Part shown: positions 1 through 35,661 of the stretch, piece after piece | Numbering within the stretch: position 1 is the stretch's first letter | Layout of the letters: each line of letters begins with the position of its first letter | Source of the DNA: a virus | Lineage: Duplodnaviria; Heunggongvirae; Uroviricota; Caudoviricetes | Strand: one strand, 5' to 3' | Virus record (IMG/VR): IMGVR_UViG_2554235304_000012 | Length of the DNA stretch: 35,661 nucleotides | Program-made: the position numbers and the translations under genes | Notes under the pieces: generated by a model | Seen by the model: only the letters and a program-made list of their open reading frames with translations | Databases searched by the model: none | What the model was told of the DNA's origin: nothing

Positions 1-141
1 TTACTGCTTACACTGTAAGAACGCCGCAAACTCCGCTCCCCAGAAGCTCATCCGTATTTCACACAGCGAACCGTGCAACATCCAGATGATGAGGATTGCC
101 GTCACGCAGAACGTGATGGCCGTAAGCGATTTTTGCGACAT
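1..141 (-). CDS. hok: Hok/Gef-family type I toxin, 46 aa (stop codon is window bases 1-3)
   Basis: Own minus-strand translation: MSQKSLTAITFCVTAILIIWMLHGSLCEIRMSFWGAEFAAFLQCKQ. N-terminal TM helix plus SLCEIR...EFAAFL..CK motif closely resembles HokA/Hok as remembered. Not in the ORF track (too short). Confidence 0.6.
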   Translation of the reverse strand: MSQKSLTAITFCVTAILIIWMLHGSLCEIRMSFWGAEFAAFLQCKQ

Positions 142-271
142 AGCACTTGCTCCTTTTCCGGAGAGGCGCTAACCTTTCACTTGTCAAGGTAATGCGGTTA
201 GGGCCTCGGTTAAACAGAGATGTTTTCCGGGGCCTTTCCACATCTGGCCTTCGGGTATTCCCTCCGACCAT
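59..271 (-). CDS. Mok-like overlapping reading frame (70 codons) covering the hok start in another frame
   Basis: Track ORF 59..271 (-) overlaps hok in a different frame and is 70 aa, the size recalled for R1 mok. No independent sequence similarity claimed. Confidence 0.35.
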   Translation of the reverse strand: MVGGNTRRPDVERPRKTSLFNRGPNRITLTSERLAPLRKRSKCYVAKIAYGHHVLRDGNPHHLDVARFAV

Positions 272-331
272 CAGCCGAAAGGCACCCGCGCGTAATCTAT
301 CGCGTTTTTGTTACTCCGGCAATTCTGCCTG

Positions 332-592
332 TTAATTCTGAGGTAAAGGCAAGCTCATCTGATTGTTTCCCCTGTGTGAAGCTGGCAGCTCATGCCACGG
401 GATACCTTCTGAAGAGTGGATGCCGGAGGCGTGTTTCGATGTGAATTTATGGAAAGCTTCCAGTGTTGAGAAGCATACGCCGCATTCCAGGTTGTTACAC
501 TGGTAATACTTTTGCCGCACGGTGTTTGAATCATTTTCCGGACGACTGGTGCGGATACGGGCAGATGCGCCACAAAGCGGACAACGGAACAT
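332..592 (-). CDS. ogr: Ogr-type zinc-finger late transcription activator
   Basis: MFRCPLCGASARIRTSR...YYQCNNLECGVCF matches the P2 Ogr pattern (MFHCPLC...HQCQNVNCSATF) with four Cys. Located at the prophage end opposite int, as in a P2 prophage. Confidence 0.8.
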   Translation of the reverse strand: MFRCPLCGASARIRTSRPENDSNTVRQKYYQCNNLECGVCFSTLEAFHKFTSKHASGIHSSEGIPWHELPASHRGNNQMSLPLPQN

Positions 593-741
593 AGCGACCT
601 CCCTTAACGTAGTGCTGTCGCTAGTTTAGGCTGAACTTGCTCAGACTCCAACTGATAGTTCGTTTTGTTTACTGATGCCGTAGAAAGGTCTCTTAGCAAG
701 AATAACCCCAGTTTAACACTGGGGTTGCTTGCAACAGAGCG

Positions 742-1407
742 TCAATTTTTAAGAGCACTGATACAGAAAAATTGCATGACATTTTTCTTTATTGATTTAA
801 ATAAGCTAAACATTGTGACAGGTTCAAAGCTAGTTAACTCGATGAATTCCTCTCTCATTTGAGAAAGTAACAGCTGACGTACTGATTCAATTTCTGCTGT
901 TTGTTTTCTCAAATATCTTGAGAAAACAAGTAGTTCATCAGCTGTTTTGTTTTGGCCATTTATAAACGTAACAGGTTGCCCTGGCTTAGATATGAGAAAA
1001 AATTGGTTAATTTTATCAAGTAATGGTGGAATTATTTTTTTCCATTCAGCCCATTCTTTTTCACGATGAAACTCCAGACTGTGCTGACATGTTCTTAGTT
1101 GCTGTATATCAATCGCCCAGACCTCACTCTCATCGAGGCAATCTTTCCATTTGCTAATTACATTAATGTCAAATTTTTTGTTCGGTAGATAATTATCTTT
1201 GGCGTGCGCTTCCAGTATAGAGGCAAGAGTACCTGTATATTGCATCAAATTGGTAGATGCTCGGTTTACTAGCTCAGATATTCGATCTAGTTGAGTTGTT
1301 CTAATCTCAAGTGCTTTCTTTTTACGTTCATTTCGTAAAGCAAAATATGCAGCAAGGCAGACTGCAGCAACTGTGGCTGCTGGTGCGATAAAAATTTGCA
1401 TATTCAT
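742..1407 (-). CDS. Hypothetical membrane-anchored protein (about 221 aa, N-terminal TM helix), AT-rich moron
   Basis: Track ORF 742..1431. Start moved to ATG at 1407 (MNMQIFIAPAATVAAVCLAAYFAL...), which has an AGGA Shine-Dalgarno upstream. AT-rich by eye relative to flanking phage genes. AT-rich upstream region 1432-1601 and a hairpin plus T-run downstream (about 690-725). Confidence 0.6.
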   Translation of the reverse strand: MNMQIFIAPAATVAAVCLAAYFALRNERKKKALEIRTTQLDRISELVNRASTNLMQYTGTLASILEAHAKDNYLPNKKFDINVISKWKDCLDESEVWAIDIQQLRTCQHSLEFHREKEWAEWKKIIPPLLDKINQFFLISKPGQPVTFINGQNKTADELLVFSRYLRKQTAEIESVRQLLLSQMREEFIELTSFEPVTMFSLFKSIKKNVMQFFCISALKN

Positions 1408-1601
1408 AACATGGATCCTTTGACATGGCATTTATGGGGGCTATTTCAGCAGTAATCATTTGTGTGTAAATTTGTTTGCTACAAATTAACATATTCTAAT
1501 GTAAGGCTCTTCTGATTTTGACACCGGGTAGGCTGTCAGATTGGTTATGATTCTTGCTGTAAGCGCGTTAGCAAATGTCAGGGCTAATGCATCTAAGTTG
1601 T

Positions 1602-2702
1602 TTACTCTGTTTCTGCTATCCATTCCGGGATTTTGGCTTCAAGCTCAAGCTGCGTGGTAAAGCCACTGTTATCAATGGTGTGCTCGGCTTTTGCAATGAT
1701 CCAGTCCTGATTATCAATCTCGCTTTTAAATCCTGTTACCGTGCCATGCATTTCGGGGTAGAGTTCTGCTCGTCCACGTGCCAGCGTGATGGAAAATGAT
1801 GCGGCTCCGCGTTGTAGCTGCTGCCATTTTGCCGCCGCTGCGCGTCTTGCTGCCTGCTCGTTCTGATAAGTTTTGCGTAACACAAACACGTTGCCTTCCG
1901 CACCTTCCATATAGTCACCTTCACGGCTGCTGCTTTTCTCTTTTTTCGGTTTGCGGCGTTTCACGCTGACTTTTTTCTTTTTCCCGTAATTAAGATCAAG
2001 CCAGTAGGCGCGTACACCCGTATACGCCTCGCGGTCAGCAATGCGGAACTGATGGCGATCGCCGCTGCTGCGTGTGATGGCGAACGATGGCAACGGCTGG
2101 CCCAGTGCGTTCACGCGACCGCCTGGCATGATGAATAACAGATTACCGCTTTTTACCGTGGTGATTGCGCCCAGCATTTCCGCCATGCGCGTAAGGAAGG
2201 ACATGTCGCTTTCTTCGGTCTGGTCGGCGTGGTCGATTTCGATATCCATCAGTATTTCGCTGATTTGCGGTTTCAGACCGTACCGATGAGCGATGGCAGA
2301 TACCACGCGCTCAACGGTCACATCATGCCAGGACACCTCACGTTTAACGTTAAATTCATCCCGAAAATCTGCGCTTCTGGCTGAAACAGTCAGCCTGTCC
2401 GGCGGTCCTTCGTGAGCGATTTCATCAACAATGTAAGTGCCTTTTTCTGTCAGCGGTTCTCCTTTCCAGCCAATGAGAACCGTCAGGCGCGCGCCCCGTG
2501 GCGGTAGCTGCAACTGACCATCCGCATCATCCAGCGTGATGGTGAGCTGGTCCGCCTCAAATCCCCGGTTGTCGGTCAGTGACAGGCTCATCAGGCGCTC
2601 TGCCACGCCTGACAGCGTTTTACCCTCCGCGAGAATATCAAAATCCGGCATTTTCACGGGGTCTGTGCCCTGACTGAGCAATTGCATGGTGGTATCGGTC
2701 AT
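1602..2702 (-). CDS. D: Tail protein D (late control gene D family)
   Basis: Track ORF 1602..2834. Product matches the P2 gpD family over its length. Start is ambiguous (ATG at 2702, 2687 or upstream); 2702 chosen. Confidence 0.8.
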   Translation of the reverse strand: MTDTTMQLLSQGTDPVKMPDFDILAEGKTLSGVAERLMSLSLTDNRGFEADQLTITLDDADGQLQLPPRGARLTVLIGWKGEPLTEKGTYIVDEIAHEGPPDRLTVSARSADFRDEFNVKREVSWHDVTVERVVSAIAHRYGLKPQISEILMDIEIDHADQTEESDMSFLTRMAEMLGAITTVKSGNLLFIMPGGRVNALGQPLPSFAITRSSGDRHQFRIADREAYTGVRAYWLDLNYGKKKKVSVKRRKPKKEKSSSREGDYMEGAEGNVFVLRKTYQNEQAARRAAAAKWQQLQRGAASFSITLARGRAELYPEMHGTVTGFKSEIDNQDWIIAKAEHTIDNSGFTTQLELEAKIPEWIAETE

Positions 2703-2859
2703 CTGTTCCCTCCCTGTGCGGCATGGTCGCATGTGCGTGCGGAGGGGGTTACTGCTTTTTGTTGTCGCCGGGTCGGGAGAACGGCGCAGGGGTGAGATTA
2801 CGCGCGTGGTGGGTGATGATTGTTGCCGAATCATTTTACGGATACAAGGGGCTGAAGCT
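2703..2859. promoter_or_regulatory. Divergent intergenic region between D (-) and FI (+); presumed late promoter(s)
   Basis: 157-bp non-coding gap between two divergently oriented late genes. No Ogr-box consensus found by eye. Confidence 0.3.
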
Positions 2860-4044
2860 ATGAGTGAAACTCGTTTTCATGGTGCCCGTGTTACGGAAAA
2901 TACCGACCTGGTAACAGCGATTAATGATGTTGATTCCAGTGTTATCGGTATCGTGGCAACGGCGGATGATGCGGACGCGAAGCTGTTCCCGCTGAACAAG
3001 CCCACACTGCTGACCCGCGTCAATGACGTGCTGGGAAAATGCGGGACAACGGGGACGCTTTATCGTGCGCTTAAGGCTATCGCAGACCAGGTGAGCACAA
3101 AGGTGATCGTCGTTCGCGTGGCTGAACACAAAGAAGAAGACGGAAAGACGCAGGATCAACTGGTTATCGGTGGTTCTGAATCTGACGGCAGCTATACGGG
3201 GATGTATGCGCTGCTTGTTGCAGAGCAGGATGAAAGCATCGGATACCGTCCGCGTATTCTGGCCGCGCCGGAGCTGGACACGGAGGCGGTGACAAAATCC
3301 CTGTGCGTGATTGCGGGTAAACTGCGCGCGTTTGTGTATGCCTCATGTCATGGCTGTGACACGATGGCTGATGCGATTACCTACCGCCAGAAATTCAACG
3401 AACGTGAGGTGATGCTCTTATGGCCGGACTTCATCGCCTACAACCCGAAAAGTGGCAAAAACGAAACGTTCCCCGCGCCTGCCTATGCGTGCGGCCTTCG
3501 TGCGTACATTGACCATGAGCAGGGCTGGCACAAATCACTGTCCAACGTTCCGGTTAAAAATGTGCTGGGGATGTCGAGGCATGTGTTCTGGTCGTTGCAG
3601 GCCGAAGACAGCGATGCCAACAGCCTCAACAACAAAGAAATCACGACCATTATTCGTCGCAACGGGTTCCGCTTCTGGGGCAACCGCACACCGGAAACGA
3701 ACGCCTACATCTTTGAGGTGTATACCCGAACCGCACAGGTGCTGGCTGATTCAATTGCGGAAGCGCAGTTTGAAACCATCGACAGTCCACTGACGCCTGC
3801 GAACGTGAAGGATGTTATCAGTGCCATCAGGGCAAAACTGGATTCACTGGTGACTGCCGGGAAACTGATTGGCGCGGAGTGCTGGTATGACGTGGTGGAT
3901 AACAGCACCACGGATTTACGTCAGGGGCGTGTGCGTATTCGCTACAAATATACGCCCGTTCCGCCACTGGAAGACATGGAGCTTTACCAGACGTTTACTG
4001 ATGAATACTTTGAACCCGCATTTGCGGTGCTGGGAGGTGCCTGA
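2860..4044 (+). CDS. FI: Tail sheath protein FI
   Basis: MSETRFHGARV...SDADAKLFPLNKP...QGWHK.LSNV...IRRNGFRFWGNRT...YTPVPPLE aligns by eye with P2 FI. ATG at 2860 follows GGGGCTGAAGCT. Stop overlaps the FII start (ATGA-type coupling). Confidence 0.9.
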   Translation: MSETRFHGARVTENTDLVTAINDVDSSVIGIVATADDADAKLFPLNKPTLLTRVNDVLGKCGTTGTLYRALKAIADQVSTKVIVVRVAEHKEEDGKTQDQLVIGGSESDGSYTGMYALLVAEQDESIGYRPRILAAPELDTEAVTKSLCVIAGKLRAFVYASCHGCDTMADAITYRQKFNEREVMLLWPDFIAYNPKSGKNETFPAPAYACGLRAYIDHEQGWHKSLSNVPVKNVLGMSRHVFWSLQAEDSDANSLNNKEITTIIRRNGFRFWGNRTPETNAYIFEVYTRTAQVLADSIAEAQFETIDSPLTPANVKDVISAIRAKLDSLVTAGKLIGAECWYDVVDNSTTDLRQGRVRIRYKYTPVPPLEDMELYQTFTDEYFEPAFAVLGGA

Positions 4045-4556
4045 TGGCTGTGCCAAAACATCTTCGCTTTTTTACGCTGTTTGTGGATGGTGAAAACGAA
4101 GTGGGTAAGGTGACGTCCGTCACCCTGCCTAAGCTGACGCGCAAAACCGACAGCTACCGGGGTGGTGGCATGATGGGGGCGGTAAGTATTGATCTCGGTC
4201 TGGACGACTCCGCGCTTGATGCGAGCTTTGTCATGGGGGGCGCAGTTCGTGAGCTGTTCCTTAAGTATGGCGGCACGATTGACGGCACGCTGCTGCGTTT
4301 TGCGGGTGAATATTACACCGATGCAGAAAGCGACCTGTATGAAGTCGAAATGCGCGGACGTGTGACGGAAATTGATATGGGGGAAGCCAAACAGGGCGAA
4401 GCCACATCACACACTTACGCCATTAAAAACACCTACTACAAGCTGAGTGTTAACGATCGTCCGTTGTGGGAGATTGACCTGCTGAACTTCATTTACCGGA
4501 AGGACGGCAAGGACATTGTGCCCGATCGCATCCGTTCCGCGCTCGGGCTTGGCTGA
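4044..4556 (+). CDS. FII: Tail tube protein FII
   Basis: MAVPKHLRFFTLFVDGENEVGKVTSVTLPKLTRKTDSYRGGG resembles P2 FII (..SVTLPKLTRK..YRGAG..). About 170 aa. Confidence 0.9.
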   Translation: MAVPKHLRFFTLFVDGENEVGKVTSVTLPKLTRKTDSYRGGGMMGAVSIDLGLDDSALDASFVMGGAVRELFLKYGGTIDGTLLRFAGEYYTDAESDLYEVEMRGRVTEIDMGEAKQGEATSHTYAIKNTYYKLSVNDRPLWEIDLLNFIYRKDGKDIVPDRIRSALGLG

Positions 4557-4611
4557 TAAGTAATATGCAGGCGGCGCAGTGCGTCGCCTCTGACTGAAAA
4601 GGAGACAACTG

Positions 4612-4986
4612 ATGAAAAATATCGATACTGAAACCCGGAATAACACCGTAGCGGATGATGTGACGGCAGGTGAGGATATGGCTGTCGAACGTGGTGTAAA
4701 ACTTTCCCGGCCAATTGAGCGTGGTGCCGAAAAAATCACATATGTGGAGATCACCGGGGCTATTGAGCAGGCGGGATCCCTGCGTGGTCTGTCGCTGTCT
4801 GATGTGCTGAATCTGAAAGCGGATACCATGTTCACGCTGTTGCCTCGCGTGACCTCGCCACAACTGGATGAAGTGATGATTAAAAAAATGTCGTCACGCG
4901 ATTTTATTCAGTTGTGCGCTGTGGCTGTAAATTTTATGAGCGAGCCAGACTCTGGCGCGAAGAGCGTGCAGGAGACGGCAGCGTAA
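4612..4986 (+). CDS. E: Tail assembly chaperone E (zero-frame product)
   Basis: Position between FII and T. AAGGAG Shine-Dalgarno before the ATG at 4612. Contains an A7 slippery run at 4882-4888. Confidence 0.7.
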   Translation: MKNIDTETRNNTVADDVTAGEDMAVERGVKLSRPIERGAEKITYVEITGAIEQAGSLRGLSLSDVLNLKADTMFTLLPRVTSPQLDEVMIKKMSSRDFIQLCAVAVNFMSEPDSGAKSVQETAA

Positions 4987-5150
4987 TCACCCTGGTGTGC
5001 TTTGAGCACATCGAAGATCTGGTGGCGGATATTGCCACCATTTTTAACTGGTCGCCCGCCGAAATCTTCATGATGACTCCCGGCGAAGTGGTTAGCTGGC
5101 GTGAGCGGGCGGCACTTCGCAGCGGGAATACAGACAATGAAGACTCTTGA
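4612..5150 (+). CDS. E+E' fusion from a programmed -1 ribosomal frameshift at the A7 run 4882-4888
   Basis: The -1 frame is open from 4884 to the stop at 5150 and overlaps the start of T, as for P2 E/E' and lambda G/GT. Confidence 0.5.
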
Positions 5151-7944
5151 TATCCGGGTCGCTTTCAGCGCCGTTGACAGGCTGACCCGGCCTGCCGAAA
5201 ACGCCCGCCGCCTGATGGGGCAGTTTGGTGACTCCATCCAGCGAACGCAGGGGGCGATCAAAAATCTCGAGCGTCAGGCGCGTTCATTTGAGCGCGCCCG
5301 TGACGCTGTCAGTAAAGCGGATGCTGGCATATTGAAAGCACGACGCCAGCTTAACGCTCTTAATCAGTTACAACGCACGGGTACAGTGCTCAGCGAAAAA
5401 CAACAAAAGCTGATGCAGCAGTTAAGCACCCGGCTTGAACGCCTGAATGAATCGCGCACACGGGAAATTCAGAAAATGCGGGAACTTGGCGGAGAGCTGA
5501 AACGCCACGGCATTTCCCTGACAGGCAGCGATAACACCATCCAGCAGGCCATCAGACGCACCGAACAGTACAACAACCAGCTTGAACGCGAACGGCAGGC
5601 GCTTGCGCGTGTAACGCGGGCGCGTGAGCGGTATTCGCGCGCGCAGGAAACCGCGGGAAAACTGAAAACAGGTGGTGCGCTGGCAATTGGTGCGGCAGCG
5701 GCGGGCGGCTATGCTGCCGGGCGTTTTTTGCAGCCCGCGATCGGGTTCGGCAAAGAGATGTCCCGCGTTCAGGCGCTGACGCGAATCGACCAGAACAGCC
5801 CGCAGTTTAAGGCGCTGCGTGAGCAGGCGTTAAAACTTGGCTCTGAAACGCAGTTCACCGCAGGCGATGCCGCCAGTGGGCAGGCATTTCTTGCAATGGC
5901 TGGCTTCACACCGCAGGCCATTCAGGCTGCGCTTCCCGGAGTGCTGAGCATGGCAACGGCTGGCGGTATGGATCTCGGCGAGACGGCAGATATTGGCTCA
6001 AATATCCTGACGCAGTTCGGCCTTTCTGCTGACCAGATGGACCGGGTCGGTGACACACTCACCGCAGCGTTTACCCGTACCAACACTGACCTTCGCGCAC
6101 TGGGCGAAACCATGAAATATGCAGGTCCGGTGGCGGGTAAGCTGGGAATATCGCTGGAGCAGGCCGCAGCGATGGCTGGCGTGCTGGCGAATATGGGCAT
6201 CAGAGGGAGTGATGCCGGGACGGCAATGCGTGCCAGCCTGGCTCGTCTGGCATCACCGCCAAAGGCGGCGGCAGAAGCTCTGAAAGAGCTGGGCGTGTCC
6301 GTCTCGGATGCCGGGGGCAAAATGCGCCCGATGGAGGATGTGCTGGCCGACCTTTATAAAGCCACCCGCAAATACGGGGAAGTTGACCGGGTATCGTTCT
6401 TTAAGGACATTGCCGGAGAAGAGGCTTTCACATCGTTTATGGCGCTCGTTGATGCAGCGGGTGACGGTTCCTTACCCAAACTGAGAAAAGAACTTGAAGG
6501 CGCGCGCGGTGAGGCTGAACGCACAGCAAAGGTTATGGCCAACAACCTTGACGGCGATCTGAAATCACTCGGCAGTGCATGGGAAGGGTTGCGCATCCGC
6601 ATTGCAGATCTGATTGACGGTCCGCTGCGTTCTGTCACGCAGTGGCTCACGCGGGTGGTATCAAGGGTGACGGCGCTGGCGCAGGCCCATCCGGCACTGA
6701 CGCGCCAGCTACTGATAGCAGGCGGTGCGTTGCTGGCAATGACTGCAACGGTTGGCTCGTTGTCGCTGGCTATTGGTGTGCTTGCTGGTCCGCTGGCAAA
6801 ACTGCGTCTTGGTTTTTCTCTCCTGACCGGATCAATGAATGCTGTCAGGGTCCTGCCAGCACTATGGGGAATGGTGACGGGTTCCGTTTCTTTACTGGGA
6901 GGCGCTATCGGGGCGCTGTTCAGTCCGGTTGGTCTTATCGTGGCTGCACTTGCCGGAGCTGCCGTTCTTATCTGGAAATACTGGGATCCCATCAGGGCAT
7001 TTTTTGCCGGGGTGTTCAGCGGGATTATGGAAAGGCTGGCCCCGTTGCGCGAAACCTTTGAACGGTTTGGTCCTGTTTTTGACGCAATCGGAAGCGGGAT
7101 CAGCCAGGTGTTTAACTGGTTTAAATCGCTGCTGTCACCGATGGAGTCCAGCAAGGAAACGCTGGATAAATGTACCAGTGCTGGCGAGATATTCGGTAAC
7201 GTTCTTGGCGGTGCGTTACAACTTGTTCTGACGCCTGCAAAAATGCTACTGGATACGCTGGCGTGGATACTTGAAAAACTTGGCGTCCTTCCGGATGAAG
7301 CGGAAAGGGCGCGCAAGAAAATCGAAGACGCACAGCGTGCGGCCATTCTTCAGGACAAGGTTGCCTTGCTTCAGGGGGACCTGGCGAAAATCAATCCGCC
7401 GAAGCCTGTGGAAAATGGCAATGGCACCGGAGGTGATAAACCCAAAGACAACAAACCGCTCACAGACAGCAATACCGGTACGCTACGCAGACTCAGCAAA
7501 ATTGCTGATAACACAGGTAAGCTGGTTGATGAGACGAAAAAACGCATTGGCCCCGGCGATATTGTCTTTAAGAATCTGCCCCGCGCACTTGCTGTTCGTG
7601 GGGAGTGGCAGGAGCGGAAGATTGCGCAGGTCAGTAAGCCTGCTTCCGCAATCAACATCACACCCGTGGTCCCGACTCCTCTGCCTCCGGCGCTGGTCCC
7701 TGTTGTTGCGGCCAGCTCCCGCCCGGTGGCGGAGGCCATACGATCGCCAGTGGCATCAGTTCCTGCAACTTCCCGTAACCGGGAGCCTGTTGTCTCCGGA
7801 TTTGGCGGTGAAATTCATGTTCATCTGCATAACGTTGTTACGCAGAATCCCCGCAAACTGGCGAAACTGGTCGGTGAAATGGTCAGGGCAGAATTGGAAC
7901 GACGCGACCGTGCCGGACGTGGCAGTTTTTACGATAAAGATTGA
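5137..7944 (+). CDS. T: Tail tape-measure protein T
   Basis: About 935-aa protein with a coiled-coil-rich N-terminus and Gly/Ala-rich hydrophobic central segments typical of tape-measure proteins. Sits between E/E' and U. Start taken at ATG 5137; the track begins at GTG 5101. Confidence 0.85.
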   Translation: MKTLDIRVAFSAVDRLTRPAENARRLMGQFGDSIQRTQGAIKNLERQARSFERARDAVSKADAGILKARRQLNALNQLQRTGTVLSEKQQKLMQQLSTRLERLNESRTREIQKMRELGGELKRHGISLTGSDNTIQQAIRRTEQYNNQLERERQALARVTRARERYSRAQETAGKLKTGGALAIGAAAAGGYAAGRFLQPAIGFGKEMSRVQALTRIDQNSPQFKALREQALKLGSETQFTAGDAASGQAFLAMAGFTPQAIQAALPGVLSMATAGGMDLGETADIGSNILTQFGLSADQMDRVGDTLTAAFTRTNTDLRALGETMKYAGPVAGKLGISLEQAAAMAGVLANMGIRGSDAGTAMRASLARLASPPKAAAEALKELGVSVSDAGGKMRPMEDVLADLYKATRKYGEVDRVSFFKDIAGEEAFTSFMALVDAAGDGSLPKLRKELEGARGEAERTAKVMANNLDGDLKSLGSAWEGLRIRIADLIDGPLRSVTQWLTRVVSRVTALAQAHPALTRQLLIAGGALLAMTATVGSLSLAIGVLAGPLAKLRLGFSLLTGSMNAVRVLPALWGMVTGSVSLLGGAIGALFSPVGLIVAALAGAAVLIWKYWDPIRAFFAGVFSGIMERLAPLRETFERFGPVFDAIGSGISQVFNWFKSLLSPMESSKETLDKCTSAGEIFGNVLGGALQLVLTPAKMLLDTLAWILEKLGVLPDEAERARKKIEDAQRAAILQDKVALLQGDLAKINPPKPVENGNGTGGDKPKDNKPLTDSNTGTLRRLSKIADNTGKLVDETKKRIGPGDIVFKNLPRALAVRGEWQERKIAQVSKPASAINITPVVPTPLPPALVPVVAASSRPVAEAIRSPVASVPATSRNREPVVSGFGGEIHVHLHNVVTQNPRKLAKLVGEMVRAELERRDRAGRGSFYDKD

Positions 7945-7950
7945 GGAGTC

Positions 7951-8445
7951 ATGGCCATGATGATGATCTACGGCATGTTTGTTTTTGAGCTGCGCACATT
8001 GCCGCATCAGCAGTTACAGCAAAACAAAAGCTGGCGGCATGTGAAAAATGAACGCGTTAACCGTTCAGCAAGCTGGCAGTATATCGGCGCAGGTGATGAT
8101 CGCATCGTGCTTTCCGGCGTGCTTTATCCTGAAATTACAGGTGGCGAAGTGTCGCTTTCGTTGCTGACCACGCAGGCATATACAGGACGCCCCTGGCCTC
8201 TGATTGATGGTGTCGGGCAGATTTACGGCATGTATGTACTGACTGAAACGAATACGACCCGTTCCGAGTTTGATCGCTACGGTAAGGCGAAAAAGATAGA
8301 ATTTTCACTGACTCTTGAACGCTGTGATGAGGATTTGCGGGAGCGCCTGCAATCCTCATCGTTCAGTGATATGCTGTCCGGCTTCAAAGATAAGGTCACA
8401 TCATCCCTTAACAGCGCGGCCAGCTCCGTTAAAGGGCTGTTTTGA
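7951..8445 (+). CDS. U: Tail protein U
   Basis: ..SWRH..N.R....S..WQ.IGAGDD.I.L.GVL.PEITGG..SL..L......WPLIDG.G.I.GM.V.......SE......KIEFSL.L.R.DED aligns with P2 gpU. Confidence 0.85.
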   Translation: MAMMMIYGMFVFELRTLPHQQLQQNKSWRHVKNERVNRSASWQYIGAGDDRIVLSGVLYPEITGGEVSLSLLTTQAYTGRPWPLIDGVGQIYGMYVLTETNTTRSEFDRYGKAKKIEFSLTLERCDEDLRERLQSSSFSDMLSGFKDKVTSSLNSAASSVKGLF

Positions 8446-8453
8446 TTAACGCA

Positions 8454-8488
8454 AAACCGCTAATGGTCAGATTAGCGGTTTTTATTTT
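8454..8488 (+). terminator. Rho-independent terminator after the FI-U operon (also abuts the 3' end of the invertase gene)
   Basis: Perfect 11-bp stem AAACCGCTAAT / ATTAGCGGTTT with loop GGTCAG, followed by TTTTATTTT. Confidence 0.55.
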
Positions 8489-9071
8489 CCTGAGTCTGCC
8501 TGGTTGTTTCTTCAGCCTGTATATCGCCTACAGGGTGATAACGATAAATCGTCGATATGCCGATGTCGTAAATGATCGCCAGTTGTTTCCTGTCATGACC
8601 GTTTTTAATCAGCCTCGCTATTTGCTCGTGTTGTTCTTTTGTCAACTTCGGGCGACGTCCGCCAATGCGTCCTTGTGCGCGTGCTGCTGCCAGCCCGGCC
8701 AGTGTACGCTCTACAATTAATTCACGTTCCATTTCGGCTAAAGCCCCCATGACGTGAAAAAAGAAACGCCCCATGGGTGTTGATGTGTCAATGCTGTCCG
8801 TCAGACTACGGAAATTAACACCTTTTTCCCGCAATTCCTCAATAAGCGTGATCAGGTGTTTCATACTTCTGCCCAGTCTGTCCAGCTTCCAGACAACCAG
8901 CGTATCTCCTTCTGATAGCGTTCTGAGCAGTTTTTTCAATCCCGGTCTGGCTGATTTCGTTCCGCTGATTTTATCTTCAAAAATCAGTTCACATCCTGCG
9001 CAGTTCAGTGCATTGCGTTGTAAATCCGTGTTCTGGTCATTTGTTGACACACGAATATAGCCAATTTGCAT
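8472..9071 (-). CDS. Cin/Gin/Hin-family serine DNA invertase
   Basis: MQIGYIRVSTNDQNTDLQRNAL..GCELIFEDKISG...RPGLKKLLR.L..GDTLVVWKLDRLGRSMKHL..LIEELRE.G.NFRSLTDSIDTSTPMGRFFFHVMGALAEMERELIVERT.AGL..ARAQGRIGGRRPKLT is near-identical in pattern to P1 Cin / Mu Gin as remembered. Start set to ATG 9071 (AGAGGA Shine-Dalgarno at correct spacing). Confidence 0.9.
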   Translation of the reverse strand: MQIGYIRVSTNDQNTDLQRNALNCAGCELIFEDKISGTKSARPGLKKLLRTLSEGDTLVVWKLDRLGRSMKHLITLIEELREKGVNFRSLTDSIDTSTPMGRFFFHVMGALAEMERELIVERTLAGLAAARAQGRIGGRRPKLTKEQHEQIARLIKNGHDRKQLAIIYDIGISTIYRYHPVGDIQAEETTRQTQENKNR

Positions 9072-9125
9072 AAAAAACATCCTCTTTGTTTCGTGAAAAA
9101 TACAGAGTTGGTATAGGTAGGGATA

Positions 9126-9151
9126 AAAACGAAAACGTTGGTTTGGGGGAA
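9126..9151. repeat. hix/cix-like recombination site 1 (centre TT at 9138-9139)
   Basis: CGAAAACG-TT-GGTTTGGGGGAA. Homology to the other two copies begins exactly here. Confidence 0.5.
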
Positions 9152-9571
9152 GGCTCTGCACTGCCCGTTGGTGTGCCCGTTCCGTGGTCCTCAGCAACAC
9201 CACCAACGGGCTGGCTGAAATGTAACGGTGCAGCATTTTCTTCTGAAATGTATCCCAGACTGGCAAGGGCTTATCCCACCAATAAATTACCGGATTTACG
9301 CGGTGAATTTATCCGTGGCTGGGATGATGGGCGCGGGATTGATGCGGGACGTACCCTGCTTTCAGGGCAGGATGGTACAAGTTTTTCTCATTACGGAGGT
9401 AATTTCGACATTGGGTCTGGTCATTCAATCAATAACTATGACCAAATTGTTTCTAACCAACCAGGCTTTTCCCGTTTTTCATTTGCAGGGCCTTCACGAG
9501 GTGATGGGGTTAATTATGTAACCATTCGTCCTCGTAATATTACGTTTAATTACATCGTAAGGGCAGCATGA
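9139..9571 (+). CDS. Promoterless alternative tail-fibre C-terminal cassette 1 (silent orientation)
   Basis: The translation (within track ORF 9086..9571) shares GLGEGSALPVGVPVPW..ATPPTGWLKCNGAAFSSE.YP.LA.AYPTNKLPDLRGEFIRGWDDGRGIDA and the C-terminal PRNI.FNYIVRAA with the H C-terminus, but has a different middle region. Confidence 0.6.
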
Positions 9572-9590
9572 AAACGTTGGTTTGGGGGAA
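9565..9590. repeat. hix/cix-like recombination site 2 (centre TT at 9577-9578)
   Basis: GCATGAAAACG-TT-GGTTTGGGGGAA. Same core as site 1, in direct orientation to it. Confidence 0.5.
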
Positions 9591-10040
9591 GGCTCTGCAC
9601 TGCCCGTTGGTGTACCTGTTCCGTGGCCCTCAGCCACACCGCCAGCAGGGTGGCTGAAATGTAACGGTGCAGCATTTTCTTCTGAAATGTACCCAAAACT
9701 GGCAAAGGCCTACCCCACCAATAAATTACCGGATTTACGCGGTGAATTTATCCGTGGCTGGGATGATGGGCGCGGGGTGGATGCCGGAAGGGGCATCTTA
9801 AGCATGCAGGGGTGGTTAACAGGAAGTCATTATCATAATATTCGGTCATGGGATGCGTGGGATAACACGGTGTTGGTGCCAAATGACAAAGGAGGGGATA
9901 GTCTGTTGTCGACAGATAACGCCGTCCGGCAAGGTGCAATTAACGGTAGATTTACCAGTCAATACAGAACGGAATCCTCAGAGGGGAATGAAACCCACCC
10001 ACGCAATATTGCCTTCAATTATATTGTGAGAACCGCATAA
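9578..10040 (+). CDS. Promoterless alternative tail-fibre C-terminal cassette 2 (silent orientation)
   Basis: Track ORF 9582..10040. Shares the conserved junction sequence and C-terminal RPRNIAFNYIVR.A with H, with a distinct central receptor-binding region. Confidence 0.6.
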
Positions 10041-10651
10041 TGAATAACGCGATATTAAATGATGACCTTATTGCCGTACAGGCAGGAAACATCGTCGTTT
10101 ATAACTATGATGGTGAGACACGGGAATATATTTCCGAATCAACTGAATATCTTGCTGTGGGTGTCGGTATTCCGGCAAATTCCTGTTTAGATGCCCCGGG
10201 CGCACATAAAGCGGGCTATGCTATCCGCCGTTCGGAGAATTTAAGCTCATGGGAGTATGCGCCAGACCATCGTGGTGAAACCGTCTATAGCACTGACACG
10301 GGAAACACCGAAGAAATCACGGCGCTGGGTGACTACCCGAAAAATACAACCACTATCGCCCCGTTAACACCATACGATAAATGGGATGGTGAAAAATGGG
10401 TGACAGATACTGAGGCACAACATCGTGCTGCAGTAGAAGCGGCAGAAACCAAGCGCCAGTCACTGGCTGATGCGGCAATGGCTTCCATAAGTCTGATTCA
10501 GTTGAAGTTGCAGGCCGGGCGGAAGTTGACGCAGGCAGAAACCACCCGGCTTAATGCCGTGCTGGATTATATAGACGCGCTGAACGCAATGGATATAAAC
10601 ATGGCACCAGATATCAACTTGCCGGAAATACCACTGGCAGCAGCCAGTTGA
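10040..10651 (+). CDS. Tail fibre assembly chaperone (Tfa / Mu U / P2 G-like)
   Basis: 203 aa with ...WVTDTEAQHRAAVEAAETKRQSLADAAM..ISLIQLKLQAGRKLTQAETTRLNAVLDYIDALNAMD, typical of the Tfa C-terminal region. Start overlaps the cassette 2 stop. Convergent with H. Confidence 0.8.
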   Translation: MNNAILNDDLIAVQAGNIVVYNYDGETREYISESTEYLAVGVGIPANSCLDAPGAHKAGYAIRRSENLSSWEYAPDHRGETVYSTDTGNTEEITALGDYPKNTTTIAPLTPYDKWDGEKWVTDTEAQHRAAVEAAETKRQSLADAAMASISLIQLKLQAGRKLTQAETTRLNAVLDYIDALNAMDINMAPDINLPEIPLAAAS

Positions 10652-10657
10652 ATATAA

Positions 10658-12271
10658 CTAAGCCGCCCTCACGATATAGTTAAATGCAATATTGCGGGGG
10701 CGGGTTTCACTACCACCTGTGTTACCAATACTTCCTCGTGAATGAAGCGTTGGTGATGGAATCAAACTCCCTCCTGTATTTGTGGCATCAAGCCCCCTGC
10801 CTTGCGTATATGTTTTTTTGAAAATCGTGGCCAACTCCCATTCATCCTTTGTGTCATATCCATCGTTAGCTACAACAATATGGCGGTGTTTTTCCAACAT
10901 CCCGTTTTGAATGCTCAATAAAGCGCGTGCCGCATCAATTCCTCGCCCATCATCCCAGCCACGGATAAATTCACCGCGTAAGTCTGGTAATTTATTGGTG
11001 GGGTAAGCCCTTGCCAGTTTTGGGTACTTTTCAGAAGAAAATGCTGCGCCGTTACATTTCAGCCATCCCGTTGGCGGCGTGGCTGAGGGCCATGGAACGG
11101 GCACACCAACGGGCAGTGCAGAGCCTTCCCCCAAACCAAGGTAATCAAGAACTCCCTGAGTGCTGGTTTTACCAAGAATGGCACGTCCAACACTTGTCAA
11201 CGCGGTTAACGCGGCACGATCTGCCCCTGTAAAATATGGGAGTTTATCTGCTGATGTAGCAAGCTCTGCCAGCGCCGTCAGGGTGGCATCCTTCGGTTGC
11301 TTACCCGCAAGCGCGTTAGTCATGGTGGTCGCAAAATTCGGGTCATTGCCCAGCGCCGCAGCCAGTTCGTTCAGCGTGTTCAGTGCATCAGGTGACGAAT
11401 CTACAAGTGCGGCAATCGCGGCCATAACGAAAGCCGTGCTTGCGATCTGGGTACTATTAGTCCCCTGTGGCGCTGTTGGTGTTGTTGGCGTTCCGGTCAG
11501 TGCCGGGCTGTTTAATGGTGCTTTCTTGTTCGTTTCATCCATTACCGCCTTAACAGCTTTTGGTGTCGCTGCCAGCGTTTCAGACGTGCTGTTCGTGGCG
11601 CTACTGAGCTGAACAATTCCTTTTTGTGTAGTGGTGGCGTTCTGGGCGGTATATTTCCCGTTAGCCAGGTCATATGCAGCCTTAACCGCTTTCGGTGTTG
11701 CGGCCAGTGTTTCTGATTCACTGTTAATTGCACTGCTTAACTGAGTAAAACCTTTTACGGTCAGCGAGGCGTCCGGGTGACGTCGTGACTGTTCGTGCTC
11801 TGAGATTTTATCATCCACATATTTGCGGGTTGCCAGAACCACAGACGGGTCGATTTTCAGCGTGATGGCTTCGGTGTTCGTGACAACCAGAATCATGCGG
11901 ATAGTCTGGGTGCGTCCACTGCCTTCCTGCAACTGCGGTTTGTACGTTTCCGGGCAGTTTGCCACCGCAATGAGTACACCTTCATCATCATAAAGACCAA
12001 TCTCACGGATCCAGAATCCTCCCTCGTTTTCAGGGATGATTTGCTCCGCAATAATCTGGCTCTGATTGTTAGGGTCAACACTCAGAAGATTCAGCGGTGC
12101 AATGCGTTTCTGGTTAATCAGTTTTGTTTGTGCAGGGTCTGGTGTTGGTAACACACCATTTGCATCACCAACGGCCATTTGCGTCAGATTCAGCTTACTG
12201 CCGAGCATCGTCGCGTTAGCCAGTCGTGCCGCGCCCTGATTAGTCAGAATGGCGTAGTATTTCACTGTCAT
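10658..12271 (-). CDS. H: Tail fibre protein H (P2 H-like constant N-terminus fused to variable C-terminal segment)
   Basis: N-terminal about 380 aa align with P2 H (..ELVIPPE.GGFW.RE.GLYDD.G.LIAVAN..E.YKP...EGSGR.QT.RM.I..; SETLAATPKAVKAAYDLANGKYTAQ repeat). The C-terminal 159 aa start at the hix-like site. Confidence 0.85.
   Translation of the reverse strand: MTVKYYAILTNQGAARLANATMLGSKLNLTQMAVGDANGVLPTPDPAQTKLINQKRIAPLNLLSVDPNNQSQIIAEQIIPENEGGFWIREIGLYDDEGVLIAVANCPETYKPQLQEGSGRTQTIRMILVVTNTEAITLKIDPSVVLATRKYVDDKISEHEQSRRHPDASLTVKGFTQLSSAINSESETLAATPKAVKAAYDLANGKYTAQNATTTQKGIVQLSSATNSTSETLAATPKAVKAVMDETNKKAPLNSPALTGTPTTPTAPQGTNSTQIASTAFVMAAIAALVDSSPDALNTLNELAAALGNDPNFATTMTNALAGKQPKDATLTALAELATSADKLPYFTGADRAALTALTSVGRAILGKTSTQGVLDYLGLGEGSALPVGVPVPWPSATPPTGWLKCNGAAFSSEKYPKLARAYPTNKLPDLRGEFIRGWDDGRGIDAARALLSIQNGMLEKHRHIVVANDGYDTKDEWELATIFKKTYTQGRGLDATNTGGSLIPSPTLHSRGSIGNTGGSETRPRNIAFNYIVRAA
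11126..11151. repeat. hix/cix-like recombination site 3 inside H, inverted relative to sites 1 and 2 (centre at 11138-11139)
   Basis: Minus-strand reading is TTCTTGATTACC-TT-GGTTTGGGGGAA, very close to hixL TTCTTGAAAACC-AA-GGTTTTTGATAA as remembered. Confidence 0.55.
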
Positions 12272-12876
12272 GCGTTTACTCTCAGATTATCAATTAAATG
12301 AATGGCTGGGGCAGGGAAATAATCCCCTTCGACAATAATGGACTCCGGGGTGTAGGGATAAACCGTCAGGGCATCGCCGTGATAGCATCCCGTACCAACG
12401 AAAATCTTTCCGTTCACACTCAGGCTGATCGCCAGCCCCGTCAGATGGCGACTTACTGGTTTTGCATCCGCAATAAGGCGCTCAAGTTCCTGATACATTT
12501 CATCGGTGATGCCCTGATCAAGTACTCCGACAACAATGCGAAATGTTCCCGGTTCCTCGTTGAGTTGCCACCACTCCTTTACTTCAATCAGGTAGCCGAG
12601 AGGCTCCACGGCTCTTCGCAGTGCGCTGATGGTCCCTTTGTGTCGGTGTATCAGCCATGCATCACGAATCACCTGTCGCTTTGTCTCTTCCGGCCAGTTG
12701 CGATCCCAGCGGTCAACGGAAAATGCCCAGGCGAGATAAGGCAGCAGATGCACCGGGCAGGTGTCCGGCGACCACAGCGTGTTGAGGTCTACCGGAATGT
12801 CTGTAATGCGTGTTCCGACGGCTTCGGCACAACGCATGAAATTGCTGGCTGATGGTGGTAACAACGAATTACTCAT
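12268..12876 (-). CDS. I: Baseplate/tail protein I
   Basis: Position between J and H, P2 I-like size. Start set to ATG 12876 (MSNSLLPP...), giving a short overlap with the J stop. Confidence 0.75.
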   Translation of the reverse strand: MSNSLLPPSASNFMRCAEAVGTRITDIPVDLNTLWSPDTCPVHLLPYLAWAFSVDRWDRNWPEETKRQVIRDAWLIHRHKGTISALRRAVEPLGYLIEVKEWWQLNEEPGTFRIVVGVLDQGITDEMYQELERLIADAKPVSRHLTGLAISLSVNGKIFVGTGCYHGDALTVYPYTPESIIVEGDYFPAPAIHLIDNLRVNA

Positions 12877-13765
12877 TGCGTCCACCTTCGCTGATGGTGA
12901 ATGACTCACAGCGCGCCGCCTGTATGTCGCTGATGGCCATATTCTGTGTGGGTTCGATTATCTCCACGCGTTGCACACCGTGCACATGCAGTGCGGCAGC
13001 AATGGCGGACAACGCCACGTCCTGACCGATAAGCCCCTGCTCAGCCAGCCACTTCCTGAACGACGATTCAGCCGCGGCCAGAATAGGTTCGGATTCCGGG
13101 CCGGGGTAAAAGTACAGTTTTGCATTCAGCCGCCATGTCACGATTCTGGCGCTCTGTACGGTCAGGCGGTCGGCCACCGGGCGGGTATCCTCTGCATTCA
13201 GAACGGCGCGAACGGTATTAAGCAACGCCTCCGTTGCTGTGCCGTCGCCTTCAGTGGACAGGATGGAAACCGTCACACAGGCCGGAGACGGGCTGATGGC
13301 CCGCGCATCACGCACCAGACCGCTGGCGCTGCGTGCAAAATACTCGTATGCACCTGACGGACCAGCAACACTCAGGCCGTCATACGCCCGTTGCGCCCGC
13401 AATCTCAGCGAGGTGTCACTCTCCATCACCGCGTCGGTGGTATCCGTTGCCGGAGTGATAACCAGGCGCTTTGTGTTCATATTGCCCGCGAGGTTGTCCA
13501 GGTTTGTCCCTGAACCGTGGCTTAACATGCAGGCGCGAGCGCCCTCGTTAACCCGCTGGCGTAACAGCATTTCACGAAAAGACATGGTTTGAGCGATAAC
13601 GTTCAGGGGTTCCGATTCCAGCTCCAGCGCGGCGGAGACGGCTTCACGCTGTTCGGCAGGATAGGACGCAATCATCATGGCCTTTGTGTCAGCCAGAATT
13701 GCCTCAAAATCAGGCTCCGCGATGATGGCGGGTTCCGGTAACTGGGAAAGGTCAACAGCAGGCAT
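12869..13765 (-). CDS. J: Baseplate assembly protein J
   Basis: 298 aa. Synteny W-J-I-H and a size match with P2 J (about 302 aa). Confidence 0.85.
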   Translation of the reverse strand: MPAVDLSQLPEPAIIAEPDFEAILADTKAMMIASYPAEQREAVSAALELESEPLNVIAQTMSFREMLLRQRVNEGARACMLSHGSGTNLDNLAGNMNTKRLVITPATDTTDAVMESDTSLRLRAQRAYDGLSVAGPSGAYEYFARSASGLVRDARAISPSPACVTVSILSTEGDGTATEALLNTVRAVLNAEDTRPVADRLTVQSARIVTWRLNAKLYFYPGPESEPILAAAESSFRKWLAEQGLIGQDVALSAIAAALHVHGVQRVEIIEPTQNMAISDIQAARCESFTISEGGRNE

Positions 13766-13768
13766 GAT

Positions 13769-14119
13769 TTACTCTCTCAGCGTGATGGTTAATTCAACAT
13801 TCTGCATGGTCTGCATGACAGTGCCCGACAGCGTCACCCCGGCGCGGCCTCCTGCCTTCCAGACAACGTCGATAGCGTCCAGGGCAATGCGGGGTTCCCA
13901 TCGTGTCAGCGCAATCACGGCAGCACTCATGCATTGCAGACGCGTGGTGTTATTCATGGGTTCGTCAATCAAATCAGGCACAAGGCTGCCATATTCCCGT
14001 CGCATAACCCGGCTTGCCAGCGGGGTGGTCAGGATGTCCCTGACTGACTGTTTCAGGTGCTCCATATCGTTCAGGTTTCCCGTTCCGTCCGGGTTCATTC
14101 CTGTGTAGCGGGTTGTCAC
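13769..14119 (-). CDS. W: Baseplate protein W (gp25-like)
   Basis: 116 aa, P2 W-like size, between V and J. Confidence 0.8.
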   Translation of the reverse strand: MTTRYTGMNPDGTGNLNDMEHLKQSVRDILTTPLASRVMRREYGSLVPDLIDEPMNNTTRLQCMSAAVIALTRWEPRIALDAIDVVWKAGGRAGVTLSGTVMQTMQNVELTITLRE

Positions 14120-14697
14120 TGCGGGCCTCCTGTCGAATAGCTGCCACCTTTAACGCCACCGTGTTTATGCGTATGCACTGTGATGCCGTTTGAGGTGAAA
14201 TTGCCGCCGCTGTGCGTGATATTGCCGCTCATCTTTCCCCCTTTTGTGACGTCAAGCGTCGCCGTTCTCAGAAGGTCTGTGCATTCCACGACGGGCGTAT
14301 CCAGTGTCACGCTGACGGATGCCTGCAGGGTGGCTGTTTTCATGCCGCTGGCGCTCAGTGCGCCTGCGTCCGCGTCGTAGCGGAACACCGCGCCATCCGG
14401 CGCGCTGACCACGATTTCTTTCAGGCTTTTGCCGGGGGCCGGAATAGCATCACTCCACAGGCTGCCAATTATCATGGCGGTTTCCGGGTTGCCGCCAATG
14501 CAGGCAATTACCACCTGTTCGCCTGGTGATGGCGGCAGCCACACATTGAAGGCTCCCGCGCGCGTGGTGTTCCAGCGCAGCCAGCCTGTTTCCAGTTCGC
14601 CGCTGCGAACGCGCACGCGCCAGGACTTCTCATCAACTTCAGAGATGATCCCGGTGCGAATGATGTTGCTCAGCAGTCGCATGAGTTCTGCGCTCAC
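14116..14697 (-). CDS. V: Baseplate spike protein V
   Basis: ..IRTGII.E.D....R.RV..G...T.WL.W...RAG...W.PPS.GEQV.I....G..............DGAV..Y........SG.KTA...AS.SVTLDTP.V.CT..L.T.TL.V.KGG.M.GNI.H.GG...SNG...HTHKH align with P2 gpV. Confidence 0.85.
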   Translation of the reverse strand: MSAELMRLLSNIIRTGIISEVDEKSWRVRVRSGELETGWLRWNTTRAGAFNVWLPPSPGEQVVIACIGGNPETAMIIGSLWSDAIPAPGKSLKEIVVSAPDGAVFRYDADAGALSASGMKTATLQASVSVTLDTPVVECTDLLRTATLDVTKGGKMSGNITHSGGNFTSNGITVHTHKHGGVKGGSYSTGGPQ

Positions 14698-15338
14698 CGT
14701 ACAGCCTCCGCAATCCGGCCCAGCACCGTGTTATAAATCAGGCGCTCATCTGCCTGGCTGATACCCAGCAGCTCACGTACCGGGTAATCGGTGAAAATGC
14801 CCGGCGCAACCTGATCGCGCTCACCGAACTGATGAACGCGTGCAATACGTGCGGCCACGCCGCTGTAACCCACCGTCACACCGGAAGCATCTGCACGGGC
14901 TTTCAGGTAGCGGGCGGTGCGCAGTTTTACGAACATGGGGACGCGCTTTGTACTGTCCTGGTTGATGCGCCGGGTGCGTATTTCCAGAAAACGGTCGATG
15001 TCATCCCGGTAAAACGTGCGGATATTGTTTTTATCCTCATCCCACCCGGTAATGGTTCGCCCGTATTTCCCCGTGTCGTGATGCCAGTTTTTCAGCGTGC
15101 GTGCTTCGTTATTCCAGATAAAGCGAATGCGCTCCTGTATCCGGGTTACGCGGCGTCTGCGTGGTGTCCACGCGGTCCCGTCCGGCGCTTTCTGTGACCG
15201 GATGCGCGCCTGCTGGGCGCGGCGTAAATCCTGTGCCAGCTTTCTGGCGATGTTATTGATGGCCTGCTGATTCAGGCTGTCGCGGATGGCCTCAAGGGTT
15301 TCATCCACGCGGATGAATGCCTTATCCATCGCTTTCAC
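14694..15338 (-). CDS. S: Tail completion protein S (start uncertain)
   Basis: Position downstream of R with translational coupling to V (ATGA). The ORF is longer (214 aa) than P2 S (about 150 aa), so the start or the family assignment is uncertain. Confidence 0.6.
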   Translation of the reverse strand: MKAMDKAFIRVDETLEAIRDSLNQQAINNIARKLAQDLRRAQQARIRSQKAPDGTAWTPRRRRVTRIQERIRFIWNNEARTLKNWHHDTGKYGRTITGWDEDKNNIRTFYRDDIDRFLEIRTRRINQDSTKRVPMFVKLRTARYLKARADASGVTVGYSGVAARIARVHQFGERDQVAPGIFTDYPVRELLGISQADERLIYNTVLGRIAEAVR

Positions 15339-15789
15339 CCCACGTCACATCCTGGAATACATGCGACCATTCGCCTTCGGAAGAGGGCAGGCGGGGTTTT
15401 GGCTCCGGCAGGTGTTCTGCCTGCGGTGTACCCTGACTGCTGCGCGTGATGCGAACGCGTTCCCGCAGGGGGAGCGTAAACAGGAGATCGGCGCTGTCAT
15501 CGTCATTGATAACGGCAGAAAATTTGATGTCCTGATTACGCTCCGGATTGAGCAACAACTGTGGCTGATTTTCGGATAACCAGGCCAGCAGCGGCAGCGT
15601 GAGGTCGTCCAGCTCTCCGGCGTAATCCATGACAAACATCACCATCTGATAGCGGTAAACAAACGAGGGAGTTTCTCCGGTCGTTTCAATGTTGCCGCTC
15701 TCCACGAAAATGGTGAATTTTTCCGGGTTGGCCTGACACCATCGGCATGAACGGGTCATGGCTTCACGCAGGGAATCAGTTTTCAGCAT
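15322..15789 (-). CDS. R: Tail completion protein R
   Basis: 155 aa, the same length as P2 R. Sits directly after the lysis cassette. Confidence 0.75.
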   Translation of the reverse strand: MLKTDSLREAMTRSCRWCQANPEKFTIFVESGNIETTGETPSFVYRYQMVMFVMDYAGELDDLTLPLLAWLSENQPQLLLNPERNQDIKFSAVINDDDSADLLFTLPLRERVRITRSSQGTPQAEHLPEPKPRLPSSEGEWSHVFQDVTWGESDG

Positions 15790-16066
15790 GGTTGTTATCC
15801 TCGTTGTTCAGTCGTTGCAGCCTGCGCTGTTCCAGTAATTCAATGGCCCGTTTATCCGCGTTACAGGTTTCCAGTGCATCCAGAAGGTGGTCGCCCCATA
15901 TACCGAGTTTTCCCCATGTGGGAGTGTCAGGGAAGGGGGGAGGCGTTACCGGTATGGTCAGCGTCTGCGGTATAAGCCGGACTGACGGCGCTGGCAGTGG
16001 CGCGTTCTGCGTGCCTGCGCAGCCTGTCAGTAAAACGAGCGTCAGGCAAAGCGTGGGCGCATTCAT
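15776..16066 (-). CDS. Outer-membrane spanin (o-spanin lipoprotein, LysC/Rz1-like)
   Basis: MNAPTLCLTLVLLTGCAG.. has a lipobox (LLTGC) and a Pro-rich mature part. Overlaps the 3' end of the i-spanin gene in another frame. Confidence 0.6.
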   Translation of the reverse strand: MNAPTLCLTLVLLTGCAGTQNAPLPAPSVRLIPQTLTIPVTPPPFPDTPTWGKLGIWGDHLLDALETCNADKRAIELLEQRRLQRLNNEDNNHAEN

Positions 16067-16334
16067 CTTTTGCAATATCGTTGCGTAGCTGTTCACGTCT
16101 TACCTCTCCGTCCTGATTGCGTTGCTGATTTTCCACGCGGAGTTGCGCCAGCACCTGCTGCATATCCTGTACCCCGGCGCTGATGATATTCAGGGTGTCG
16201 GCGGTACTTTTCAGGGTGCTGGCCTGCGCTTCGTTTCTGGCGTTCTCCCGGCCCAGCGACCACGACAGACGCATGGATGTTCCCCATCCGGCAGTCAGAA
16301 GGAAAGCGACGCCAAGCGTGGGCCAGAGCTTCAT
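15927..16334 (-). CDS. Inner-membrane spanin (i-spanin, LysB/Rz-like)
   Basis: MKLWPTLGVAFLLTAGWG.. gives an N-terminal TM, followed by a charged coiled-coil-like region. Start 16334 forms an ATGA overlap with the endolysin stop. Confidence 0.6.
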   Translation of the reverse strand: MKLWPTLGVAFLLTAGWGTSMRLSWSLGRENARNEAQASTLKSTADTLNIISAGVQDMQQVLAQLRVENQQRNQDGEVRREQLRNDIAKDECAHALPDARFTDRLRRHAERATASAVSPAYTADADHTGNASPLP

Positions 16335-16723
16335 GCCGGATAGGCTCCGTGTGGTAACTGAAAATGCGGTCCGTCTTTCAGGGTCTTCCAGTCGCCGCCC
16401 CATTCCACCGGAATATTCAGTTCCCGGCTGGCCTGTCTGAATGCTGCTGCGATTTTTTCGTACAGCGGCCATTCCCATGACACCTGGCTGCCGATATAAG
16501 CCACAACATCCACGGCATGCCCCGTAAGGTGGCGGCTGTTCATGGTCTGGCTCTTACCCGTGGCCACCAGTTGCTTCTGGCGGTAACGGCTGCGCAACCC
16601 TTCGGTGATACCAAAATCCACTTCCGAGATTTCCAGTGCCCGTCGGGTCACTTTCACCAGATCAGGATTTACGCCCTGCAAATTCTTTTCGCTCCGGCTG
16701 CTGAATTTAAATGTGTTGCTCAT
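16331..16723 (-). CDS. Endolysin, peptidase M15 (L-Ala-D-Glu endopeptidase) type
   Basis: 130 aa with SRHLTGHAVDV ... WGGDW ... DGPHFQL, the Zn-binding H/D/H arrangement of the M15/VanY-like phage endolysins as remembered. Confidence 0.75.
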   Translation of the reverse strand: MSNTFKFSSRSEKNLQGVNPDLVKVTRRALEISEVDFGITEGLRSRYRQKQLVATGKSQTMNSRHLTGHAVDVVAYIGSQVSWEWPLYEKIAAAFRQASRELNIPVEWGGDWKTLKDGPHFQLPHGAYPA

Positions 16724-17043
16724 TCGTCCTTCTCCTTCACCCTGCGATTAAAGGCCGCAATAACCTTGTCGCGTGCTTTCTCTGCACCCATAAAACCGAT
16801 TGATGCGCCGATAAACGTCACGGCATCTTCAGGAAACCCGAAGAAGCGCAACGACCCGGCCACGGCCATGGCAAGAACGCCGCACGCCAGCGATCCCGTT
16901 ACGGTCTGAACCAGTGTTCGTCCGTCATAAAGGCTCATCAGCGCGGAAATGCTGACCGCCGCGCCTACTGCATACACCGTTGGCAGGTGGTCAAAGAGCC
17001 ACGCAATAACCTGCTCTGTGATCCCTGTTTGAATGGTGCTCAC
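16720..17043 (-). CDS. Holin (putative)
   Basis: About 107 aa from a GTG start at 17043, immediately after the X stop. Hydrophobic TM segments and a charged C-terminus (RRVKEKDE). Stop overlaps the endolysin start. Confidence 0.55.
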   Translation of the reverse strand: MSTIQTGITEQVIAWLFDHLPTVYAVGAAVSISALMSLYDGRTLVQTVTGSLACGVLAMAVAGSLRFFGFPEDAVTFIGASIGFMGAEKARDKVIAAFNRRVKEKDE

Positions 17044-17045
17044 TG

Positions 17046-17246
17046 CTACTCCCCCCACAACTGAATCATTTCTCGTTTCTTCTTCTCCGGCTCCGGCATC
17101 TCCACTTCCTGCCCGGCGTCCAGAAATACCTGCTGACAGAGTCCGGGGTTGGCATCCAGCACCTTTTCGGTGACGCCCTGCGTCGTGCCGTAGTACCGGA
17201 AACAGAGCGAATCCACGGTGTCGCCTTCCAGTGCCTTCACTTTCAT
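17046..17246 (-). CDS. X: Tail protein X
   Basis: MKVKALEGDTVDSLCFRYYG.T.GV.E.VL.ANPGL..... matches the P2 X pattern (MKTFALQGDTLDAICVRYYGRTEGVVETVLAANPGL); 67-aa product from ATG 17246. Confidence 0.8.
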   Translation of the reverse strand: MKVKALEGDTVDSLCFRYYGTTQGVTEKVLDANPGLCQQVFLDAGQEVEMPEPEKKKREMIQLWGE

Positions 17247-17749
17247 CAGCACAACTCCGCAAAGATTCGCGGGCGGCACAGAATGTCAGAGATGGCCCAG
17301 CTCACATCACGCCACAAATCCGATGTCTGTATATCCAGAGCGTCCGCCCGGCGGTCGCCCTTGTCCGTAGTGTCTGCATCACGATAACGCTCCAGAATCA
17401 GGGCGCGCGTGGCGGTATAAACAGCATTGCGCCAGTGCCAGAGATTGACGCTTTCTCCGTTAATTACGGGTGCCGGAACATCGGCCAGCGTCTGATGGCC
17501 AGCTGCCTGCTGTTCCTGCTGCCATGCTTCCAGCTCGCGGGTAACGTGTGCCACAGCCCCGGTGGCAGTATGCAGCAGGCGGGAGGTGGTCACGCGCCCC
17601 GGCAGTCGTACCGCCAGACGCAGCTCGCGCAGCACAATATCCGGCCAGAATGCACCCGCTGAAATGCGGGTATCGCCATCATCGGTATCGGTGATGTCGT
17701 CCTCTGCGGGTCCGGGGTTGGTTCTGGCAACCATACTCATGGGGTTCAC
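17246..17749 (-). CDS. L: Head completion protein L
   Basis: 167 aa (P2 L is about 169 aa), between M and X. Confidence 0.8.
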   Translation of the reverse strand: MNPMSMVARTNPGPAEDDITDTDDGDTRISAGAFWPDIVLRELRLAVRLPGRVTTSRLLHTATGAVAHVTRELEAWQQEQQAAGHQTLADVPAPVINGESVNLWHWRNAVYTATRALILERYRDADTTDKGDRRADALDIQTSDLWRDVSWAISDILCRPRIFAELC

Positions 17750-17841
17750 TCCTGAAAAAATCGGGCGGTGGGTGCGCGGTGTAAGCGGTCACGGAGTCAA
17801 ACCGGAACACCGCGCACGCCGCCCGCTGACGGGGTCAGTCG

Positions 17842-18642
17842 TTAACCGCGCTTCGCCTTCTGCGTCGCGGTGGTTTTTCGTGTTGCAGGCTTCCGCGTTG
17901 TCTTTTTACTTTTGCTGCTTTCGTCCTGCGCCTGCGGTGTGCTGGCATCTTCTGGTGCGGCTGCGGAATCGGCTTTTTTCAGGGCGCGGGAAAGGGTTGC
18001 AATCTCGCGTTTCACACCTGCGTTCGGGTTCAGGTGCATTGCTTCGCGCAGCAGCTTCAGTGACAGGGCCATGCTGTCCGCATCACTCAGGCCACGGCGG
18101 GCAAAGGCGCACGCTTTGCATAATTTGGCGCGCACTTCGTCCGGCATGTCCTGGTCGGTGACAATCTCCCGGAGGGTGTCCAGTGGTTCGATAAAGGCGG
18201 ACAAATCCGCGTCGGCATCCGTCCCGGCCTGCGTCAGTACCGGATTACAGATTTCTTCGGTCAGTACCGTGGCAGCAGTACGGCCAAAGTTATCCGGCAT
18301 GATGAGGTTGTGACGGACCACATACGCACCAATACGCAACGCCAGCGGAAGATCGCCACAGTCAATCGCCCACACCATCAGCGTGGCAATCACTTCATCC
18401 TGCTGCCCGCCGTCAGCCTCCAGCGTTCCCTCAATCCAGCCGGAAAAATCCGGCAACAACTCTTTTTTGATGGCGGCTTTCGCGCTTCTGGCCTGTACGC
18501 CCTTAAGCCGGGCCTGTGCCAGACGCAGACGATACAGCACCTCTTCATGCGCGGTACGCGCGGCGTGGTCCACGCCTTCATTCGCCCGGCCTGCGCGCTG
18601 TGCCATCACGTTCTGCCAGTGTTGCTGTGCAGGAGTAATCAT
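17842..18642 (-). CDS. M: Terminase small/endonuclease subunit M
   Basis: ..LLP.F..W..G.LE.......D.....M.W..D.GD...AL.I..Y......MP.......A....TEE.........G...D......E.L.......DMPDEVRAKL.K resembles P2 gpM. Confidence 0.85.
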   Translation of the reverse strand: MITPAQQHWQNVMAQRAGRANEGVDHAARTAHEEVLYRLRLAQARLKGVQARSAKAAIKKELLPDFSGWIEGTLEADGGQQDEVIATLMVWAIDCGDLPLALRIGAYVVRHNLIMPDNFGRTAATVLTEEICNPVLTQAGTDADADLSAFIEPLDTLREIVTDQDMPDEVRAKLCKACAFARRGLSDADSMALSLKLLREAMHLNPNAGVKREIATLSRALKKADSAAAPEDASTPQAQDESSKSKKTTRKPATRKTTATQKAKRG

Positions 18643-18687
18643 TTTTTCTCTCCGTTACAGGCGGGCATGATGCCCGCCGTGAGTTGA

Positions 18688-19740
18688 TTAGCTGTCGGCG
18701 AACTTCAGGCCAGTAACCATCGCGCACTTGCCATAGTCTTCAACGACATAAGCGTCATTGATGGACTGGTAGGTGGCGATGCGGTTGTATTCCGGCTCGT
18801 CTTTCATCAGGCGACGCATTGAACCTTTCTGCCAGTAAATCGACAGGTTGTTGAACGAGGTGATCAGCATCGTTGCATCCGGGAAGAACGGTGCAAGGAA
18901 CACGCCCAGCCCGCCAATGGTGCGCGATGACAGGATGAGCTGCCCGGCAAGTAATTCCGCATTGGGATTCTGGCCGCTGATGCTGTTCAGCACGGGCAGA
19001 CGCAGCGAGTTAAACAGGTTGCGCCCCATAATCACCACAAGGTCGTCAGCTTCCTTGTGCCATTCATCCAGCAGGGATGAACGCGCGTCCTGTACCAGTG
19101 CATCAGCGTTCGCATACTTACCCGCGTGCGCCACGGTGTTGTCCATGTTGCGGGAGGTCAGCGTCACGTCATTCATAACGCGTTCGCTGGCGTCGGTTCT
19201 GATGTGCTCCAGCCATCCCACGTTAACGTCCTGAAGCAGCTTGTTGGTGCTGAAGTTGGACTCATCCGCGTGAGACGTGCCGTTGAAACCGATCATGATG
19301 CGGTCAAGCGCCACCTGCCGGGCAATCTGTGCGCTGATGCGGGACTGAAAATCAGGATGTGCCGCCCAGGCATCAAGCTGCGGATATGAAATAAACGTGT
19401 CGTAGTTCACCTGTTCGCACTGGTATTTGCGGTTTTTCAGATCAACCACGTTATTCGGGTTACGGCGTTTTGTGCCGTCATAACCGGTATTCGTGCGTGC
19501 AATTGGCCCGGTGGTGTCCAGGAGGATTTTTTCGCCTTTCTGGTCGGTCACGCCGATCACGTTAATTCTTTTTGTAAATTCGGTGCTTTCCTTTGAGGCG
19601 TTTTCAAAACGCTGCTGCACCGAGGGTTCCACGGTAAATCGCGATACCAGTGCGGAAACCGGAATATTATTAAGCGACGCCTGCTGCGCCATATAGCAAC
19701 CCAGCTTGTTGCGGGTAATATCTGACATCACCAGATTCAT
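18688..19740 (-). CDS. N: Major capsid protein N
   Basis: ..FTVEPSV.Q.........S.EF..RIN...V....GEKI......IA.T.......R.P........KY.C.Q.N.D.....Y..LD.WA...DFQ.RI...I..Q..LD.IM.GFNG......S........LQDV.VGWL...R......VM..VT aligns with P2 gpN. Confidence 0.9.
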   Translation of the reverse strand: MNLVMSDITRNKLGCYMAQQASLNNIPVSALVSRFTVEPSVQQRFENASKESTEFTKRINVIGVTDQKGEKILLDTTGPIARTNTGYDGTKRRNPNNVVDLKNRKYQCEQVNYDTFISYPQLDAWAAHPDFQSRISAQIARQVALDRIMIGFNGTSHADESNFSTNKLLQDVNVGWLEHIRTDASERVMNDVTLTSRNMDNTVAHAGKYANADALVQDARSSLLDEWHKEADDLVVIMGRNLFNSLRLPVLNSISGQNPNAELLAGQLILSSRTIGGLGVFLAPFFPDATMLITSFNNLSIYWQKGSMRRLMKDEPEYNRIATYQSINDAYVVEDYGKCAMVTGLKFADS

Positions 19741-19763
19741 AAAAAATTTGCTCCTTTGTCTTA

Positions 19764-20600
19764 TCAGAAGTCAGCCAGCTGGTCGGAGGCTGCACCTGTT
19801 GCGGTGAACCGGTTCTGCGGATCGCCGTCCTGCGTGCGCAGTTTTTCCTTCAGTGCTGCCAGCTCTGTGGTCAGTGACGTAATTTTCTGGCGGTCCTGCT
19901 GATGGCGGGTTTCCAGCACATTAAAACGGTCGATAATGTCGGCCTGTGACGTTGCGACGCCTTCCACCGCTTCCTGAATACGGGAAAAACTGGCGTCATC
20001 CGCTTTGCGGCCACGGCCAATAATCCCCATTACGCGGTTAAACCACTGGGTGCCTTCTTCCTGGCGTTGTTCTGCCATTTCGATGATTTCAGACTCGATG
20101 GCTTCGGAGATAAGCGGCGCTTCACCCTGGATACTGTTGAACGTCATCACCGCCTGACGTTGCTGTGCCGTGAATTTCAGGCGCTCAGTGCCCAGGCTTG
20201 CCGGGGTGTCGGTCATCGCCAGCCCGACCAGATAGGCGCGCCCGTTAACGGAGAACTGCGGGTGCAGTTCGATACTGGAATAGATTTTCTTGCCGTCCGC
20301 GACAAGCTGCTTCATGCGCTCGGTCGGTTCGATTTCTGCATACAGCGCAGTACGTCCGGCCAGCGGACCTTCCGTAATGTCTTCCGTACTCAGTGCGGTG
20401 ACATCGCCCATTGCGGAAAATTCGCTTGACGGGCATGGCGAGAGATAGTGCTCAACGTTCACGCGGGCAGCGTAAACATCCGGGTTGAAGTTCTCGGCGG
20501 CTTCACGCAGATGCACCGGACTGATTTCACGGCCATCAACAGTTGATCCGGAGACAGCCACGCGAAACTTTTTGCGGGATGTCTTTTTTTCATTAGCCAT
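19764..20600 (-). CDS. O: Capsid scaffolding protein O
   Basis: ..KFFR..V.G.T.DGR.IS......AE.F.P.VY..R.N.EH......YLVGLA.TD.PASLGTE.L.F aligns with P2 gpO. Start set to ATG 20600 (MANEKK..). Confidence 0.85.
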   Translation of the reverse strand: MANEKKTSRKKFRVAVSGSTVDGREISPVHLREAAENFNPDVYAARVNVEHYLSPCPSSEFSAMGDVTALSTEDITEGPLAGRTALYAEIEPTERMKQLVADGKKIYSSIELHPQFSVNGRAYLVGLAMTDTPASLGTERLKFTAQQRQAVMTFNSIQGEAPLISEAIESEIIEMAEQRQEEGTQWFNRVMGIIGRGRKADDASFSRIQEAVEGVATSQADIIDRFNVLETRHQQDRQKITSLTTELAALKEKLRTQDGDPQNRFTATGAASDQLADF

Positions 20601-20754
20601 AGTTTTTGCCCCTCTGACTGGTTCTTCAGTCATGATGGCAAAGCGTAACAGGCTGATACAAAGGGCTTTTGTTGTAAGAAAACGGCCAGAACAGGGGGTT
20701 AAGGAGAACAGTTTCGCGCGCGGGTAATCTTCCTGTAATTACTCAGGGGGAGCA
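20601..20754. promoter_or_regulatory. Divergent intergenic region between O (-) and P (+); presumed late promoters
   Basis: 154-bp gap between divergent late operons, as in P2 PO/PP. No Ogr box verified. Confidence 0.35.
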
Positions 20755-22506
20755 ATGATTCAGGACGCTTTTGTGCGCCAGCGTGCGCGGCAACTTTACT
20801 GGCAGGGTTATCCGCCCGCAGAAATATCACGTCTGATGGGAATAAACCCGAACACGATTTATGCGTGGAAAAAACGTGACCAGTGGGATGAAACGCCACC
20901 CGTGCAGCGTGTCACGCAGTCCATCGATGCGCGTCTCATCCAGCTTACTGAAAAACAGAATAAAACAGGCGGTGACTTTAAGGAAATAGACCTGCTGACC
21001 CGGCAGCTTAAAAAGCTGCATGATGGCCAGCCGGATGCGACGGCCGCAGGAAAGAAAGGCCGGGCGAAAAAACTCAAAAATCATTTCACGCCGGAACAGA
21101 TTGCCGCACTGCGGGAAAAAATCATCAGCAGGCTGGAGTGGCATCAGCGGGGCTGGTTTGACTCCCTGACCCTTTGCAGGGAAGCCGGGATACGTAACAG
21201 GATGATCCTGAAATCCCGACAGATTGGGGCGACCTGGTATTTTGCACAGGAAGCACTGCTGATGGCGCTGCGTGACGATGTGGCGCAACCTTACCAGCGT
21301 AACCAGATTTTTTTGTCTGCGTCGCGTCGTCAGGCGTTCCAGTTTAAAAGCATTATTCAGAAGGCCGCGGCTGAAGTTGATGTGGAGCTGAAAGGGGGCG
21401 ATAAAATCATCCTCTCCAACGGCGCAGAGCTGCATTTTCTCGGCACTTCTGCTGCGTCGGCACAGTCCTATACGGGCAATTTTTATTTTGATGAATTTTT
21501 CTGGGTCAGTCGCTTTGCTGAACTGCGCAAGGTGGCTGGCGCTATGGCAACCCTCAGCGGACTGCGGCGCACCTACTTCTCCACGCCATCCACCGAAACG
21601 CACGAGGCATACGCCTACTGGAACGGCGACCGCTGGAATGAGAAAAAGGCCTCGCATAAACGCCAGCGTTTTTCTGTGGACTGGAAAACGCTGCATAACG
21701 GGCTTATCTGCCCTGACCGGACGTGGCGGCAAATTGTCACGCTGGAAGATGTGGTTAATCACGGCTGGAAACACACTGATATCGACGAAATTCGTGATGA
21801 AAACACCGAAGACGAGTTCCTCAATCTCTATATGTGTGAGTTTGTCCGCGAAGGGGAATCGGCATTTAACCTGAATATCCTGATTGGCTGCGGTGTTGAC
21901 GGATACGACGACTGGAAAGACTGGAAACCTTTTGCTCCCCGCCCGATGGGGAATCGTCCGGTATGGATTGGGTATGACGCAAACGGCAGTAGTGGCAACG
22001 GCGACAGCGGCGCTGTGTCCGTGGTGGTTCCTCCGGCTGTTCCTGGTGGCCGTTTTCGAACGGTGGAGACGCGACGCGTTCAAGGGCTGGAGTTTGAAGA
22101 ACAGGCCAGAGTCATTGAAGAGTTCACGTATCGCTACAACGTGGAACACATCGGCATTGATGTGACGGGCGGGAACGGGGAGGCTGTTTATCAGATAGTG
22201 AAACGGTTTTTCCCTGCTGCTATTCCGTACACCTTCACGCTGTCATCAAAACGGTCGCTGGTACTGAAAATGCTGCACATAATGCGTGCCGGGCGGTGGG
22301 AATACGATCGCGCCGAACGCGAGCTGGTCGCGGCCTTTAACGCCGTGCGTAAGGTGAAAACACCGGGCGGCTTTATCACTTACGAAACGGACCGCGCGAG
22401 GGGGATCAGCCACGGCGACCTTGCGTGGGCAACCATGCTTGCTGTCATTAACGAACCGATTGGCGGCGAAGGAGAAAACGAGCGTTTCACGGTTATGGAG
22501 TTCTGA
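20755..22506 (+). CDS. P: Terminase large (ATPase) subunit P
   Basis: 583 aa (P2 P is about 589 aa), divergent from O and followed by Q with overlapping stop/start. Confidence 0.8.
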   Translation: MIQDAFVRQRARQLYWQGYPPAEISRLMGINPNTIYAWKKRDQWDETPPVQRVTQSIDARLIQLTEKQNKTGGDFKEIDLLTRQLKKLHDGQPDATAAGKKGRAKKLKNHFTPEQIAALREKIISRLEWHQRGWFDSLTLCREAGIRNRMILKSRQIGATWYFAQEALLMALRDDVAQPYQRNQIFLSASRRQAFQFKSIIQKAAAEVDVELKGGDKIILSNGAELHFLGTSAASAQSYTGNFYFDEFFWVSRFAELRKVAGAMATLSGLRRTYFSTPSTETHEAYAYWNGDRWNEKKASHKRQRFSVDWKTLHNGLICPDRTWRQIVTLEDVVNHGWKHTDIDEIRDENTEDEFLNLYMCEFVREGESAFNLNILIGCGVDGYDDWKDWKPFAPRPMGNRPVWIGYDANGSSGNGDSGAVSVVVPPAVPGGRFRTVETRRVQGLEFEEQARVIEEFTYRYNVEHIGIDVTGGNGEAVYQIVKRFFPAAIPYTFTLSSKRSLVLKMLHIMRAGRWEYDRAERELVAAFNAVRKVKTPGGFITYETDRARGISHGDLAWATMLAVINEPIGGEGENERFTVMEF

Positions 22507-23552
22507 TGAGCAGAAAAAACAAAAAAGTGCGCATGAGTTCACGCATTGATCTCGCTGATGCGCTCAGGAAAGAATCATCGCTCAGTGCATTCACATTTGA
22601 TGGTCCTTATCGCCTGACCGGGCATGACCTGCTGGACAATATGTACTGTGCTGATAACGGGCGGTGGTATGAAACCCCGGTGGACTGGTACGGTCTGGCA
22701 AGAGCAGCCCGGCAAACGTCCTGGCATCAGTCTGCGCTTTACTTTAAGCGCAATGTATTACTCGGTTGCTACATCCCGCACCCGCTGCTTTCCCGGCAGG
22801 ATTTCTCGGCGCTGGCGCTGGACTGGTTTGTGTTCGGTAATGCATTCCTTGAGCTTCGAAGCAATATGCTCGGCGAACCGCTTAAATTACGGCACGCCCT
22901 GGCGAAATACATGCGACGCGGAAGCGATCTTGAATCATGGTGGTATGTGCAGGATGGTAAGGACGCGTTTCAGTTTCGCCCTGGCAAAGTATGCCACCTG
23001 ATGAATCCGGATATTAACCAGGAAATCTACGGCATGCCGGAATATCTTGGCGCATTACTCTCGGCCAGCCTTTCTCATTCGGCGGACATGTTCAGAAAAC
23101 TGTACTACGACAACGGATCCCACGCCGGGTGCATCATCTACATCGGTGCAGCGCAGGTAAACCGCGAAAGCATGGACTCCCTGAAAGAAACGTTACAGGG
23201 TGCGCGTGGTGGTGGTGCATTTAAAAACGTGCTCATTCATGCGCCCAACGGGGGCAAAGAGGGGGTGCAAATTTTGCCGTTCCAGCAGATCACCGCAAAG
23301 GATGAGTTCATGAATGTTAAGGCGGCATCCCGTGATGATGTACTGGCTGCGCACCGCGTTCCGCCGCAACTGATGGGGGCGATGCCGGGCGAAAAAAGTG
23401 CGTTTGGTGATGTGGAGAAGGCCGCGCGGGTTTATGCAATTAACGAGCTGATGCCCGTTATGGAGGCTATGAAGCACATCAATGACTGGCTTGGCGAAGA
23501 GGTGATCCGCTTTAACCCTTACGCACTGTTAGACACCCAGCCCACATCCTGA
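22506..23552 (+). CDS. Q: Portal protein Q
   Basis: 348 aa (P2 Q is about 344 aa). Last structural gene before the presumed cos region. Confidence 0.8.
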   Translation: MSRKNKKVRMSSRIDLADALRKESSLSAFTFDGPYRLTGHDLLDNMYCADNGRWYETPVDWYGLARAARQTSWHQSALYFKRNVLLGCYIPHPLLSRQDFSALALDWFVFGNAFLELRSNMLGEPLKLRHALAKYMRRGSDLESWWYVQDGKDAFQFRPGKVCHLMNPDINQEIYGMPEYLGALLSASLSHSADMFRKLYYDNGSHAGCIIYIGAAQVNRESMDSLKETLQGARGGGAFKNVLIHAPNGGKEGVQILPFQQITAKDEFMNVKAASRDDVLAAHRVPPQLMGAMPGEKSAFGDVEKAARVYAINELMPVMEAMKHINDWLGEEVIRFNPYALLDTQPTS

Positions 23553-24027
23553 CGCGCTTCGCTTGTCTGCTGCTTCGTCGGGGCATAAAAAATTTATGCC
23601 CCGACTCTCCAGCTCCTGTATCAATCAGATAATTTCACGACGTCTTCCAGCTTATCGCCATCATCGACGGTCAGGCTCTTACGCAATCCCACCGCGTTGA
23701 CTGCATGTTCTCGCCGCCTCAGTGCGATTTTGACGGCCTTATCTGTCACCCCATCAAATCAAAAGCCCTCACGTCTTTTTCACGCTCAGCGTGAGAAATA
23801 CAGCCATTCTGTTGTGTCGCTGCGACATCGTTCAGGGGATGCTATTTACCCCCTGAAACGCGGGCTGTTCCCCCGTCACCTGCGCGCAGAAAAAGCGCGT
23901 TTTTTTGTGCACGCACGGATCCCTGACGGATCCAGCCGCCACGCGGGCCAGAAGGGCAAAAATTCGTTCAAAAAAATTGTGCAAATTTGTGCACTATCGT
24001 GCATGTAAATTCATAAAAAAATTACAG
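23553..24027. other. Non-coding region expected to contain cos and packaging signals
   Basis: About 475 bp without convincing ORFs between Q and the accessory cassette. Contains a hairpin CGGGGCATAAA...TTTATGCCCCG (23577-23602), a palindrome TCACGCTCAGCGTGA (23779-23793) and a GC-rich stretch CCGCCACGCGGGCC (about 23930-23945) loosely resembling P2/186 cohesive-end sequence. Confidence 0.3.
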
Positions 24028-24049
24028 AAAAAAGGCCGCTTTCGCGGCC
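24028..24049 (-). terminator. Rho-independent terminator after the S8 peptidase gene
   Basis: GGCCGC-TTTC-GCGGCC hairpin followed on the minus strand by a T6 run. Confidence 0.5.
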
Positions 24050-24056
24050 ATAAAAA

Positions 24057-26261
24057 TTACGTGTCGAGAGAAATTTGTGTGCGCAGTTGAATAGGATTCA
24101 GAATTGTATATCGCTGGCGAATAACATTATATAAATCAAAGTCTTTTACCCTTACGCTTATTACCATCGCATATTGCATATCAGGGGCTGAAACTCCCTT
24201 AACATGGCGCGAAGAATCTCGGGCATGATACCGTATATCAAAAACTGGATCGCTTAATAATGTATCAGCACTGAACTTTTTGCTTCTGTGCAAACAAGTT
24301 TCCCACTTATGACCTTCACTCCTACACTCCCTTTCAGTCTTATACTGGCTTTTTTGACCAAAGAAATCATCTGTATCGGTATCGTCAAGGCCGAATCTTG
24401 GGCGGAAAGTTACCTGCATACCGGCCCTTGTATAGTTTACTGAATGTTCAGGATCTACTGGGGTTTGAATGCATAAAGTAGCGGTAAGCTCAAATGCTTC
24501 GTCAAAGGGAACATCAGGGAATGGGATCGGTGCCCTTAAATATTTATTTTTTGCTAATGAACCATAGTAAATTACTGTAGCAGTATCATTTGGACAATCG
24601 ATTAAAACGTTAGGATCCTCACTAAACCGTCCCCAACCGATATGTTCACGCGAATATTTTCTTGATGTTTCAGCATGATGAACAAGCAACGCTTTCAATG
24701 CAATGGTGTTCAATGGAGTTCCTGATAGAGCCGCAACTCCAGCGGCCGTTCTCAATGCTAATGGAGAGGCATAACTGGTTCCTTGAACTCCAACTATAGA
24801 ACCAAGCAGAGGGTTGTAAGTGTAAAAAGGCTCGTCGTCGCTTCCACCAAAAATAACACCATCAGGTTTAACGAATCCGGGGCTTCTGCCTGGCCCAATA
24901 CAGCTATATGGTGCCCGCCCCCATTTTTCACCGCTACGATCAGCAGCACCAATCGCTAGCGCGTTTACCATATCGGAAGGAGGTTGTATTCTCGCTGCAT
25001 CACCGTCCTCATTGCCATCATTCCCAACAGCAACAGTAAGTAATATCCCATGCTTAGCACAGATTTGGTCTAAAACAGCAGTCCATACATGAACCTCATC
25101 ATCACCAATTGGAAGATGAGGACCAATACTTAGATTAGCGAACTTATAGTCACCACTATCAAGAACGGACTGTATTTTCTTAAGGACATCAAATAAATCC
25201 CAATTGCCATTGTCACCTGATGTCGGTGAAAGAACTCTATAATGATCTACATTCATAAACGGTCTTTTAAAAGAAGGTGCATTTTCCTCGACACGTCCGA
25301 ATAAGAAAGTGGATGTCACTTCATTACCGTGCTGCAATAATAATCCGCTTGTTTCTTTGGTGTCTGGATACACGTATTCCGTAACCCAATTACTCAAGTC
25401 AGCTGTCCCCAAGCCACCATCAAAAATGGCAATACGTTCGGATTCAAGAACAGCTTTAGAATTAGGGAGCTCCGGTGTAACTATATTAGATAACTTTCTG
25501 ACAATGTTCGGCTGAGTACACCTGAGAGACGGCATCGGCCGCACAACGCGGATTAATGAAAAATCGAGTGTTTTTTTCATATCTTCAGGTCGCGCGTGTG
25601 CAACGATGAAAGTCAGCCCACCAACTTGGATTCTACTTTTGTAATCAACAGAGACATCATATTGTGCCGCATAGCTAATATAGGCTTTAACGATATCATC
25701 GTCTTCAACCCCAGCATGAAGAACCACTTCAAATTTTATCAAATCACTTTTCGCATGCTCAAAATTGCGTGCTCTCTCTTTTCCTTCAAAAAAGCTAACA
25801 CTTTCAATTTCGATCAAATCCTTTTGTACGCCCTTCGGAGCTGTAGGGGAATTTAAAATTTCCTTAAATCTTATAACGGCATCATCATCACCGCTAACAA
25901 ACAGTTGCGCCGTTACTAAGTCCTTATTCTGATCGCACTGACGTGCCGCTTTCCGTGGGCGAATGATTACCTGACGGCTGCCGACATCCCGTAAACCTGT
26001 CGCTCTAAGCAATCCTTCCGGAAAGTAGCTTTTACCCAAAAACGCTGGGTGTAAAGTTAAATTGAATACACTCTCCCCCCTTGGCTTAGCCGCATCATCC
26101 AAACTGCGAAAGCGTGAGAGTAAAGTATCAATCTCTGGGTTTAAATGCTCCCTTACTTCTTCAAGAGTATAGGGATAGCGCTTACCATCCCTTCCTTTAG
26201 GCAAAGGTTCCTTTTTTGTCAGAACATGACCGTTACCTAAAAGTAAGTTCCTTTCCATCAT
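24057..26261 (-). CDS. Subtilisin-like serine peptidase (S8 family), 734 aa; IetS-like
   Basis: Asp box IAIFDGGLG, oxyanion-hole region VAVGNDGNEDG and Ser box GTSYASPLALRTAAG in S8 order. Start overlaps the upstream ATPase stop by 4 nt. AT-rich by eye. Confidence 0.85.
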   Translation of the reverse strand: MMERNLLLGNGHVLTKKEPLPKGRDGKRYPYTLEEVREHLNPEIDTLLSRFRSLDDAAKPRGESVFNLTLHPAFLGKSYFPEGLLRATGLRDVGSRQVIIRPRKAARQCDQNKDLVTAQLFVSGDDDAVIRFKEILNSPTAPKGVQKDLIEIESVSFFEGKERARNFEHAKSDLIKFEVVLHAGVEDDDIVKAYISYAAQYDVSVDYKSRIQVGGLTFIVAHARPEDMKKTLDFSLIRVVRPMPSLRCTQPNIVRKLSNIVTPELPNSKAVLESERIAIFDGGLGTADLSNWVTEYVYPDTKETSGLLLQHGNEVTSTFLFGRVEENAPSFKRPFMNVDHYRVLSPTSGDNGNWDLFDVLKKIQSVLDSGDYKFANLSIGPHLPIGDDEVHVWTAVLDQICAKHGILLTVAVGNDGNEDGDAARIQPPSDMVNALAIGAADRSGEKWGRAPYSCIGPGRSPGFVKPDGVIFGGSDDEPFYTYNPLLGSIVGVQGTSYASPLALRTAAGVAALSGTPLNTIALKALLVHHAETSRKYSREHIGWGRFSEDPNVLIDCPNDTATVIYYGSLAKNKYLRAPIPFPDVPFDEAFELTATLCIQTPVDPEHSVNYTRAGMQVTFRPRFGLDDTDTDDFFGQKSQYKTERECRSEGHKWETCLHRSKKFSADTLLSDPVFDIRYHARDSSRHVKGVSAPDMQYAMVISVRVKDFDLYNVIRQRYTILNPIQLRTQISLDT

Positions 26262-27340
26262 TTAATCCCCCACTTTTGTAATTTATTCGCGATTGTTGGA
26301 TGTGAAACACCAACTAATTCAGCTATCTTCCTATTTGAAAAACCGTCAAAATGATATTTAATTATATTGAGATCATTATCGCTAAACTCATCCAATGAAA
26401 CCCTCTCCGTAATTACGGCTTCTATTAATGAGCTTTCAAATGGAATATTTCTAAGTACCTCATTCTTTTTGGAGAAATTCAAAATACGGTTAATGATGGC
26501 AAAGGACATGCCATCTAATAATGGTGCAAGTTTTTTAGATAGTTCAGGTTCAATATTATGATTGACTAAATATCTATCTATCAGTTCTACTGATGGCATA
26601 TTAAATTTAAGGATGTGCTCAAATCGACGCCAAACAGCCGGATCTAAGATATCAGGGTGATTAGTCGCAGCAACAAGAAGCGAGGTCGCTGGCCACTCAT
26701 CTATGGTCTGTAGGAGTACAGTAACTAAACGTTTTAATTCTCCAACGTCCCTGTCATCATCACGTCTTTTTGCAACAGCATCAAATTCATCAAGCAAAAG
26801 GACACATGGTTTCTCTTTGGCATAATCCATAACGGATTTAATATTATTACCTGTTTTTCCCAAAAGAGAACTCATTACAGATGAGAGATCCAATGTTAAA
26901 AGAGGTAAATTTAACTTTGCAGCAAGCCAATGTGCGGACATTGTTTTGCCTACGCCTGGCGGGCCAGAAAGTAAAACCGTCTTCACAGGTTCAAGACCAG
27001 CTTTGAACAAAGAAACCGCATTCTCTCTTTCGTTAACAATTGACTCCAGCTTCTTTGAGATATCCGTATTCCATACAGGTTCTTCAACAATTGCGTTGAC
27101 AGATGTTTCCTGCAAAAGGTTTCGTCTGGAGTCTCCATCCACAGGCATAGGAGCCTTACTAGATGCCCCACGTAATACTGTTCCCTCAGCAACTAACGAA
27201 GCCAGCTTAGAAGCTAAAGCCTCATCATTTTTACGGATGTTGTTAATCATCTTTCTGCATAGGAGTGTAAATGCATTTGCGTTGCCTTTGATGCCTTGCT
27301 CGATGAGTTTGAAAAGTTCATCCTCCCTCACGTTTACCAT
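26258..27340 (-). CDS. AAA+ ATPase with C-terminal helix-turn-helix, 360 aa; IetA-like
   Basis: Walker A GPPGVGKT, Walker B VLLLDEFD, sensor/SRH region LLVAATNHPDILDPAVWRRF, and a C-terminal HTH NRKIAELVGVSHPTIANKLQKWGI. Confidence 0.85.
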   Translation of the reverse strand: MVNVREDELFKLIEQGIKGNANAFTLLCRKMINNIRKNDEALASKLASLVAEGTVLRGASSKAPMPVDGDSRRNLLQETSVNAIVEEPVWNTDISKKLESIVNERENAVSLFKAGLEPVKTVLLSGPPGVGKTMSAHWLAAKLNLPLLTLDLSSVMSSLLGKTGNNIKSVMDYAKEKPCVLLLDEFDAVAKRRDDDRDVGELKRLVTVLLQTIDEWPATSLLVAATNHPDILDPAVWRRFEHILKFNMPSVELIDRYLVNHNIEPELSKKLAPLLDGMSFAIINRILNFSKKNEVLRNIPFESSLIEAVITERVSLDEFSDNDLNIIKYHFDGFSNRKIAELVGVSHPTIANKLQKWGIK

Positions 27341-27718
27341 AAAACCCCCAATAAAACATCAGCTTGTGTAAGCTGGTAACTACATTAATGAAAATCATTG
27401 ACTAATGTTACCACTCTTGCTGGCGTAATTCAAAGAGTATCCTTACTTTTTTACTGTATGGATAATCAGCATAAAATCTATCCAGTTGGGTTACTCGAAC
27501 ATACTGTCAATACTTGTTTCCAACGATTGATCAGTTCTACAGTTTTATCTCCTTCACTTGTGTTGGCAGCATGCTTATTCCTGAACCAGCTCGATTACTT
27601 GGCCATTTGAGAAAGATGTGTAGATCTTCTGATGGTTTGTATTGGAACGGGGTGTATAGTGATTTGCACCCCGTTCTTTATGTTATGGGATTGGTGGCAG
27701 GGCGAATACGCCCTGATG

Positions 27719-28030
27719 TTATTCAGGAAATAACGCCCGGATATTTCCGGCCATCTGACTGGTTATCTGTGCGGTTGATACTGGCTGTGACGCGGGGCGT
27801 TCTGTCTTGGTTTGTGTCACTGATAACACCTCATCATCAGCCCATGCAGCCAGTCGGTAAGCCTCTGCCGGATTCATTTTCAGAAGTGCCAGCCCGGCCA
27901 GAAAAGCCACGCGTTGGCCGCTTTTGCGGGCTTCTGGTGTAAGGCTGTCCAGCCAGGCGCATGCTTCTCCTTCGTTCTTGACGGCGGTGGGCTTCAGATA
28001 GAAACTTATCCGTCTGGTTGGAGTCGTCAT
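27719..28030 (-). CDS. parR: ParR-like centromere-binding adaptor (putative)
   Basis: 103 aa from ATG 28030 with AAGGAG Shine-Dalgarno, immediately downstream of parM as in R1 parMR. N-terminal RISFYL.P ... LDSLTPEARKSGQRVAFLAGLAL weakly resembles R1 ParR (RTIAFKL.P...LDSIPQGERSRLNRAALTAGLAL). Confidence 0.6.
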   Translation of the reverse strand: MTTPTRRISFYLKPTAVKNEGEACAWLDSLTPEARKSGQRVAFLAGLALLKMNPAEAYRLAAWADDEVLSVTQTKTERPASQPVSTAQITSQMAGNIRALFPE

Positions 28031-28034
28031 TGGT

Positions 28035-28994
28035 TTACTCCTTGTCCATTGCGTACAGCCCATTAACCAGAGCAAACTGTGGCACCCCGTCCGCGATGAA
28101 AGTCGCATTAACTCCGCAGGCTTCGCGGATAGCGGGTGCCACAATCTCCGCCCCTCCACCGACAACCATCACCCGCCCGTAACCCGAAAAAACCGCCAGC
28201 GCGCGGATCACGCGTTGTTTCAGTGTTTCCTCCTTTTCACGAATAACTGCCATCAGGCTGGCGTAATGCGCGTCATTGTGGATGTGCTGGCGCAGCCAGG
28301 CTTCATCGTGGCGATGTTCGATAATGGTATTGGCGATGTGGTGACTGGTGCGCATACCGTTGGTGGCCATCACCGACAGCACGGCATCGGCCATCAGAGA
28401 AACGCCTACGTGTGGATCGCAAAACACCTGGCTGATACCTGCCAGTTGCCCCTGAACCTTTGCCACATCCAGCGTGGTTCCGCCCAAATCCACAATCAGC
28501 AGGGATTCAAACGGACTCATGTCAGCCAGTGCTTTAAAGCCAGCCGGAATGGATTCAGGCATAACCCGCACGTTACGGATAGTGAATGCCTCGCCGTTTT
28601 GGTACTCCACCGGGCGCATAACGTTCGCTTTTTTGCGGTTGATGTTGGCCATGTCCGGCTGTGCGTTTGTGTCGAAATACTCGCTCAGTGGCAGGGTGAC
28701 AACCACATCCACCTCCTGTGGCGTGATGCCTGATTTGACCAGCGCATGATGAATGGCAATGACATTCACATCGCTGTACTGGTATTGCGTGTCGGTCGTC
28801 TGGACAAAGCGATCGCTGACCGGATCAAAACCATAGCGCACGCCATCAAGCATGTAGTTCGCGGGCTGCGTGCCACCGAACGGCGCAGACCATTCCGACT
28901 TGAAGCTGTTCGGGCTGATGGCGTTGCGGTGTTCGCCGTTCTCAGTCCATGCCAGCTTGATGTTGGTGGAGCCGTCGTCGATACAAATTTTCAT
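28035..28994 (-). CDS. parM: ParM/StbA actin-like segregation ATPase
   Basis: MKICIDDGSTNIKLAW......ISPNSFK.EW...FG...NY.L.G..Y.FDP.S......T....YSDVNV.A.HHAL..SG....EVD.V.T.PL.E..D.N.QP...NI.RKKAN..R......G..FTI..V.VMPESIPAG...L......SLLI.DLGGTTLD aligns closely with R1 ParM as remembered. Confidence 0.9.
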   Translation of the reverse strand: MKICIDDGSTNIKLAWTENGEHRNAISPNSFKSEWSAPFGGTQPANYMLDGVRYGFDPVSDRFVQTTDTQYQYSDVNVIAIHHALVKSGITPQEVDVVVTLPLSEYFDTNAQPDMANINRKKANVMRPVEYQNGEAFTIRNVRVMPESIPAGFKALADMSPFESLLIVDLGGTTLDVAKVQGQLAGISQVFCDPHVGVSLMADAVLSVMATNGMRTSHHIANTIIEHRHDEAWLRQHIHNDAHYASLMAVIREKEETLKQRVIRALAVFSGYGRVMVVGGGAEIVAPAIREACGVNATFIADGVPQFALVNGLYAMDKE

Positions 28995-29031
28995 GTCGCT
29001 TTTCCTTATGTTGATTAATTAATCGGTTACA

Positions 29032-29134
29032 GGATTTTTAAATCCCGTTTTCGCCTGTTTTGTGCGCGCTTCATATATCGCGGCGCGTTTTTTGCTCATT
29101 TACGGGATTTGTGAATCCCGTTTTTGTCTGTTTT
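29032..29134. repeat. parC-like repeats upstream of parM (two ~30-bp direct repeats, each with an internal inverted repeat)
   Basis: GGATTTTTAAATCCCGTTTTCGCCTGTTTT (29032-29061) and GGGATTTGTGAATCCCGTTTTTGTCTGTTTT (29104-29134). The second copy lies inside the last codons of gene A. Confidence 0.45.
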
Positions 29135-31893
29135 TTGTTTCCACTGGTCAGGCCACCCCGCAGCAGGTCTGCTTTGCGGCGGGCGCGTTCAGTTGTTTCA
29201 CTGATTCTCTGTTCGTGCTCTGCGTCGCGGATGGCGCGCAGCATGTCAGAAAGTACGGTAACGGGTGTTTTCATGGTGTTCTGGTCTTGCTGAAGTGTGG
29301 ATGCCAGGCGTGCGGCGGCTTCAGGGTCTGATGCCCCTAGTTGTTCCAGATAGCTGGCGACCGGGTTATGGCGGATCTCCGTGCTGCTTACGCCGTGGTT
29401 ACGGCTCAGGCGTTGCCAGAGCTGCGTGATTCGGCTGTCCGGGCGGGTATCCGGTTTACGTACAATTTCATATCCCTGCGGTGCAATGATGCTGCCGTCA
29501 ACGTACAGGCTGCCGCCCCGTAACAGGTGCTGCATCTGCTGTTCACCGATATGCAGGCCGAGAGATTCAGCAGACTCCCGCCATTCTTTAGCGAGTAATT
29601 CGTGGTTATCAGGCAAAGGCCGCTGCTGTTTGCGGCTCTGTGTCCAGCTCTGCATTTCATCACTGCTGTTTTTTGCCTGTTTGTCACGAAGCGAACGCAT
29701 CAGCGCCCGGCGTTCGTGCCGTTTCAGTGAGCGCACCCATTCGTTCACTTCAACGCCGTCAGGGAGCTGCGGCCACGGTGCTGGCCGTTCTTCCGGCTGT
29801 TCTGTCCCGTTGTTGTCCGTTTCCTGTACACGGGGACAGTTATTGCCACGAGTCCAAGGGGCGGCAGGGCCGCCCTGAAGGTCAAAACCATTTTCGTGGG
29901 CGCTGCCTTCCTGTTCCGGTTTACGTCTTACCAGCTTCCAGTTATCCGGGTGCGTGCACACACGGGAGGATTCCCCGATGAGTGGTGACCAGATCCCGTA
30001 AATCTGTACACTCTGTTCGCCGTAATCGTTCAGCTCATCGGCGAGGTCGTAGGCGGTGCGAATCAGGTAGTCTTTGCGTGGAACAAGTACACCGCCCTGT
30101 TTCTCTATGTAGGTGGCAAAACATCCGGCATCAGCGGCAGCGAGTACCGCATCCATTGCGTCATCCTTCAGCCGTTGCGGGCCTTCCGGGTTGCGTGCCA
30201 TCTGGCTGGCAAGGCGGCGGAGTTCACGCCACACCTGACGGGAGGGGATGCCAAAGAACTGGAACTGGCGGACCCGGTGAAGGCGTGCCCAACCGATGGC
30301 GCGCTCCACGCTCTCGGCCATTGATTTTCCGGTTTCGTGGTCAACGCGTGGTTTGCCCGTTTTCGGGTCGATGCCATCCACGGCGCGGCTGTCCAGGTTT
30401 TTTCCGATGTAGGTGGCGATGTAGCTGGTTGGCGTGCCTTTGGTGCCGTCGACGTACTCCACCTTAAAGCGCGGAGTAATATCATTGCCCAGCTCGTGGC
30501 GGTCTTCCTGAATGGCAATATCGCGGGTGATGGTCACGATGCTGTCGATTTCTTCCGGATGAGCAAAGACCATCATATGCCAGTGCACGGTGCCGTCATG
30601 GTGAGGCTCCACCGTGCGGATGCCATACCAGCGCAGGCCGTCGCGGTTCAGTTTTTTGCGGACCGCCGCAAAAAACGTGTTAACCAGGTAATCGCTGGAG
30701 TCGCGCATGGTGGCCCCGTTCCATTTGGGGTTCGGATGACCGTTCTCCGTTGTTGCGTGGTATTTTGACGGGCAGGTGACAGTCAGAAACACCGCTCTGT
30801 CGCCACGGGCTTCGGCCAGAAGTTCCAGTCCCTTCATGGTGGCCATCATTTCTGCCTTACGGTGAACCGGGTTACTTACTCCCGCGTAATACACTGTCTC
30901 GAGATCAATCGTGAACCCGTCTTCGTTTTCCAGCATGAAACTTTTCAGGAAATCGCGTGTTTTCTCGCGCTGTGCGCGAAACTCGCTTAACGCGTCCTGG
31001 CTCAGATAGGGCGATGTTTTTCTGGAAACCAGACAGGCGGCGCGGAGTTGTTCTTCTCTCCACTCGCAACGTAACAGCCACAGTTTGCGTTTCCACCATT
31101 CCGCACAGGTCAGGCGAAGGATTGCGCCCGGCAGCAGCTCCGTGTCCGGTTCGTTCCTCCGGTCTTTGTCTGTTGTCAGTGCGTCATAATGTGGAGGCAT
31201 GGCGTGCAGGTGTAACGCCATGCGGGCCAGCATCTGATACGCCTTCAGGGTTACATCCATGGTCAGCTCGCCATCGGTCGCGCCAAAGCCATCGCAGAGT
31301 TTTTCGAAGGTGCTGCTGAACATCGCCGCCGTCATGGTTGCCAGCGTCTTTATCTGGTGTTTGTTGAGCTGCGGCAGGTAAAGCAAATCGTCCAGGCGTT
31401 CGCGTCCGGCAAGGGAGCGATAACCCGGTGTCAGCCAGCGGTGATCGGTGCGCTCCAGACGTTCGAATATTTTGCGCAGGGTCCCACGCGCATAGCGTTC
31501 TGCCTGCCTGGCGTTTTTTCCTTTCTGACGATCGGCTTCCTGTTTTTTGCGCAGGAAGGAGAGGTGGCGAATAAGCGGATCGCGCAGATAGGACGGCAGC
31601 AGGCGCAGCGAGGCCATGGCTTCATCCACCGCGCCGCGTGCCTGTTTTCTGGCGTCTCCTGCCAGTGTGATGGTTTTGTCCTGTTTTTCCTGTGCGTCCA
31701 GGCTTTTATTAATCAGGTTGCCCAGCGGCGTGGCGGAGAACGCCGCATCAGCCATTTCCTGGCGGTGCTCGTTCTCTGCCCGGTAGGCATCCAGCCAGGA
31801 GGAAAGCGCGGATTCAGGAGCGGGGATCCCCGTTCCTTCACGCCCCACTGCGTGGCGCGGTTGTTGCCAGTCCCTGATGTACTCTGCCGTCAT
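29071..31893 (-). CDS. A: Replication initiation protein A (rolling-circle HUH endonuclease family), 940 aa with C-terminal extension
   Basis: Position and orientation as P2 A. A histidine-rich HUH-like motif (PHHDGTVHWHMMVFAHP) consistent with a rolling-circle initiator. Uninterrupted ORF, about 180 aa longer than P2 A (761 aa). Confidence 0.85.
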   Translation of the reverse strand: MTAEYIRDWQQPRHAVGREGTGIPAPESALSSWLDAYRAENEHRQEMADAAFSATPLGNLINKSLDAQEKQDKTITLAGDARKQARGAVDEAMASLRLLPSYLRDPLIRHLSFLRKKQEADRQKGKNARQAERYARGTLRKIFERLERTDHRWLTPGYRSLAGRERLDDLLYLPQLNKHQIKTLATMTAAMFSSTFEKLCDGFGATDGELTMDVTLKAYQMLARMALHLHAMPPHYDALTTDKDRRNEPDTELLPGAILRLTCAEWWKRKLWLLRCEWREEQLRAACLVSRKTSPYLSQDALSEFRAQREKTRDFLKSFMLENEDGFTIDLETVYYAGVSNPVHRKAEMMATMKGLELLAEARGDRAVFLTVTCPSKYHATTENGHPNPKWNGATMRDSSDYLVNTFFAAVRKKLNRDGLRWYGIRTVEPHHDGTVHWHMMVFAHPEEIDSIVTITRDIAIQEDRHELGNDITPRFKVEYVDGTKGTPTSYIATYIGKNLDSRAVDGIDPKTGKPRVDHETGKSMAESVERAIGWARLHRVRQFQFFGIPSRQVWRELRRLASQMARNPEGPQRLKDDAMDAVLAAADAGCFATYIEKQGGVLVPRKDYLIRTAYDLADELNDYGEQSVQIYGIWSPLIGESSRVCTHPDNWKLVRRKPEQEGSAHENGFDLQGGPAAPWTRGNNCPRVQETDNNGTEQPEERPAPWPQLPDGVEVNEWVRSLKRHERRALMRSLRDKQAKNSSDEMQSWTQSRKQQRPLPDNHELLAKEWRESAESLGLHIGEQQMQHLLRGGSLYVDGSIIAPQGYEIVRKPDTRPDSRITQLWQRLSRNHGVSSTEIRHNPVASYLEQLGASDPEAAARLASTLQQDQNTMKTPVTVLSDMLRAIRDAEHEQRISETTERARRKADLLRGGLTSGNKKQTKTGFTNPVNEQKTRRDI

Positions 31894-31899
31894 AGTGAT

Positions 31900-32265
31900 T
31901 TACTTCGTCATGCCATTCAGGGTGTCGCGGCAGACTGTAGCCAGCCGCTGAATTTCCAGCACGGTGTCTTCTGTGTCGGCATGGCGATGTGTGATGCGGA
32001 TGCTGTCGGCAATCACATCGACGATTGCAGAGGATGGGCGCTGGTAAATGCCAATAACGGACGGGGTGCCACCTTCAATGCGGTAAAGCCTGTAATTTCC
32101 CTCGTGGCTGTCAATCATGTAGCGACCATCAATAACAATCTTTCCGTCAGCGAGCTGCGGTACAGGCAGGGATTTCAGGTACATGTCATAACGTTCACGC
32201 ACGCGAACGGCAAGATCACGCTCTGTGTTGAGCAGGTATTCAAGAAAGTCGTTGGCGAGAATCAT
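31900..32265 (-). CDS. Hypothetical early-region protein (121 aa)
   Basis: ORF immediately upstream of A in the early operon. No family recognised. Confidence 0.55.
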   Translation of the reverse strand: MILANDFLEYLLNTERDLAVRVRERYDMYLKSLPVPQLADGKIVIDGRYMIDSHEGNYRLYRIEGGTPSVIGIYQRPSSAIVDVIADSIRITHRHADTEDTVLEIQRLATVCRDTLNGMTK

Positions 32266-32406
32266 TGCGGCAATCCTCTTGTTACAGATGTGCGAAGGCC
32301 TCCCGCCACAAGGTGCAGGAAAGGCCCGGAACAGGAATTAATGGAGTTTGTTTTGCTGCCGGATGAGCTGCTGAAGCCCGACGTGGTTTCCGGCAGTTGG
32401 AGGTGC

Positions 32407-32652
32407 TCATGCTCTGATTTCCCTCAGTAGCTGGTTGAACATCTGGGTTAGTGGGTTGCTACACCCAAACGGCATCGGGTTTACCTGATAAGAAAAGCGA
32501 CCGCCTGTTTTGCGCTCTTTTCTTATGACTGAACCGCTGCGCCAGAGACGGCGTAGCTCCGCATTAATGGTTGTGGTTGGTGTATTCAGTGCTGCGGCGA
32601 TTTCTCCACCGCTACAACCCGGATTGGCAGCGATGTAGTCCAGAATGGTCAT
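32407..32652 (-). CDS. Small putative DNA-binding protein (81 aa, possible winged helix)
   Basis: MTILDYIAANPGCSGGEIAAALNTPTTTINAELRRLWRSG.V.R... has an HTH-like pattern. Early operon position. Confidence 0.55.
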   Translation of the reverse strand: MTILDYIAANPGCSGGEIAAALNTPTTTINAELRRLWRSGSVIRKERKTGGRFSYQVNPMPFGCSNPLTQMFNQLLREIRA

Positions 32653-32852
32653 CTGCGTGACTCCTGTACCTGTCTGATAAGATTCACCTGCACCACGTTG
32701 GTGGCGCAGAAGTAAGTGCCGTCAGTGAGATAGATGTGATGTGCATCCTTTTCTGAACGGTGTTTGTCGATTGTGGTAATCAGGCGTTCGTCAACTTCGT
32801 ATTCACGTCCTCTGGAGGTGAAACGAACGACAGGAAAATGCTTAATTGCCAT
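32649..32852 (-). CDS. Hypothetical small early protein (67 aa)
   Basis: Start set to ATG 32852, which is preceded by a perfect AGGAGG Shine-Dalgarno; the track start at 32903 lacks one. Confidence 0.5.
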   Translation of the reverse strand: MAIKHFPVVRFTSRGREYEVDERLITTIDKHRSEKDAHHIYLTDGTYFCATNVVQVNLIRQVQESRR

Positions 32853-33048
32853 TACGCCTCCTTGGCGTGTGCGAATACCTCCGCGAATGCGGATTGTTTT
32901 CACATTTTCTTATTTAACCTGGGGGCTTATTTGCGCGGTTATTCTTCAGTGAAAAAGCGTTCAATCTTTTTTACTGAATTAATAATTCGCATAATCCCAA
33001 TGGCGCAGACCACCGAAATAATCAGAACAAGCCATGAGATAAATATAC

Positions 33049-33294
33049 TCATGCGATATTTCCCAGCTTATACGGTTCAATATGTTCCCCGCATTCTGCG
33101 GCACAGATCAGCTCGGAAAGTTCGTTAAGTGCATCCAGATCATCAGCGTAAAAAGCCACGTCATACAGACTTCGGATTGCTCTGGTCAATGAGTCACGGG
33201 CCGCACGTTCAGCATGAGCGCCAGATGCACTTAAGCGAAAATAAAAACGCTCAAGTGCTTTGTTAATGAGAGTTTTATATTCTTTGCCCATCAC
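33049..33294 (-). CDS. Hypothetical small early protein (81 aa)
   Basis: ORF in the co-oriented early gene string. No family recognised. Confidence 0.5.
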   Translation of the reverse strand: MMGKEYKTLINKALERFYFRLSASGAHAERAARDSLTRAIRSLYDVAFYADDLDALNELSELICAAECGEHIEPYKLGNIA

Positions 33295-33302
33295 AACGCC
33301 CT

Positions 33303-33590
33303 TTAATCTGCTTTCTGTATTTCAGCTTCTGAATCCATACAAATAATTTCGATATAGGGTTCATCGCCATTAACCTGGCGTGCCTTTTCAGCTTCGCTAA
33401 TGATTTCTCGTACGGTCTGGTACGGAAGTTCCGCAAGCAGTCGCGTGCCGTTCAGATAAACGTAAGTGGCTTCGTCGGCTCCGTTTTTACCCGCCGGAGT
33501 CACTCCGTCAATAGCGGATGCACGTAATAACAGTTCACCGCGAAAATCAATAAAACGGATAAATACACCTTGTGCATGGTCTTTGGTCAT
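33303..33590 (-). CDS. Hypothetical small early protein (95 aa)
   Basis: Start moved to ATG 33590 (MTKDHAQGVFIRF..) to avoid overlap with the upstream gene. Confidence 0.5.
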   Translation of the reverse strand: MTKDHAQGVFIRFIDFRGELLLRASAIDGVTPAGKNGADEATYVYLNGTRLLAELPYQTVREIISEAEKARQVNGDEPYIEIICMDSEAEIQKAD

Positions 33591-33600
33591 AAAGCACCTG

Positions 33601-33939
33601 TTATAAATCAGCCTGTTTAATAAAACTTTGCCCGCGAAGCAGACGATCAACCGTGCGAAGTGCTTCGTATAATGTGAAATCCTGCCCGAACTGATTGTCA
33701 CCACAGCTCAATGCAAAAATGCGGTTTCCGGTAAACGGATTGCGTGGGCATTTGTGGATCACGATTCCAGCTTTCTCAATCAGCCAGGCGTGCTCGCCGA
33801 TTTGTTTTACTGGGTAGCCATCCGGCGTTGCGTGTGTATCACTCAGGCTGTAGCGGATGTTGCTGCGTGATGCACTAGTAGTGAAACGGTTAGCGTGGCG
33901 TTCTGTTCCGGTACGAAAATTACGGCGTTGCTTCAGCAT
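33601..33939 (-). CDS. Hypothetical early protein (112 aa)
   Basis: First gene after cox in the early operon, with a GAGG Shine-Dalgarno. No family recognised. Confidence 0.5.
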   Translation of the reverse strand: MLKQRRNFRTGTERHANRFTTSASRSNIRYSLSDTHATPDGYPVKQIGEHAWLIEKAGIVIHKCPRNPFTGNRIFALSCGDNQFGQDFTLYEALRTVDRLLRGQSFIKQADL

Positions 33940-33953
33940 AAAATGACACCTCG

Positions 33954-34232
33954 TTATTTTGTCATCTGCACGTATTTTTCTGCGCTCCTGATTGTTTTCA
34001 GGAAAAGAGCGAAGAGATTTACTGTGCGTCTTGAGTTCTTTTCATCCTGGTTGATGGGAATTGAACCTCTGTCAGCCTGTCTTTTCACTGTGTTAACAGC
34101 TTGGTTGGTACGCTTTGCGTAATCTTTCAGGCTTTCTTCAAGTACTGGTAACCCATGCTCATCGCGGTAGGGATAGAACGCTGCTAAACGCTCAAAGTCT
34201 GCCTGTTCGTGTGTGTTCAGGACTTTTGCCAT
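33954..34232 (-). CDS. Cox/Apl-like excisionase and early-operon regulator (positional assignment)
   Basis: 92-aa first gene of the early operon, divergent from the C repressor, the same size and position as P2 cox. Sequence similarity to P2 Cox not evident by eye. Confidence 0.5.
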   Translation of the reverse strand: MAKVLNTHEQADFERLAAFYPYRDEHGLPVLEESLKDYAKRTNQAVNTVKRQADRGSIPINQDEKNSRRTVNLFALFLKTIRSAEKYVQMTK

Positions 34233-34270
34233 GTGTGATAACCTGCGCTATCTGTGGTTGTTTGTGACTT

Positions 34271-34318
34271 GGTGTACTTATAAGTACACCTTGCGCGCAA
34301 GCTTAGTGTACTTATAGG
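34271..34318. promoter_or_regulatory. Operator/promoter region of the lysis-lysogeny switch
   Basis: Perfect 20-bp palindrome GGTGTACTTATAAGTACACC (34271-34290) plus a third half-site copy AGTGTACTTATAGG (34305-34318), between the divergent cox-like and C genes. Confidence 0.55.
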
Positions 34319-34328
34319 AACACTGTCA

Positions 34329-34637
34329 ATGCTTATCGGTGAAAAAATTAGAGTGATTCGTGAATCAGAGGATTTAACGCGCGAAGAATTTTGCGGCCTG
34401 ATTGATGTGCCTATCGGCACTTTGCGTCGTTATGAAACGGGGCGGATTGAAAACATAGGGGGCGAAGTGCTTATCAAGATTGTTAATCACCCTCGCTTTT
34501 TTAAGTACATGAATTGGCTTATGACGGGAAAAACAAATGAGGCTGCTGGGCAGATCAGTCCCTCTCTCTCCCCTGATGGGCCAGAAAACACATCGTCTTC
34601 TCAAAAATCCCGCAAGACTGGTACACAGCCCGGTTAA
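34329..34637 (+). CDS. C: Immunity repressor C (P2 C-type)
   Basis: ..EKI...R.SE.L.R.......VP.GTL..YE.GR...........I...P.F.KY..W.MT.......GQI.P.L aligns with P2 C (MSNTISEKIVLMRKSEYLSRQQLADLTGVPYGTLSYYESGR...FTKYTLWFMTNQIAPESGQIAPALAHFG); 102 aa. Confidence 0.85.
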   Translation: MLIGEKIRVIRESEDLTREEFCGLIDVPIGTLRRYETGRIENIGGEVLIKIVNHPRFFKYMNWLMTGKTNEAAGQISPSLSPDGPENTSSSQKSRKTGTQPG

Positions 34638-34686
34638 TCATGGAACGCTGGGGGCATGGTGGTCTTGTAACGCTGGGGTTTCACGA

Positions 34687-35661
34687 ATGAGCATAAAATC
34701 AATTCCGGGAGGGTATCTTCTTGACATGCGCCCTGAGGGGCGTAAAGGCAAACGCATTCGCAAAAAATTTAAAACGAAATCGGATGCAGTTTTATATGAG
34801 CGGTGGGTGCTGGCGCAACAGCATAACAATGAGTGGAAAGGAAACTCCATTGATCGCCGTCCGCTGTCGGTGCTTATTGACTTGTGGTGGAAATACCACG
34901 GCCAGCTAATGAAGTCAGGGCATAACACGCGCCTTAAATTGCTGCGCTTGAGTGAGGCAATGGATGACCCGTGTGTGCATAAACTTAATACAACGATGCT
35001 CACCGAGCTACGTGTGTCCAGGATAGAGCAGGGGATACAGCCCAGCACCATTAATCGAGAGATTGGGGCGTTAAGCGCGATGTTTACCGCACTCATCTCA
35101 TCCGGCCATTTTCTTAACGATAACCCCGTTCAAGGCCTTAAAGGAATGAAGGTTAACGAGCGCGAAATGGGATATCTGAGTAAGTCTGAATGTGTTCAGT
35201 TGCTGGATGCACTGGCTGAAAATCCCGATGAACGGCTGGCTGTCGAAATCCTTCTGTCGACCGGGGCGCGATGGGGCGAGGTAGCGGCACTGGAGCAGCG
35301 CCGTGTTCTTCATTGTCGAATCACTTTTTCAAAAACGAAGAACAGCAAAAACCGTACCGTTCCTATTTCTGAAAGCCTGTTTGAAAAGATCAAAAAACGG
35401 GGCGGGAAACTGGTGTTTCCGACGCTGGATTATCCATTGGTTCGCGATGTCATCAAAACGGTCGCACCTGATGTTCCTGACGGCCAGGCTGTTCATGCGC
35501 TGCGCCACACCTTCGCCAGTCATTTCATGATGAACGGCGGCAATATTCTGACGCTCCAGAAAATTCTGGGGCACGCAAAGATTCAGACAACGATGATTTA
35601 TGCCCATCTTGCGCCGGATTACTTGCAGGATGCGGTGAGATTTAATCCTATTGCTGGGTAA
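34687..35661 (+). CDS. int: Tyrosine integrase (P2 Int family)
   Basis: 324 aa from ATG 34687. C-terminal catalytic region with the tyrosine-recombinase signature (...GARWGEV...HALRHTFASHFMMNGGNILTLQKILGHAKIQTTMIYAHL). Stop is at the last base of the window. Confidence 0.9.
   Translation: MSIKSIPGGYLLDMRPEGRKGKRIRKKFKTKSDAVLYERWVLAQQHNNEWKGNSIDRRPLSVLIDLWWKYHGQLMKSGHNTRLKLLRLSEAMDDPCVHKLNTTMLTELRVSRIEQGIQPSTINREIGALSAMFTALISSGHFLNDNPVQGLKGMKVNEREMGYLSKSECVQLLDALAENPDERLAVEILLSTGARWGEVAALEQRRVLHCRITFSKTKNSKNRTVPISESLFEKIKKRGGKLVFPTLDYPLVRDVIKTVAPDVPDGQAVHALRHTFASHFMMNGGNILTLQKILGHAKIQTTMIYAHLAPDYLQDAVRFNPIAG

Follow-up and report, generated by a model that had tools for sequence, protein, structure and literature searches.

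The 35,661-nt stretch of Caudoviricetes DNA analyzed here (the window) begins in a small minus-strand open reading frame (ORF) that lies next to the late-gene activator gene ogr. This arrangement raises three questions: whether the ORF belongs to a working hok/sok-type toxin-antitoxin locus, whether that locus is part of the phage or of the host chromosome beside it, and how its toxin would be kept silent. An earlier note on this DNA had proposed a type I toxin locus with a 46-aa Hok, an overlapping 70-codon mok frame, and a Sok-like antisense RNA, and had left undecided whether the locus was phage cargo or host DNA.

The product of the ORF at 1..141 (-), MSQKSLTAITFCVTAILIIWMLHGSLCEIRMSFWGAEFAAFLQCKQ, matched Pfam PF01848 (HOK_GEF) over residues 7–44 with 29.9 bits (cut-off 22) and PHROG 251 with 80.6 bits, and it is annotated in RefSeq as WP_000078916.1. 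Its best named NCBIfam match was HokA of E. coli K-12 (NF007290), with which it shares the pattern WM..SLCE...AAFL.CK and both hard-coded cysteines; however, the score of 34 bits is far under the equivalog cut-off of 89, and the peptide is therefore not HokA and represents a separate subfamily. The Hok signature that had been read in this ORF was thus borne out by Pfam, PHROG, NCBIfam, and RefSeq alike, and the stop codon of hok indeed occupies bases 1–3, where the window starts. A hydrophobic stretch at residues 6–23 corresponds to an N-terminal transmembrane helix. In an alignment of 19 homologues from E. coli, Shigella, Salmonella, and Klebsiella, nearly all of which are exactly 46 aa long, M1, Q3, K4, G24, C27, E28, and the C-terminal AE.AA.LQCK motif were invariant, as was C44; the literature describes the two conserved Hok cysteines, here C27 and C44, as a disulfide pair. 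This alignment also drove the search for related loci. The genome scan with it yielded seven loci, some of them from contaminated assemblies, and an nhmmer search of the window with the subfamily alignment found a single hok copy. The viral scan kept only loci with 100% identical peptides, which biases coding diversity low and leaves leader diversity informative. Across 30 distinct coding sequences, 2361 synonymous and 1197 nonsynonymous single-nucleotide codon differences were counted, and we therefore conclude that the hok frame is under purifying selection.

An identical peptide has been catalogued as entry 72_1621 of cluster 72, a “high-abundance cluster” (Table S2 in Escalera-Maurer et al., bioRxiv 10.1101/2025.08.07.668861), in a study that found hok to be approximately four-fold enriched in prophages. 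A toxicity test of exactly this 46-aa peptide has accordingly been published as a preprint: 72_1621 was cloned as LRP137 for arabinose-induced assays, in which toxicity was observed for 42 of 45 constructs and 72_1621 was not one of the other three, a result that concerns overexpression of the coding sequence and not the native locus. The same preprint deliberately left mok, Sok, and the mRNA structure unanalyzed, and the position of the gene between ogr and attR is absent from it. Judged by its sequence, the 46-aa ORF is a genuine Hok/Gef family toxin gene that has already been annotated and catalogued.

Over bases 1–700, the window matched E. coli O127:H6 E2348/69 (NC_011601.1, reverse strand) and many further E. 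coli chromosomes at 100% identity. The source prophage is a P88-like (P2-family) element of the enteropathogenic strain E2348/69; RefSeq annotates it as a P2-family prophage flanked by btuC and ihfA, and the ends of the window coincide exactly with the stop codons of its “Hok/Gef family protein” (WP_000078916.1) and its integrase. Among phage records, the closest were the P88-like Peduoviridae (Xuanwuvirus) P88, PhiR44_2, Chuche, and P884B11 and the Citrobacter phage Shae_phiSM, which shared 95–97% identity with window bases 1–623. Where these records annotate the hok ORF, they call it “MokW-like host killing”, which is merely the name of PHROG 251. The immediate upstream neighbor of hok is the P2-type late-gene activator ogr (332..592, -; Pfam Ogr_Delta, 52.4 bits), found directly upstream of hok in 79 of approximately 101 related loci. 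Its stop codon (332–334) is separated from the start of the 70-codon ORF by 60 bp (272–331), as the earlier note had stated.

Extension of the sequence leftward resolved the choice between cargo and host DNA. A 25-bp direct repeat, AAAGAAAAAAGGCCGCAGAGCGGCC, occurs once between btuC and the end of the integrase gene and again overlapping the ihfA terminator (locus L003, positions 4637–4661 and 41096–41120). The second copy of this att core lies 262–286 nt beyond the window edge, that is, beyond the hok stop codon, so that hok is located 261 bp inside the boundary of an integrated element of 36,459 bp. When the empty site was rebuilt from the two outer flanks and one copy of the core and looked for in 5426 E. 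coli genomes, it was found uninterrupted at 100% identity, and it was covered to at least 80% in one place in 5120 of the 5426; in prophage-free genomes, btuC, one core, and ihfA are contiguous, and hok is absent. The locus is also present in the genome records of the phages P88, PhiR44_2, Chuche, and Shae_phiSM. The reading of the locus as host DNA beside attR has its position at the window edge in its favor and nothing more; with the core further out, empty sites lacking hok, and isolated phages carrying the locus, the probability of this explanation is negligible. The locus is phage cargo, and the gene order at this end of the prophage is gpD, ogr, hok/sok, attP arm, and attR.

Comparison with related elements places the cassette more exactly. 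Homology between P88 and the E2348/69 prophage ends just past the hok terminator, which makes the cassette the final module that both share ahead of the variable int/att module. A P2-like prophage of Salmonella uses the same ihfA site and has a Hok of 61% identity at the corresponding position, in the order gpD-ogr-hok-ihfA, and further members of the subfamily were found at the edges of other integrated elements. In E. coli, 1757 of 5426 complete genomes matched the 700-nt ogr-hok stretch, 1158 of them covering at least 80% of the query in one place; some complete genomes hold several cluster-72 copies, up to 9. Many prophage predictions in IMG/VR (loci L013–L092) stop exactly at the same hok stop codon as the window; boundaries placed at gene calls in this manner lose the hok 3' untranslated region, with fbi and the terminator, and approximately 290 bp of attP-arm DNA.

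The RNA elements of the locus were located by fold prediction, conservation, and their coordinates relative to plasmid R1. At the gathering score, Rfam gave no match in the whole window, whereas an E-value search recovered RF01794 (“sok”) at 287..128 (-), covering all 157 model positions with 48.4 bits (E-value 2.1e-9; gathering score 59). The RF01794 consensus begins with GGGUGCUUGAg and finishes with AUG, and it matched the hok strand; from the ends of the consensus and the strand we therefore infer that the model describes the sense leader, a reading that agrees with the R1 positions G4, C5, T6, A70–C72, C74, G105, and A106 (PMC9841398). The 5' end of the hok mRNA is predicted at position 287, and its leader extends over 128..287 (-). 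A candidate promoter at 294..322 (-) consists of a -35 element TTGCCG (322–317), a 17-nt spacer, and a -10 element TAGATT (299–294) placed 6 nt before the predicted +1. In relatives from E. coli, Stx phages, Salmonella, and Klebsiella, this -10 element (TAGATT, TAGAAT, or TAAATT) lies at a constant distance from GGGTGCC. The promoter matches 8 of 12 consensus positions and was not called in a promoter scan; that scan returned zero sites, and the assignments of both the hok promoter and the Sok promoter described below rest on conservation and position.

Within the leader we assigned tac at the 5' end of the mRNA (GGGUGCCUU..., 273–287), the ucb/anti-Shine-Dalgarno (SD) element AAAGGCCCC (229–237), GAGG (204–207) as the equivalent of the R1 mok SD, dcb with the sequence GCGCCUC (163–169), and the hok SD GGAG (150..153), 8 nt upstream of the AUG and conserved in the alignments, all on the minus strand. 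The fbi element AAGGCACCC lies on the same strand 57–65 nt beyond window position 1; both it and the hok terminator fall just outside the window, and their sequences were taken from locus L001 in the source genome. The transcript of approximately 404 nt from position 287 to the terminator folded with -177.8 kcal/mol (z = -8.0). In both the minimum free energy and the centroid folds, the first 15 nt of the mRNA pair with the fbi region ...GGUCGAUAAGGCACCC. In the full-length fold, the hok SD is held in a local hairpin, CUCC-GGAAAA-GGAG. The closing helix between tac and fbi was kept in the alifold consensus of 33 distinct full-length relatives, where three pairs change on both sides (CG to and from UA, GC to and from CG, and AU to and from GC), and the hairpin after the hok stop codon likewise covaries in these sequences. 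The point variants of fbi, AAGGCATCC and AAGGTACCC, retain G.U pairs. When the mRNA was cut in silico just past the post-stop hairpin (L001:5966-6287, -), the fold switched: tac paired with ucb, and GAGGC (203–207) paired with the GCCUC of dcb (163–169). The same tac/ucb and SD/dcb rearrangement has been described for R1 (PMC9841398). With the Rfam leader match and the tac, fbi, ucb, and dcb elements added to the Pfam, PHROG, NCBIfam, and RefSeq evidence, the proposal of a hok-type type I toxin locus beside ogr at the prophage end was upheld.

An antisense RNA of approximately 60 nt is predicted on the plus strand at ~183..242, with approximate ends; like the ends of the hok mRNA, these positions come from modeling. 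The predicted RNA has a free 5' tail of approximately 17 nt (183–199), a GC-rich hairpin (200–236), and a short U-rich tail, UUUCC (237–241), and it folded with -24.9 kcal/mol (z = -3.7). All 27 sequence variants compared share the design of a 14–18-nt free tail, a hairpin, and a U-rich tail, with two alternative upper stems among them. Upstream, TTGCTC (147–152) and TAACCT (170–175), separated by 17 nt, occupy what we take to be the place of the R1 Sok promoter, and we designate 147..175 (+) the putative Sok promoter. Its spacing is kept in all relatives, with TATCCT or TTTACT as variants of the -10 element; it is a weak match (6 of 12 consensus positions) and was not called in the promoter scan. 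Among 48 distinct E. coli-type leaders, sequence diversity peaked in the Sok tail and its target (181–200) and in the hairpin loop (211–220), and positions 231–290 were nearly invariant. We considered whether the hypervariability of 181–200 proves diversifying selection and rejected this, since a cis-antisense pair stays complementary under any change and the diversity resembles that of the presumably neutral flanking DNA. The diversity of the tail and loop could reflect orthogonality among alleles or a mere lack of constraint. Tandem hok copies in Salmonella (L100, L101) differ in their Sok tails.

The regulatory architecture proposed in the earlier note differs from this one. Spelled out, it would comprise a 70-codon mok starting at position 271 and translationally coupled to hok, together with a Sok-like RNA of approximately 130 nt terminated at 288–305. 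An ORF of this length does exist at 59..271 (-) and overlaps hok, and mok of R1 is also approximately 70 codons long. However, only E2348-type loci have the frame open, and loci of the P88, Stx-phage, and Salmonella types have it closed; a large part of the leader variants, including many that encode an identical Hok, have the hok-overlapping frame closed at -43, -28, or -16 and lack an ATG, GTG, or TTG in it. Substitutions in the mok frame (680 synonymous versus 3573 nonsynonymous) show no coding constraint, and the 70-aa product had no match in Pfam, NCBIfam, or PHROG. The ATG at 271 lies 16 nt from the predicted 5' end of the mRNA and upstream of the conserved GAGG, unlike the mok start of R1, which lies downstream of GAGG. 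By visual inspection, the frame opened by this ATG reaches a stop after 4 codons in the Stx-phage homologue and after approximately 31 codons, before hok, in P88; the ATG is absent from the Salmonella leaders. No canonical start codon occurs in the window at an R1-like spacing after GAGG, where only AUU (191–193) at 10 nt and UUG (185–187) at 16 nt are found; the natural P88-type allele has TAA at this place. The 70-codon ORF is real as a reading frame, and it is probably fortuitous or vestigial and not a conserved mok.

The proposed terminator fared similarly. A simple terminator scan does detect a hairpin followed by a T-run, GCGCGTAATCTATCGCGT TTTTG, at 288..305 (+), within the 286–312 interval originally suggested. 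The hairpin has only five pairs and a stability of -6.9 kcal/mol alone or -9 kcal/mol in context (z = -1.9). Its 5-bp stem was present in 2 of the 49 sequences compared, the window itself being one of them; the stem is reduced to 3 bp in 29 and missing in 8, and the hairpin is absent in Salmonella. It lies upstream of the predicted 5' end of the hok mRNA, between the -35 and -10 elements of the hok promoter, and we judge it to be a non-functional part of the promoter spacer. Moreover, the conserved terminator-like hairpin at ~200–241, with its U-rich tail, would already end the antisense RNA at ~236–241. Taken with the closed frames, these observations make the coupled mok and the longer antisense RNA highly improbable, and the shorter Sok at ~183..242 is the preferred assignment.

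The loss of mok could be taken to mean that what survives here is a hok remnant in decay, its regulation dead, similar to the chromosomal loci of K-12 and encoding a peptide that is toxic when its expression is forced but whose native expression disappeared with mok. The mok frame is indeed unconstrained and closed in many variants, the Rfam score is below gathering, and the literature indicates that the chromosomal hok loci of K-12 may be inactive. In contrast, across E. coli, Salmonella, and Klebsiella both predicted promoters, tac, ucb, GAGG, dcb, the hok SD, fbi, and the hairpins of Sok and of the mRNA 3' region are all intact and conserved; compensatory changes are present, purifying selection acts on the hok frame, neither an IS element nor a frameshift was seen, and 1757 of 5426 complete E. 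coli genomes carry the locus. We therefore regard decay as unlikely. The family of the peptide, the similarity of the leader, the long-range 5'–3' helix with its covariation, and the boundaries of the prophage come directly from the data, and the locus is very probably a complete type I toxin-antitoxin cassette of the hok/sok type, approximately 440 bp long, that forms the last cargo module by attR.

Because every structural element fits, we adopted the R1 scheme for the functioning of this cassette. By analogy with R1, the weak promoter at 322–294 (-) would give rise to a stable hok mRNA of approximately 400 nt starting near 287, in which pairing of tac with fbi would keep the full-length molecule closed and untranslated. 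Slow trimming from the 3' end to the hairpin just past the stop codon would remove fbi, and tac would then pair with ucb (229–237), so that the GAGG region is freed and the Sok target exposed. Sok would be an unstable antisense RNA of approximately 60 nt, transcribed constitutively on the plus strand (~183–242); it would bind the trimmed mRNA, and the duplex would be destroyed, which in R1 is done by RNase III. If Sok were no longer made, the trimmed mRNA would be translated, and the 46-aa Hok would insert into the inner membrane and kill or arrest the cell. In R1, translation of mok is required for translation of hok; since mok is not conserved here, the step from Sok binding to repression is not transferable from R1. 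A mok-independent switch, in which GAGG captures dcb and thereby frees the hok SD, and which Sok reverses, was also considered. The accessibility of the SD shifted as expected in most variants, with one variant unresponsive; however, its unpaired probability rose only from approximately 0.01 to 0.03–0.10 before falling back, and the switch was unconvincing.

Compared with hok/sok (parB) of plasmid R1, the cassette has in common a Hok-family peptide with a transmembrane helix and two cysteines, a leader recognized by the same Rfam model, the tac/fbi closing helix, the refolding into tac/ucb and SD/dcb helices after 3' truncation, and a cis-antisense RNA, predicted in the present case, of approximately 60 nt in which a single hairpin follows a free 5' tail. 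It differs in the length of the toxin (46 aa versus 52 aa in R1), in lacking a conserved mok start or frame throughout the subfamily, in an Rfam score below gathering, and in its carrier, an integrating phage instead of a plasmid. Another prophage-borne hok/sok, hokW-sokW of the Stx2 prophage Sp5/933W, has been shown to be a toxin-antitoxin system of type I, in which the loss of Sok on induction lets HokW aid lysis and raises phage release two-fold (Takada et al. 2021, PMC8621323). Identity of the present locus with hokW-sokW was considered and rejected, since the cloning primers of that study give a different 51-aa coding sequence, MKQQKAM... (PMC8621323). The Stx-phage relative of the present locus is instead a second, unstudied hok that adjoins lom and shares 83% nucleotide identity with it. 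This second hok of the 46-aa subfamily is located at ~1500–1810 of loci L004/L005 (phages 75/02, VT2-Sakai, and 933W); it is unannotated in several records, and its mok-like frame is closed. A literature search for hok in P2-like phages found nothing specific. The cassette likely serves the phage in at least one of three roles: retention of the prophage, help in lysis as for hokW, or abortive defense.

Several other genes of the prophage were also observed. The region 27719–28994 (-) of the window encodes ParM (Pfam StbA_N, 275 bits; ParM C-terminal domain, 231 bits) and a StbB/ParR-like protein (PF10784, 84 bits), so that both kinds of stability locus known from plasmid R1, partition and post-segregational killing, occur in one integrating P2-like phage. 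The combination of parMR and hok/sok may point to a phase as an episome or to the capture of a plasmid module. A match to the IetA/IetS anti-phage defense pair, an AAA ATPase and an S8 peptidase, was found at 24057–27340 (-) (PADLOC IetA, 298 bits; IetS, 138 bits), downstream of the replication gene and parMR. Between ogr and gpD, positions 624–1591 form a 968-bp insertion relative to P88. The insertion, common to 9 of approximately 101 related loci, carries a 229-aa ORF (742–1431, -) that had no match in Pfam (above threshold), NCBIfam, PHROGs, or PADLOC and may be an unknown cargo or defense gene. RefSeq divides the neighboring gpD into a 792-nt gene and a pseudogene fragment; truncation was rejected, since tblastn shows an uninterrupted 366-aa gpD at 1605–2702 (-) that is 99% identical to gpD of P88, and the tail gene appears intact. 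Past the right end of the window, and still within the prophage between the att core and the integrase gene, lies a 131-aa ORF (L003 4768–5163, -) without a match in Pfam or PADLOC.

As a cassette, the locus is ordinary: it is annotated in RefSeq and in phage records, it is widespread, and its exact peptide has been catalogued and tested. The present analysis settles its status as cargo, gives the exact att core, and corrects the RNA anatomy in the position of Sok and the lack of a conserved mok. The missing mok marks a small but genuine gap, because the reference mechanism cannot do without translation of mok, and the published catalogue left mok and Sok unanalyzed. One possibility, which we put forward tentatively, is that cluster 72 represents a mok-independent form of hok/sok, in which the refolding apparatus was kept and the leader ORF dropped, with Sok acting through decay of the mRNA or through a structural switch at the hok SD, and that it serves as an allele-diversified, att-proximal module for retention or the sensing of excision in P2-like and other prophages. 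If so, the hypervariable Sok tail and target (181–200) could provide mutually orthogonal alleles that allow several prophage copies to coexist, and in the present phage the hok/sok module would stand alongside a ParM/ParR partition system.

Follow-up and report, generated by a model that had tools for sequence, protein, structure and literature searches.

What does a lone AT-rich gene do between the tail gene D and the late-gene activator gene ogr of a P2-family prophage? The question arises near one end of a window of 35,661 nucleotides, i.e. the whole stretch of viral DNA that was analysed. A preliminary description, made from the letters of this window alone, had noticed here a gene for a membrane-anchored protein and suspected a role in superinfection exclusion or abortive infection.

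A single-gene insert in a P88-like prophage

Bases 600-1700 of the window match the chromosome of Escherichia coli O127:H6 E2348/69 (NC_011601) at 100%, and the locus lies just past pheT and ihfA, at the prophage end. Among sequenced phages, Escherichia phage 520873 (Xuanwuvirus, Peduoviridae) comes closest, with 94% identity. On the minus strand, the genes follow each other in the order D (1602-2834), the target gene, ogr (332-592) and a hok/gef gene (1-141). The two flanking genes belong to the phage backbone: D encodes a tail or baseplate hub protein (Pfam Phage_GPD, PHROG 52) and ogr a late-gene activator with a zinc finger (Pfam Ogr_Delta, E = 5e-14). The genes for sheath, tube, E, T and U are located on the plus strand, and D is divergent from them. 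The backbone had been taken for that of P2, which is correct at the level of the P2 family; the prophage is, however, P88-like (Xuanwuvirus), and with D divergent from the tail operon its gene order is unlike that of P2. Counted from its first ATG, the D ORF comprises 410 aa, whereas RefSeq has only 263 aa and an overlapping partial pseudo-ORF (L001 7003-7847).

Several other genes of the same prophage were recorded. The hok/gef ORF encodes a toxin (Pfam HOK_GEF, E = 4e-7) and is accompanied by a sok-like antisense RNA on the minus strand (128-287; Rfam RF01794, 48 bits, under the gathering score of 59). Both are found at the prophage end adjoining ihfA and are conserved in sister prophages. 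The IetAS pair, a second defence cargo of this prophage, occupies a second cargo site (24057-27340). It consists of the subtilase IetS (24057-26261) and the AAA ATPase IetA (26258-27340), both on the minus strand and recognized by PADLOC with E values of 6.6e-41 and 3.6e-89, respectively. Also inside the prophage, a ParM-like gene (28035-28994) and a StbB-like plasmid-stability gene (27719-28165) adjoin the replication gene A (29071-31893), so that this P2-family element contains a partition module of plasmid type. The minus strand also encodes, between tail gene U and tail-collar or tail-fibre genes, a site-specific recombinase of the resolvase family that possesses an HTH_7 domain (8472-9266); it is probably an invertase of the Cin/Gin type, by which tail fibres are switched.

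The extent of the insert was determined by alignment with an empty D-ogr allele (L003). The sequence that is missing from empty junctions spans about 627..1589, i.e. ~963 bp, and in the empty allele D and ogr are only 42 bp apart. Thus, the locus is what the preliminary description had proposed, a single-gene cargo between D and ogr: one low-GC insert with one gene. The GC content amounts to 37.5% in the insert and 35.7% in the gene, compared with 54.1% in D, 49.8% in ogr and 52.1% in the whole window, which confirms that the composition differs from that of the neighbouring genes. Segments of 963 bp that are as AT-rich as the insert make up 0.3% of the total, and every one of them overlaps the insert.

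The ORF covers positions 742-1431 of the minus strand and encodes 229 aa when counted from its first ATG. The true start is the ATG at 1407, so that the coding sequence (742..1407, minus strand) specifies 221 aa, the length that had been estimated before. This start is established by a Shine-Dalgarno motif (AAGGA) 8 nt upstream, by the homologues, all of which begin at the corresponding position, by the 221 aa given in RefSeq, and by the allele of strain CB9615, in which a substitution at 1429 removes the upstream ATG. The structure model and the match to a RefSeq protein described below agree with the coding sequence defined in this way.

An upstream region of 194 bp (1408..1601, minus strand) separates the start codon from the stop codon of D. 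In it, the AAGGA motif occupies 1420-1416, and TAGAAT at 1498-1493 weakly resembles a -10 box. Approximately 190 bp of upstream sequence, including the block GAATATGTTAATTTGT, are conserved with a copy of the gene in a Kluyvera lambdoid prophage. The earlier label of a promoter-like region is only partly borne out. Promoter scans detected no convincing sigma-70 consensus upstream of the gene, the best candidate being TAGAAT with a poor -35, but a published clone of the gene (see below) provides defence with its native upstream DNA. The gene presumably has its own promoter within 1408..1601; we infer this activity from the behaviour of the clone and not from the sequence.

Downstream of the gene, 16 nt past the stop codon, a terminator-like hairpin, AACCCCAGT-gttaa-ACTGGGGTT, is located at 704..726 on the minus strand. 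The hairpin that had been noted at this place is real, with a GC-rich stem of 9 bp and a folding z of -2.5 for the region, whereas the T-run that follows it (UUAUUCUU) is weak. The hairpin is not conserved in the Kluyvera copy.

Near-identity with the published defence gene DS-43

The window protein is identical to WP_001057122.1 at 219 of 221 positions, i.e. the two are nearly identical over their full length. In Table S6 of DeWeirdt, Mahoney and Laub (Science 2026; PMC13092281), WP_001057122.1 appears as D668, or DS-43, a DefensePredictor hit with the entry TRUE for defensive and the category 'Structural defense homolog'. The sequence given in Table S8 of the same paper shows the same 219/221 match to the window protein. 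The two substitutions concern residues 101 and 134, which are I and N in the window protein and R and D in DS-43.

The agreement extends to the surrounding DNA. E. coli CB9615 carries exactly WP_001057122.1 at D-ogr, beside the same ogr protein. Over the 1009-bp ogr-D region, CB9615 and the window differ at four positions (1008, 1106, 1276 and 1429), and only the last of these falls within the 194-bp upstream region. The gene studied here and DS-43 therefore share the D-ogr locus, the prophage type and nearly identical flanking non-coding DNA, and the window contains the same transcription unit as the validated clone.

For the published assays, each transcription unit was inserted, together with flanking DNA (at most 200 bp of the native upstream sequence and 100 bp downstream), into pCV1, a vector that has a pSC101 origin and lacks a promoter ahead of the cloning site; the strain tested was MG1655 pCV1-D668 (PMC13092281). 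With this plasmid-borne, 99%-identical allele in K-12, outside the E2348/69 lysogen, the efficiency of plating (EOP) was reduced by 5.0 log10 units for Bas1 and for Bas3, 4.8 for Bas9, 6.3 for Bas19 and 5.1 for SECphi18, and by 0.5 for Bas11, which formed small plaques (Table S7 of PMC13092281). The rest of the 24-phage panel, lambda and T5 among them, is not listed for D668 (PMC13092281). Bas01-13 are Drexlerviridae, a group with the receptors FhuA, BtuB, YncD, TolC or LptD, and Bas19 is a Nonagvirus (PMC8594841). The receptor is confirmed individually only for Bas01, which uses LptD (PMC8594841), and is assigned by group for Bas3, Bas9 and Bas11. Since the groups of the sensitive phages use several outer-membrane receptors, the protein probably blocks phages after adsorption and not by receptor masking.

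The suspected role in defence, by superinfection exclusion or abortive infection, is thus supported by an allele from the same locus that lowers EOP by 4.8 to 6.3 logs. We consider it very likely that E2348/69 possesses here its own copy of DS-43, a defence determinant of a single gene which a P88-like prophage carries as exchangeable cargo in its D-ogr hotspot. Pathogenic E. coli would then owe to this gene some of the phage resistance conferred by a common P2-family prophage. As the defence function has already been published under the name DS-43, there is little new in the phenotype. PMC13092281 presents DS-43 without mechanism, genomic context or family analysis, and no later paper that follows up DS-43 was found in our literature searches. 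What we add to the published work is modest: a description of the hotspot, a definition of the family, its conserved residues and a negative test of the proposed relationship to Csx28.

The D-ogr junction and the DS-43 family

More than 1200 genomes match the D/ogr flanks, and most of the junctions sampled are empty. Alternative cargo at D-ogr includes DUF3800 and PIN_12 genes, a PsyrT-like PRTase accompanied by a partner gene, a RiboL-PSP HEPN protein, a DUF2971 gene that matches the PADLOC candidate PDC-S31, a 384-aa protein without family match and an IS600 element. In E. coli O145:H28 12E115 the site is occupied by GmrSD (L045 1666-3249), a type IV restriction gene and as such an established defence gene. 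The junction is thus mostly empty in relatives and elsewhere occupied by GmrSD, PIN, HEPN, PRTase, DUF2971 or DUF3800, which makes D-ogr in P88-like prophages a defence hotspot whose cargo takes many alternative forms. We did not find D-ogr described as a hotspot in the literature searched.

Phage P2 carries the lysogenic-conversion defence genes old, tin and fun(Z), and defence hotspots of P2 and P4 were reportedly described by Rousset and colleagues in 2022. The D-ogr junction resembles these cases in that variable, low-GC anti-phage cargo stands at a fixed position of a P2-family element. It differs from them in the site itself, D-ogr in the P88-like lineage, and the encoded proteins are unrelated.

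Comparison of the junctions also revealed two end-elements that are common to all cargo alleles at D-ogr and are both missing from the empty allele. The first, which we call RE, is a conserved element of ~95 bp adjoining D (1495..1591; the copy in the window is degenerate). The second, LE, is a semi-conserved element of ~45 bp adjoining ogr (627..672). Further copies of RE were located at 2535-2632 of L004, at 7805-7925 of L014 and at about 3500-3600 of L043, L044 and L045. Outside D-ogr, RE-like copies occur upstream of the DS-43 homologue in the Kluyvera lambdoid prophage (L014) and in two E. coli islands outside P2-like prophages, and altogether 75 of 5426 genomes contain an RE copy. LE is weakly conserved and untraced elsewhere; its consensus was not found in L043-L045 with up to three mismatches allowed. 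RE was rejected as an RNA, as searches against Rfam and for tRNAs returned no match and neither a conserved fold nor covariation was detected. A transposon-like cassette was rejected as well, since the alignment of LE with RE scores no better than shuffles and there are no significant terminal repeats.

To define the family, we combined several searches. A word-indexed search of 5.8 billion proteins yielded seven clusters, and an exhaustive profile search with HMMER recognized 23 family members, mostly of 214-235 aa, among 1.84 billion representatives. The family grew in further profile searches to include proteins of Klebsiella, Salmonella, Citrobacter, Pseudescherichia and Kluyvera as well as plasmid-borne ones of Pantoea, Erwinia and Winslowiella. 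Every family member found belongs to the Enterobacterales. When 5426 complete E. coli genomes were compared, 58 proved to contain the DS-43 gene (50 of them at an identity of at least 99%), and its carriers include EPEC E2348/69 and O55:H7 CB9615. The 99% allele of CB9615 and a 91% variant, found in a sister prophage integrated near serS, are both located at D-ogr.

More distant members of the family invariably occur as stand-alone genes of mobile elements. In ICEs, which have a ParA, DnaB and DUF2857 backbone, they are found beside TIR/SEFIR, DUF4145 or HipA genes. A member on a Citrobacter plasmid adjoins parAB, another shares its locus with genes for DUF4238 and DUF4145 proteins, and an integrase-borne island next to smpB contains a member together with a KAP NTPase. 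Two lambdoid prophages also carry family members, and the Kluyvera homologue is 74% identical.

Degraded copies were observed, too. IS1 interrupts the matched D-ogr region in two strains (H8/H9: AR_0128, AR_0118), and the gene is split in three others (H144-H146). In phage 520873, the sole carrier phage record in the collection searched, the copy is frameshifted to 124-132 aa (L002 979-1377).

Protein architecture and possible modes of action

As had been stated in the preliminary description, the protein has no recognisable family. Searches of Pfam, PHROGs, NCBIfam and PADLOC gave no family match for DS-43, and the same searches over all 18 to 23 family members returned noise only. The AF2 model, based on a 16-sequence alignment and with a pLDDT of 80.9, shows one TM helix and an all-helical soluble domain, in agreement with the single N-terminal TM helix and soluble domain that had been read from the letters. 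In the model, a long helix of residues 3-70 starts as the TM segment and is followed by four or five bundled helices and a C-terminal amphipathic helix; the bundle has a generic 4-helix-bundle fold. The soluble domain had been called Lys/Glu-rich, which is true only to a mild degree (K 9.6%, E 8.6%).

The TM helix comprises approximately residues 5-24 at the N-terminus and is followed by the basic juxtamembrane stretch RNERKKK. A net positive charge just after the TM helix is found in 22 of 23 family members, and the N-terminal tail is neutral. Since the positive charge follows the TM helix, the positive-inside rule predicts an N-out/C-in topology, in which the short N-terminus (~4 to 8 residues) faces the periplasm and the bundle is cytoplasmic.

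The mean pairwise identity is 53% in residues 5-45, which cover the TM and juxtamembrane segments, compared with 26% in the rest of the protein. The residues P9, A20, L24, K30, K31, H114 and W122 are invariant, and these positions provide concrete targets for studies of the mechanism. Along residues 5-60 the conservation has a period of 3.45 residues, a value reached by 18 of 2000 shuffles, and this fits a single conserved helical face. Periodic conservation is present in the other helices as well, as expected of any helical bundle. The TM helix itself is not amphipathic but uniformly hydrophobic; with a muH of 0.03 and few polar residues, it is not an obvious pore lining. Together with the genomic contexts, these data define a very small family that moves between mobile elements and whose conserved core is the membrane helix and not the soluble domain.

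Provided that DS-43 is a defence gene, we tentatively favour an abortive-infection-type sensor-effector acting on the membrane, a reading that we regard as quite possible, if short of probable. The cytoplasmic bundle would sense a phage product or the state of infection, and the conserved TM/juxtamembrane helix with P9, A20, L24, K30 and K31 would oligomerise and then permeabilise or depolarise the inner membrane. Such a protein would act like the Csx28 pore, without a Cas13b partner. The proposal rests on the architecture and the conservation pattern: the effector role is assigned to the membrane segment because it evolves slowly, and the sensor role to the bundle because it evolves faster and is more variable but contains the invariant His114 and Trp122. 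An abortive-infection reading is favoured because family members also occur on plasmids and ICEs and because the blocked phages are unrelated to the carrier prophage.

Classical single-pass inner-membrane exclusion proteins are HK97 gp15 and T4 Imm, and together with P22 SieA they represent small inner-membrane phage-cargo proteins that protect the host. DS-43 is similar to them as a small inner-membrane protein that guards the host from incoming phages as cargo of a phage, and it is possible, if somewhat unlikely, that it works by exclusion. In that case DS-43 would block the translocation of siphovirus genomes at the inner membrane, possible points of interference being the tape-measure or pilot-protein channel and a host factor of the inner membrane, and the cell would survive without suicide. 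This would suit a prophage-encoded, single-pass inner-membrane protein whose membrane segment is its most conserved part, but just ~4 to 8 residues are predicted to be exposed to the periplasm, and a conserved cytoplasmic domain of ~190 aa with an invariant His and Trp would be left without an obvious role. Similarly, the protection is confined to small siphoviruses, a group with several outer-membrane receptors, and the EOP reductions are very large, with plaques unreported for most phages; however, lambda and T5, both included in the panel, are not listed as affected, and the blocked phages have no relationship to the prophage that carries the gene. The copies on plasmids and ICEs also argue against exclusion. 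The large conserved cytoplasmic domain, the carrier-unrelated targets and the plasmid/ICE copies distinguish DS-43 from gp15, Imm and SieA, and no sequence or fold relationship to these proteins was found.

The sensor-effector reading can be extended to the family as a whole. DS-43 would then found a small Enterobacterales family of membrane-tethered helical-bundle immunity proteins unrelated to Csx28, with the TM/juxtamembrane segment as effector, the bundle as sensor and an RE-linked shuttling of defence genes. We think that this more far-reaching combination is unlikely. If it were true, RE would mark an undescribed route by which defence cassettes are exchanged among P2-like prophages, lambdoid prophages and genomic islands.

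Next, we consider whether DS-43 is a true remote homologue of Csx28 (DUF4760), the type VI-B accessory protein, and hence an octameric membrane pore freed from Cas13b. This appears very unlikely to us. The relationship is suggested by PMC13092281, which names Csx28 as the best HHpred defence homologue and assigns DS-43 to its category of structural defence homologues; the hit to Prevotella buccae Csx28 in Table S8 spans 16.7% of the query with a probability of 55.7%. Moreover, the UniRef label of a 99%-identical member, 'DUF4760 domain-containing protein', is the same as for Csx28. The two proteins are also alike in defence role, in size (177 aa for Csx28 and 221 aa for DS-43) and in layout, with a TM helix at the N-terminus and a helical domain in the cytoplasm, as judged for DS-43 from the AF2 model and the charge bias. 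The solved Csx28 structure (PDB 8GI1) contains 8 chains.

For a direct comparison, Csx28 was taken from the Segatella buccae Cas13b locus via the CRISPR repeat and confirmed to be PDB 8GI1, and metagenomic relatives were added. hhalign assigned a probability of 0.5% to the pair DS-43 and Csx28 and aligned only 22 to 27 columns of the TM helix, so that the cytoplasmic helical domain, a divergent HEPN in Csx28, showed no similarity. Likewise, the profile comparison with the Csx28-like DS-13A recovered nothing beyond the TM helix, and a profile search of PDB sequences with DS-43 did not find 8GI1. DUF4760 in the current Pfam gives no hit for the DS-43 family, nor for Csx28 itself. Finally, csx28 of P. 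buccae adjoins cas13b, whereas no cas genes were found beside members of the DS-43 family in the window or in the 12 contexts examined. Thus, of the remote-homology search and structure prediction, the latter yielded an all-helical model, and the link to Csx28 was lost in the former when profiles were compared. As only the TM helix is aligned and the PDB and Pfam searches are empty, homology of DS-43 to Csx28 is not supported, and the resemblance between the two is architectural.

It is most improbable that defence is a side effect of a native role in entry exclusion, addiction or host membrane modulation that benefits mobile elements: the family is confined to mobile elements of Enterobacterales, with members beside partition genes (Citrobacter plasmid) and within ICE backbones, but the gene gives five to six logs of protection from a low-copy plasmid with native expression signals, it is interchangeable at D-ogr with established defence genes such as GmrSD, and an antitoxin-like partner gene is absent beside the family members in every context examined.

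The Kluyvera lambdoid prophage with the DS-43 homologue also encodes a pore-forming colicin-domain protein of 408 aa (L014 6077-7652). A colicin-immunity role of the DS-43 family was rejected, as the other contexts contain no colicin and the Kluyvera colicin has a putative immunity gene of its own. This gene encodes 100 aa on the other strand, just downstream of that for the colicin, and is, by position and size, probably the immunity gene.

Follow-up and report, generated by a model that had tools for sequence, protein, structure and literature searches.

The canonical counterpart of this locus is the F operon of P2, 186 and Fels-2, in which FI-FII-E-E'-T-U-D-ogr lie under the promoter P_F. 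In P2-type, Fels-2 and ENT90 records, the order H ... FI FII E T U D ogr occupies a single strand throughout, with 33–114 nt between the end of the U match and the start of the D match in canonical loci, and a P2 structure preprint (2026), the source of the roles given here to gpD (hub) and U (tube initiator), describes tail gene order as conserved among the phages examined there. Late promoters of P2 have the consensus TGT-N12-ACA and are Ogr-dependent (PMC3931495). Two other systems invite comparison: the P2-type divergent P_P/P_O region, which controls the head and packaging genes and for which a single site has been proposed to serve both promoters in Smp131 (PMC3931495), and the Mu G, P1 C and e14 P segments (Gin, Cin and Pin), which hold alternative fibre tips. 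The nearest relatives are P88 and other Xuanwuvirus (Shae_phiSM, also PhiSM; P884B11; 500465-2; PhiR44_2), where ogr and D on the minus strand are followed by FI-U on the plus strand, a minus-strand invertase gene, and the tail-fibre genes through to V on the minus strand.

The stretch of DNA that was analysed (35,661 nt; hereafter the window) is a P88-like (Xuanwuvirus) P2-family prophage of E. coli E2348/69 sited between ihfA and btuC, and RefSeq annotation was available for the identical E2348/69 sequence. ORF layout, Pfam and RefSeq placed FI-FII-E/E'-T-U on the plus strand (2860–8445), with D and the V-H cluster on the minus strand (Table 1), bearing out an earlier note on this DNA that had described FI-U as inverted relative to P2 order. 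The block is limited by the 157-bp D/FI gap on one side and a hairpin terminator on the other. The gene content of the canonical F operon (FI, FII, E/E', T, U, D) is complete and, as in P2, 186 and Fels-2, the internal order is kept, with an E/E' frameshift pair (A7 run at 4882–4888; -1 frame open over 4884–5150), an Ogr-type box ~80 nt upstream of FI, and D followed on its own strand by an intact ogr. A Pfam search with a partial ogr ORF (355–573) returned no match; the full ORF (332–592) matched Ogr_Delta. Unlike in those phages, D does not follow U on a common strand: it stands upstream of FI on the opposite strand, outside the FI-U transcription unit and needing its own promoter, and FI-U converges on the V-H cluster rather than following it. 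The canonical records being all on one strand, the FI-U block of the window is inverted in place relative to them, and protein identity to P2, 186 and Fels-2 is only ~46–54%.

Table 1. Coordinates of the features discussed, as positions in the window.
Feature	Position	Strand	Basis or remark
ogr-like late activator	332–592	-	Ogr/Delta zinc finger CX2C-X24-CX4C; Pfam PF04606 (E = 5e-14); RefSeq
Hypothetical cargo gene, AT-rich, between D and ogr	742–1407	-	RefSeq; Pfam search without match
D, baseplate hub, divergent from FI	1602–2702	-	Pfam PF05954; 99% identical to P88 D
D/FI control region, divergent, 157 bp	2703–2859	.	Sequence; clade-wide conservation
Extended -10-like TG-n-GACCAT, putative D promoter	2723–2731	-	Hexamer centre 46 nt from dyad centre
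Ogr-type dyad TGTTGT-N12-AGAACG, putative late-activator site	2760–2783	.	Centre 2771.5
-10-like hexamer GATGAT, putative FI promoter	2815–2820	+	46 nt from dyad centre
FI, tail sheath	2860–4044	+	Pfam PF04984, PF22671, PF17482
FII, tail tube	4044–4556	+	Pfam PF04985
E, tail chaperone	4612–4986	+	RefSeq annotation
E/E', -1 frame extension of E to 5150	4612–5150	+	PF06528 on 4995–5150
T, tape measure	5137–7944	+	Pfam PF10145
U, tube initiator	7951/7957–8445	+	Pfam PF06995
Bidirectional hairpin terminator, common to convergent U and invertase genes	8453–8482	.	
Serine DNA invertase	8472–9059/9071	-	Pfam PF00239, PF02796
Tail-fibre shufflon	9126–11151	.	Crossover sites 9126–9151, 9565–9590, 11126–11151
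H, I, J, W, V	from 10658 upward	-	ORF layout, RefSeq
Second dyad copy, divergent O/P late region	20670–20693	.	TGTTGT-N12-AGAACA

Compared with P88 and the other Xuanwuvirus, the window was 94–96% identical over 1593–9066, with the same 157-bp gap and the same dyad. The differences lie in the cargo (the hypothetical gene between D and ogr; S8 peptidase/AAA ATPase), in the tail-fibre cassettes and the invertase allele (82–87% amino-acid identity), and in the copy here being an integrated prophage. Over positions 1–25000, 81% of the window was covered by P88 at 95.7% identity (~78% identity × coverage), where the ICTV genus level was taken as ~70% identity × coverage over the genome; by the similarity of positions 1–25000 and by shared gene order, the prophage belongs to Xuanwuvirus. 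P88 and Shae_phiSM are isolated, plaque-forming, functional phages with a layout identical to that of the prophage. The earlier note had proposed a synteny comparison with P2-like relatives and held that an arrangement shared by related functional phages would be simply lineage-typical, which it therefore is.

The inverted layout was also found in Novemvirus phiT5282H, Senquatrovirus SEN5, Reginaelenavirus 3LV2017, Reipivirus ST16-OXA48phi5.4 and Serratia KSP20, and spans five Peduoviridae genera in addition to KSP20. Among GTDB species representatives, all 61 loci with D at 61–98% identity were inverted, and the remaining 19 loci (D, 48–53% identity) were canonical, or truncated but consistent with the canonical order; in IMG/VR, 80 of 80 loci were inverted. 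The D/FI junction, present in roughly one in four complete E. coli genomes, was intact and collinear in 1,356 of the 1,380 in which it occurs, and the opposite FI-U orientation was absent from the 61 GTDB and 80 IMG/VR loci. The earlier note had also raised an assembly artefact, in which a 5.7-kb block was misoriented during genome assembly. No evidence for one was found, the suggestion having arisen only from the departure from P2 order, and the probability left to it is negligible: the order recurs in independent complete E2348/69 assemblies, in those 1,356 complete E. coli genomes, in the virion-derived genomes of P88, Shae_phiSM and KSP20, and in another 141 inverted loci taken from other collections, and no flanking repeats able to mislead an assembler are present. 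The inverted layout is instead the ordinary, fixed gene order of a large P2-like branch that includes working phages.

Neighbour-joining trees of D, FI and U (unrooted, and drawn without support values) each contained a single branch parting all inverted from all canonical loci, which fits one ancient inversion. Median identities between inverted and canonical loci were 51% for D, 51% for FI and 46% for U, and in none of the three did identity exceed 59%. It is thus very likely that the FI-U block and the late promoter belonging to it inverted once, in the phage from which a large Enterobacterales branch of Peduoviridae descends, and that the inversion has been fixed since, leaving the order in E2348/69 normal for its lineage. 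Xuanwuvirus, Novemvirus, Senquatrovirus, Reginaelenavirus, Reipivirus and KSP20 all belong to this branch. Of the readings offered in the earlier note, an ancient fixed rearrangement and a lineage-specific layout amount here to the same thing, and this is the one that holds, every relative with a D at least 61% identical being inverted. A different origin, in which FI-U was taken from another phage lineage and entered in reverse orientation without any inversion in place, would suit the mosaic nature of P2-like tail modules, the rearranged tail operons reported for example in Smp131 (PMC3931495) and the variable module boundary just downstream of U. This replacement is improbable, however: the split by layout is shared by D, FI and U, whose divergence is similar, as it should be had the inverted genes and those flanking them diverged in step, the spacing from box to FI is unchanged, and no closer donor lineage for FI or U occurred among 540 phage records.

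A single inversion in place is therefore retained. The finding itself is biology already known. Literature searches yielded no paper explicitly describing a clade-wide inversion or a D/FI control region, and the claim of a single event accordingly rests on the present survey; the P88 paper mentions neither gene order, nor orientation, nor inversion. In practice, a D gene divergent from FI serves as a simple synteny marker that separates the large Enterobacterales Peduoviridae branch from the P2/186/Fels-2 branch.

A Gin/Cin/Hin-type invertase encoded next to the block could in principle have produced this orientation, either through ongoing phase variation or through an old event at a secondary site, and the serine invertase gene (8472–9071) does abut the right border. 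The three real crossover sites, all in the adjacent tail-fibre shufflon, were used to make a position weight matrix. The real sites scored 30–34 bits, compared to at most 6.7 bits at 2600–2960 and at most 5.8 bits at 8350–8600, and the two border zones shared no inverted 9-mer, in agreement with the earlier note, which had seen no hix-like sequence at either junction. Hix-like sites were restricted to the shufflon. A 16-nt inverted match joins the 5' end of FI (2872–2887) to the flank of crossover site B (9561–9576) and was considered as a pseudo-crossover, but a 14-kb sequence should contain approximately two such 16-mers by chance, the match lies within conserved FI coding sequence, and inversion there predicts borders other than those observed. 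Most inverted loci, including SEN5, 3LV2017, phiT5282H and ST16phi5.4, have no invertase, whereas Fels-2, ENT90, P2-magyaro and L079 carry one next to FI and keep the canonical order; the invertase of canonical phages is the same, and the earlier view that the arrangement is not a Cin product stands. Between E2348/69 assemblies only 9577–11139 flips, and a published read-level screen of E2348/69 (Goldberg 2014, Table S1) lists fim, Mu and two P2-type tail-fibre loci as the only inverting sites, with FI-U not among them. An origin through the invertase, though a shade less remote than misassembly, is thus extremely unlikely.

The invertase acts on the tail-fibre shufflon and not on FI-U. The shufflon is active and of the same kind as the Mu G, P1 C and e14 P segments, whereas FI-U lacks crossover sites, is larger by a factor of three, was found in no alternative orientation and holds essential structural genes. 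The shufflon also serves as a built-in reference for the effects of the invertase in this prophage. A false alarm is thereby removed, with neither misassembly nor cryptic invertase action on essential tail genes.

The earlier note had also placed the promoters of the FI-U module in the 157-bp gap between D and FI, a proposal supported by a conserved dyad of the Ogr type, which would mark a late promoter there. An exact search of the window for TGT-N12-ACA returned five sites, fewer than expected by chance and none in the late gaps, and was replaced by an extended dyad that is found in both gaps and in relatives. In the window, the exact dyad pattern was confined to the D/FI and O/P gaps. Across the clade, the conserved dyad TGTTGT-N12-A(C/G)A(A/C)C lies at the place expected for P_F (TGT-N12-ACA near -55), although the window copy is degenerate, with AGA rather than ACA. 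The distance from the box to the FI ATG downstream is 78–89 nt in inverted loci and 76–86 nt in canonical phages. On the FI side, the clade alignment contained a conserved GATGAT/GATTAT/GAATAT block followed by GAACTCA; on the D side, a TGn(A/G)A(T/C)CAT block was conserved at a fixed distance. A sigma-70 consensus scan returned no promoter in the D/FI gap; since promoters that need an activator should escape such a scan, this result is uninformative. The candidate -10 for D (GACCAT) is a weak element, and a transcript that started from it would have a leader of just ~14 nt.

Binding of the activator, the positions of the start sites and the use of one box in both directions are inferred from these sequence features. 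The inversion would have moved the P_F activator box along with FI and placed it next to D, making of the 157-bp gap a compact two-way late control region that resembles the O/P region. There, a gap of ~155 bp likewise separates divergent late operons and holds one dyad copy, GC-rich spacers and weak -10 elements, although that region controls head and packaging genes and its two-way use in the P88-like lineage is putative. With a weak -10 element 46 nt to either side of its centre, a single symmetric dyad would allow the Ogr-like zinc-finger activator to drive both directions, turning on FI-U rightward and D leftward, and read-through from D could reach the cargo gene and ogr. It is proposed tentatively, as a reading of slightly less than even likelihood, that the inversion made the one-way P_F a two-way switch and that read-through from D to ogr forms a short, direct positive-feedback transcript of hub and activator genes. 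In the inverted branch, the baseplate hub gene D would be transcribed apart from its partner U, probably from a shared two-way Ogr box. This regulatory point is modest, and the significance of the layout beyond housekeeping is small.

At the other end of the block, transcription of FI-U would stop at a hairpin that would also serve the convergent invertase gene. A terminator had been placed in the earlier note at 8454–8488; the hairpin is present but is located at 8453–8482, where a 12-bp stem is flanked by an A-run and a T-run, and the folding energies for the two strands are -15.6 and -14.7 kcal/mol.

The gene layout was established from open reading frame calls, Pfam matches and RefSeq annotation, which were concordant; the RefSeq annotation places the prophage between ihfA and btuC. 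P2-type, Fels-2 and ENT90 records carry H ... (invertase) FI FII E T U D ogr on a single strand; relative to this order, FI–U is inverted in place in the window, and the description in the earlier note is correct. Window positions 1500–9300 match E. coli E2348/69 (NZ_CP059840.2) at 100% identity and Xuanwuvirus records, among them phage P88 and Citrobacter phage Shae_phiSM, at 94–96%; over the first 25 kb, P88 matches 81% of the length at 95.7% identity. The hairpin beyond U folds on both strands (−15.6 and −14.7 kcal/mol, one per strand) and can thus terminate both convergent units.

Features of the inverted tail block and its surroundings (window coordinates)
Feature	Position	Strand	Remarks
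ogr	332–592	minus	ORF, Pfam, RefSeq
Hypothetical gene	742–1407	minus	ORF, RefSeq; no Pfam match
D	1602–2702	minus	ORF, Pfam, RefSeq
D–FI gap			157 bp, between divergent D and FI
−10-like hexamer GACCAT	2723–2728	minus	46 nt from dyad centre (2771.5)
−10-like hexamer GATGAT	2815–2820	plus	46 nt from dyad centre (2771.5)
FI	2860–4044	plus	
FII	4044–4556	plus	
E	4612–4986	plus	E' reaching 5150
T	5137–7944	plus	
U	ending 8445	plus	
Hairpin terminator	8453–8482		12-bp stem, A-run 5', T-run 3'
Invertase	8472–9071	minus	
Crossover sites (Gin/Cin/Hin-type)	9126–9151, 9565–9590, 11126–11151		last inverted
H, I, J, W, V	beyond invertase	minus	

The same FI–U layout occurs in P88, a plaque former with a burst of ~65 and a contractile tail (PMC5285337), and in Shae_phiSM, a temperate phage that forms plaques (PMC6456863), such that the synteny comparison proposed in the earlier note identifies the arrangement as typical of a lineage of functional phages. 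A tblastn search with D and FI found the two genes adjoining and in opposite orientation in Enterobacter phiT5282H (Novemvirus), Salmonella SEN4/SEN5 (Senquatrovirus), Klebsiella 3LV2017 (Reginaelenavirus), ST16-OXA48phi5.4 (Reipivirus), further Klebsiella phages, and Serratia KSP20. A 961-bp probe of the D–FI junction, searched against 5426 complete E. coli genomes, was collinear in 1356 of the 1380 that matched, about a quarter of all genomes searched. The P88 and Shae_phiSM layouts, the other phages and these junctions rule out an assembly artefact or a single-strain oddity. The prophage belongs to the P88-like group and has the gene order normal for it; its gene content is that of the P2 F operon, but D, which defines that operon by following U, does not do so here. 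No explicit statement of the FI–U inversion was found in the literature searched, and a recent preprint on the P2 structure even calls the order of the tail genes conserved in the phages that it covers; nevertheless, genomes showing the layout have been public at least since those of KSP20 and P88, making the inverted block real, explained, and ordinary.

The depth of the inversion was explored with nine aligned D proteins and 80 loci from species-representative genomes. The 61 of these with D 61–98% identical were without exception inverted, spanning Salmonella, Citrobacter, Klebsiella, Enterobacter, Kosakonia, Serratia, Erwinia, Pantoea, Brenneria, Pectobacterium, Symbiopectobacterium, Edwardsiella, Xenorhabdus, Photorhabdus, Providencia, Morganella, Yersinia, Hafnia, and other Enterobacterales, while the 19 with D 48–53% identical were canonical (14 including FI; five truncated, with T, U and D on one strand). 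IMG/VR loci with D 69–98% identical were likewise inverted (80/80). In unrooted neighbour-joining trees of D, FI, and U, built without support values, one branch splits all inverted from all canonical loci. Import of FI–U as a foreign module fits less well, as the flanking D (median identity between layouts, 51%) and the inverted FI (51%) and U (46%) have diverged to a similar degree; on these sequence comparisons, a single in-place inversion in a common ancestor fits better. A 98% identical copy of the Enterobacterales prophage region also lies on a contig assigned to Vagococcus sp., a Firmicute (NZ_JBQPOM010000071.1), probably through contamination or mislabelling of the assembly. Escherichia phages 520873 and 503458 (NC_049344.1 and NC_049341.1) contain an IS100-family (IS21-like) element within the region matching 1500–9300, have split or truncated FI matches, and are probably defective prophages.

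The neighbouring invertase acts on a shufflon of tail-fibre cassettes, and the FI–U block is not an invertible segment. Three crossover sites bound long inverted repeats within the cassettes; a matrix built from these sites scored them at 30–34 bits and found none near the FI–U borders (best, 6.7 and 5.8 bits), bearing out the earlier view that hix-like sites are missing there and that the flip is not a Cin product. Nor is any inverted 9-mer common to both borders. A genome-wide inversion screen of E2348/69 reads (Goldberg et al. 2014; Table S1, NC_011601) lists inversions at 1891695–1893703, with ends corresponding exactly to window 11139 and 9131, and 1892127–1893703, both of which correspond to this shufflon, as well as at Mu and at another locus of P2 type (the variable non-prophage fim being reported separately), and none spanning FI–U. 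Most inverted loci have no invertase, and in canonical Fels-2, ENT90, P2-magyaro, and one surveyed locus (L079) the invertase adjoins FI without inversion. Border scores, read screen, and both sets of loci rule out the invertase as the cause.

The shufflon itself (9086–11151) is active, with three alternative H C-terminal cassettes, and inversion of 9577–11139 is the sole difference between the window and NZ_CP059840.2. In the window, H (10658–12271, minus) has no same-strand tail-fibre-assembly gene downstream; that gene (10040–10651, plus) lies behind a silent cassette (9582–10040), while in NZ_CP059840.2 it directly follows H. Fibres in the window's state may be made without a co-transcribed chaperone.

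In P2, the late operons are transcribed from promoters that depend on Ogr and carry a TGT-N12-ACA dyad (PMC3931495), and the Ogr/Delta gene is intact in this phage. The exact dyad had no match inside the D–FI gap; the form TGTTGT-N12-A(C/G)A(A/C)C matched exactly twice in 35.6 kb, at 2760–2782 in this gap and 20670–20692 in the O–P gap. The D–FI dyad is conserved over 69 inverted loci, has the perfect TGT-N12-ACA form in many relatives, and supports the suggestion that the block relies on promoters in the gap. Its centre lies 78–89 nt upstream of the FI ATG, and the box of P_F, the late promoter of the FI operon, 76–86 nt upstream in canonical phages; the similar spacing suggests that the promoter moved with the block. 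Conserved blocks flank the dyad on the FI side (GATGAT/GATTAT/GAATAT, then GAACTCA) and, at fixed distance, on the D side (a GC-alternating tract and TG-n-(A/G)A(T/C)CAT). Based on the conserved dyad and its two equidistant hexamers, we propose one shared Ogr-type activator site, an only mildly new idea, that would drive FI–U rightward and D leftward, with the D transcript reading through towards ogr. The D-side −10-like element is weak, and the D leader would be only ~14 nt. An alternating GCGCGCG tract (2715–2745) between box and D-side element is conserved across the inverted loci (L004–L071), recurs in the O–P gap (20715–20723) and canonical P_F regions, and may be a promoter spacer element.

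Past the U stop codon (8446–8800) lies a variable module boundary: 621 of 1504 E. coli genomes matching a U–invertase probe extend into the window's invertase allele, and in the partial matches sampled similarity ends at that codon. Within the block, an A7 run (4882–4888), a −1 frame open over 4884–5150 that overlaps the end of E and start of T, and a Pfam GpE match (4995–5150) make 4882–5150 a likely E/E' frameshift pair, whose slippery site would differ from the T7G of P2. Elsewhere, the window carries a hok/gef toxin gene (1–141), an AT-rich insert between D and ogr encoding a 221-aa hypothetical protein and missing from P88, and, within this integrated P2-family prophage, ParM-like and plasmid-partition-like genes (27719–28994). 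Low-GC cargo (39–43% GC; 24057–27340) between the portal and replication genes comprises an S8 family peptidase (734 aa) and an AAA ATPase (360 aa), a pair also present in phiT5282H that could be defence-type cargo.

Follow-up and report, generated by a model that had tools for sequence, protein, structure and literature searches.

The P88-like (P2-related) prophage of EPEC E2348/69 carries, with a probability of roughly 93%, a Pin/Min-type multiple DNA-inversion switch that provides a single tail-fiber gene, H, with three alternative tips. The DNA that we analyzed (the window) is the 35,661-nt viral sequence IMGVR_UViG_2554235304_000012; the locus occupies positions 8,454–12,271 in window coordinates. 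Across 23.4 kb, the window matches prophage DNA of E. coli O127:H6 E2348/69 at 100.0% identity. The prophage appears complete, and its genes for the capsid, terminase, tail, lysis, and replication are 100% conserved in E2348/69.

The exact locus is already known. It was found and experimentally confirmed in 2014, when it was described at NC_011601 1891695-1893703 (Goldberg et al. 2014, Genome Med 6:112, PMC4272514, Fig. 4 and Table S1), and the switch is therefore not new. That report gives three 215-bp inverted repeats with three alternative C-termini, two overlapping inversions (NC_011601.1 1891695-1893703 and 1892127-1893703), and four PCR-confirmed DNA variants that coexist in clonal cultures; the forward orientation accounts for ∼90% in the case of the large inversion and 49 ± 37% in that of the small one. 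The PCR for inverted isomers that a first-pass annotation of the window had proposed was thus already in print, with all four variants confirmed. The published 215-bp repeat (ACCTTGGTTTGGGGGAAGGCTCTGC...) is the repeat of the window, and the cores of the window's crossover sites, which map to 1891695, 1892134, and 1893696 of NC_011601, match the published inversion ends. In the available part of that report, the repeats are handled as 215-bp inverted repeats, with no definition of 26-bp crossover sites or of a core, no classification of the invertase, no mention of tfa, and no relation drawn to Min or Pin.

Crossover Sites and Alternative Cassettes

Each of three crossover sites in the locus is 26 bp long and consists, as in Din-type sites, of two 12-bp half-sites around an identical 2-bp core. 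Site a is proximal to the invertase gene (9126–9151, + strand; AAAACGAAAACG TT GGTTTGGGGGAA; core 9138–9139), site b is internal (9565–9590, + strand; AGCATGAAAACG TT GGTTTGGGGGAA; core 9577–9578), and site c is within gene H (11126–11151, − strand; TTCTTGATTACC TT GGTTTGGGGGAA on the coding strand; core 11138–11139). Sites a and b share one orientation and site c has the opposite one, which bears out the earlier proposal of two further copies, oppositely oriented, at the heads of cassettes. The full site TTCCCCCAAACCAAGGTAATCAAGAA has a single occurrence in the window, at 11126–11151 (0 in 100 shuffles). Its inner part and core together (14 nt, TTCCCCCAAACCAA) are found exactly three times (11126 on the + strand, 9138 and 9577 on the − strand), against a chance expectation of 0.31 with 2 mismatches permitted.

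The core TT and the inner half GGTTTGGGGGAA are common to all three sites. Site c has a good outer half (TTCTTGATTACC); those of sites a and b are degenerate (...GAAAACG), with only AAAACG resembling the consensus, and similarly degenerate outer halves are found in the matching sites of P1-like plasmid arrays. Known sites that were matched are cix GGTTTAAGAGAA (core TT), that of e14 GGTTTGGGAGAA (core TT), and gix GGTTTACAGGAA (core TC). The class of site a (AAGAC[G/T]AAAACG TT ...) also adjoins the invertase gene in relatives and in P1-like plasmids. Extended repeats accompany the sites: a direct repeat of 219 nt (9131–9349 and 9570–9788, 92% identity), and inverted repeats relative to 10908–11147 (88–92% identity).

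Gene H belongs to the late operon V-W-J-I-H. Its constant part (11140–12271, − strand, ∼377 codons) has Phage_tail_fib and Phage_fiber_2 domains and shares 75% identity with P2 H from residue 26 to residue 382, with homology stopping at ...VLDYLGLGE. This peptide is encoded by site c, and the hix-like site therefore does lie where P2 H homology ends, as had been claimed.

Three cassettes can supply the C-terminus. Cassette 1 (9140–9571, + strand) has 143 codons plus stop and a collar domain (E 2e-14); cassette 2 (9579–10040, + strand) has 153 codons plus stop and a collar domain (E 2.3e-15). Both are silent alternative C-termini in the window, and a promoter scan of the cassettes found none. 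Cassette 3 (10658–11137, − strand, 159 codons plus stop) is the one that completes H in the window; its collar and its C-terminal NIAFNYIVR[L/A]A are similar to those of 2XGF, the receptor-binding tip of T4 gp37 (E 1.8e-17). Alignment agrees with the first-pass description of about 70 shared junction codons, a conserved end, and different centers: all three cassettes have an invariant N-terminal block of ∼70 residues (GLGEGSALPVGVPVPW...GWDDGRG) and share the C-terminal end PRNI[A/T]FNYIVR[A/T]A, and their centers differ. The stop codon of cassette 1 falls within the outer half-site of site b, a site that moves together with this cassette and has the reverse orientation in NC_011601.

Between cassettes 2 and 3, within the invertible DNA, is the tail-fiber assembly (chaperone) gene tfa (10040–10651, + strand, 203 aa; Caudo_TAP, E 1.9e-31). 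It directly follows cassette 2, whose stop codon overlaps its start codon by one base. The product is 79% identical to e14 TfaE and 82% identical to that of the single tfa of P1-like plasmids. This gene, the orientation of which changes with inversion, was missing from the earlier annotation.

Isomers among E2348/69 Sequences

Five E2348/69 sequences (the window, NZ_CP059840.2, NC_011601, LT827011, and LT903847) were compared and represent three arrangements, in which each switch segment is 100% identical but permuted. The constant part of H keeps its position in all of these isomers and is 100% identical among them. In the window, H continues into cassette 3 as an intact CDS of 537 aa. In NZ_CP059840.2, an inversion between 9577 and 11138 joins H to cassette 2, followed by tfa (annotated as an intact CDS of 531 aa), and in NC_011601, LT827011, and LT903847, H is joined to cassette 1 (intact CDS of 521 aa). 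Hence, both fusions anticipated from the window, to cassette 1 and to cassette 2, exist in E2348/69 assemblies. The window is the double-inverted state and is expected, from the frequencies in PMC4272514, to be a minority variant (roughly 10% × ∼50%).

At every junction, the outer half-site is stationary and the cassette side is swapped at the core. The limits of exchange run from the core to +37 when cassette 2 is involved, or to +46 for cassette 1 versus cassette 3, within repeats of ∼215 bp, and polymorphisms in the conserved block always stay with their own cassette, leaving 0 chimeric blocks. Confinement of exchange near the core and movement of polymorphisms with cassettes fit site-specific rather than homologous exchange. 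As in Din systems, inversion joins oppositely oriented sites and the exchange takes place at the core, which is seen in the three isomers here and in the PCR and paired-end data presented in PMC4272514.

The repeats could nonetheless be the substrate themselves, if RecA-dependent homologous recombination between the 215-bp inverted copies generated the isomers and the invertase and 26-bp sites were irrelevant or dead. Their length and their identity of 88–92% would allow this, and they are called simply inverted repeats where PMC4272514 describes them. However, homologous exchange is at odds with crossovers that all fall beside the core and leave no chimeric block, with an invertase gene that is intact and encodes the catalytic serine, and with a site sequence that is kept at each cassette head in arrays of up to eight sites. 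The same report also has variants at 10–50% inside single-colony cultures, and its authors calculate that the flipping rates needed far exceed random mutation. We consider homologous recombination a very unlikely source of the isomers. Still less credible is that the arrangements in public assemblies are artifacts of assembling a repeat-rich region. One IMG/VR contig (L016) does look like a chimera of two isomers, having an inverted duplication of cassette 3, tfa, and cassette 2 that is joined within the repeat without a site. But three independent complete-genome assemblies share one state, another assembly and the window each have a different, self-consistent state with clean junctions at the sites, and all four variants were validated by PCR (PMC4272514). 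Site-specific inversion thus remains the preferred explanation of the isomers.

Invertase and Adjacent Elements

Next to site a is an intact gene for a serine DNA invertase (8472–9071, − strand, 199 aa), with the N-terminal catalytic domain (Pfam Resolvase, E 1.5e-51) and C-terminal helix-turn-helix (HTH_7, E 1.4e-12) of Din serine recombinases. The catalytic Ser9, within MQIGYIRVST, aligns with those of Gin, Cin, and Pin, and the protein matches the Gin structures 4M6F and 3UJ3 in the PDB (E ∼1e-91). The first-pass assignment of an adjacent Cin/Gin-like invertase holds in position and in the Gin-structure match, but the nearest enzyme is Pin of e14 (PinE, 82% identity) and not Cin (73%); identities are 73% to Gin, 82% to the P88 invertase, and 94% to that of the IncY P1-like plasmid LR890206, which has eight sites. 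These comparisons suggest placing the invertase in the Pin/Min branch of the Din (Hin/Gin/Cin/Pin) family. The gene starts ∼66–67 bp from site a and reads away from the invertible DNA. This adjacent invertase probably catalyzes the inversion, but E2348/69 has two further Din-type invertible loci (PMC4272514), and Pin-family enzymes can also act in trans, as PinQ does on e14 (PMC12529663).

A presumed Fis-dependent recombinational enhancer (8982–9053, − strand), proposed by homology only, corresponds to nt 19–90 of the invertase gene and lines up collinearly with the annotated P1 cin enhancer (NC_005856 31678–31749). The stretch is 79% identical to that of P1, 88% to e14 pinE, and 74% to Mu gin, and a Fis-like 15-mer that fits GNNYRNNWNNYRNNC (nt 71–85) is present in five of the five genes compared. 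The stretch is coding sequence, so its conservation alone is weak evidence; inversion may depend on Fis and this enhancer. Between the ends of the gpU and invertase genes, a stem-loop (8453–8482, unstranded) that has 12 pairs in its stem, A and T runs on its flanks, and a T run after the stem is probably a bidirectional terminator, the total count of such stem-loop sites in the scanned region being at chance level.

Predicted Mechanism and Role

In the mechanism that we propose, the invertase would recombine the 26-bp sites at the 2-bp TT core, site c being inside H and the oppositely oriented sites a and b heading silent cassettes. Only oppositely oriented sites invert, and the three sites thus allow four DNA arrangements, which encode three proteins. 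State 1, that of the window, has H-cassette 3, and state 2 (b × c) has H-cassette 2 with tfa behind it. H-cassette 1 is the product of both state 3 and state 4, which arise by a × c and differ in whether the block of cassette 2, tfa, and cassette 3 is inverted. Each cassette is a small T4 gp37-like tip in which the conserved N- and C-terminal ends would make the collar and the variable center would contact the receptor. With three tip variants, the virions released by a lysogen population would therefore fall into three classes of receptor specificity. The three fiber forms probably have different host ranges; a search of the literature found no host-range or virion data for the E2348/69 prophage.

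The switch could also be real and yet selected for a role in the lysogen rather than for virion host range, for example through a prophage-expressed fiber that masks a receptor against other phages. The cassettes are in the e14 stfE family, tfa is 79% identical to its e14 counterpart, and receptor masking by e14 StfE2 after PinQ-driven inversion has been reported (PMC12529663). A benefit to the host is raised, speculatively, in PMC4272514. Nevertheless, the prophage looks complete and its genes are fully conserved in E2348/69, H is a late-operon gene, and the promoter scan of the cassettes was negative. A lysogen role is unlikely.

That inversion has consequences beyond receptor specificity is doubtful but should be considered. 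They could come from effects of tfa orientation, from cross-reaction of the three Din-type loci of E2348/69, or from a fiber variant that acts in the lysogen against other phages, as reported for e14 StfE2. Because the single tfa flips with the DNA, inversion may control more than receptor specificity. The gene is codirectional with H in only two of four DNA states and is antisense in the states of the window and the reference genome. Cassettes 1 and 3 may fold without the chaperone, antisense states may give fiber-defective virions and so amount to an on/off control, or tfa may be expressed in that orientation from a second promoter, located at the fixed border on the invertase side.

Relation to Known Inversion Systems

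The locus is a three-site relative of the 7–8-site arrays in P1-like plasmids. As in Min-type systems, there are more than two crossover sites and one constant part that joins several cassettes (three sites and three cassettes here), with each cassette built of a site, a conserved block, and a conserved C-terminus. Relatives with the same design have two to eight sites (four in L004). p15B has six crossover sites. Its Min multiple-inversion system was reportedly described by Iida in 1990 and by Sandmeier, Iida and Arber in 1991/1992. Of the multi-site comparison to P1 Cin/Min in the first-pass annotation, the Min half stands; P1 Cin has only two sites and two states.

Arrays of P1-like IncY plasmids and p15B Min also have more than two sites, cassettes of ∼140–165 codons that are each headed by a site and conserved block, a single central tfa, and a Pin-like invertase gene transcribed away from the array. 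The IncY arrays share the site classes TTCTT[A/G]ATTACC (fiber gene), AAGAC[T/G]AAAACG (invertase-proximal), and [A/G]GCAT[A/G]AAAACG (internal), and, as in the window, the stop codon of one cassette overlaps the internal site that comes next. Unlike the window, a chromosomal P88-like prophage in which three sites are attached to an H gene of P2 type, the P1-like plasmids that we examined have 7–8 sites on the P1 S gene.

The e14 Pin/P segment of E. coli K-12 has the closest characterized invertase, nearly identical sites (... TT GGTTTGGGAGAA), an stfE cassette of the same family (57–59% identity, with the conserved ends shared), a similar Tfa, and an invertase gene that adjoins the segment and is transcribed away from it. 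It differs in having two sites, two states, and two different tfa genes in a defective element. Mu Gin and P1 Cin likewise are serine invertases that act at 26-bp sites with a 2-bp core and join a constant fiber N-terminus to alternative C-termini, with an enhancer in the 5′ end of the recombinase gene (presumed here); in Mu, gix is 67 bp from the gin start, much like the spacing at site a. However, the Mu G and P1 C segments are two-state, with long variable parts that each have their own tfa (U and U′), the Mu core is TC, and P1 cin is transcribed toward the segment with cixL overlapping its 3′ end.

Strict shufflons of the R64/IncI1 type use the tyrosine recombinase Rci on 19-bp sfx repeats in pilV. 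With a serine resolvase/invertase, 26-bp cix/pix-like sites, and a phage tail fiber as the target, the locus is not a shufflon in this strict sense, and the label given to it by the first-pass annotation is rejected; the term fits only loosely, as it is used in PMC4272514.

Phage P88 (Xuanwuvirus, Peduoviridae) shares the gene order, FI-FII-E-T-U convergent with V-W-J-I-H and the invertase gene in between, but has a classical two-cassette segment with long fiber ends and two tfa genes. P2 itself, as had been stated, lacks a switch, but P2 H keeps a gix-like half-site at the same codon.

Anatomy of the Invertible Region

Gene H, the last gene of the V-W-J-I-H late operon (10658-12271, minus strand, 537 aa), carries a crossover site, c, in its interior. 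Two further sites, a and b, lie between H and a serine recombinase (invertase) gene of 199 aa (8472-9071, minus strand; Resolvase and HTH_7 domains). The core plus inner half-site occurs in exactly three copies, two facing the same way (9138 and 9577) and the third (11126) facing the other, against a chance expectation of 0.31 matches even at two mismatches allowed. Written in a common orientation, site a is AAAACGAAAACG TT GGTTTGGGGGAA, site b is AGCATGAAAACG TT GGTTTGGGGGAA, and site c is TTCTTGATTACC TT GGTTTGGGGGAA; the full 26-bp site that had been named for H is single copy (11126-11151). Each site is followed by an ∼215-nt block of 88-92% identity. Similarity of H to its P2 counterpart (75%) ends at residue 382, within the peptide encoded by site c.

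Cassette 1 (9140-9571) and cassette 2 (9579-10040), promoterless fragments with a phage tail collar domain, and the tail-fiber assembly gene tfa (10040-10651) are all on the plus strand between the invertase gene and H. The start of tfa overlaps the stop of cassette 2 and the gene lies within invertible DNA. Cassettes 1 to 3, the third being the resident end of H (10658-11137, minus strand), have an N-terminal stretch in common, ∼70 residues long and invariant, and all finish with PRNI[A/T]FNYIVR[A/T]A; their centers are unrelated. The first-pass annotation had described three hix-like sites, two of them opposite to the one in H, a site placed where P2 H-like homology stops, and cassettes with shared junction codons, a conserved C-terminal end and differing centers; the site counts, the comparison with P2 and the alignment of the three cassettes confirm that description in full.

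In a scan of 8300-12400, sigma-70 promoters and terminators were as numerous as expected by chance, and no promoter was detected for tfa or the cassettes. TGT-N12-ACA dyads, shaped like the Ogr-dependent late-promoter element of P2, are present at 9087-9104, in the gap separating site a from the start of the invertase gene, and at 9871-9888, upstream of tfa. Across the window the total of such dyads is below chance and none is at the expected late promoters; the two at the switch region may be chance occurrences.

The sheath-tube-tape measure-gpU block (2686-8445, plus strand) is convergent with the baseplate/fiber operon (10658-14697, minus strand), with the invertase gene between them, unlike in P2, where both run in the same direction. 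A large invertase-driven inversion of the FI-FII-E-T-U block (against V-W-J-I-H) relative to P2 was considered for this layout and rejected, since phage P88 and all close relatives have it too and the sole other site-like match (4372, two mismatches) is at chance level.

Isomers in Public Sequences of E. coli E2348/69

From 12300 to 35661 the window matches four E. coli O127:H6 E2348/69 assemblies at 100.0% identity from end to end. We mapped twelve window segments onto relatives, and all twelve are 100% identical in these assemblies, differing in order and orientation. The window reads invertase, a, cassette 1 (plus), b, cassette 2 (plus), tfa (plus), cassette 3 (minus), c, H, and encodes H fused to cassette 3. 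In NZ_CP059840.2 the b-c block is inverted, so that H is fused to cassette 2, followed by tfa, in an annotated intact 531-aa CDS; an IMG/VR contig whose invertase is identical has the same H-cassette 2 arrangement. In NC_011601, LT827011 and LT903847 the order is invertase, a, cassette 2 (plus), tfa (plus), cassette 3 (minus), inverted b, cassette 1 (minus), c, H, with H fused to cassette 1 in an intact 521-aa CDS. Three sites, two facing one way and one the other, imply four DNA states and three proteins, and three of the four states are present in public sequences of this strain.

The outer half-site keeps its place at all junctions and the cassette side is swapped. Exchange is limited to the interval that begins at the core and stops at the first polymorphism, which lies at +37 where cassette 2 is involved and at +46 between cassettes 1 and 3, and none of the conserved blocks in the isomers is chimeric, which is the pattern predicted for site-specific crossover at the core. 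Homologous recombination along the 215-bp repeat does not predict this pattern, and we reject it. Assembly artifact as the source of the arrangements was likewise weighed and rejected. The interpretation of the locus as an inversion switch is supported, and the fusions of H to cassettes 1 and 2 that had been predicted from the window are those found in NC_011601 and NZ_CP059840.2, respectively.

In another IMG/VR record (IMGVR_UViG_2541047915_000010, reverse-complemented, ∼6666-9688), the cassette 3-tfa-cassette 2 block is an inverted duplication with its junction inside the conserved repeat and without a crossover site. Its likely source is a chimeric assembly of two isomers that coexist.

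Goldberg et al. (2014; Genome Med 6:112, PMC4272514) describe sequencing of single-colony E2348/69 cultures in which four variants coexist, confirmed by PCR. Table S1 of that paper lists inversions at NC_011601.1 1891695-1893703 and 1892127-1893703 and a 215-bp repeat starting ACCTTGGTTTGGGGGAAGGCTCTGCACTGCCC. The cores map in NC_011601 to 1891695, 1892134 and 1893696, matching these coordinates, and the locus is thus the same one. It has been known, with experimental validation, since 2014, and the condition under which the first-pass annotation would have been refuted, a lack of detectable isomers, has already been put to the test and did not hold. Little is added by the finding itself, since the locus was published with that validation; its use is as a positive control, in that a switch which is real and active was recovered, at the right coordinates, from the bare sequence. 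The forward fraction given there is ∼90% for the large inversion and 49 ± 37% for the small one, and both inversions are present in the window relative to the reference genome, so the window should be a minority state. In the accessible literature we found no report of a base-level definition of the sites, placement of the locus in the Pin/Min branch, a link between P2-like prophage and P1-like plasmid arrays, or orientation-dependent tfa. What remains of value is the anatomy of the sites at base level, their assignment to the Pin/Min branch and the question of tfa orientation.

Relationships of the Switch

Switches of this mechanistic class have been textbook material since work on Mu, P1, e14 and p15B in the 1980s and 1990s. 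The invertase shares 82% identity with both PinE of e14 and its P88 counterpart and 73% with both Gin of Mu and Cin of P1, and it matches Gin crystal structures (E ∼1e-91). Its earlier description as an adjoining Cin/Gin-like invertase stands with respect to domains and structure, but among characterized enzymes its nearest kin is Pin rather than Cin. The sites resemble cix of P1 (...ACC TT GGTTTAAGAGAA), those of e14 (...ACC/ACG TT GGTTTGGGAGAA) and gix of Mu, which has a TC core (GGTTTACAGGAA). Site a is 66-67 bp from the invertase start, the same as the gix-gin distance in Mu. Nucleotides 19-90 of the invertase gene are collinear with, and 79% identical to, the enhancer annotated in P1 cin; because this stretch is coding sequence, the likeness would point only weakly to a Fis/enhancer mechanism.

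In e14, the cassettes belong to the same family (stfE, 57-59%) and TfaE is 79% identical to tfa. P1-like IncY plasmids have arrays of seven to eight sites of the same three classes as the window and members of the same cassette family; their one central tfa is 82% and their invertase 94% identical to the corresponding gene of the window. The Min system of p15B is reportedly of this design (work ascribed to Iida in 1990 and to Sandmeier and colleagues in 1991 and 1992). Because of the likeness in invertase, sites, cassettes and tfa to e14 and the IncY plasmids, the locus is best placed in the Pin/Min branch, as a member with three sites that is grafted onto an H gene of P2 type. The label shufflon does not apply in the strict sense, which is that of the tyrosine recombinase Rci, and P1 Cin, which had been offered as a multi-site precedent, is two-state.

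Close E. coli prophage relatives include one two-cassette and two four-cassette versions. Phage P88 has the same unusual convergent tail-gene layout but a classical two-state segment. The two-cassette relative (NZ_CP129345.1, 98% identical) is without cassette 1 (window 9140-9578) and one site and has a simple two-state segment; sites a and b are direct repeats, and a deletion between them could have produced this version, or it could be the ancestral form. Phage P2 (NC_001895) is without such a switch, as had been stated. P2 H codons ∼376-384, homologous to site c (window 11126-11151), read GTTATCGAATATC TC GGTTTACAGGAA, in which TC GGTTTACAGGAA equals Mu gix in core and inner half-site. From its sequence, the stretch resembles a vestigial crossover site, placed precisely at the fiber homology break.

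Fiber Tips, tfa Orientation and Candidate Enzymes

Cassette 3 matches the T4 gp37 receptor-binding tip (PDB 2XGF, E 1.8e-17) in the N-terminal collar sequence and at the extreme C-terminus, NIAFNYIVRLA. In that structure, the two ends of the chain together form the collar, and its middle makes up the distal, receptor-binding part. By analogy, a gp37-like fold would account for conserved cassette ends and a variable center. No report of different host ranges from the three tips was found in the accessible literature.

The single tfa flips with the invertible DNA. It is parallel to H in the state fusing H to cassette 2 and in the H-cassette 1 state with the cassette 2-tfa-cassette 3 block inverted, and antisense to H in the window and in the reference genome. 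The seven- to eight-site plasmid arrays have the same single-tfa layout. Possibly cassettes 1 and 3 fold without need of a chaperone, the antisense states yield defective fibers, or transcription of tfa starts on the side of the invertase.

E2348/69 has two further Din-type loci, and trans action within the invertase family is documented for PinQ on e14 (PMC12529663). The adjoining invertase is a candidate enzyme for the inversion.

Other Features of the Prophage

Two minus-strand ORFs, at 742-1431 (229 aa) and 28035-28994 (319 aa), had no PADLOC match at E ≤ 0.001, and the former had no Pfam match at that threshold. At 24057-27340 (minus strand), an IetA/IetS anti-phage defense pair, made up of a 360-aa AAA ATPase and a 734-aa S8 peptidase (PADLOC, E 3.6e-89 and 6.6e-41), is carried as cargo between the prophage portal and replication genes.

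Follow-up and report, generated by a model that had tools for sequence, protein, structure and literature searches.

Receptor-binding proteins of the gp37-like family depend on an assembly protein of the Tfa/gp38 type, whose gene is stated to lie always directly downstream (PMC9659904). The closest described locus to the one analysed here is the 'shufflon' in a P2-like prophage of E. coli O127:H6 strain E2348/69 (Goldberg et al. 2014, Genome Med 6:112, PMC4272514), for which the article reports three inverted repeats, four variants and three alternative C-termini. According to the same article, the inversions span ~1.8 and ~2.2 kb and the four variants coexist in culture, as detected by PCR, and searches of the article by term found no discussion of an assembly chaperone. 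In the classic two-tip systems, namely e14 P (StfE-TfaE/StfP-TfaP, PinE), Mu G (S-U/S'-U') and P1 C, the invertase adjoins the invertible segment and a crossover site lies inside the fibre gene, as in our locus; however, each of these systems pairs two tips with two chaperones, so that every tip is followed by its own. A multiple-inversion system, Min, was reportedly characterized by Sandmeier, Iida and Arber in 1990-92 in plasmid p15B and in P1-like phage-plasmids. Min of p15B is said to resemble our locus in its Din-family invertase, in a number of crossover sites above two and in offering the one fibre gene several alternative 3' ends, whereas its backbone is said to be P1-like with six sites and ours is P2-like with three. 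In addition, the P1-like phage vB_EcoM-673R5 shows 88.7% nucleotide identity over 38% of our module and maps as six collar cassettes with one tfa.

The DNA analysed is a 35.6-kb stretch of a P2-like prophage (hereafter the window), and its P2 gpH-like fibre locus at 8453-12271 is the same locus as that of E2348/69. It is an ordinary prophage shufflon, already documented and published in that strain. The features of the locus are as follows.

8453-8482: bidirectional hairpin resembling an intrinsic terminator, between the stop codons of gpU (8445) and of the invertase (8472)
8472-9071, minus strand: serine DNA invertase of the Din family (Hin/Gin/Cin/Pin/Min-type), 199 aa, ATG at 9071
9072-9125: spacer between the invertase and s1, with the invertase ribosome-binding site AAGAGGA (minus strand)
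9126-9151, plus strand: crossover site s1, AAAACGAAAACG TT GGTTTGGGGGAA
9152-9571, plus strand: silent cassette Sv1 (tip type G), Collar E=2e-14
9565-9590, plus strand: crossover site s2, AGCATGAAAACG TT GGTTTGGGGGAA
9591-10040 (wider bounds 9582-10040), plus strand: silent cassette Sv2 (tip type B), Collar E=2.3e-15
10040-10651, plus strand: tfa, a TfaE-type tail-fibre assembly chaperone gene, 203 aa, Caudo_TAP E=1.9e-31
10658-11125, minus strand: tip Sva (type A), fused here to the constant part of H
11126-11151, minus strand: crossover site sH, inside H, TTCTTGATTACC TT GGTTTGGGGGAA on the minus strand
11152-12271, minus strand: Hc, the constant region of the fibre, P2 gpH-like

The hairpin at 8453-8482 has a 12-bp stem, followed on the plus strand by TATTTTCC, a U-rich tract. 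The invertase, with the Pfam domains Resolvase (E=3.4e-51; N-terminal, catalytic) and HTH_7 (E=2.3e-12; C-terminal), shares its strand with the H operon and is read in the direction leading away from the cassettes, and its 600-nt gene is identical in E2348/69, where it is annotated in RefSeq. Hc matches Phage_tail_fib (E=1.5e-62) and Phage_fiber_2 (E=6.4e-42), shows 88% nucleotide identity to P2 H and is preceded on the minus strand by gpI, J, W and V. The whole H ORF (10658-12271, minus strand) encodes 537 aa with Phage_tail_fib, fibre-repeat and Collar domains.

The three crossover sites are hix-like and 26 bp in length, each being composed of a 12-nt variable half, TT and GGTTTGGGGGAA. The left half of sH agrees at 10 of 12 positions with that of hixL, TTCTTGAAAACC. 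Sites s1 and s2 on the plus strand and their recombining partner sH on the minus strand are in inverted orientation, and repeats of 217-240 nt (9135-9351 and 9569-9808 versus 10908-11147) show 88-92% identity. A small serine recombinase together with 26-bp sites carrying a 2-bp core places the system in the Din family; meanwhile, three sites and three tips place it among the Min-type or shufflon-like systems, in which both the crossover sites and the alternative 3' ends of the one constant gene part exceed two in number. In this multiple-inversion module, the invertase recombines the three sites, and Hc is joined by inversion to one gp37-like collar tip, Sva, Sv1 or Sv2. A 61-nt inverted repeat around tfa (9979-10039 and 10659-10719, 77% identity) was also considered as a site and rejected, as it is just the C-terminal coding end that the tips share, with no hix-like sequence.

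Both segments between the sites are 100% identical in the window and E2348/69 (NC_011601) but are rearranged precisely at the TT cores: the window is the Hc-Sva isomer, and the E2348/69 reference genome has Hc-Sv1, then Sva. On the basis of this rearrangement and of the published PCR variants, inversion with exchange at the core does occur. Four DNA isomers are reachable, not three as the initial annotation of the window assumed, and they yield three H fusions (Sva, Sv1 and Sv2). The ORF map agrees with that annotation in ending the H variable segment at 10658, with antisense sequence next, and in placing a single convergent tfa behind the second cassette; a six-frame search of the window with a Tfa profile built from 97 relatives gave tfa as its sole match (E=3.5e-63), the runner-up having E=2. 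The annotation had also proposed that inversion at site 1 or site 2 puts tfa behind the new fusion and in its transcript. The placement is correct, but for Sv1 the co-transcription arises in only one of the two Sv1 isomers, across ~460 nt of untranslated Sv2. Co-transcription of Sva and tfa is impossible in every isomer, and two of the four isomers, Hc-Sva and one with Hc-Sv1, leave tfa antisense to the late operon.

All three tips contain a Collar domain (PF07484). Sva combines a T4 gp37-like collar with an HRH motif and a conserved ETRPRNIAFNYIVRAA end, and it aligns with the gp37 tip (PDB 2xgf, E=2.8e-17) over both the collar head and the C-terminal segment (NIAFNYIVR). The combination of Collar, variable insert and conserved C-terminus is that of a T4 gp37-like tip, the family to which T4 gp37 with gp38 and lambda Stf with Tfa belong. 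However, the insert is much shorter in the window tips (74-90 aa in Sva and Sv1) than in T4 gp37 or lambda Stf, and an assembly gene is missing behind two of the three, Sva and Sv1. Sv1 consists of a collar head and a 74-aa variable end whose stop codon (9569-9571) lies inside s2, and it lacks the HxH motif found in Sva and Sv2. Sv2, which encodes an HYH motif, is the sole cassette followed directly by tfa.

The domain order of the tfa product fits its family, a less conserved N-terminal fibre-binding domain preceding the conserved C-terminal Tfa domain, and the match to Caudo_TAP (PF02413) covers residues 78-198. No solved structure was matched by its sequence. The Tfa HMM search of the window revealed neither a further tfa nor a chaperone ORF in antisense, and the minus strand opposite tfa holds just ORFs of 41-51 aa. 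This differs from the classic two-tip arrangement with two convergent tfa genes, as seen in the related loci L003 and L005. Along its full length, the window Tfa shows 77-78% identity with the TfaE proteins of loci L003-L005; the 77% identity spans all 200 residues, the N-terminal domain included, and a small t-type Tfa aligns with it at residues 120-202 only. On these alignments, the window tfa is a full-length TfaE orthologue. The initial annotation had suggested looking in homologous prophages for a tfa behind the Sva-type tip, and such a gene is present: near-identical tips directly precede tfaE in O157 MB9-1, AH21 and NWU_3 (L004-L006), in e14-like and P2-like prophage contexts. In e14-like elements, too, the tip and the chaperone are homologous to Sva and to the window Tfa. 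By these sequence comparisons, the window tfa is of the cognate chaperone type for the expressed Sva tip.

The explanation that we favour, at a probability of roughly 0.6, is that the single tfa encodes a shared generalist chaperone which would act in trans on whichever tip is fused to Hc. There would then be one TfaE-class assembly chaperone per module rather than one per tip, and Tfa would most likely recognise the collar head and the ...RPRNIAFNYIVRAA tail common to all tips. Sva would be a normal TfaE client, for which the layout merely puts the chaperone gene on the opposite strand, and enough Tfa would presumably be made while tfa is antisense to the late operon, perhaps through signals inside the Sv2-tfa unit or on the side of the invertase. 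The initial annotation had offered a choice between folding of the current tip without a chaperone and an off-like state. Its description of the anatomy is sound, but the dichotomy omits a shared chaperone acting in trans, and we consider both of its options less likely than that one.

In a comparison set of ~230 related loci, the layout of several collar-type cassettes with one tfa recurs in ~30 loci, so that the window and these relatives have 2-9 tips and one chaperone where the classic systems have two of each. The order in these arrays is always 'SB> T> <S', and a single locus among the ~30 has two tfa copies. Type B tips are followed by tfa in 26 of 26 copies. Sva-type tips collected irrespective of tfa have the gene in cis (19), convergent (9) or non-adjacent (2), and none was found in a locus without any tfa in that sample; in a wider sample of collar tips, the tfa-less loci were only those cut by a contig end or by IS1. 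TfaE-type proteins behind 16 different, unalignable tip types show 74-94% identity over residues 1-80. From this co-occurrence and conservation we infer a generalist role for Tfa.

In array cassettes without their own tfa, pN/pS is 0.14 for type A, 0.21 for C, 0.24 for D and 0.18 for E, much as in copies with tfa in cis; the value for Sva array copies, never cis to tfa, is reached at pS 0.22, tfa itself in arrays has 0.26, and all of these are pooled pairwise sums that are phylogenetically non-independent and in which recombination with classic loci could make the constraint look stronger than it is. By this measure, cassettes without their own tfa evolve under purifying selection. Such selection on the mostly tfa-less array cassettes would also fit tips that need no chaperone, in which case Sva and Sv1 would trimerise without Tfa and tfa would serve Sv2 alone, the one tip to which it is always translationally coupled. 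Type G (Sv1) accords with this, as it has tfa in cis in 0 of 11 copies, is found in arrays only and has no HxH motif, and so does the lack of an evident tfa promoter in the captured orientation. T4 gene-37 mutants that bypass gp38 are known as well. However, in classic two-tip loci a TfaE gene still directly follows tips of types A, C, D, E, F and H and has no other collar-type client there, and the Sva-type protein is ~95% identical between array and classic contexts (pN 0.044). Moreover, no intact locus of our samples has a tip without tfa, and the assembly genes of the family are described as always adjacent (PMC9659904). We therefore regard chaperone-independent folding of Sva and Sv1 as unlikely. 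If a shared chaperone is indeed at work, the rule of an adjacent assembly gene for each gp37-like tip would have to be qualified. One TfaE-class protein would then fold ~twenty unrelated tip inserts, and the collar head and tail could serve as a plug-and-play scaffold for altering the host range of phages or tailocins.

Several possible routes to tfa expression in the isomers with antisense tfa were considered. No sigma-70-like plus-strand promoter was found in 8483-10040 at the tool threshold, and a relaxed scan upstream of tfa gave weak candidates only (7-8/12 matches), TTAACA-15-AATATT at 9816-9842 and CTGGCA-17-TAAATT in every cassette head. Matches to the P2 Ogr-type late promoter (TGT-N12-ACA) at 9087-9104 and 9871-9888 were rejected, as 5 matches were observed where chance predicts 8.7; no TGT-N12-ACA dyad occurs in this phage's capsid/terminase (PO/PP) intergenic region. 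A low-diversity block of Sv2 (~9790-9880) was dropped as promoter evidence because the HYH motif is encoded there, which is a coding constraint. Transcripts of the plus-strand tail operon (FI-FII-E-T-U) are unlikely to run on into tfa, because the hairpin and U-rich tract at 8453-8482 should act as a strong plus-strand terminator and are followed by ~1.5 kb of untranslated RNA. In addition, the tfa ATG overlaps the Sv2 stop codon as TAATG, its Shine-Dalgarno sequence is weak (GTGAGAA), and late transcription of H passes antisense through tfa. The missing promoter, the terminator, the TAATG overlap, the weak Shine-Dalgarno sequence and the antisense transcription count against the shared-chaperone view.

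As no route for tfa transcription was found in the captured orientation, reduced assembly is possible. In an off-like or low-yield state, the antisense position of tfa would leave little chaperone and few functional fibres, and the switch would also modulate fibre yield. This would suit the convergence of tfa and H, whose stop codons stand 6 bp apart, the antisense late transcription, the absence of a promoter, the block to tail-operon read-through, and the coupling of tfa by TAATG to an untranslated cassette. However, the Sva array cassettes are constrained in spite of never being cis to tfa, 'T> <SA' is the commonest array core, and the captured state is frequent among assembled genomes, the contiguous Hc-Sva fusion with antisense tfa being present in ~8 complete E. 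coli genomes and several viral contigs. An off-like state thus appears improbable to us. We are just as doubtful that inversion controls chaperone supply together with receptor specificity, the shufflon doubling as a phase-variable ON/LOW fibre-assembly switch. The isomers of low or no yield in such a switch would be Hc-Sva and one of the two Hc-Sv1.

The chaperone might also come from elsewhere, either from another prophage of the host or from replicated phage genomes flipped during lytic growth. E2348/69 does harbour another P2-like prophage and a Mu prophage with invertible loci (PMC4272514). Meanwhile, no terminator-like site separates the H operon from the invertase gene, which follows it on the same strand, and therefore late read-through could raise inversion. 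However, Din-family inversion is slow in Mu and P1, and flipping during growth would also mix fibre types. A resident prophage cannot be counted on in every new host, and the 35.6-kb window contains no other Tfa-like sequence. We hold a supply from elsewhere to be very improbable.

The spacer between the invertase and s1, which probably also contains a weak invertase promoter, is conserved among multi-cassette arrays and different in classic two-tip loci. It was considered as a divergent promoter and dropped, because its conservation is explained by the ribosome-binding site and promoter of the invertase itself. In classic loci, the flank on the invertase side provides an ATG and a Shine-Dalgarno sequence for the silent cassette, whereas the arrays are without these.

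The fibre module lies in a P2-like prophage, and its elements are arranged as follows.

Tail operon, plus strand: sheath, tube, tape measure (5101-7944) and gpU (7951-8445)
8453-8482: terminator-like hairpin, the first element between gpU and H
8472-9071, minus strand: serine invertase (Resolvase and HTH_7)
9126-9151, plus strand: crossover site
Ending at 9571, plus strand: promoterless cassette Sv1, Collar domain
9565-9590, plus strand: crossover site
Ending at 10040, plus strand: promoterless cassette Sv2, Collar domain
10040-10651, plus strand: tfa (tail-fibre assembly chaperone), a 203-aa Caudo_TAP gene (E=1.9e-31)
10658-12271, minus strand: tail-fibre gene H of the minus-strand group V-W-J-I-H, a 537-aa ORF with a P2-type N-terminal fibre domain, fibre repeats and a C-terminal Collar domain
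11126-11151, minus strand: crossover site

From gpU to H the order is hairpin, invertase, Sv1, Sv2 and the Caudo_TAP gene. The Sv2 stop codon is overlapped by the tfa ATG, and the stops of tfa and H lie 6 bp apart on opposite strands. When the six-frame translation of the whole window was searched with a profile of 97 Tfa relatives, the 10040-10651 ORF was the sole match and no second Tfa was found. This search and the gene layout confirm the initial annotation, in which the expressed fibre lacks an adjacent tfa and the only copy is convergent behind the second cassette.

Both cassette heads repeat H 10908-11147 in inverted orientation over 217-240 nt, and each repeat opens with a hix-like site of 26 bp, in which a variable half of 12 nt is followed by TT and GGTTTGGGGGAA. 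The second crossover site overlaps the Sv1 stop codon. At every site an "upstream half" meets a "tip head". Since the Sv2-tfa-Sva block, Sva being the tip fused to the constant part of H (Hc) in the window, carries a head at both ends, four arrangements are possible rather than the three proposed initially.

Arrangement 1 (the window): Hc-Sva, tfa antisense
Arrangement 2: Hc-Sv2-tfa
Arrangement 3: Hc-Sv1, then Sva, tfa antisense
Arrangement 4: Hc-Sv1, then Sv2, then tfa

The expectation that single inversions place tfa on the transcript of the new H fusion agrees with these arrangements; in none of them is tfa on Sva's own transcript.

The locus has already been published, and the system is of a known kind, Min-type multiple inversion of fibre tips. 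Both inter-site segments are 100% identical to those of E. coli O127:H6 E2348/69, which has arrangement 3, the exchange relative to the window falling exactly at the TT cores. Goldberg et al. (2014; PMC4272514) describe in an E2348/69 P2-like prophage three inverted repeats, four variants with three alternative C-termini, all four variants together in single-colony cultures, and inversions of ~1.8 and ~2.2 kb, sizes that agree with the site spacing in locus L002. On our reading of this paper the Sv1 tip is H-fused in ~90% of E2348/69 cells; the assembly gene was not discussed at any place that a term search of it brought up.

At their variable ends the tips are similar to the T4 gp37 tip (PDB 2xgf, E=2.8e-17), and the alignment takes in the collar as well as the NIAFNYIVR segment at the C-terminus. 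For this gp37/lambda-Stf-like family the assembly gene is described as always directly downstream (Magaziner and Salmond 2022, PMC9659904). Sva-type tips of ~87% nt identity occur in the O157:H7 MB9-1 e14-like element, the AH21 P2-like prophage and strain NWU_3, and in all three a same-strand tfaE directly follows the tip. The window Tfa is 77-78% identical to these TfaE proteins over all 200 residues, and its alignment with the small convergent t-type Tfa is limited to the C-terminal part (residues 120-202). Therefore, the window tfa is of the type that normally serves Sva. TfaE-type proteins behind 16 tip types share 74-94% identity in residues 1-80, and the tip inserts are unalignable. The tips read HRH (Sva) and HYH (Sv2) at the HxH motif, which Sv1 (9352-9571) lacks.

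Viral contigs were fetched by the Tfa protein (80), the Sva tip (78) and the Sv1 tip (72), and heads, tfa genes, invertase and Hc were located on them by tblastn. Two layouts were found. The classic one pairs a single collar tip and its TfaE-type gene with a gp53-like tip and a small tfa, the two units being convergent. In the array layout (~30 loci), 2-9 collar cassettes go with a single TfaE-type gene, and the order is always "SB> T> <S" (SB, an Sv2-type cassette; T, tfa), the unit being duplicated in one array locus. We distinguished 26 tip types, all with a common head and ETRPRNIAFNYIVRAA tail. Copies with and without a cis tfa numbered 7 and 23 for type A (Sva), 26 and 0 for B (Sv2), 9 and 15 for C, 1 and 13 for D, 5 and 8 for E, 5 and 7 for F, and 0 and 11 for G (Sv1); among the sampled loci, type G occurs in arrays only. 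In the sample drawn by the Sva tip itself, tfa was in cis in 19 cases, convergent in nine and non-adjacent but within the module in two, and no copy stood in a tfa-less locus. The broad collar sample held four tfa-less loci: three are truncated where their contig ends, and the fourth is broken by IS1. A contiguous Hc-Sva fusion with antisense tfa recurs in ~8 complete E. coli genomes and several viral contigs.

In the IS1-broken locus (L214, 5503-6200), InsA/InsB come right after the collar cassette, and tfa and the remaining fibre and baseplate genes are gone; this prophage is degraded. Two tfa genes occur in a single array (L010/L094/L167, IMGVR_UViG_2541047915_000010), where the SB-tfa-SA unit is doubled and the copies face opposite ways (Hn> SG> SA> <T <SB SB> T> <SA inv>). 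The largest array (L029, IMGVR_UViG_2541047595_000008) has at least nine collar cassettes that share one tfa; its contig, 6 kb long, breaks off within the array. In E. coli O39:H21 (L001, 4245-5978), a near-identical prophage has one cassette more, a fourth. The H annotation there covers no more than 455 aa and a 264-nt "hypothetical" ORF comes next, so the expressed fusion may be frameshifted or disrupted.

For the variable parts of the tips, pooled Nei-Gojobori counts put pN/pS in array copies that lack a cis tfa at 0.14 (A, pS 0.22), 0.21 (C), 0.24 (D) and 0.18 (E), and in copies that have one at 0.16-0.27; tfa in arrays has 0.26. The pairs are non-independent, and part of the signal could come from recombination with classic loci. 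Independence of the tips from any chaperone, to which the copies without a cis tfa might point, is unlikely, and the data argue against a chaperone-free Sva. They also argue against the captured orientation as a designed off-state; a low-yield state with tfa antisense is less likely still, and supply of the chaperone from elsewhere seems very improbable. The initial interpretation, chaperone-free folding or an off-like state, was partly right but incomplete: a shared trans chaperone fits the data. Judging from sequence comparison, one generalist TfaE-class chaperone probably acts in trans on every collar tip (probability about 0.6).

Expression of tfa is the weak link of this trans-supply reading. 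Promoter scans found no plus-strand promoter upstream of tfa between 8483 and 10040, and transcription coming from the tail operon should be halted by the 8453-8482 terminator. The start of tfa has a weak Shine-Dalgarno sequence and is coupled to a cassette that is not translated, late H transcripts cross tfa antisense, and a search for a P2-type TGT-N12-ACA late promoter was uninformative. Since in large arrays several untranslated cassettes may separate the fusion from tfa downstream of it even in "sense" isomers, an orientation-independent expression signal inside the SB-tfa unit would be attractive. The recurring design of many tips with one chaperone, together with the problem of its expression, makes a modest, testable point.

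On the minus strand of 8472-10658, the invertase gene follows the H operon in the same direction, and the sole terminator-like hairpin between them is a weak one of 5 bp (10467-10455), so late read-through could raise invertase in lytic growth. In L003-L006 and ~40 other classic loci, a conserved flank (...CCGGAGATGATGCCAGTTA...) between invertase and outer site gives the "silent" cassette a Shine-Dalgarno sequence and ATG (MMPV...GLGEGS). In multi-cassette arrays the invertase-side flank is a different one and has neither element. There may be a connection with the short StfE/StfP products of e14 (PMC12529663).

The tail-gene order (1602-8445) differs from that of P2: the plus-strand sheath-tube-tape measure-gpU operon converges on the H operon, and a gpD-like gene (1602-2834, minus strand) is divergent. 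The gpU-invertase adjacency is as in P88-like (Xuanwuvirus) phages. Adjoining the gpA replication gene of this integrated P2-like prophage is a ParM/StbA-type actin-like segregation protein gene (28035-28994, minus strand; StbA_N 2.7e-82). A low-GC (39-43%) insert of two genes (24057-27340, minus strand) separates the portal gene from the replication region. It encodes a 734-aa subtilase matching IetS (6.6e-41) and a 360-aa AAA ATPase matching IetA (3.6e-89), and is an IetAS anti-phage defence system that the prophage carries as cargo.

What the first reader, a model, noticed from the sequence alone, without database searches (positions are those of the whole stretch)
24057..27600. AAA+ ATPase plus S8 subtilase cassette (IetAS-like) in the P2 tin/old defence hotspot
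Two co-oriented genes with a 4-bp overlap encode a classic-clade AAA+ ATPase (Walker A GPPGVGKT, Walker B LLLDEFD, SRH ..ATNHPDILDPAVWRRF) ending in a helix-turn-helix, and a 734-aa subtilisin-like S8 peptidase (IAIFDGG / VAVGNDG / GTSYASP). The cassette is AT-rich by eye compared with the phage backbone. It has its own AT-rich upstream region (27341-27600) and its own terminator (24028-24049). It sits between replication gene A and cos/Q, where P2 carries tin and old and where P2-like phages have been reported to carry anti-phage cargo. The architecture matches what I recall as IetAS (Gao et al. 2020), whose mechanism is not understood. The C-terminal HTH on the ATPase suggests DNA binding or autoregulation.
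Basis: partly seen in the sequence, partly recalled or inferred. Interest (0 to 1): 0.75.

Follow-up and report, generated by a model that had tools for sequence, protein, structure and literature searches.

The report
Known IetAS defence cassette in prophage
This is a real two-gene ATPase-plus-protease cassette of the IetAS anti-phage/toxin-antitoxin family, sitting in the well-known cargo slot of a P2-like prophage of E. coli E2348/69; the same two proteins are already listed as "ietAS" in a 2022 catalogue of that slot, so the find is correct but not new.

Summary
Two co-oriented minus-strand genes overlap by 4 bp: ietA (26258-27340, 360 aa) and ietS (24057-26261, 734 aa). They lie in a low-GC island (41.5% against 53.4% for the rest of the window) between replication gene A and the portal gene. 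PADLOC matches both over their full length (IetA E=3.6e-89, IetS E=6.6e-41).

- The backbone is P88-like, not P2 itself, and parM/parR-like genes lie between gene A and the cassette.
- "VAVGNDG" is the oxyanion-hole Asn motif. The catalytic His is H311 in LLQHGNEVTS. D281, H311, S496 and N414 are invariant in 40 homologues.

The cassette is 100% identical to E. coli E2348/69. Rousset et al. 2022 (Table S5B) list identical sequences as system 7 of the P2 gpA-gpQ hotspot (400 occurrences), labelled "ietAS". It is therefore already known.

It is a divergent clade: 34%/24% identity to an NCBIfam-annotated IteA/IteS pair, and below NCBIfam's cut-offs. I found no direct test of this clade. The family's mechanism is still described as unknown.

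New here, all inferred:
- IetS folds like an unprocessed pro-subtilase.
- A GGTAAC-N26-GTTACC operator-like repeat overlaps the predicted -10 and recurs in relatives.
- An SOS-box-like site lies upstream.

The parts
26258..27340 (-). ietA: a 360-aa classic-clade AAA+ ATPase. It has an N-terminal helical region (about 1-55), the AAA+ core (about 110-300) and a C-terminal three-helix HTH (about 321-356).
   Evidence: PADLOC IetA PDLC02196 E=3.6e-89, residues 7-356. Pfam AAA 9.6e-31. HTH_50 29.2 bits on the C-terminal fragment. K132, D184, E185, N227, R238, R239 and H347-P348-T349 are invariant in 40 homologues. AF2 pLDDT 78.8. Closest folds are p97 D2, FtsH, Vps4 and PAN.
24057..26261 (-). ietS: a 734-aa cytoplasmic S8 subtilase. 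It has two N-terminal beta-alpha-beta-beta-alpha-beta units (about 64-157 and 175-242), a linker (243-271), the catalytic domain (272-545; D281, H311, N414, S496) and a C-terminal beta-sandwich (about 556-720).
   Evidence: PADLOC IetS PDLC02197 E=6.6e-41, residues 22-707. Pfam Peptidase_S8 4e-17. Triad invariant in 40 homologues. AF2 pLDDT 81.8, pTM 0.86. Top fold matches are ProN-Tk-SP, KP-43, fervidolysin and pro-subtilisin E, followed by GOLD/jelly-roll folds.
24024..24049 (-). Intrinsic terminator of the ietAS operon: a 6-bp all-GC stem, a GAAA loop and a T-run.
   Evidence: Terminator scan; sequence read directly.
27405..27433 (-). Candidate sigma-70 promoter: -35 TTGAAT (27433..27428), a 17-nt spacer, and an extended -10 TGgTAACAT (27413..27405).
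   Evidence: Read from the sequence. It scores 8/12, below the scanner's 9/12 threshold. The AGTGGTAAnATT block is invariant in the Serratia, Limnobaculum and phiT5282H upstream regions. This is an inference.
27375..27412 (-). Candidate operator for the IetA HTH: GGTAAC-N26-GTTACC, a 38-bp span covering the predicted -10 to about +24.
   Evidence: The end motifs are conserved at 72-74% protein identity. GGTA...TACC spans of 36-38 bp at the same position occur in L003, L005, L006, L007, L010, L014 and L083. Overall 11 of 48 upstream regions carry the pattern against 1.7% of control windows, p=5e-10. This is an inference; binding was not tested.
27360..27375 (-). Perfect 6-4-6 palindrome CAGCTTACACAAGCTG in the predicted 5' UTR, 19 nt before the ATG.
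   Evidence: phiT5282H has CAACTTATGTAAGTTG, which is a compensatory G:C to A:T change. Function unknown.
27452..27471 (.). Conserved block with an SOS-box-like dyad (TACTGTATGGATAATCAGCA on the plus strand), about 19 nt upstream of the predicted -35.
   Evidence: It is the only CTG-N10-CAG site in the window with at least 13/20 matches to the LexA consensus (it has 15/20). 8% of shuffles give at least one site of 14/20 or better. The block is conserved in four lineages, but the CTG is ATG in Serratia. Speculative.
23862..27601 (.). Extent of the mobile cassette as shared with Enterobacter phage phiT5282H. Against P88-like phages the non-shared stretch is about 24004-27676.
   Evidence: megablast gives 95.8% identity over query 310-4049. 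The P88-like phages match only query 1-451 and 4125-4548. Annotations.
27644..27677 (.). 13-bp-stem hairpin between the parR-like gene and the cassette. It may insulate the cassette from gpA-parMR transcription.
   Evidence: Terminator scan. Its role is inferred.
27719..28994 (-). Flank: parM (28035-28994) and a Plasmid_stab_B/ParR-like gene (27719-28030 as annotated in RefSeq).
   Evidence: Pfam StbA_N 2.7e-82, ParM C-terminal domain 6.3e-69, Plasmid_stab_B 1.7e-23. RefSeq annotation.
29071..31893 (-). Flank: replication gene A homologue. This is one anchor of the hotspot.
   Evidence: Pfam Phage_GPA 8.8e-131.
22506..23552 (+). Flank: portal protein (gpQ homologue). This is the other anchor of the hotspot; the cos-proximal region follows it.
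   Evidence: Annotated as portal protein in E2348/69, P88 and phiT5282H.

Best explanation
The cassette is an IetAS-family anti-phage / toxin-antitoxin module. It is carried as exchangeable cargo in the cos-proximal gpA-gpQ hotspot of a P88-like (Peduoviridae) prophage of E. coli O127:H6 E2348/69.

Shown here:
- The two genes form a tightly coupled operon with its own terminator.
- Both are under purifying selection.
- The A-then-S pairing is conserved across many bacterial phyla.
- All catalytic residues of both enzymes are intact.

Taken from the literature on other IetAS systems:
- IetS is the toxic effector.
- IetA is the ATP-dependent antitoxin.
- Protease activity is required for defence.
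- Defence acts by abortive infection and is triggered by a phage protein.

Inferred for this cassette:
1. In the lysogen the operon is transcribed from its own weak promoter with an extended -10.
2. IetA represses that promoter through its C-terminal HTH, which binds a GGTAAC...GTTACC operator lying over the -10 and the transcription start.
3. IetA assembles as a p97/FtsH-like hexameric remodeller. It keeps the cytoplasmic, pro-subtilase-like IetS inactive.
4. When a competing phage infects, a phage protein blocks or diverts IetA, or binds the non-catalytic domains of IetS.
5. IetS is then released and cleaves host or phage proteins. This stops growth before the invader completes its cycle.
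For: Family identity:
- PADLOC IetA and IetS match over the full length.
- NCBIfam's best hits are IteA and IteS.
- The identical proteins are catalogued as ietAS in the P2 hotspot.

Operon and selection:
- 4-bp overlap and terminator.
- An IetS homologue lies immediately downstream of IetA in most of 80 genome loci from many phyla; five loci had none detected, four of them on short contigs.
- dN/dS is 0.13 for ietA and 0.07 for ietS against phiT5282H.
- Catalytic residues are invariant.

Mobility of the cargo:
- The same cassette is found at 95.8% identity in a different genus, Novemvirus.
- Homologues at 72-74% identity sit in the same slot in Serratia and Limnobaculum prophages.
- The slot's content varies among P88-like phages.

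Folds:
- IetA is a classic-clade AAA+ protein.
- IetS resembles unprocessed pro-subtilases that carry a C-terminal jelly-roll domain.

Operator: conserved GGTA...TACC repeat over the predicted -10, p=5e-10.

Literature:
- Toxin/antitoxin roles, protease requirement and 'mechanism remains unknown' (PMC13069673).
- Abortive infection and a phage-protein trigger for the B. cereus system (10.1101/2022.08.27.505566).
- ietAS lying in prophages in E. coli (10.1101/2022.08.21.504612).
Against: - I found no experiment on this clade.
- It is only 34%/24% identical to an NCBIfam-annotated IteA/IteS pair, and it scores below the equivalog cut-offs: 253 bits against 510, and 116 against 900.
- Its IetS shows no significant BLASTP similarity to the pTiC58 founder.
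- The ECOR52 system tested by Wu et al. was amplified with primers that do not match this window, and it gave only limited protection when tested alone.
- The promoter is weak, at 8/12, and was not detected by the scan.
- The middle GGTA half-site seen in more distant relatives is degenerate in the window.
- How an unfoldase would restrain a protease is not shown for any IetAS system.
Confidence: 0.6

Rival explanations
1. The cassette serves mainly as an addiction or stability module for the prophage, not as an anti-phage system. Cells that lose the element lose the labile or continuously needed IetA activity and are killed by IetS. This would complement the neighbouring parM/parR-like partition genes.
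For: The founding ietAS was described as a plasmid-stabilising toxin-antitoxin pair (PMC13069673). In this window the cassette abuts parM and a Plasmid_stab_B gene. Homologues also occur on plasmids.
Against: The same cassette sits in phiT5282H, and its Serratia and Limnobaculum relatives sit in prophages, directly next to gpA with no par genes. The slot is a documented defence hotspot. Other IetAS systems protect against phage. The two roles are not mutually exclusive.
Confidence: 0.15
2. IetA and IetS form a two-part ATP-dependent protease. IetA is the activating unfoldase: it selects and unfolds a phage or host target, or pulls away the prodomain-like units of IetS, and so enables cleavage. 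On this view IetA is not an inhibitor.
For: IetA is closest to p97 D2, FtsH and the proteasomal ATPases, all of which are substrate-translocating unfoldases. IetS has the layout of an unprocessed zymogen.
Against: Genetics in other IetAS systems make IetA the antitoxin; constructs with mutated ietA could not be obtained. The pore-loop-1 position is Leu-Leu-Gly with no aromatic residue. I know of no chambered subtilase that docks to an AAA+ ring (my own knowledge).
Confidence: 0.15
3. The cassette is inert or decaying cargo with no current function.
For: Only 32 of 5426 complete E. coli genomes carry it. The promoter is weak.
Against: Both ORFs are intact. dN/dS is 0.07-0.13. All catalytic residues are invariant. 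31 of the 32 genomes carry it at 99% identity or more. Upstream non-coding blocks are conserved.
Confidence: 0.02

Closest known systems
ietAS as catalogued in the P2-like gpA-gpQ hotspot (Rousset et al. 2022, Cell Host Microbe, Table S5A/S5B, system 7)
   Same: These are the same proteins. IetA is identical over 360/360 residues, and the 399 printed residues of IetS are identical. The accessions WP_000248600 and WP_000970615 are the same, and the table also lists the arrangement with StbA and Plasmid_stab_B neighbours.
   Different: Nothing differs in sequence. That paper only labels the system. The main text I searched never mentions ietAS, and I found no test of it there.
IetAS of the NCBIfam IteA/IteS type (models NF042959 and NF042956; example: Acidovorax sp. 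T1 plasmid p1-T1)
   Same: Same gene order and same architecture: an AAA+ protein with a C-terminal HTH, and an S8 peptidase of about 750 aa that is collinear from the N-terminal region into the C-terminal domain. The best PADLOC models are the same, PDLC02196 and PDLC02197.
   Different: Identity is only 34% (IetA) and 24% (IetS). Scores are far below those of the exemplar: 298 against 488 bits, and 138 against 980 bits. They are also below NCBIfam's equivalog cut-offs. This is a separate clade.
ietAS of Ti plasmid pTiC58 (founding toxin-antitoxin pair; identified here by its AAA + S8 gene order on NC_003065, 97873-101373)
   Same: An AAA+ gene is followed by an S8 peptidase gene. The IetA core is 32% identical. 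It belongs to the same PADLOC family.
   Different: pTiC58 IetA has 328 aa and lacks the HTH. Its IetS has 836 aa and shows no significant BLASTP similarity to the window's IetS.
ietHAS / E. coli E24377A-type ietAS (SNF2 helicase + AAA 326 aa + S8 795 aa)
   Same: Same family by PADLOC. Protease activity is needed for defence, and ietA behaves as an antitoxin.
   Different: It has an extra, essential SNF2 helicase. Its IetA has no HTH. It sits next to methyltransferase and helicase genes rather than in a P2 hotspot.
P2 tin and old
   Same: Same locus: the cos-proximal slot between gpA and gpQ. Same role as prophage-borne exclusion cargo.
   Different: The proteins are unrelated.
Pro-subtilases with C-terminal beta-sandwich domains (ProN-Tk-SP 3afg, KP-43 1wmd, fervidolysin 1r6v, pro-subtilisin E 3whi)
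   Different: As far as I know those are secreted enzymes. IetS has no signal peptide, carries two N-terminal alpha/beta units, and is always paired with an AAA+ partner.
TRIP13/Pch2 in HORMA-containing CBASS systems (a functional analogy only)
   Same: An AAA+ remodeller acts as a negative regulator of an immune effector. IetA also gives weak hits to the PADLOC TRIP13 models, E=4e-13.
   Different: There is no HORMA partner or cyclase. The hit reflects the shared AAA+ core.

Membership tests
IetAS defence / toxin-antitoxin system | Adjacent, co-oriented genes with the AAA+ ATPase first and the S8 peptidase immediately downstream | tested here: met
   4-bp overlap on the same strand. The same order and tight spacing are seen in most of 80 related genome loci.
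IetAS defence / toxin-antitoxin system | The ATPase matches an IetA profile over most of its length | tested here: met
   PADLOC PDLC02196, E=3.6e-89, residues 7-356 against model positions 5-370 of 374.
IetAS defence / toxin-antitoxin system | The peptidase matches an IetS profile over most of its length | tested here: met
   PADLOC PDLC02197, E=6.6e-41, residues 22-707 against model positions 24-718 of 749. The score (138 bits) is modest, but it exceeds that of the pTiC58 founder against any IetS model (86 bits).
IetAS defence / toxin-antitoxin system | Intact Walker A/B and arginine fingers in IetA; intact Asp-His-Ser triad in IetS | tested here: met
   K132, D184/E185 and R238/R239 in IetA; D281, H311, S496 and N414 in IetS. 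All are invariant in 40-sequence alignments.
IetAS defence / toxin-antitoxin system | IetS is toxic, IetA neutralises it, and the pair protects against phage | not testable with these tools
   Known only for other members. I found no experiment on this clade.
NCBIfam equivalogs IteA (NF042959) and IteS (NF042956) | Whole-protein score at or above the curated cut-off (510 and 900 bits) | tested here: not met
   253 and 116 bits. This is the same superfamily and architecture, but the proteins are not equivalogs of those models.
Cargo of the P2-like gpA-gpQ (cos-proximal) defence hotspot | Located between the replication gene A homologue and the portal gene; content varies among close relatives; composition is atypical for the backbone | tested here: met
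   gpA at 29071-31893 and portal at 22506-23552. P88-like phages share the flanks but not the insert. GC is 41.5% against 53.4%. The locus is defined in Rousset 2022 and in PMC13586616.
Phage P2 itself (genus Peduovirus) | Backbone collinear with P2, and the hotspot directly abuts gene A | tested here: not met
   The closest backbones are P88-like Xuanwuvirus phages. parM and a Plasmid_stab_B gene lie between gene A and the cassette.

The most novel reading that the evidence does not exclude
This P2-hotspot clade of IetAS may be a self-repressed zymogen switch.
- The IetA HTH would shut off the operon at a GGTAAC...GTTACC operator.
- An upstream SOS-box-like site would add a DNA-damage input.
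- IetS would be an uncleaved pro-subtilase whose prodomain-like units are held in place, or re-set, by the IetA ring.
- Phage interference with IetA would then both free the protease and de-repress the operon.

None of this has been described for IetAS in the papers I could read.
Probability: 0.2. Interest if true: 0.5.

Novelty: already known. Interest (0 to 1): 0.25.

Why it matters
As an identification it adds little. The same two proteins, at the same kind of locus, are already in a published catalogue under the name ietAS, and defence-finding tools recognise them.

The remaining value lies in three points:
- IetAS still has no known mechanism.
- This clade is abundant in E. coli P2-like prophages (400 occurrences in the 2022 survey) and is present in the model pathogen E2348/69, yet I found no direct test of it.
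- The features noted here give concrete experiments in a genetically tractable strain: the pro-subtilase-like build of IetS, the operator-like repeat over the promoter, and a possible SOS box.

Tried and rejected
- Do the N- and C-terminal regions of IetS, or the N-terminus of IetA, match a Pfam family when scanned alone at E up to 10? No usable hit.
- Was this cassette the one tested by Wu et al. (ietAS from ECOR52)? Their primers match neither the window nor the E24377A locus, so it remains unidentified. No ECOR52 genome appears among the 32 carriers.
- Gao et al. 2020 (PMC7985843) is not held in the library. No paper cites the protein accessions. A search for IteA, IteS, IetS and Gao_Iet returned only noise.
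- The 2026 survey of P2/P4 hotspots does not name Iet in its main text and has no supplements held.
- A general test for any palindrome upstream of ietA across 46 upstream regions (the window plus 45 loci) showed only a small excess: mean best arm 6.0 against 5.2 bp. The signal is confined to the closer clade and to the specific GGTA/TACC motif.
- I looked for a P2 late-promoter (Ogr) dyad, TGT-N12-ACA, in the conserved upstream block by eye. It does not fit.
- I looked for a promoter using the perfect TTGACA at 27510..27505. There is no usable -10 at 16-18 nt.
- Model coordinates are not exposed, so I could not check whether the linker at 243-271 lies in the active-site cleft.


Full report
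**1. What is there**

Two minus-strand ORFs occupy the stated interval:
- 26258-27340, 360 aa
- 24057-26261, 734 aa

They overlap by the four bases ATGA. GC falls to 0.39-0.43 across the genes, against 0.53-0.60 on both sides. For 23862-27601 the figure is 41.5%, against 53.4% for the rest of the window. A terminator with a 6-bp GC stem and a T-run follows ietS at 24049..24024.

The upstream spacer at 27341-27600 is real. However, the consensus scan found no minus-strand promoter of 9/12 or better in it.

**2. What the proteins are**

- PADLOC matches both proteins over their full length: IetA PDLC02196 at E=3.6e-89, and IetS PDLC02197 at E=6.6e-41.
- Pfam gives AAA (9.6e-31) and Peptidase_S8 (4e-17, residues 288-544).
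- NCBIfam's best hits are the anti-phage ATPase IteA and peptidase IteS. Both are far below the equivalog cut-offs: 253 bits against 510, and 116 against 900.

In an alignment of 40 IetS homologues (41-85% identity), D281, H311, N414 and S496 are invariant. A profile alignment to subtilase SubTY places them on the catalytic Asp, His, oxyanion-hole Asn and Ser.

In 40 IetA homologues the following are invariant:
- Walker A (K132)
- Walker B (D184, E185)
- sensor-1 N227
- R238 and R239
- an S/H/P/T stretch in the last helix

The C-terminal HTH is just under Pfam's cut-off in the whole protein (26.7 bits against 27) and passes when the C-terminal fragment is scanned alone (29.2 bits). AlphaFold models it as three short helices. 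Homologues carry precomputed HTH_23, HTH_50 or HTH_38 hits.

**3. Where it sits**

The neighbours are:
- terminase large subunit and portal on the plus strand (20755-23552)
- on the minus strand, a Plasmid_stab_B gene, parM, and a 940-aa gene A homologue (Phage_GPA, 8.8e-131)

The DNA of the cassette is 100% identical to E. coli O127:H6 E2348/69. There it lies in a P2-like prophage next to btuC. The closest phage backbones are P88-like Xuanwuvirus phages. These share the flanks but carry different small genes in the slot.

The cassette itself (window 23862-27601) recurs at 95.8% identity in Enterobacter phage phiT5282H, genus Novemvirus. There it sits directly between gene A and the portal gene. 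Homologues at 72-74% protein identity occupy the same slot in Serratia and Limnobaculum prophages.

So this is mobile hotspot cargo. The backbone is not P2 proper, and partition genes intervene between gene A and the cassette.

**4. Already known**

Rousset et al. 2022 surveyed this gpA-gpQ locus in E. coli. Their Table S5B lists, as system 7 with 400 occurrences, 'Peptidase_S8 | AAA', annotated 'ietAS (Gao et al, 2020)'. The printed IetA sequence equals the window's over 360/360 residues. The 399 printed residues of IetS are also identical.

Their Table S5A lists WP_000248600 + WP_000970615 together with StbA and Plasmid_stab_B. RefSeq gives these same accessions to the E2348/69 genes. Wu et al. 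also point to a prophage location for ietAS in E. coli when discussing its mutual exclusion with Zorya II.

**5. How it relates to studied IetAS systems**

| Comparison | IetA | IetS |
|---|---|---|
| NCBIfam-annotated IteA/IteS pair on an Acidovorax plasmid | 34% identical, collinear including the HTH region | 24% identical over residues 32-663 |
| pTiC58 founder | 32% identical; the founder has 328 aa and no HTH | no significant BLASTP similarity; the founder has 836 aa |

A different type, seen in E. coli E24377A, consists of an SNF2 helicase, an AAA protein of 326 aa and an S8 peptidase of 795 aa, and lies next to methyltransferase and helicase genes. This is the ietHAS arrangement of Liu et al. 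2026.

The ECOR52 system tested by Wu et al. was amplified with primers that do not match this window.

I therefore place the cassette in the IetAS family, in the HTH-bearing architectural type, as a separate clade. I found no direct experiment on this clade.

**6. Evidence that it is functional**

- Against phiT5282H, dN/dS is 0.13 for ietA and 0.07 for ietS.
- In 80 genome loci recovered with the IetA profile, spanning Proteobacteria, Acidobacteriota, Myxococcota, Actinomycetota, Planctomycetota, Chloroflexota and Paenibacillus, an IetS homologue lies immediately downstream on the same strand in most of them. Five loci had none detected, four of them on short contigs.
- The two genes are present in 32 of 5426 complete E. 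coli genomes. All copies are chromosomal, and 31 are at 99% identity or more.

**7. Structure**

The IetS model is confident (pLDDT 81.8, pTM 0.86). Its layout is:
- two N-terminal beta-alpha-beta-beta-alpha-beta units, at about 64-157 and 175-242
- a linker
- the S8 domain
- a C-terminal beta-sandwich

I infer that IetS is a cytoplasmic protease built like an uncleaved zymogen. I could not verify that the linker occupies the active-site cleft, because model coordinates are not exposed.

IetA is a classic-clade AAA+ protein. It is closest to p97 D2, FtsH, Vps4 and the proteasomal ATPases. The pore-loop-1 position reads Leu-Leu-Gly, with no aromatic residue. No solved IetA or IetS structure exists in the PDB copy searched.

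**8. Regulation (inferred)**

Upstream regions from the window, phiT5282H, Serratia and Limnobaculum align with islands of identity inside otherwise diverged sequence. The conserved islands are:
- AGTGGTAAnATT
- a TTACCA-like motif 28 nt further downstream (TTTCCA in Limnobaculum)
- a block TGATTATnnnTACAGTAAAAA
- the ribosome-binding site

The first island contains an extended -10, TGgTAACAT (27413..27405). A TTGAAT -35 lies 17 nt upstream of it. Together these score 8/12.

GGTAAC (27412..27407) and GTTACC (27380..27375) form an inverted repeat spanning 38 bp, from the -10 to about +24. Spans of GGTA...TACC of 36-38 bp occur at the same position in six more distant loci (43-53% protein identity), often with a second GGTA one helical turn inside the first. 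Overall, 11 of 48 upstream regions carry the pattern, against 1.7% of control windows from the same loci (binomial p=5e-10).

This is what one would expect if the invariant IetA HTH recognises a GGTA half-site and represses its own operon, as antitoxins commonly do. Binding has not been tested.

**9. Mechanism**

The literature gives the following for other IetAS systems:
- IetS is a toxin and IetA is an antitoxin.
- Protease activity is needed for defence.
- Constructs with mutated ietA could not be obtained.
- The mechanism is stated to be unknown as of 2026 (PMC13069673).
- The B. cereus system acts by abortive infection and is set off by expression of a single phage protein.

Combined with the anatomy above, my preferred model is as follows. 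An autorepressed operon produces an IetA ring that keeps a zymogen-like IetS inactive. A phage product disables or diverts IetA, or engages the non-catalytic domains of IetS. The released protease then arrests the cell.

I rate the family assignment at about 0.95 and this mechanism at about 0.5. The stated confidence of 0.6 covers the whole statement.

The rivals are: a mainly addictive or stabilising role; IetA as an activating unfoldase of a two-part protease; and inert cargo.

**10. Verdict**

The finding is already known, because the identical cassette is catalogued at this locus. Interest is therefore low. What remains of value is the unresolved mechanism of IetAS and the specific, testable regulatory and structural features noted here.

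Noticed in passing
window 27452-27471: An SOS-box-like dyad (TACTGTATGGATAATCAGCA on the plus strand) lies inside a conserved block about 19 nt upstream of the predicted ietA -35. It is the only CTG-N10-CAG site in the whole window with at least 13/20 matches to the LexA consensus (it has 15/20). About 8% of shuffles give at least one site of 14/20 or better. It is conserved in phiT5282H and Limnobaculum, but the CTG is ATG in Serratia. From memory, it shares 16/20 positions with the E. coli sulA box.
   Followed up: partly
window 27360-27375: A perfect palindrome, CAGCTTACACAAGCTG, lies in the predicted ietA 5' UTR. phiT5282H has CAACTTATGTAAGTTG, a compensatory change that keeps the dyad. 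It is not seen in the Serratia or Limnobaculum relatives.
   Followed up: partly
window 27719-28994: A parM gene and a Plasmid_stab_B (ParR-like) partition gene sit in an integrated P2-like prophage, between gene A and the hotspot. This is shared with P88-like phages. It raises the question of whether these phages can also be maintained as plasmids.
   Followed up: no
window 742-1431 (minus strand): A 229-aa ORF lies in a second low-GC patch (about 0.39), downstream of the gpD homologue (1602-2834). It has no Pfam or PADLOC hit. It could be further cargo near the prophage end.
   Followed up: partly
window 8472-9266 (minus strand): A serine recombinase (Resolvase + HTH_7) lies among tail-fibre and fibre-assembly genes that face in opposite directions. 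This looks like a Gin/Cin-type invertible host-range switch.
   Followed up: no
IetA residues 159-161 (window about 26858-26866): The pore-loop-1 position of this classic-clade AAA+ protein reads Leu-Leu-Gly rather than aromatic-hydrophobic-Gly. L160 and G161 are invariant, and L159 is nearly so.
   Followed up: no
L091 (E. coli E24377A, NC_009801.1 3330029-3340792): E. coli also carries a second, architecturally different ietAS type: an SNF2 helicase, an AAA protein of 326 aa without an HTH, and an S8 peptidase of 795 aa, followed by a DNA methyltransferase and a DEAD/DEAH helicase. It is not in a P2 hotspot.
   Followed up: partly
L079 (uncultured alphaproteobacterium, 13 kb): An IetA homologue with no detectable IetS homologue anywhere in the locus, which extends 6 kb downstream. 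It is the one long locus that breaks the A-then-S pairing.
   Followed up: no
window 27644-27677: A long hairpin (13-bp stem) lies between the parR-like gene and the cassette, at the right-hand junction of the variable region.
   Followed up: no

Follow-up and report, generated by a model that had tools for sequence, protein, structure and literature searches.

Gene content of the gene A–portal interval

The window, meaning the whole stretch of DNA that was analysed (35,661 nucleotides; IMG/VR record IMGVR_UViG_2554235304_000012), holds a P88-like prophage (Xuanwuvirus, P2 family) of E. coli O127:H6 E2348/69. The prophage is integrated between btuC and ihfA. RefSeq annotates an integrase, and a Hok/Gef gene at the opposite end of the prophage. 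The cargo interval occupies the location of the P2-like hotspot, with replication gene A on one side and portal gene Q on the other. Gene A (29,071–31,893) forms the right flank and encodes a replication endonuclease of 940 amino acids (Pfam Phage_GPA, E 8.8e-131; RefSeq). On the other side, the portal gene ends at 23,552. It is followed by a cos-proximal backbone segment that runs from the portal stop to the cargo (23,553–24,003) and ends in a triple TGTGCA repeat. Judged from position, cos probably lies beside the cargo interval. The P2 19-nt cohesive end GGCGAGGCGGGGAAAGCAC was not found at up to three mismatches, and the exact cos site was therefore not located.

The interval contains two gene pairs, ietA–ietS next to cos and parM–parR next to gene A, separated by a spacer of 378 bp (27,341–27,718). 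These genes and gene A are all on the minus strand, as are the parts of the cassette, the spacer segments and the par repeats described below. The original prediction of a 5-kb block between gene A and cos, with parM–parR and an ATPase–peptidase pair in tandem on one strand, was borne out in its gene calls and coordinates. The hairpins predicted for the spacer were confirmed as two strong stem-loops.

The ATPase–peptidase pair

The AAA+ ATPase gene ietA (26,258–27,340; 360 aa) lies upstream of the S8 (subtilase) serine peptidase gene ietS (24,057–26,261; 734 aa). The genes are codirectional and overlap by 4 nt, and a terminator-like hairpin follows ietS, as in a two-gene operon. Resembling an intrinsic terminator, this hairpin (GGCCGCGAAAGCGGCC, with a T-run after it) is located at 24,034–24,049, 8 nt past the ietS stop. 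Its sub-threshold match to the Histone3 stem-loop in an Rfam scan of 23,400–29,300 (E ≤ 1) was rejected as spurious.

IetA residues 7–356 match positions 5–370 of the 374 positions in PADLOC profile PDLC02196 (E 3.6e-89). The protein has a Pfam AAA domain (E 9.6e-31) and, at motif level, Walker A (GPPGVGKT126) and Walker B (VLLLDE180) sequences. A C-terminal HTH_50 match scores 26.7 bits, slightly below the 27-bit cut-off. IetS residues 22–707 match PADLOC profile PDLC02197 (E 6.6e-41), supported by Pfam Peptidase_S8 (E 4e-17). Candidate catalytic-triad motifs, again at motif level, are DGG281 or DSG368, HGN311 and GTSYASP494. The presumed promoter region upstream of ietA (27,341–27,477; GC about 0.35) belongs to the cassette and is co-linear with the ietA upstream region of Enterobacter phage phiT5282H. 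On the coding strand, a search for promoters detected no consensus sigma-70 site ahead of either ietA or parM, and the total of promoter-like sites equalled the shuffle expectation; the ietA promoter is therefore a presumptive one.

On these matches the pair belongs to IetAS, a known toxin–antitoxin and abortive-infection defence system. Characterised homologues combine a protease toxin with an ATPase antitoxin and act in abortive-infection defence (PMC13069673; 10.1101/2022.08.27.505566; PMC5006074). The first description of IetAS was as a plasmid-stability toxin–antitoxin system of pTiC58; the homologous sgiAT has a stabilising role in SGI1, an excisable island (PMC13069673, PMC5006074). Common to pTiC58 ietA/ietS, SGI1 sgiAT, the defence system of Gao 2020 and the window is an AAA+ ATPase gene followed by an overlapping S8 peptidase gene. 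Both window proteins are full-length PADLOC matches with catalytic motifs present. Differences are the phage-borne location, compared with a plasmid (pTiC58) or an island (SGI1), and the IetA C-terminal HTH just short of the Pfam cut-off. No experiment on the IetAS allele of the window was found in the literature. By analogy, IetS would be a subtilase toxin restrained by the AAA+ ATPase IetA. We infer a defence activity in which infection by a competing phage would be expected to trigger abortive infection. As a toxin–antitoxin pair, IetAS could also penalise loss of the element.

The partition module

The gene parM (28,035–28,994; 319 aa) encodes an actin-like segregation ATPase (Pfam StbA_N, E 2.7e-82; ParM C-terminal domain, E 6.3e-69). 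Residues 2–316 match ParM of plasmid R1 (1mwk, E 8.6e-93), and the best plasmid ParM is about 53% identical. Four nucleotides past the parM stop begins parR (27,719–28,030; 103 aa), with a start that agrees with RefSeq WP_000211288. Its product is the predicted adaptor of a type II partition system (StbB family; PF10784 Plasmid_stab_B, E 1.7e-23) and had no sequence match in the PDB. Both genes are under purifying selection, with dN/dS of 0.03–0.21 for parM (11 related prophages) and 0.22–0.48 for parR. Two ParR alleles occur; the N-terminus and the C-terminal NIRALFPE are conserved.

Upstream of parM are two 38-nt direct repeats (29,027–29,064 and 29,100–29,137), 84% identical and 73 bp apart, a candidate parC/operator. 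Each holds the palindrome ACGGGATT-N4-AATCCYGT (two matches against 0 expected). The distal repeat falls within the final codons of gene A, and the repeats are conserved in 11 of 11 related loci. From sequence, the two repeats might form the centromere. A scan of genome contigs with ParM recovered only three near-identical loci, of which one belongs to a 'Vagococcus' assembly that is probably contaminated; the scan yielded no distant relatives in which parC covariation could be sought.

The module resembles ParMRC of plasmid R1 in the end-to-end alignment of ParM with 1mwk, the StbB family of ParR, the order parM, parR and the upstream repeats. It differs in its location on an integrating P2-like prophage and in having only two palindrome-containing repeats, one within gene A, instead of an iteron array. 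The centromeres of R1, pB171 and pSK41 are multi-iteron, unlike the two repeats of the window. A literature search on ParMR function in P88/Xuanwuvirus, the E2348/69 P2-like phage or other P2-like phages found nothing, and any role of ParMR here is presumptive.

The complete par module (27,719–29,178) comprises the repeats, parM, parR and an alternative gene A 3′ end. Its outer limit is visible in prophage L012, which has the same gpA lineage (96%) and no parMR. Homology of L012 to the window begins only at 29,179; its gpA stops 24 residues earlier and has a different tail.

Composition of the two modules

The two modules had been proposed to be compositionally distinct, and the computed GC and GC3 do differ. 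The values are 0.390 and 0.330 for ietA, 0.427 and 0.337 for ietS, 0.555 and 0.662 for parM, and 0.542 and 0.519 for parR. The 3.6-kb IetAS cassette has a GC of 0.410; segments of equal size in the rest of the prophage have 0.541 ± 0.029, which places the cassette about 4.5 SD below them. GC and GC3 of parMR agree with the prophage backbone. Further AT-rich cargo is present in the window at 742–1431; this ORF had no PADLOC or Pfam match.

Junctions of the IetAS cassette

The IetAS cassette (24,004–27,601) consists of the terminator, ietS, ietA, the upstream region and an orphan gpA tail. The region 23,859–27,601 is 95.8% identical to the Novemvirus phiT5282H and to E. coli AMR2684. In both, the cassette adjoins gene A directly without parMR, and the pairing of IetAS with parMR is thus not obligate. 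The phiT5282H cassette also lies between gene A and cos, next to a portal gene merely 72% identical to that of the window.

On the left, all cargo variants compared have their edge at the 10-bp-phased TGTGCA repeat triple (23,977–24,003). Alignments with P88, Shae_phiSM and six E. coli prophages that carry different cargo break off at 24,002–24,010. The motif TTGTGCAAATTTGTGCACTATCGTGCA occurs also in phiT5282H and AMR2684.

On the right, 27,478–27,601 is what remains of the last ~43 codons and the stop of a gene A of Novemvirus type, now orphaned and frameshifted. Its alignment to the phiT5282H/AMR2684 gpA 3′ end (ending in SRAGAGIGMLPTQVKEIKDKTVELINRWKRVLAVCSSKLTG and the stop) shows a 7-nt deletion at about 27,550. 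In phiT5282H the cassette-associated tail is in frame and is the real gpA C-terminus. Compared with its closest relatives SEN4/SEN5, homology of the phiT5282H gpA ends about 50 codons before the stop, which indicates that the gpA tail travels with the cassette. The orphan tail is best read as a recombination scar of the cassette's earlier A-adjacent context. No such tail was found beside the three-gene cassette of prophage L009.

The alignments mark the spacer as composite: backbone (27,602–27,718), orphan gpA tail and ietA upstream region. The backbone segment 3′ of parR is common to Shae_phiSM and L009 up to exactly 27,601 and bears both stem-loops. The first (27,644–27,677) has a perfect 10-bp stem (27,645–27,654/27,667–27,676). 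The second (27,698–27,715) has a GC-rich 7-bp stem and is kept, with a varying loop, in P88 and five related prophages (L006, L007, L009, L010 and L015). A 126-nt stretch with both hairpins folds at −36.4 kcal/mol compared with −17.3 ± 3.1 for shuffled sequences (z = −6.2). The hairpins have no U-run on the coding strand and are therefore not called classical intrinsic terminators. The Rfam scan found no known RNA family in the spacer.

The cassette was probably acquired in a single event, through recombination with a P2-like phage that carried it directly downstream of gene A in a phiT5282H-like arrangement. For the left crossover, the conserved motif of TGTGCA repeats next to cos is the probable site. 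The right crossover, downstream of parR, would have been illegitimate with about 1 nt of microhomology. With it would have come the final ~43 gpA codons of the donor, later decayed by the 7-nt deletion. Transfer into the parMR context, as the probable direction, is argued from the gpA tail, the in-frame form being ancestral to the orphan frameshifted one, because the true donor is unsampled and phiT5282H is just 96% identical.

Distribution and alternative cargo

Among 5,426 complete E. coli genomes, parMR DNA (at least 90% identical) is present in 1,307, always beside gene A, and the IetAS cassette in 32. The cassette is at least 99.4% identical and in the parMR context in 31 of these genomes; the remaining one is Novemvirus-like (96.6%). 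P88/Xuanwuvirus phages have both flanks and parMR in common with the window and lack the cassette.

Nine alternative contents were recovered from related prophages with flanks 94–97% identical. The slot from the parR stop to cos can hold ead/Ea22, Phd/Doc, a Rosmer-like HTH-M78 + PIN pair, DUF3800, DUF4760, IS1 or nothing. Several of the alternative cargo proteins had no PADLOC or Pfam match. The left edge falls at 24,002–24,010 in most variants and at 24,077 in L007; right edges fall at 27,601, 27,669, 27,674, 27,698, 27,719 or 27,885. The cargo on the cos side varies between otherwise near-identical prophages while parMR stays. From these alignments, the actively exchanged slot appears to be only the stretch from the parR stop to cos, about 24,004 to 27,601–27,719.

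The block is thus not uniformly conserved, and its junctions proved usable for finding other cargo, as had been suggested. Layered cargo exchange at a single hotspot holds. The two modules do not rank equally as cargo, parMR being near-fixed in the P88-like lineage.

Discussion

The gene A–cos interval is very probably the known P2-like cargo hotspot with two nested cassettes of differing age. The older inner layer would be the type II (ParMRC-like) partition module of candidate parC, parM and parR, joined to gene A at its 3′ end and characteristic of the entire P88-like lineage. The younger outer layer would be the 3.6-kb AT-rich IetA/IetS cassette. Anatomy, junctions, distribution and HMM family membership were observed directly at this locus.

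The locus is already catalogued, and the observation, correctly read, was already known. Both the hotspot and its partition system were described by Rousset et al. 2022 (PMC9122126), whose Table S5A contains precisely these four genes in this arrangement, under identical protein accessions. The paper notes a putative partition system in about a quarter of P2-like phages, and the same hotspot holds old/tin in P2 itself. The window agrees with their gpA–gpQ hotspot in position, conserved flanks and high content turnover, and does not differ from it in kind. Three elements were not found in the accessible parts of that paper: the two-layer description, the junctions at nucleotide level and the orphan gpA tail.

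It is possible, if unlikely, that ParMR partition and IetAS post-segregational killing form a joint maintenance region, with the phage persisting as a low-copy episome or being stabilised after excision. The plasmid-stability origin of IetAS and the stabilisation of SGI1 by sgiAT (PMC13069673, PMC5006074) fit this reading, as do Phd/Doc and the PIN-toxin pair in the same slot, Hok/Gef at the other prophage end and purifying selection on parM and parR; toxin–antitoxin systems are, on the other hand, generic defence cargo. One complete assembly (strain Z1323PEC0009) contains a 34.5-kb circular 'plasmid', pZ1323PEC0009-2, which is an entire P88-like phage with parMR; the record could instead be excised replicating phage DNA captured by the assembly. 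Rousset et al. speculate that the partition system permits plasmid maintenance (PMC9122126). Against this, 1,453 of the 1,455 parMR places in the complete E. coli genomes are chromosomal, and the prophage of the window is itself integrated and encodes an integrase. ParMR is also found with many unrelated cargos or an empty slot, and IetAS is found without parMR. Less probable still is the broader proposal that P88-like P2 phages are facultative phage-plasmids. Together with an exchangeable cassette for addiction or defence (IetAS, Phd/Doc or PIN toxin), the origin, candidate parC, parM and parR would then stabilise an episomal or post-excision state. If so, IetAS would be both an addiction module and an anti-phage system.

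We consider it rather improbable that parMR is exchangeable cargo ranking with IetAS, so that one slot received two independent recent insertions and parMR is not lineage backbone. L012 argues for this reading, since in the same gpA lineage a three-gene cassette takes the place directly beside gene A and parMR is absent. The par module also has a boundary of its own within gene A, where it provides gpA with an alternative tail, two ParR alleles exist, and the hotspot tables of Rousset et al. count StbA and Plasmid_stab_B as hotspot genes (PMC9122126). Its constant place beside gene A in 1,307 genomes, its backbone-like GC and GC3, and its persistence while the cos-side cargo changes favour the older inner layer instead. 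It is very unlikely that the AT-richness of the ATPase–peptidase pair results from selection acting on the two genes, such as H-NS silencing of a toxic system, and not from recent foreign origin. In favour of selection, the cassette is equally AT-rich in phiT5282H (which follows from 96% identity) and AT-rich cargo occurs also at 742–1431. However the composition arose, horizontal acquisition is shown by the abrupt ends of homology, the orphan gpA tail and an occurrence limited to 32 genomes, and the two explanations are not mutually exclusive.

Read as nested cassettes, the locus is a worked example, at nucleotide resolution, of cargo movement between P2-like genera, and adds little beyond that. 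Because right breakpoints fall in or just past the gene A 3′ end, cassettes carry alternative gpA tails, which are left behind as scars. Why an integrating phage keeps ParMRC under purifying selection is a question already posed by Rousset et al. 2022 (PMC9122126). The TGTGCA repeat and the parR stop provide anchors to mine cargo in the ~1,300 parMR-bearing E. coli genomes.

Prophage context and gene order

The whole window is a complete prophage, inserted between btuC and ihfA; one of its ends carries an integrase and the opposite end a Hok/Gef gene. The nearest phages are P88, Shae_phiSM and further Xuanwuvirus members (Peduoviridae, P2-like). A 6.2-kb stretch around the block matches E. coli O127:H6 E2348/69 (NC_011601.1, 1873234-1879434) with 100% identity. 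Terminase P (20755-22506) and portal Q (22506-23552) are encoded on the plus strand and followed by a non-coding cos-proximal region. The block (24057-29070) encodes on the minus strand an S8 peptidase (734 aa, 24057-26261), an AAA ATPase (360 aa, 26258-27340), a StbB/ParR protein (103 aa, 27719-28030) and ParM (319 aa, 28035-28994). Gene A (29071-31893) lies beside it on the same strand.

The Hok/Gef family toxin gene E2348C_RS09835 (1-141) is located at the extreme end adjoining ihfA and is a further addiction-type gene on the element. Between gpD and ogr, an ORF of 229 aa (742-1431, minus strand) is strongly AT-rich (GC 0.359, GC3 0.283). It had no match in Pfam or PADLOC and resembles a second cargo spot. 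RefSeq splits gpD (1602-2834, minus strand) into a 263-aa protein and a pseudogene fragment. The window ORF is unbroken with 410 aa, and the start in the RefSeq annotation is probably too short.

Two modules in the block

The original prediction of two compositionally distinct modules was borne out. Peptidase (GC 0.427, GC3 0.337) and ATPase (GC 0.390, GC3 0.330) differ from ParM (GC 0.555, GC3 0.662) and ParR (GC 0.542, GC3 0.519). The 3.6-kb cassette of the peptidase-ATPase pair (24004-27601) has a GC of 0.410, compared to a mean of 0.541 +/- 0.029 for same-size windows elsewhere in the prophage. The expected 378-bp spacer and both its hairpins were found between the modules, and the hairpin-bearing segment is far more stable than shuffled sequences (folding z = -6.2).

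The ATPase and the peptidase matched the PADLOC models IetA (E 3.6e-89) and IetS (E 6.6e-41) over nearly the full length, with Walker A, Walker B and subtilase triad motifs all present. The first description of IetAS came from pTiC58, where the protease is the toxin and the ATPase the antitoxin of a toxin-antitoxin pair (PMC13069673, PMC5006074). The homologue sgiAT stabilises Salmonella genomic island 1 (PMC5006074). IetAS is also a recognised anti-phage system, and a Bacillus homologue behaves like abortive infection (PMC13069673, 10.1101/2022.08.27.505566). For the block genes, functions are predicted from family membership.

ParM aligned end-to-end with the R1 ParM (PDB 1mwk, E 8.6e-93); ParR belongs to the family Plasmid_stab_B. 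Upstream of parM, two 38-nt direct repeats are placed 73 bp apart, one of them between gene A and parM (76 bp) and the second within the final codons of gene A. Each contains the palindrome ACGGGATT-N4-AATCCYGT, and together they are a candidate parC/operator. Across eleven relatives, dN/dS was 0.03-0.21 for parM and 0.22-0.48 for parR, thus both genes are maintained by selection. The par module is a cassette in its own right. In L012, a prophage locus of the same gpA lineage without parMR, homology to the window does not begin before 29179, and gpA stops 24 residues sooner, in a tail of different sequence. The module 27719-29178 therefore supplies the last gene A codons and one of the repeats.

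A second ParR allele was observed in related loci (L011, 3179-3493; L013, an O157-type prophage of strain 28RC1, 5741-6055). Residues ~19-95 differ, the N-terminal MTTPTRRISFYLKPAAVK and the C-terminal LFPE are kept, and homology to the window parR is back only at 27885. A contig of an assembly labelled Vagococcus sp. WN89Y (NZ_JBQPOM010000071.1) encodes a ParM with 98% identity to that of this enterobacterial prophage and is probably a contamination.

Probable origin of the IetAS cassette

The same cassette occurs, with ~96% identity, in Enterobacter phage phiT5282H (Novemvirus) and in one E. coli prophage (AMR2684). There, it is located directly between gene A and cos without parMR, whereas in the window it lies beyond parR. 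The homology to both reaches 27601, exactly where homology to Shae_phiSM and the related prophage L009 starts. Positions 27601-27478 (minus strand) are the counterpart of the final ~43 codons plus stop codon of the phiT5282H gpA, orphaned downstream of parR and broken by a 7-nt deletion. In Salmonella phages SEN4/SEN5, which have the closest relatives of the phiT5282H gpA, homology is lost ~50 codons before the stop; hence, this tail belongs to the cassette and not to the gpA core. The homology break at 27601 and the gpA tail match therefore divide the spacer into three parts: backbone DNA with two stem-loops (27602-27718), the orphan gpA tail (27478-27601) and the ietA upstream region (27341-27477). 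This anatomy suggests that the cassette, once adjacent to gene A, was transferred to the slot beside parR, and that crossover on the left took place in the shared cos-flanking motif. The right join would be illegitimate, with ~1 nt microhomology.

Contents and edges of the slot

Cargo exchange at a single hotspot had been proposed, with related prophages expected to carry alternative cargo between the same flanks. In parMR-bearing prophages whose flanks are 94-97% identical, the interval from parR to cos indeed varied. It was empty in strain WAT or contained an ead/Ea22-like gene, a ClpX-zinc-finger gene with or without Phd/Doc, an HTH-M78 peptidase (PADLOC RmrA, E 3.4e-35) with a PIN protein, a DUF3800 protein (PADLOC candidate PDC-M04A), DUF4760 with a hypothetical gene, a three-gene set without assigned function or IS1. 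The left cargo edge is at 24002-24010 in most variants and at 24077 in one locus (L007). Directly before it, a triple, 10-bp phased TGTGCA repeat (23977-24003; TTGTGCAAAT TTGTGCACTA TCGTGCA) bounds the cargo variants on the left, is conserved in Xuanwuvirus and the distant Novemvirus and is possibly part of the packaging signal. The right edge is variable: 27601, 27669, 27674, 27698, 27719 (parR stop) or 27885 (second parR allele).

The three-gene set (459, 112-114 and 269 aa) is located beside parR in L009 (1553-4081) and beside gene A, without parMR, in L012 (984-3511), with 79% identity between the copies. Its proteins had no match in Pfam or PADLOC; it is a candidate for an unknown defence system. 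A second small variable slot was seen between portal stop and cos (23527-23549). It has no insertion in the window and one of ~630 bp in three related prophages (L008, 469-993; L009, 514-1107; L011, 468-992), encoding a protein of 174-197 aa. The L008 copy had no Pfam or PADLOC match.

Interpretation and distribution

The gpA-gpQ hotspot beside cos in E. coli P2-like phages was defined by Rousset et al. 2022 (PMC9122126), who reported 1,650 gene arrangements and listed one with exactly the proteins of E2348/69. According to a 2026 preprint, the defence loci of P2 and P4 are swapped rapidly, and small intergenic pseudogenes within them are read as recombination remnants (10.64898/2026.02.27.708500); the orphan gpA tail exemplifies this pattern. 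The block is thus real and was correctly interpreted, but the finding was already known. The structural and evolutionary explanation given here for the block is very likely.

A plasmid-style maintenance region, with an episomal role for the ParMRC of an integrating phage, is improbable. In its favour, a 34.5-kb circular 'plasmid' record (NZ_CP148288.1, 1-34461) contains a complete P88-like phage genome including integrase, parMR and Hok/Gef, and several fillers of the parR-adjacent slot are addiction-type TA modules. However, parMR is combined with any cargo or an empty slot, IetAS also exists where parMR is absent, and almost every parMR copy is chromosomal, which argues against functional coupling. 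The circular record was deposited under the plasmid name pZ1323PEC0009-2; it represents either a genuine episome or phage DNA that had been excised and was caught by the assembly.

parMR DNA was present in 1307 of 5426 complete E. coli genomes, with 1453 of 1455 places on chromosomes. The IetAS cassette was detected in only 32 of the 5426, in 31 of them within the parMR context and with at least 99.4% identity. The surrounding 6.2 kb are 97.3-100% identical in these 31 genomes, a pattern that fits a single acquisition of the cassette followed by spread. parMR and IetAS are two layers that differ in age.

Follow-up and report, generated by a model that had tools for sequence, protein, structure and literature searches.

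Partition systems are generally seen as plasmid equipment, and the occurrence of one in a virus that inserts itself into its host's chromosome raises the question of what an integrating phage might gain from actively segregating its DNA. The locus that poses this question lies in a window of 35,661 nucleotides (the whole stretch of DNA that was analysed), whose source is a P88-like (Xuanwuvirus) P2-type prophage of Escherichia coli O127:H6 E2348/69, adjoining btuC. An earlier note, made from the sequence alone, had described here an R1-type ParM/ParR system with centromere-like repeats inside an integrative P2-type prophage; that description is borne out by Pfam and phmmer matches, by the repeats themselves and by integration at btuC, with the integrase gene (int, 34687-35661) that the note had listed lying alongside chromosomal btuC. 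We propose that the module, which occupies 27719-29137 of the window with parM, parR and both repeats all on the minus strand, is a complete and selectively maintained type II (ParMRC) cassette at the end of the early replication block. In the reading that we prefer, to which we give a probability of about 45%, it would be a working ParMRC acting on a transient extrachromosomal circle of phage DNA, which daughter cells would inherit, as with srpMRC.

Partition genes of a P88-like prophage

Directly upstream of the module, and in the same orientation, is the gene for a gpA-type rolling-circle replication endonuclease of 940 aa (29071-31893, minus strand; Pfam Phage_GPA, 8.8e-131). The neighbouring genes are IetA and IetS according to PADLOC, and the module borders a defence hotspot; among known anti-phage defence systems PADLOC had no match for ParM or ParR. 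The GC content of parMR (0.50-0.56) resembles that of the phage backbone (0.52-0.60) rather than that of the neighbouring AT-rich cassette (0.38-0.45), as the note had seen, and its suggestion of an older acquisition is supported by this composition together with the distance of the window's ParM from plasmid homologues, none of those found being more than 53% identical to it.

The parM gene (28035-28994, minus strand) encodes an actin-like segregation ATPase of 319 aa with matches to both ParM Pfam domains (StbA_N, 2.7e-82; C-terminal domain, 6.3e-69). The close alignment with R1 ParM that had been claimed for it holds: phmmer matched residues 2-316 to the R1 ParM structure 1mwk at 8.6e-93, and full-length identity to R1-type ParM is about 47-50% (47% to an R1-like plasmid ParM by alignment). 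Nucleotide-binding motifs of the phosphate 1, phosphate 2 and adenosine classes are intact (DDGSTN at position 6, DLGGTT at 169, GGGA at 279), and an alignment of phage with plasmid ParMs has 91 invariant columns. Purifying selection on ParM is strong, with a dN/dS of 0.03-0.10 (dS 0.60 against Hafnia), and the protein is more constrained than gpA (dN/dS 0.22). Such selection leads us to reject the possibility, raised in the note, of a leftover from recombination with a plasmid, and the same ratios together with the intact motifs rule out a decaying relic.

The parR gene (27719-28030, minus strand) encodes a predicted centromere-binding adaptor of 103 aa from an ATG start, with residues 6-76 matching Plasmid_stab_B (PF10784) at 6.7e-24; a mechanical list of open reading frames gives a longer parR with a TTG start. 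Only 4 nt separate the parM stop codon (28035-28037) from the parR ATG (28030-28028), and a GGAG lies within the end of parM. The translational coupling proposed earlier for a ParR-sized gene is thus upheld as close coupling, although the two genes do not overlap. The protein joins an N-terminal ribbon-helix-helix-like domain through a hypervariable linker to a conserved tail at the C terminus, NIRALFPE: among 24 homologues residues 1-66 and the tail are conserved, the tail invariantly so, and residues 67-95 are variable. Aligned with four plasmid ParRs it matches at both ends, and its tail resembles the plasmid tails KNAMKLIN, NIKNLFPDDE (IncFIA) and NVQHLFPDDD (IncL/M). A tblastn search with the window ParR found no plasmid ParR, but Pfam and profile searches do link them, the top PDB match of the ParR profile being pB171 ParR (2JD3) at 8.5e-12 when plasmid sequences were included and at a marginal 0.015 with phage sequences only. 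The database check that the note had called for thus confirms the ParM/ParR similarity, through Pfam for both proteins and through phmmer for ParM. An AlphaFold2 model of the ParR monomer was too poor to confirm the fold (pLDDT 56), as is to be expected of an obligate dimer.

It is worth noting that the module is anything but an oddity of one prophage. Every sequenced P88-like phage carries it, as do all 14 phage records with the window's gpA type and 1307 of 5426 complete E. coli genomes (24%), EPEC, O157 and ST131 strains included, at 1453 chromosomal places against 2 on plasmids; of the E. coli genomes with the gpA type about 94% have the module too (1278 against 1354). It is core equipment of the P88-like genus, and the view that such a module is unexpected in a P2-type phage does not stand, even though most P2-like phages (the P2, 186, PSP3 and Fels-2 types) are without it. 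The note had also allowed that the module might prove to be standard cargo of its lineage with a known role; the first half of this holds, and a literature search found no functional study of the module. The next-closest ParMs (54-62% identity) belong to P2-like prophages of Plesiomonas, Hafnia, Serratia and Enterobacter and mostly lie just after gpA; four other P2-like lineages have a related module in the same position. The Serratia and Enterobacter ParMs are about 60% identical to those of IncF and IncL/M plasmids, as close as to other phage ParMs, which hints at repeated exchange with plasmids.

Paired palindromes as a candidate centromere

Upstream of parM stand two repeat copies of 38 nt (29027-29064 and 29100-29137), 84% identical, 73 nt apart from start to start and each with an inverted repeat of 8-9 nt inside. 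The two direct repeats of about 30 bp with internal inverted repeats reported in the note are therefore confirmed, at 38 nt, but the distal copy is not intergenic: it falls inside the final 25 codons of gpA, whose stop codon lies between the copies. Read as a candidate parC on the minus strand, the region comprises a distal block within the gpA 3' end (29100-29137), with an A-rich stretch and a 16-bp palindromic core, GGGATTCACAAATCCC, at 29104-29119; a centre (29065-29099) with the gpA stop codon (29071-29073) and a GC-rich inverted repeat; and a proximal block (29027-29064), with an A-rich stretch and the palindromic core GGGATTTAAAAATCCT at 29031-29046. A search of the 35.6 kb with a 24-nt degenerate pattern finds the two copies and nothing else, and 100 shuffles yielded no match.

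Conservation of the pair was followed in 12 loci, in which the distal core lies at -125 and the proximal core at -52 from the parM ATG with an invariant spacing of 73. The 4-nt centres of the palindromes vary, and changes in the arms are one-sided and never compensatory. In the Hafnia locus L016 the distal core is kept, and a 1-nt indel puts gpA in another frame that stops inside the core; identity to this locus falls from 72-85% in the blocks to 55% in the centre, and over the gpA 3' end it is about 50%. Of the sites in the centre 69% are segregating, compared with 39-42% of those in the blocks. Within the close E. coli relatives, however, the proximal block is no less diverse in nucleotides than its flanks (pi 0.078 against 0.068 for the centre), and these polymorphism counts, drawn from the loci 97-100% identical that were all that ParM contig scans of genomes and viruses returned, are equivocal. 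More distant relatives, with ParM 62% identical, have equivalent site pairs at -131/-59 (Plesiomonas L100) and -128/-55 (Hafnia L101), the same two-site layout upstream of parM with a spacing of 72 or 73 bp, and in one of them the upstream gene is not gpA. Each locus has a single GGG-N10-CCC site pair of this kind, and 0.2-0.35% of shuffles contain one; the ParR beta-strand RR(I/V)SFYL(K/N)P is conserved together with the GGG/CCC cores. The 72-73 bp spacing of these sites in three lineages supports a putative bipartite parC, since it is kept while the flanks, and even the gpA frame, differ.

Two other readings of the repeats were considered and rejected. Both copies can be read as K-Q-x-K-T-G-F-x-N-P-V, one in the gpA tail and the other in a small ORF of 26 codons, as though an insertion had duplicated the gpA 3' end; this is ruled out by Hafnia L016, which keeps the repeat as DNA although its gpA enters it in another frame and stops inside. 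A replication origin is better sought in a 43-nt island inside gpA (29829-29871, minus strand), a candidate phage origin or nick site. The island is 100% identical to Hafnia L016 against a background of 50-70%, and its nucleotide identity is about 91% in Fels-2, SEN8, RE2010 and Klebsiella and Yersinia phages and 85% in Burkholderia phages, although the gpA proteins of these phages are only 30-44% identical; such conservation across distant Peduoviridae fits an origin better than do the repeats.

The parM leader (28995-29026, minus strand) contains a Shine-Dalgarno sequence, AAGGA, at 29003-29007 and a conserved box, ATTAATCAA, at 29011-29019. The box is common to the upstream regions of the window, Plesiomonas L100 and Hafnia L101 and may be a -10 region. 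A consensus promoter scan gave nothing above threshold on the parM strand, and no convincing sigma-70 promoter appeared between or beside the repeats, the weak candidates being ATGAGC-N16-TATATG in the centre and the conserved box itself. The scan consequently gives no support for the classical autoregulated parC layout at these sites.

Possible roles in the phage life cycle

From these elements we infer that ParR binds at the sites, that filaments form, that parMR is transcribed together with the early operon and that the phage benefits, along the following lines. ParR dimers would bind the 16-bp GGG-N10-CCC palindromes on either side of the gpA stop codon, the pair serving as parC; as their separation of 73 bp is about seven helical turns, both palindromes would face the same side of the helix. 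The ends of ParM-ATP filaments would be captured by the conserved tail at the ParR C terminus, and filament growth between two ParR-parC complexes would push sister phage circles apart. Expression of parMR would come with the early operon, at a time when the genome is a free circle copied by gpA, because the cassette follows cox...B...A in the same orientation and a scan of the minus strand between gpA and parM found no terminator-like site. The module would then act after infection and before integration, or after excision, and be silent in the repressed integrated prophage. The few free circles present would reach both daughter cells, and the phage would not be diluted out. Searched supplements yielded no usable transcript or protein data for the homologues in O157 CP-933T. 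Against segregation of free circles it must be said that in P2-type biology cells expressing the early operon usually proceed to lysis, so that inheritance by daughter cells would be irrelevant, and that the phage has two sites only, against ten iterons in an R1-type parC.

Because lysis normally comes after early-operon expression, the module might instead serve the lytic cycle, ParMRC spreading or positioning the monomeric circles made by gpA for replication and packaging, in the manner of AlpAC and with no role in inheritance. The product of P2 replication is circular monomers, which are the packaging substrate, and the cassette comes immediately behind the replication gene, some 700 bp away from the candidate origin. 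AlpC and AlpA of an integrated prophage are reported to be needed for efficient viral DNA replication (PMC4446434). Nevertheless, P2, 186, PSP3 and Fels-2 types manage without the module, and ParM filaments of the R1 type push in both directions, which suits pairs of low-copy molecules; a purely lytic role seems to us somewhat unlikely. We hold it unlikely, too, that the repeats are no centromere but weak intrinsic terminators against antisense (plus-strand) transcription, or sites for another phage or host protein, with parMR acting elsewhere or without a cis site. Each palindrome is followed by a T-run on the plus strand, with a weak terminator score (one passes the terminator scan) and predicted hairpins of -6.5 to -11 kcal/mol, and there are only two copies. 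Yet there is no evident plus-strand gene or promoter inside parM that would need a stop at its 5' end, the arm changes are one-sided and never compensatory, and a fixed spacing of 72-73 bp would be meaningless for terminators; in Hafnia L101, moreover, the sites accompany parM and not gpA, the origin candidate is elsewhere, and an Rfam search matched the repeats to no family. Conserved cis sites argue for action on the phage itself, which tells against lysogenic conversion or interference, whereby ParM and ParR would act in trans on other replicons, for example on the partition of a competing plasmid or phage-plasmid. The likeness of the ParR tail to IncFIA and IncL/M tails and the adjacent defence hotspot with IetAS give this idea its appeal, but PADLOC is blank for both proteins and no evidence of expression in lysogens was found, while its variant of a decaying relic is excluded by the selection on ParM; it is highly improbable.

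There remains the reading of the locus as part of a facultative phage-plasmid, in which gpA, origin, parC and parMR would form a replicon with its partition unit, maintained as a low-copy plasmid when integration is impossible and switching between this state and the integrated one. In one sentence Pfeifer et al. 2021 (PMC7969092) pointed out that integrative P88 has partition genes and suggested episomal and integrative states; they also placed P88 among putative phage-plasmids. A circular record of 34,461 bp, pZ1323PEC0009-2, is a whole P88-like genome whose ends are the att boundaries of an identical prophage integrated in another strain, and the Plesiomonas relative lies on a contig of 32,167 bp with int 141 bp from the contig end. 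The circular contig is, however, also explicable by spontaneous induction in the sequenced culture, and it is one exception to a chromosomal habit seen in the source prophage at btuC and in the ratio of 1453 chromosomal places to 2 on plasmids. Integrase, repressor and Cox are kept in all examined members. As to an initiator that works in the repressed state, the prophage annotation shows no replication gene, plasmid-type or other, besides the gpA endonuclease, whose gene contains the candidate origin; replication would need gpA from the early operon, and in lysogens this operon is shut off by the repressor. Support for the phage-plasmid reading is weak, and we judge it improbable. We also think it quite unlikely that parMR-bearing P2-like phages at large lead a double life, with gpA, origin, parC and parMR as a self-contained rolling-circle replicon and centromere persisting for many generations as a low-copy plasmid, for instance in a carrier state, or in hosts whose attB is missing or already taken.

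A clear R1-type ParMRC belongs to the conserved core set of an integrative phage lineage that about 24% of complete E. coli genomes contain, as well as of at least four other P2-like lineages, and it leads classifiers to label such prophages plasmids or phage-plasmids. Partition genes in integrative P88 and the idea of a dual state were already known (Pfeifer et al. 2021, PMC7969092). As P88 is inducible and engineerable (PMC5285337), what an integrating virus gains from active DNA segregation is a testable question. Segregation of free circles would supply a phage example, beside srpMRC of an integrative and conjugative element, of an 'integrated' element that depends on a brief extrachromosomal phase, and a parC of two palindromes, if confirmed, would be a minimal centromere for studies of ParR-ParM coupling. 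Were the double life true, a quarter of E. coli genomes would contain a phage-plasmid in latent form, and what are called integrative phages and phage-plasmids would be two states of one element.

Comparison with known partition systems

The closest parallel in make-up is ParMRC of the plasmids R1 and NR1 (parA/stbAB), which has the same order (parC-parM-parR), the same two ParM Pfam domains, the same ParR Pfam family, a ParR combining a DNA-binding region at the N terminus with a C-terminal tail, and repeated sites in two blocks upstream of parM. In an R1-type parC, A/C-rich 11-bp iterons stand in two sets on either side of a clear promoter, whereas the phage has two 16-bp palindromes, the distal one within the coding sequence of gpA, and no clear promoter; at 103 aa against 117 its ParR is the shorter protein, and the module resides in an integrative phage with rolling-circle replication rather than in a theta plasmid. 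By profile the top structural relative of the window ParR is pB171 ParR (2JD3, 'StbB protein'), residues 8-68 aligning with residues 10-69 of the chain.

Among phages, the P1-like phage-plasmid D6 is likewise a tailed temperate phage with plasmid-type partition, and its ParM is 48% identical. In lysogeny D6 and P1 exist only as plasmids, which replicate by the theta mode, whereas P88-like phages have int, a repressor and cox and are more than 99% chromosomal, even though P88 and Burkholderia KS-14 fall in a putative phage-plasmid community (Pfeifer et al. 2021, PMC7969092). AlpAC/alpS of the Corynebacterium glutamicum prophage CGP3 also joins an actin-like protein and a DNA-binding adaptor on the DNA of an integrated prophage, its role lying in viral DNA transport and replication efficiency (Donovan et al. 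2015, PMC4446434); it is of another actin-like family and another phylum and has no close sequence relationship with the module.

A functional precedent is srpMRC of the SXT/R391 elements: four short repeats precede srpM, expression occurs only when the element is activated, and the locus stabilises the element in its excised form (Carraro et al. 2015, PMC4489591). SrpM is distant from R1 ParM and SrpR has no recognisable ParR domain, whereas both phage proteins are clear family members; srpMRC forms an operon with int under SetCD control, whereas the phage module follows a replication gene; and the function demonstrated for srpMRC is proposed for the phage by analogy. Both are nevertheless ParM-type loci strictly conserved in normally integrated elements, with a few short direct or inverted repeats upstream of the ParM gene, and both would act (as shown for srpMRC and proposed here) only on a transient, excised rolling-circle form.

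A ParM/ParR pair in a widespread prophage lineage

The minus strand holds, in this order, a gene for a gpA-type rolling-circle replication endonuclease (29071-31893, 940 aa; Pfam Phage_GPA, 8.8e-131), parM (28035-28994, 319 aa; Pfam StbA_N, 2.7e-82, and ParM C-terminal domain, 6.3e-69) and, after 4 nt, parR (27719-28030, 103 aa; Pfam Plasmid_stab_B, 6.7e-24). Solved structures of R1 ParM match the window protein along its full length (8.6e-93) and its identity to an R1-like plasmid ParM is 47%, bearing out the R1-type pair that an earlier note on this DNA had proposed; GenBank and RefSeq likewise annotate ParM and a partitioning/stability protein. The AT-rich cassette adjoining parR is the anti-phage defence pair IetA (AAA ATPase; 26258-27340, minus; PADLOC, 3.6e-89) and IetS (S8 peptidase; 24057-26261, minus; PADLOC, 6.6e-41), set in a variable hotspot bounded by parR and the portal gene, where the cargo differs in other relatives, e.g. 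HicAB or a KAP NTPase. The GC profile of parMR is like that of the backbone and that of the Iet cassette is not, as the note had said. The closest plasmid ParMs found are only 52–53% identical, so the acquisition is old.

The region matches E. coli O127:H6 E2348/69 (NC_011601.1) at 100% identity and is there part of a complete P2-type prophage, with the integrase immediately beside chromosomal btuC, in keeping with the integrative element described at the outset. Among phages, its nearest relatives are P88, Shae_phiSM and further members of Xuanwuvirus, a genus of the Peduoviridae. All 14 phage records with a window-type gpA (at least 80% identity) encode ParM at 95% identity or above; beyond those records it was absent from other sequenced phages, except the P1-like phage-plasmid D6 (48%). 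The stretch from parC, the putative centromere, through parMR occurs in 1307 of 5426 complete E. coli genomes, at 1453 chromosomal and two plasmid places. The 3' region of window-type gpA is found at good coverage in 1354 E. coli genomes and parMR in 1278, and the two almost always travel together. These phage and genome counts make the module standard equipment of a very common prophage lineage, not the unexpected cargo that the note had taken it for. A ParM with 98% identity to that of the E. coli phage, behind the same upstream region, is also encoded on a 226-kb contig filed under a Gram-positive genus (NZ_JBQPOM010000071.1, labelled Vagococcus sp. WN89Y); this contig is probably contamination or a mislabelled Enterobacterales assembly. 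Elsewhere in the window, a RefSeq recombinase-family (invertase-like) gene (8472-9071, minus) and the adjoining tail-fibre and tail-fibre-assembly genes in opposed orientation (about 9143-12271) look like a Gin/Cin-type invertible host-range segment.

The phosphate-1, phosphate-2 and adenosine motifs of ParM are all intact and its dN/dS is 0.03–0.10, a Hafnia relative at dS = 0.60 included, which disposes of the suggestion that the module is a relic left over from a plasmid; with a dN/dS of 0.22 for gpA, ParM is under the tighter constraint of the two. ParR evolves faster than ParM (dN/dS 0.23–0.46): across 24 homologues, residues 1-66 and the last eight (NIRALFPE) are nearly invariant and residues 67-95 hypervariable. 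Its N-terminal RRISFYLKP strand region and C-terminal tail align with R1-type, IncFIA, IncL/M and IncK ParRs, and a profile of phage and plasmid ParRs matched the pB171 ParR structure 2JD3 at 8.5e-12; a phage-only profile again placed 2JD3 on top, but at E = 0.015, and the AlphaFold2 monomer model was poor (pLDDT 56). ParR occurs in several alleles at only 52–57% identity to that of the window (3' three-quarters of parR, 27719-27976; loci L005 and L006), nucleotide similarity breaking near codon 18, and O157:H7 and many ST131 genomes carry another allele than the window. Conservation of the N-terminal domain and last eight residues around a hypervariable linker suggests recombination spilling over from the adjacent hotspot.

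Paired repeats upstream of parM

Two 38-nt direct repeats on the minus strand, each with an internal 8-9 nt inverted repeat, lie upstream of parM at 29027-29064 (proximal) and 29100-29137 (distal); they are 84% identical and 73 nt apart. They are thus present as previously noted, but their placement needs amending: the distal copy falls within the final 25 codons of gpA, whose stop codon separates it from the proximal one. A degenerate 24-nt pattern describing them has only these two copies in the 35.6-kb window and matches 0 of 100 shuffles. Each copy has a reading frame that gives K-Q-x-K-T-G-F-x-N-P-V, one belonging to the gpA tail and the other to a small ORF of 26 codons, and a coding artefact was therefore considered. 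It is ruled out by a Hafnia relative (L016; ParM 94% identical), in which a 1-nt indel shifts the gpA frame across the distal copy and places a stop inside the palindrome, while the DNA sequence of both copies is retained. Identity to this relative is 72–85% in the two blocks, 55% in the centre between them and about 50% at the gpA 3' end. The small ORF itself (MSKKRAAIYEARTKQAKTGFKNPVTD; 29019-29099, minus) starts within the gpA tail, spans the parC centre and proximal site, and is open at equal length in E. coli relatives and Hafnia L016 (MNKTRAIDISACKKQAKTGFENPISD); it may be a genuine micro-gene or may stay open only because the DNA is constrained.

At 12 loci the cores GGGAYT-N4-AAWCCC stand at -125 and -52 from the parM ATG, always 73 bp apart, and the 4-nt palindrome centres vary freely, a pattern that fits protein half-sites. 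Changes in the palindrome arms are one-sided and never compensatory, leaving RNA structure unsupported, and Rfam returned no match for the repeats region. Within E. coli, support for the repeats as parC is weaker: in a closely related set, segregating sites are fewer in the blocks (39–42%) than in the centre (69%), but nucleotide diversity in the proximal block shows no reduction. Both palindromes also resemble weak terminators on the plus strand, though no obvious target for termination lies there and a constant spacing would be meaningless for terminators. A replication origin is ruled out by a better candidate, a 43-nt island inside gpA (29829-29871) that is 100% identical to the Hafnia relative against a background of 50–70%. 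Its identity stays at about 91% in the P2-like phages Fels-2, SEN8 and RE2010 and in those of Klebsiella and Yersinia, and at 85% in Burkholderia phages, even though gpA itself is only 30–44% identical there at the protein level. The island probably marks where rolling-circle replication originates or the strand is nicked, which agrees with the P2 origin lying inside gene A.

Related modules in other P2-like lineages

A survey of relatives for parMR at this locus extends its range, since the next-closest ParMs in a large protein collection (62, 62, 58 and 54% identity) all belong to other P2-like prophages, of Plesiomonas, Hafnia, Serratia and Enterobacter ludwigii, in each of which parMR has gpA upstream and the portal-terminase genes downstream. 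Two GGG-N10-CCC sites precede parM at -131/-59 in the Plesiomonas phage (spacing 72 bp) and at -128/-55 in the Hafnia phage L101 (73 bp); the pair occurs once per locus and in 0.2–0.35% of shuffles. The ORF upstream in L101 is another one, not gpA, indicating that the sites travel with parM. Lineages with GGG/CCC cores have the ParR strand motif RR(I/V)SFYL(K/N)P in common. The 150 nt upstream of parM in the Serratia and Enterobacter phages hold 14-20 nt inverted repeats 26-28 nt apart with a related, GCAAAAACGGGAAC-type half-site. ParM of these two phages is about 60% identical to IncF and IncL/M plasmid ParMs, as close as to other phage ParMs, a hint that exchange between P2-like phages and plasmids took place more than once. 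The Plesiomonas element (P. shigelloides WEKF01000002.1) occupies a 32,167-bp contig, roughly the length of a phage genome, whose end is 141 bp away from the integrase gene, and may be a free or actively excising phage genome.

Proposed function and comparison with known systems

The early genes from cox through A precede the module in the same orientation and a terminator scan saw none between; on this arrangement parMR would be made together with the replication proteins while the phage genome is a free circle, and would be off in the repressed prophage. We favour, at a probability of roughly 45%, a working ParMRC that would separate sister phage circles and so provide each daughter cell with one, either prior to integration or following excision. 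Lytic positioning of phage DNA, as described for AlpAC of prophage CGP3 (PMC4446434), is an appreciably less probable role. Less probable still is a true alternative plasmid state of P88-like phages. In its favour is pZ1323PEC0009-2 (NZ_CP148288.1), a circular 'plasmid' of 34,461 bp that was sequenced from an E. coli isolate of a cat and is an entire P88-like genome, and the phage-sized Plesiomonas contig points the same way. The ends of the plasmid record, moreover, are the att boundaries of an identical prophage integrated between flk and pdxB in another strain (NZ_CP148378.1, 2649383-2683854; a human isolate from the same project). Against a plasmid state stand the chromosome-to-plasmid ratio of 1453:2, retention of the integrase, repressor and Cox genes, and replication that depends on a repressed early gene. 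The earlier observation is thus confirmed and its interpretation partly supported: the ParM/ParR pair with its putative parC is real and its acquisition old, it is neither unexpected for this lineage nor a relic, and a phage-plasmid mode is unproven.

Pfeifer et al. (2021; PMC7969092) had already remarked on partition genes in the integrative phage P88 and proposed that it may exist in both episomal and integrated form. The phiSM gene is classed as a 'fitness' factor by Magaziner et al. (2019; PMC6456863), the P88 genome paper makes no mention of parM or parR (PMC5285337), and our literature search found no functional study of the module. As far as that search shows, four points are apparently new: how prevalent the module is, how strong the selection on ParM is, that four more P2-like lineages have related modules in the same place, and that a conserved two-palindrome putative parC overlaps the gpA stop. 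Segregation of this kind has been demonstrated for srpMRC of SXT/R391 ICEs, a locus with four short repeats preceding srpM that is switched on only upon activation and stabilises the excised form (PMC4489591); the job proposed for the phage module is the same. In the sequence of an R1-like parC at a plasmid locus, two A/C-rich iteron sets flank a promoter. A promoter scan of the phage region found no convincing one; a conserved ATTAATCAA box, which precedes the parM ATG by 17-25 nt, is no more than a candidate. The phage's putative parC would be a compact two-site variant of the same plan, and the module as a whole a known kind of system with a compact variant of its putative centromere.
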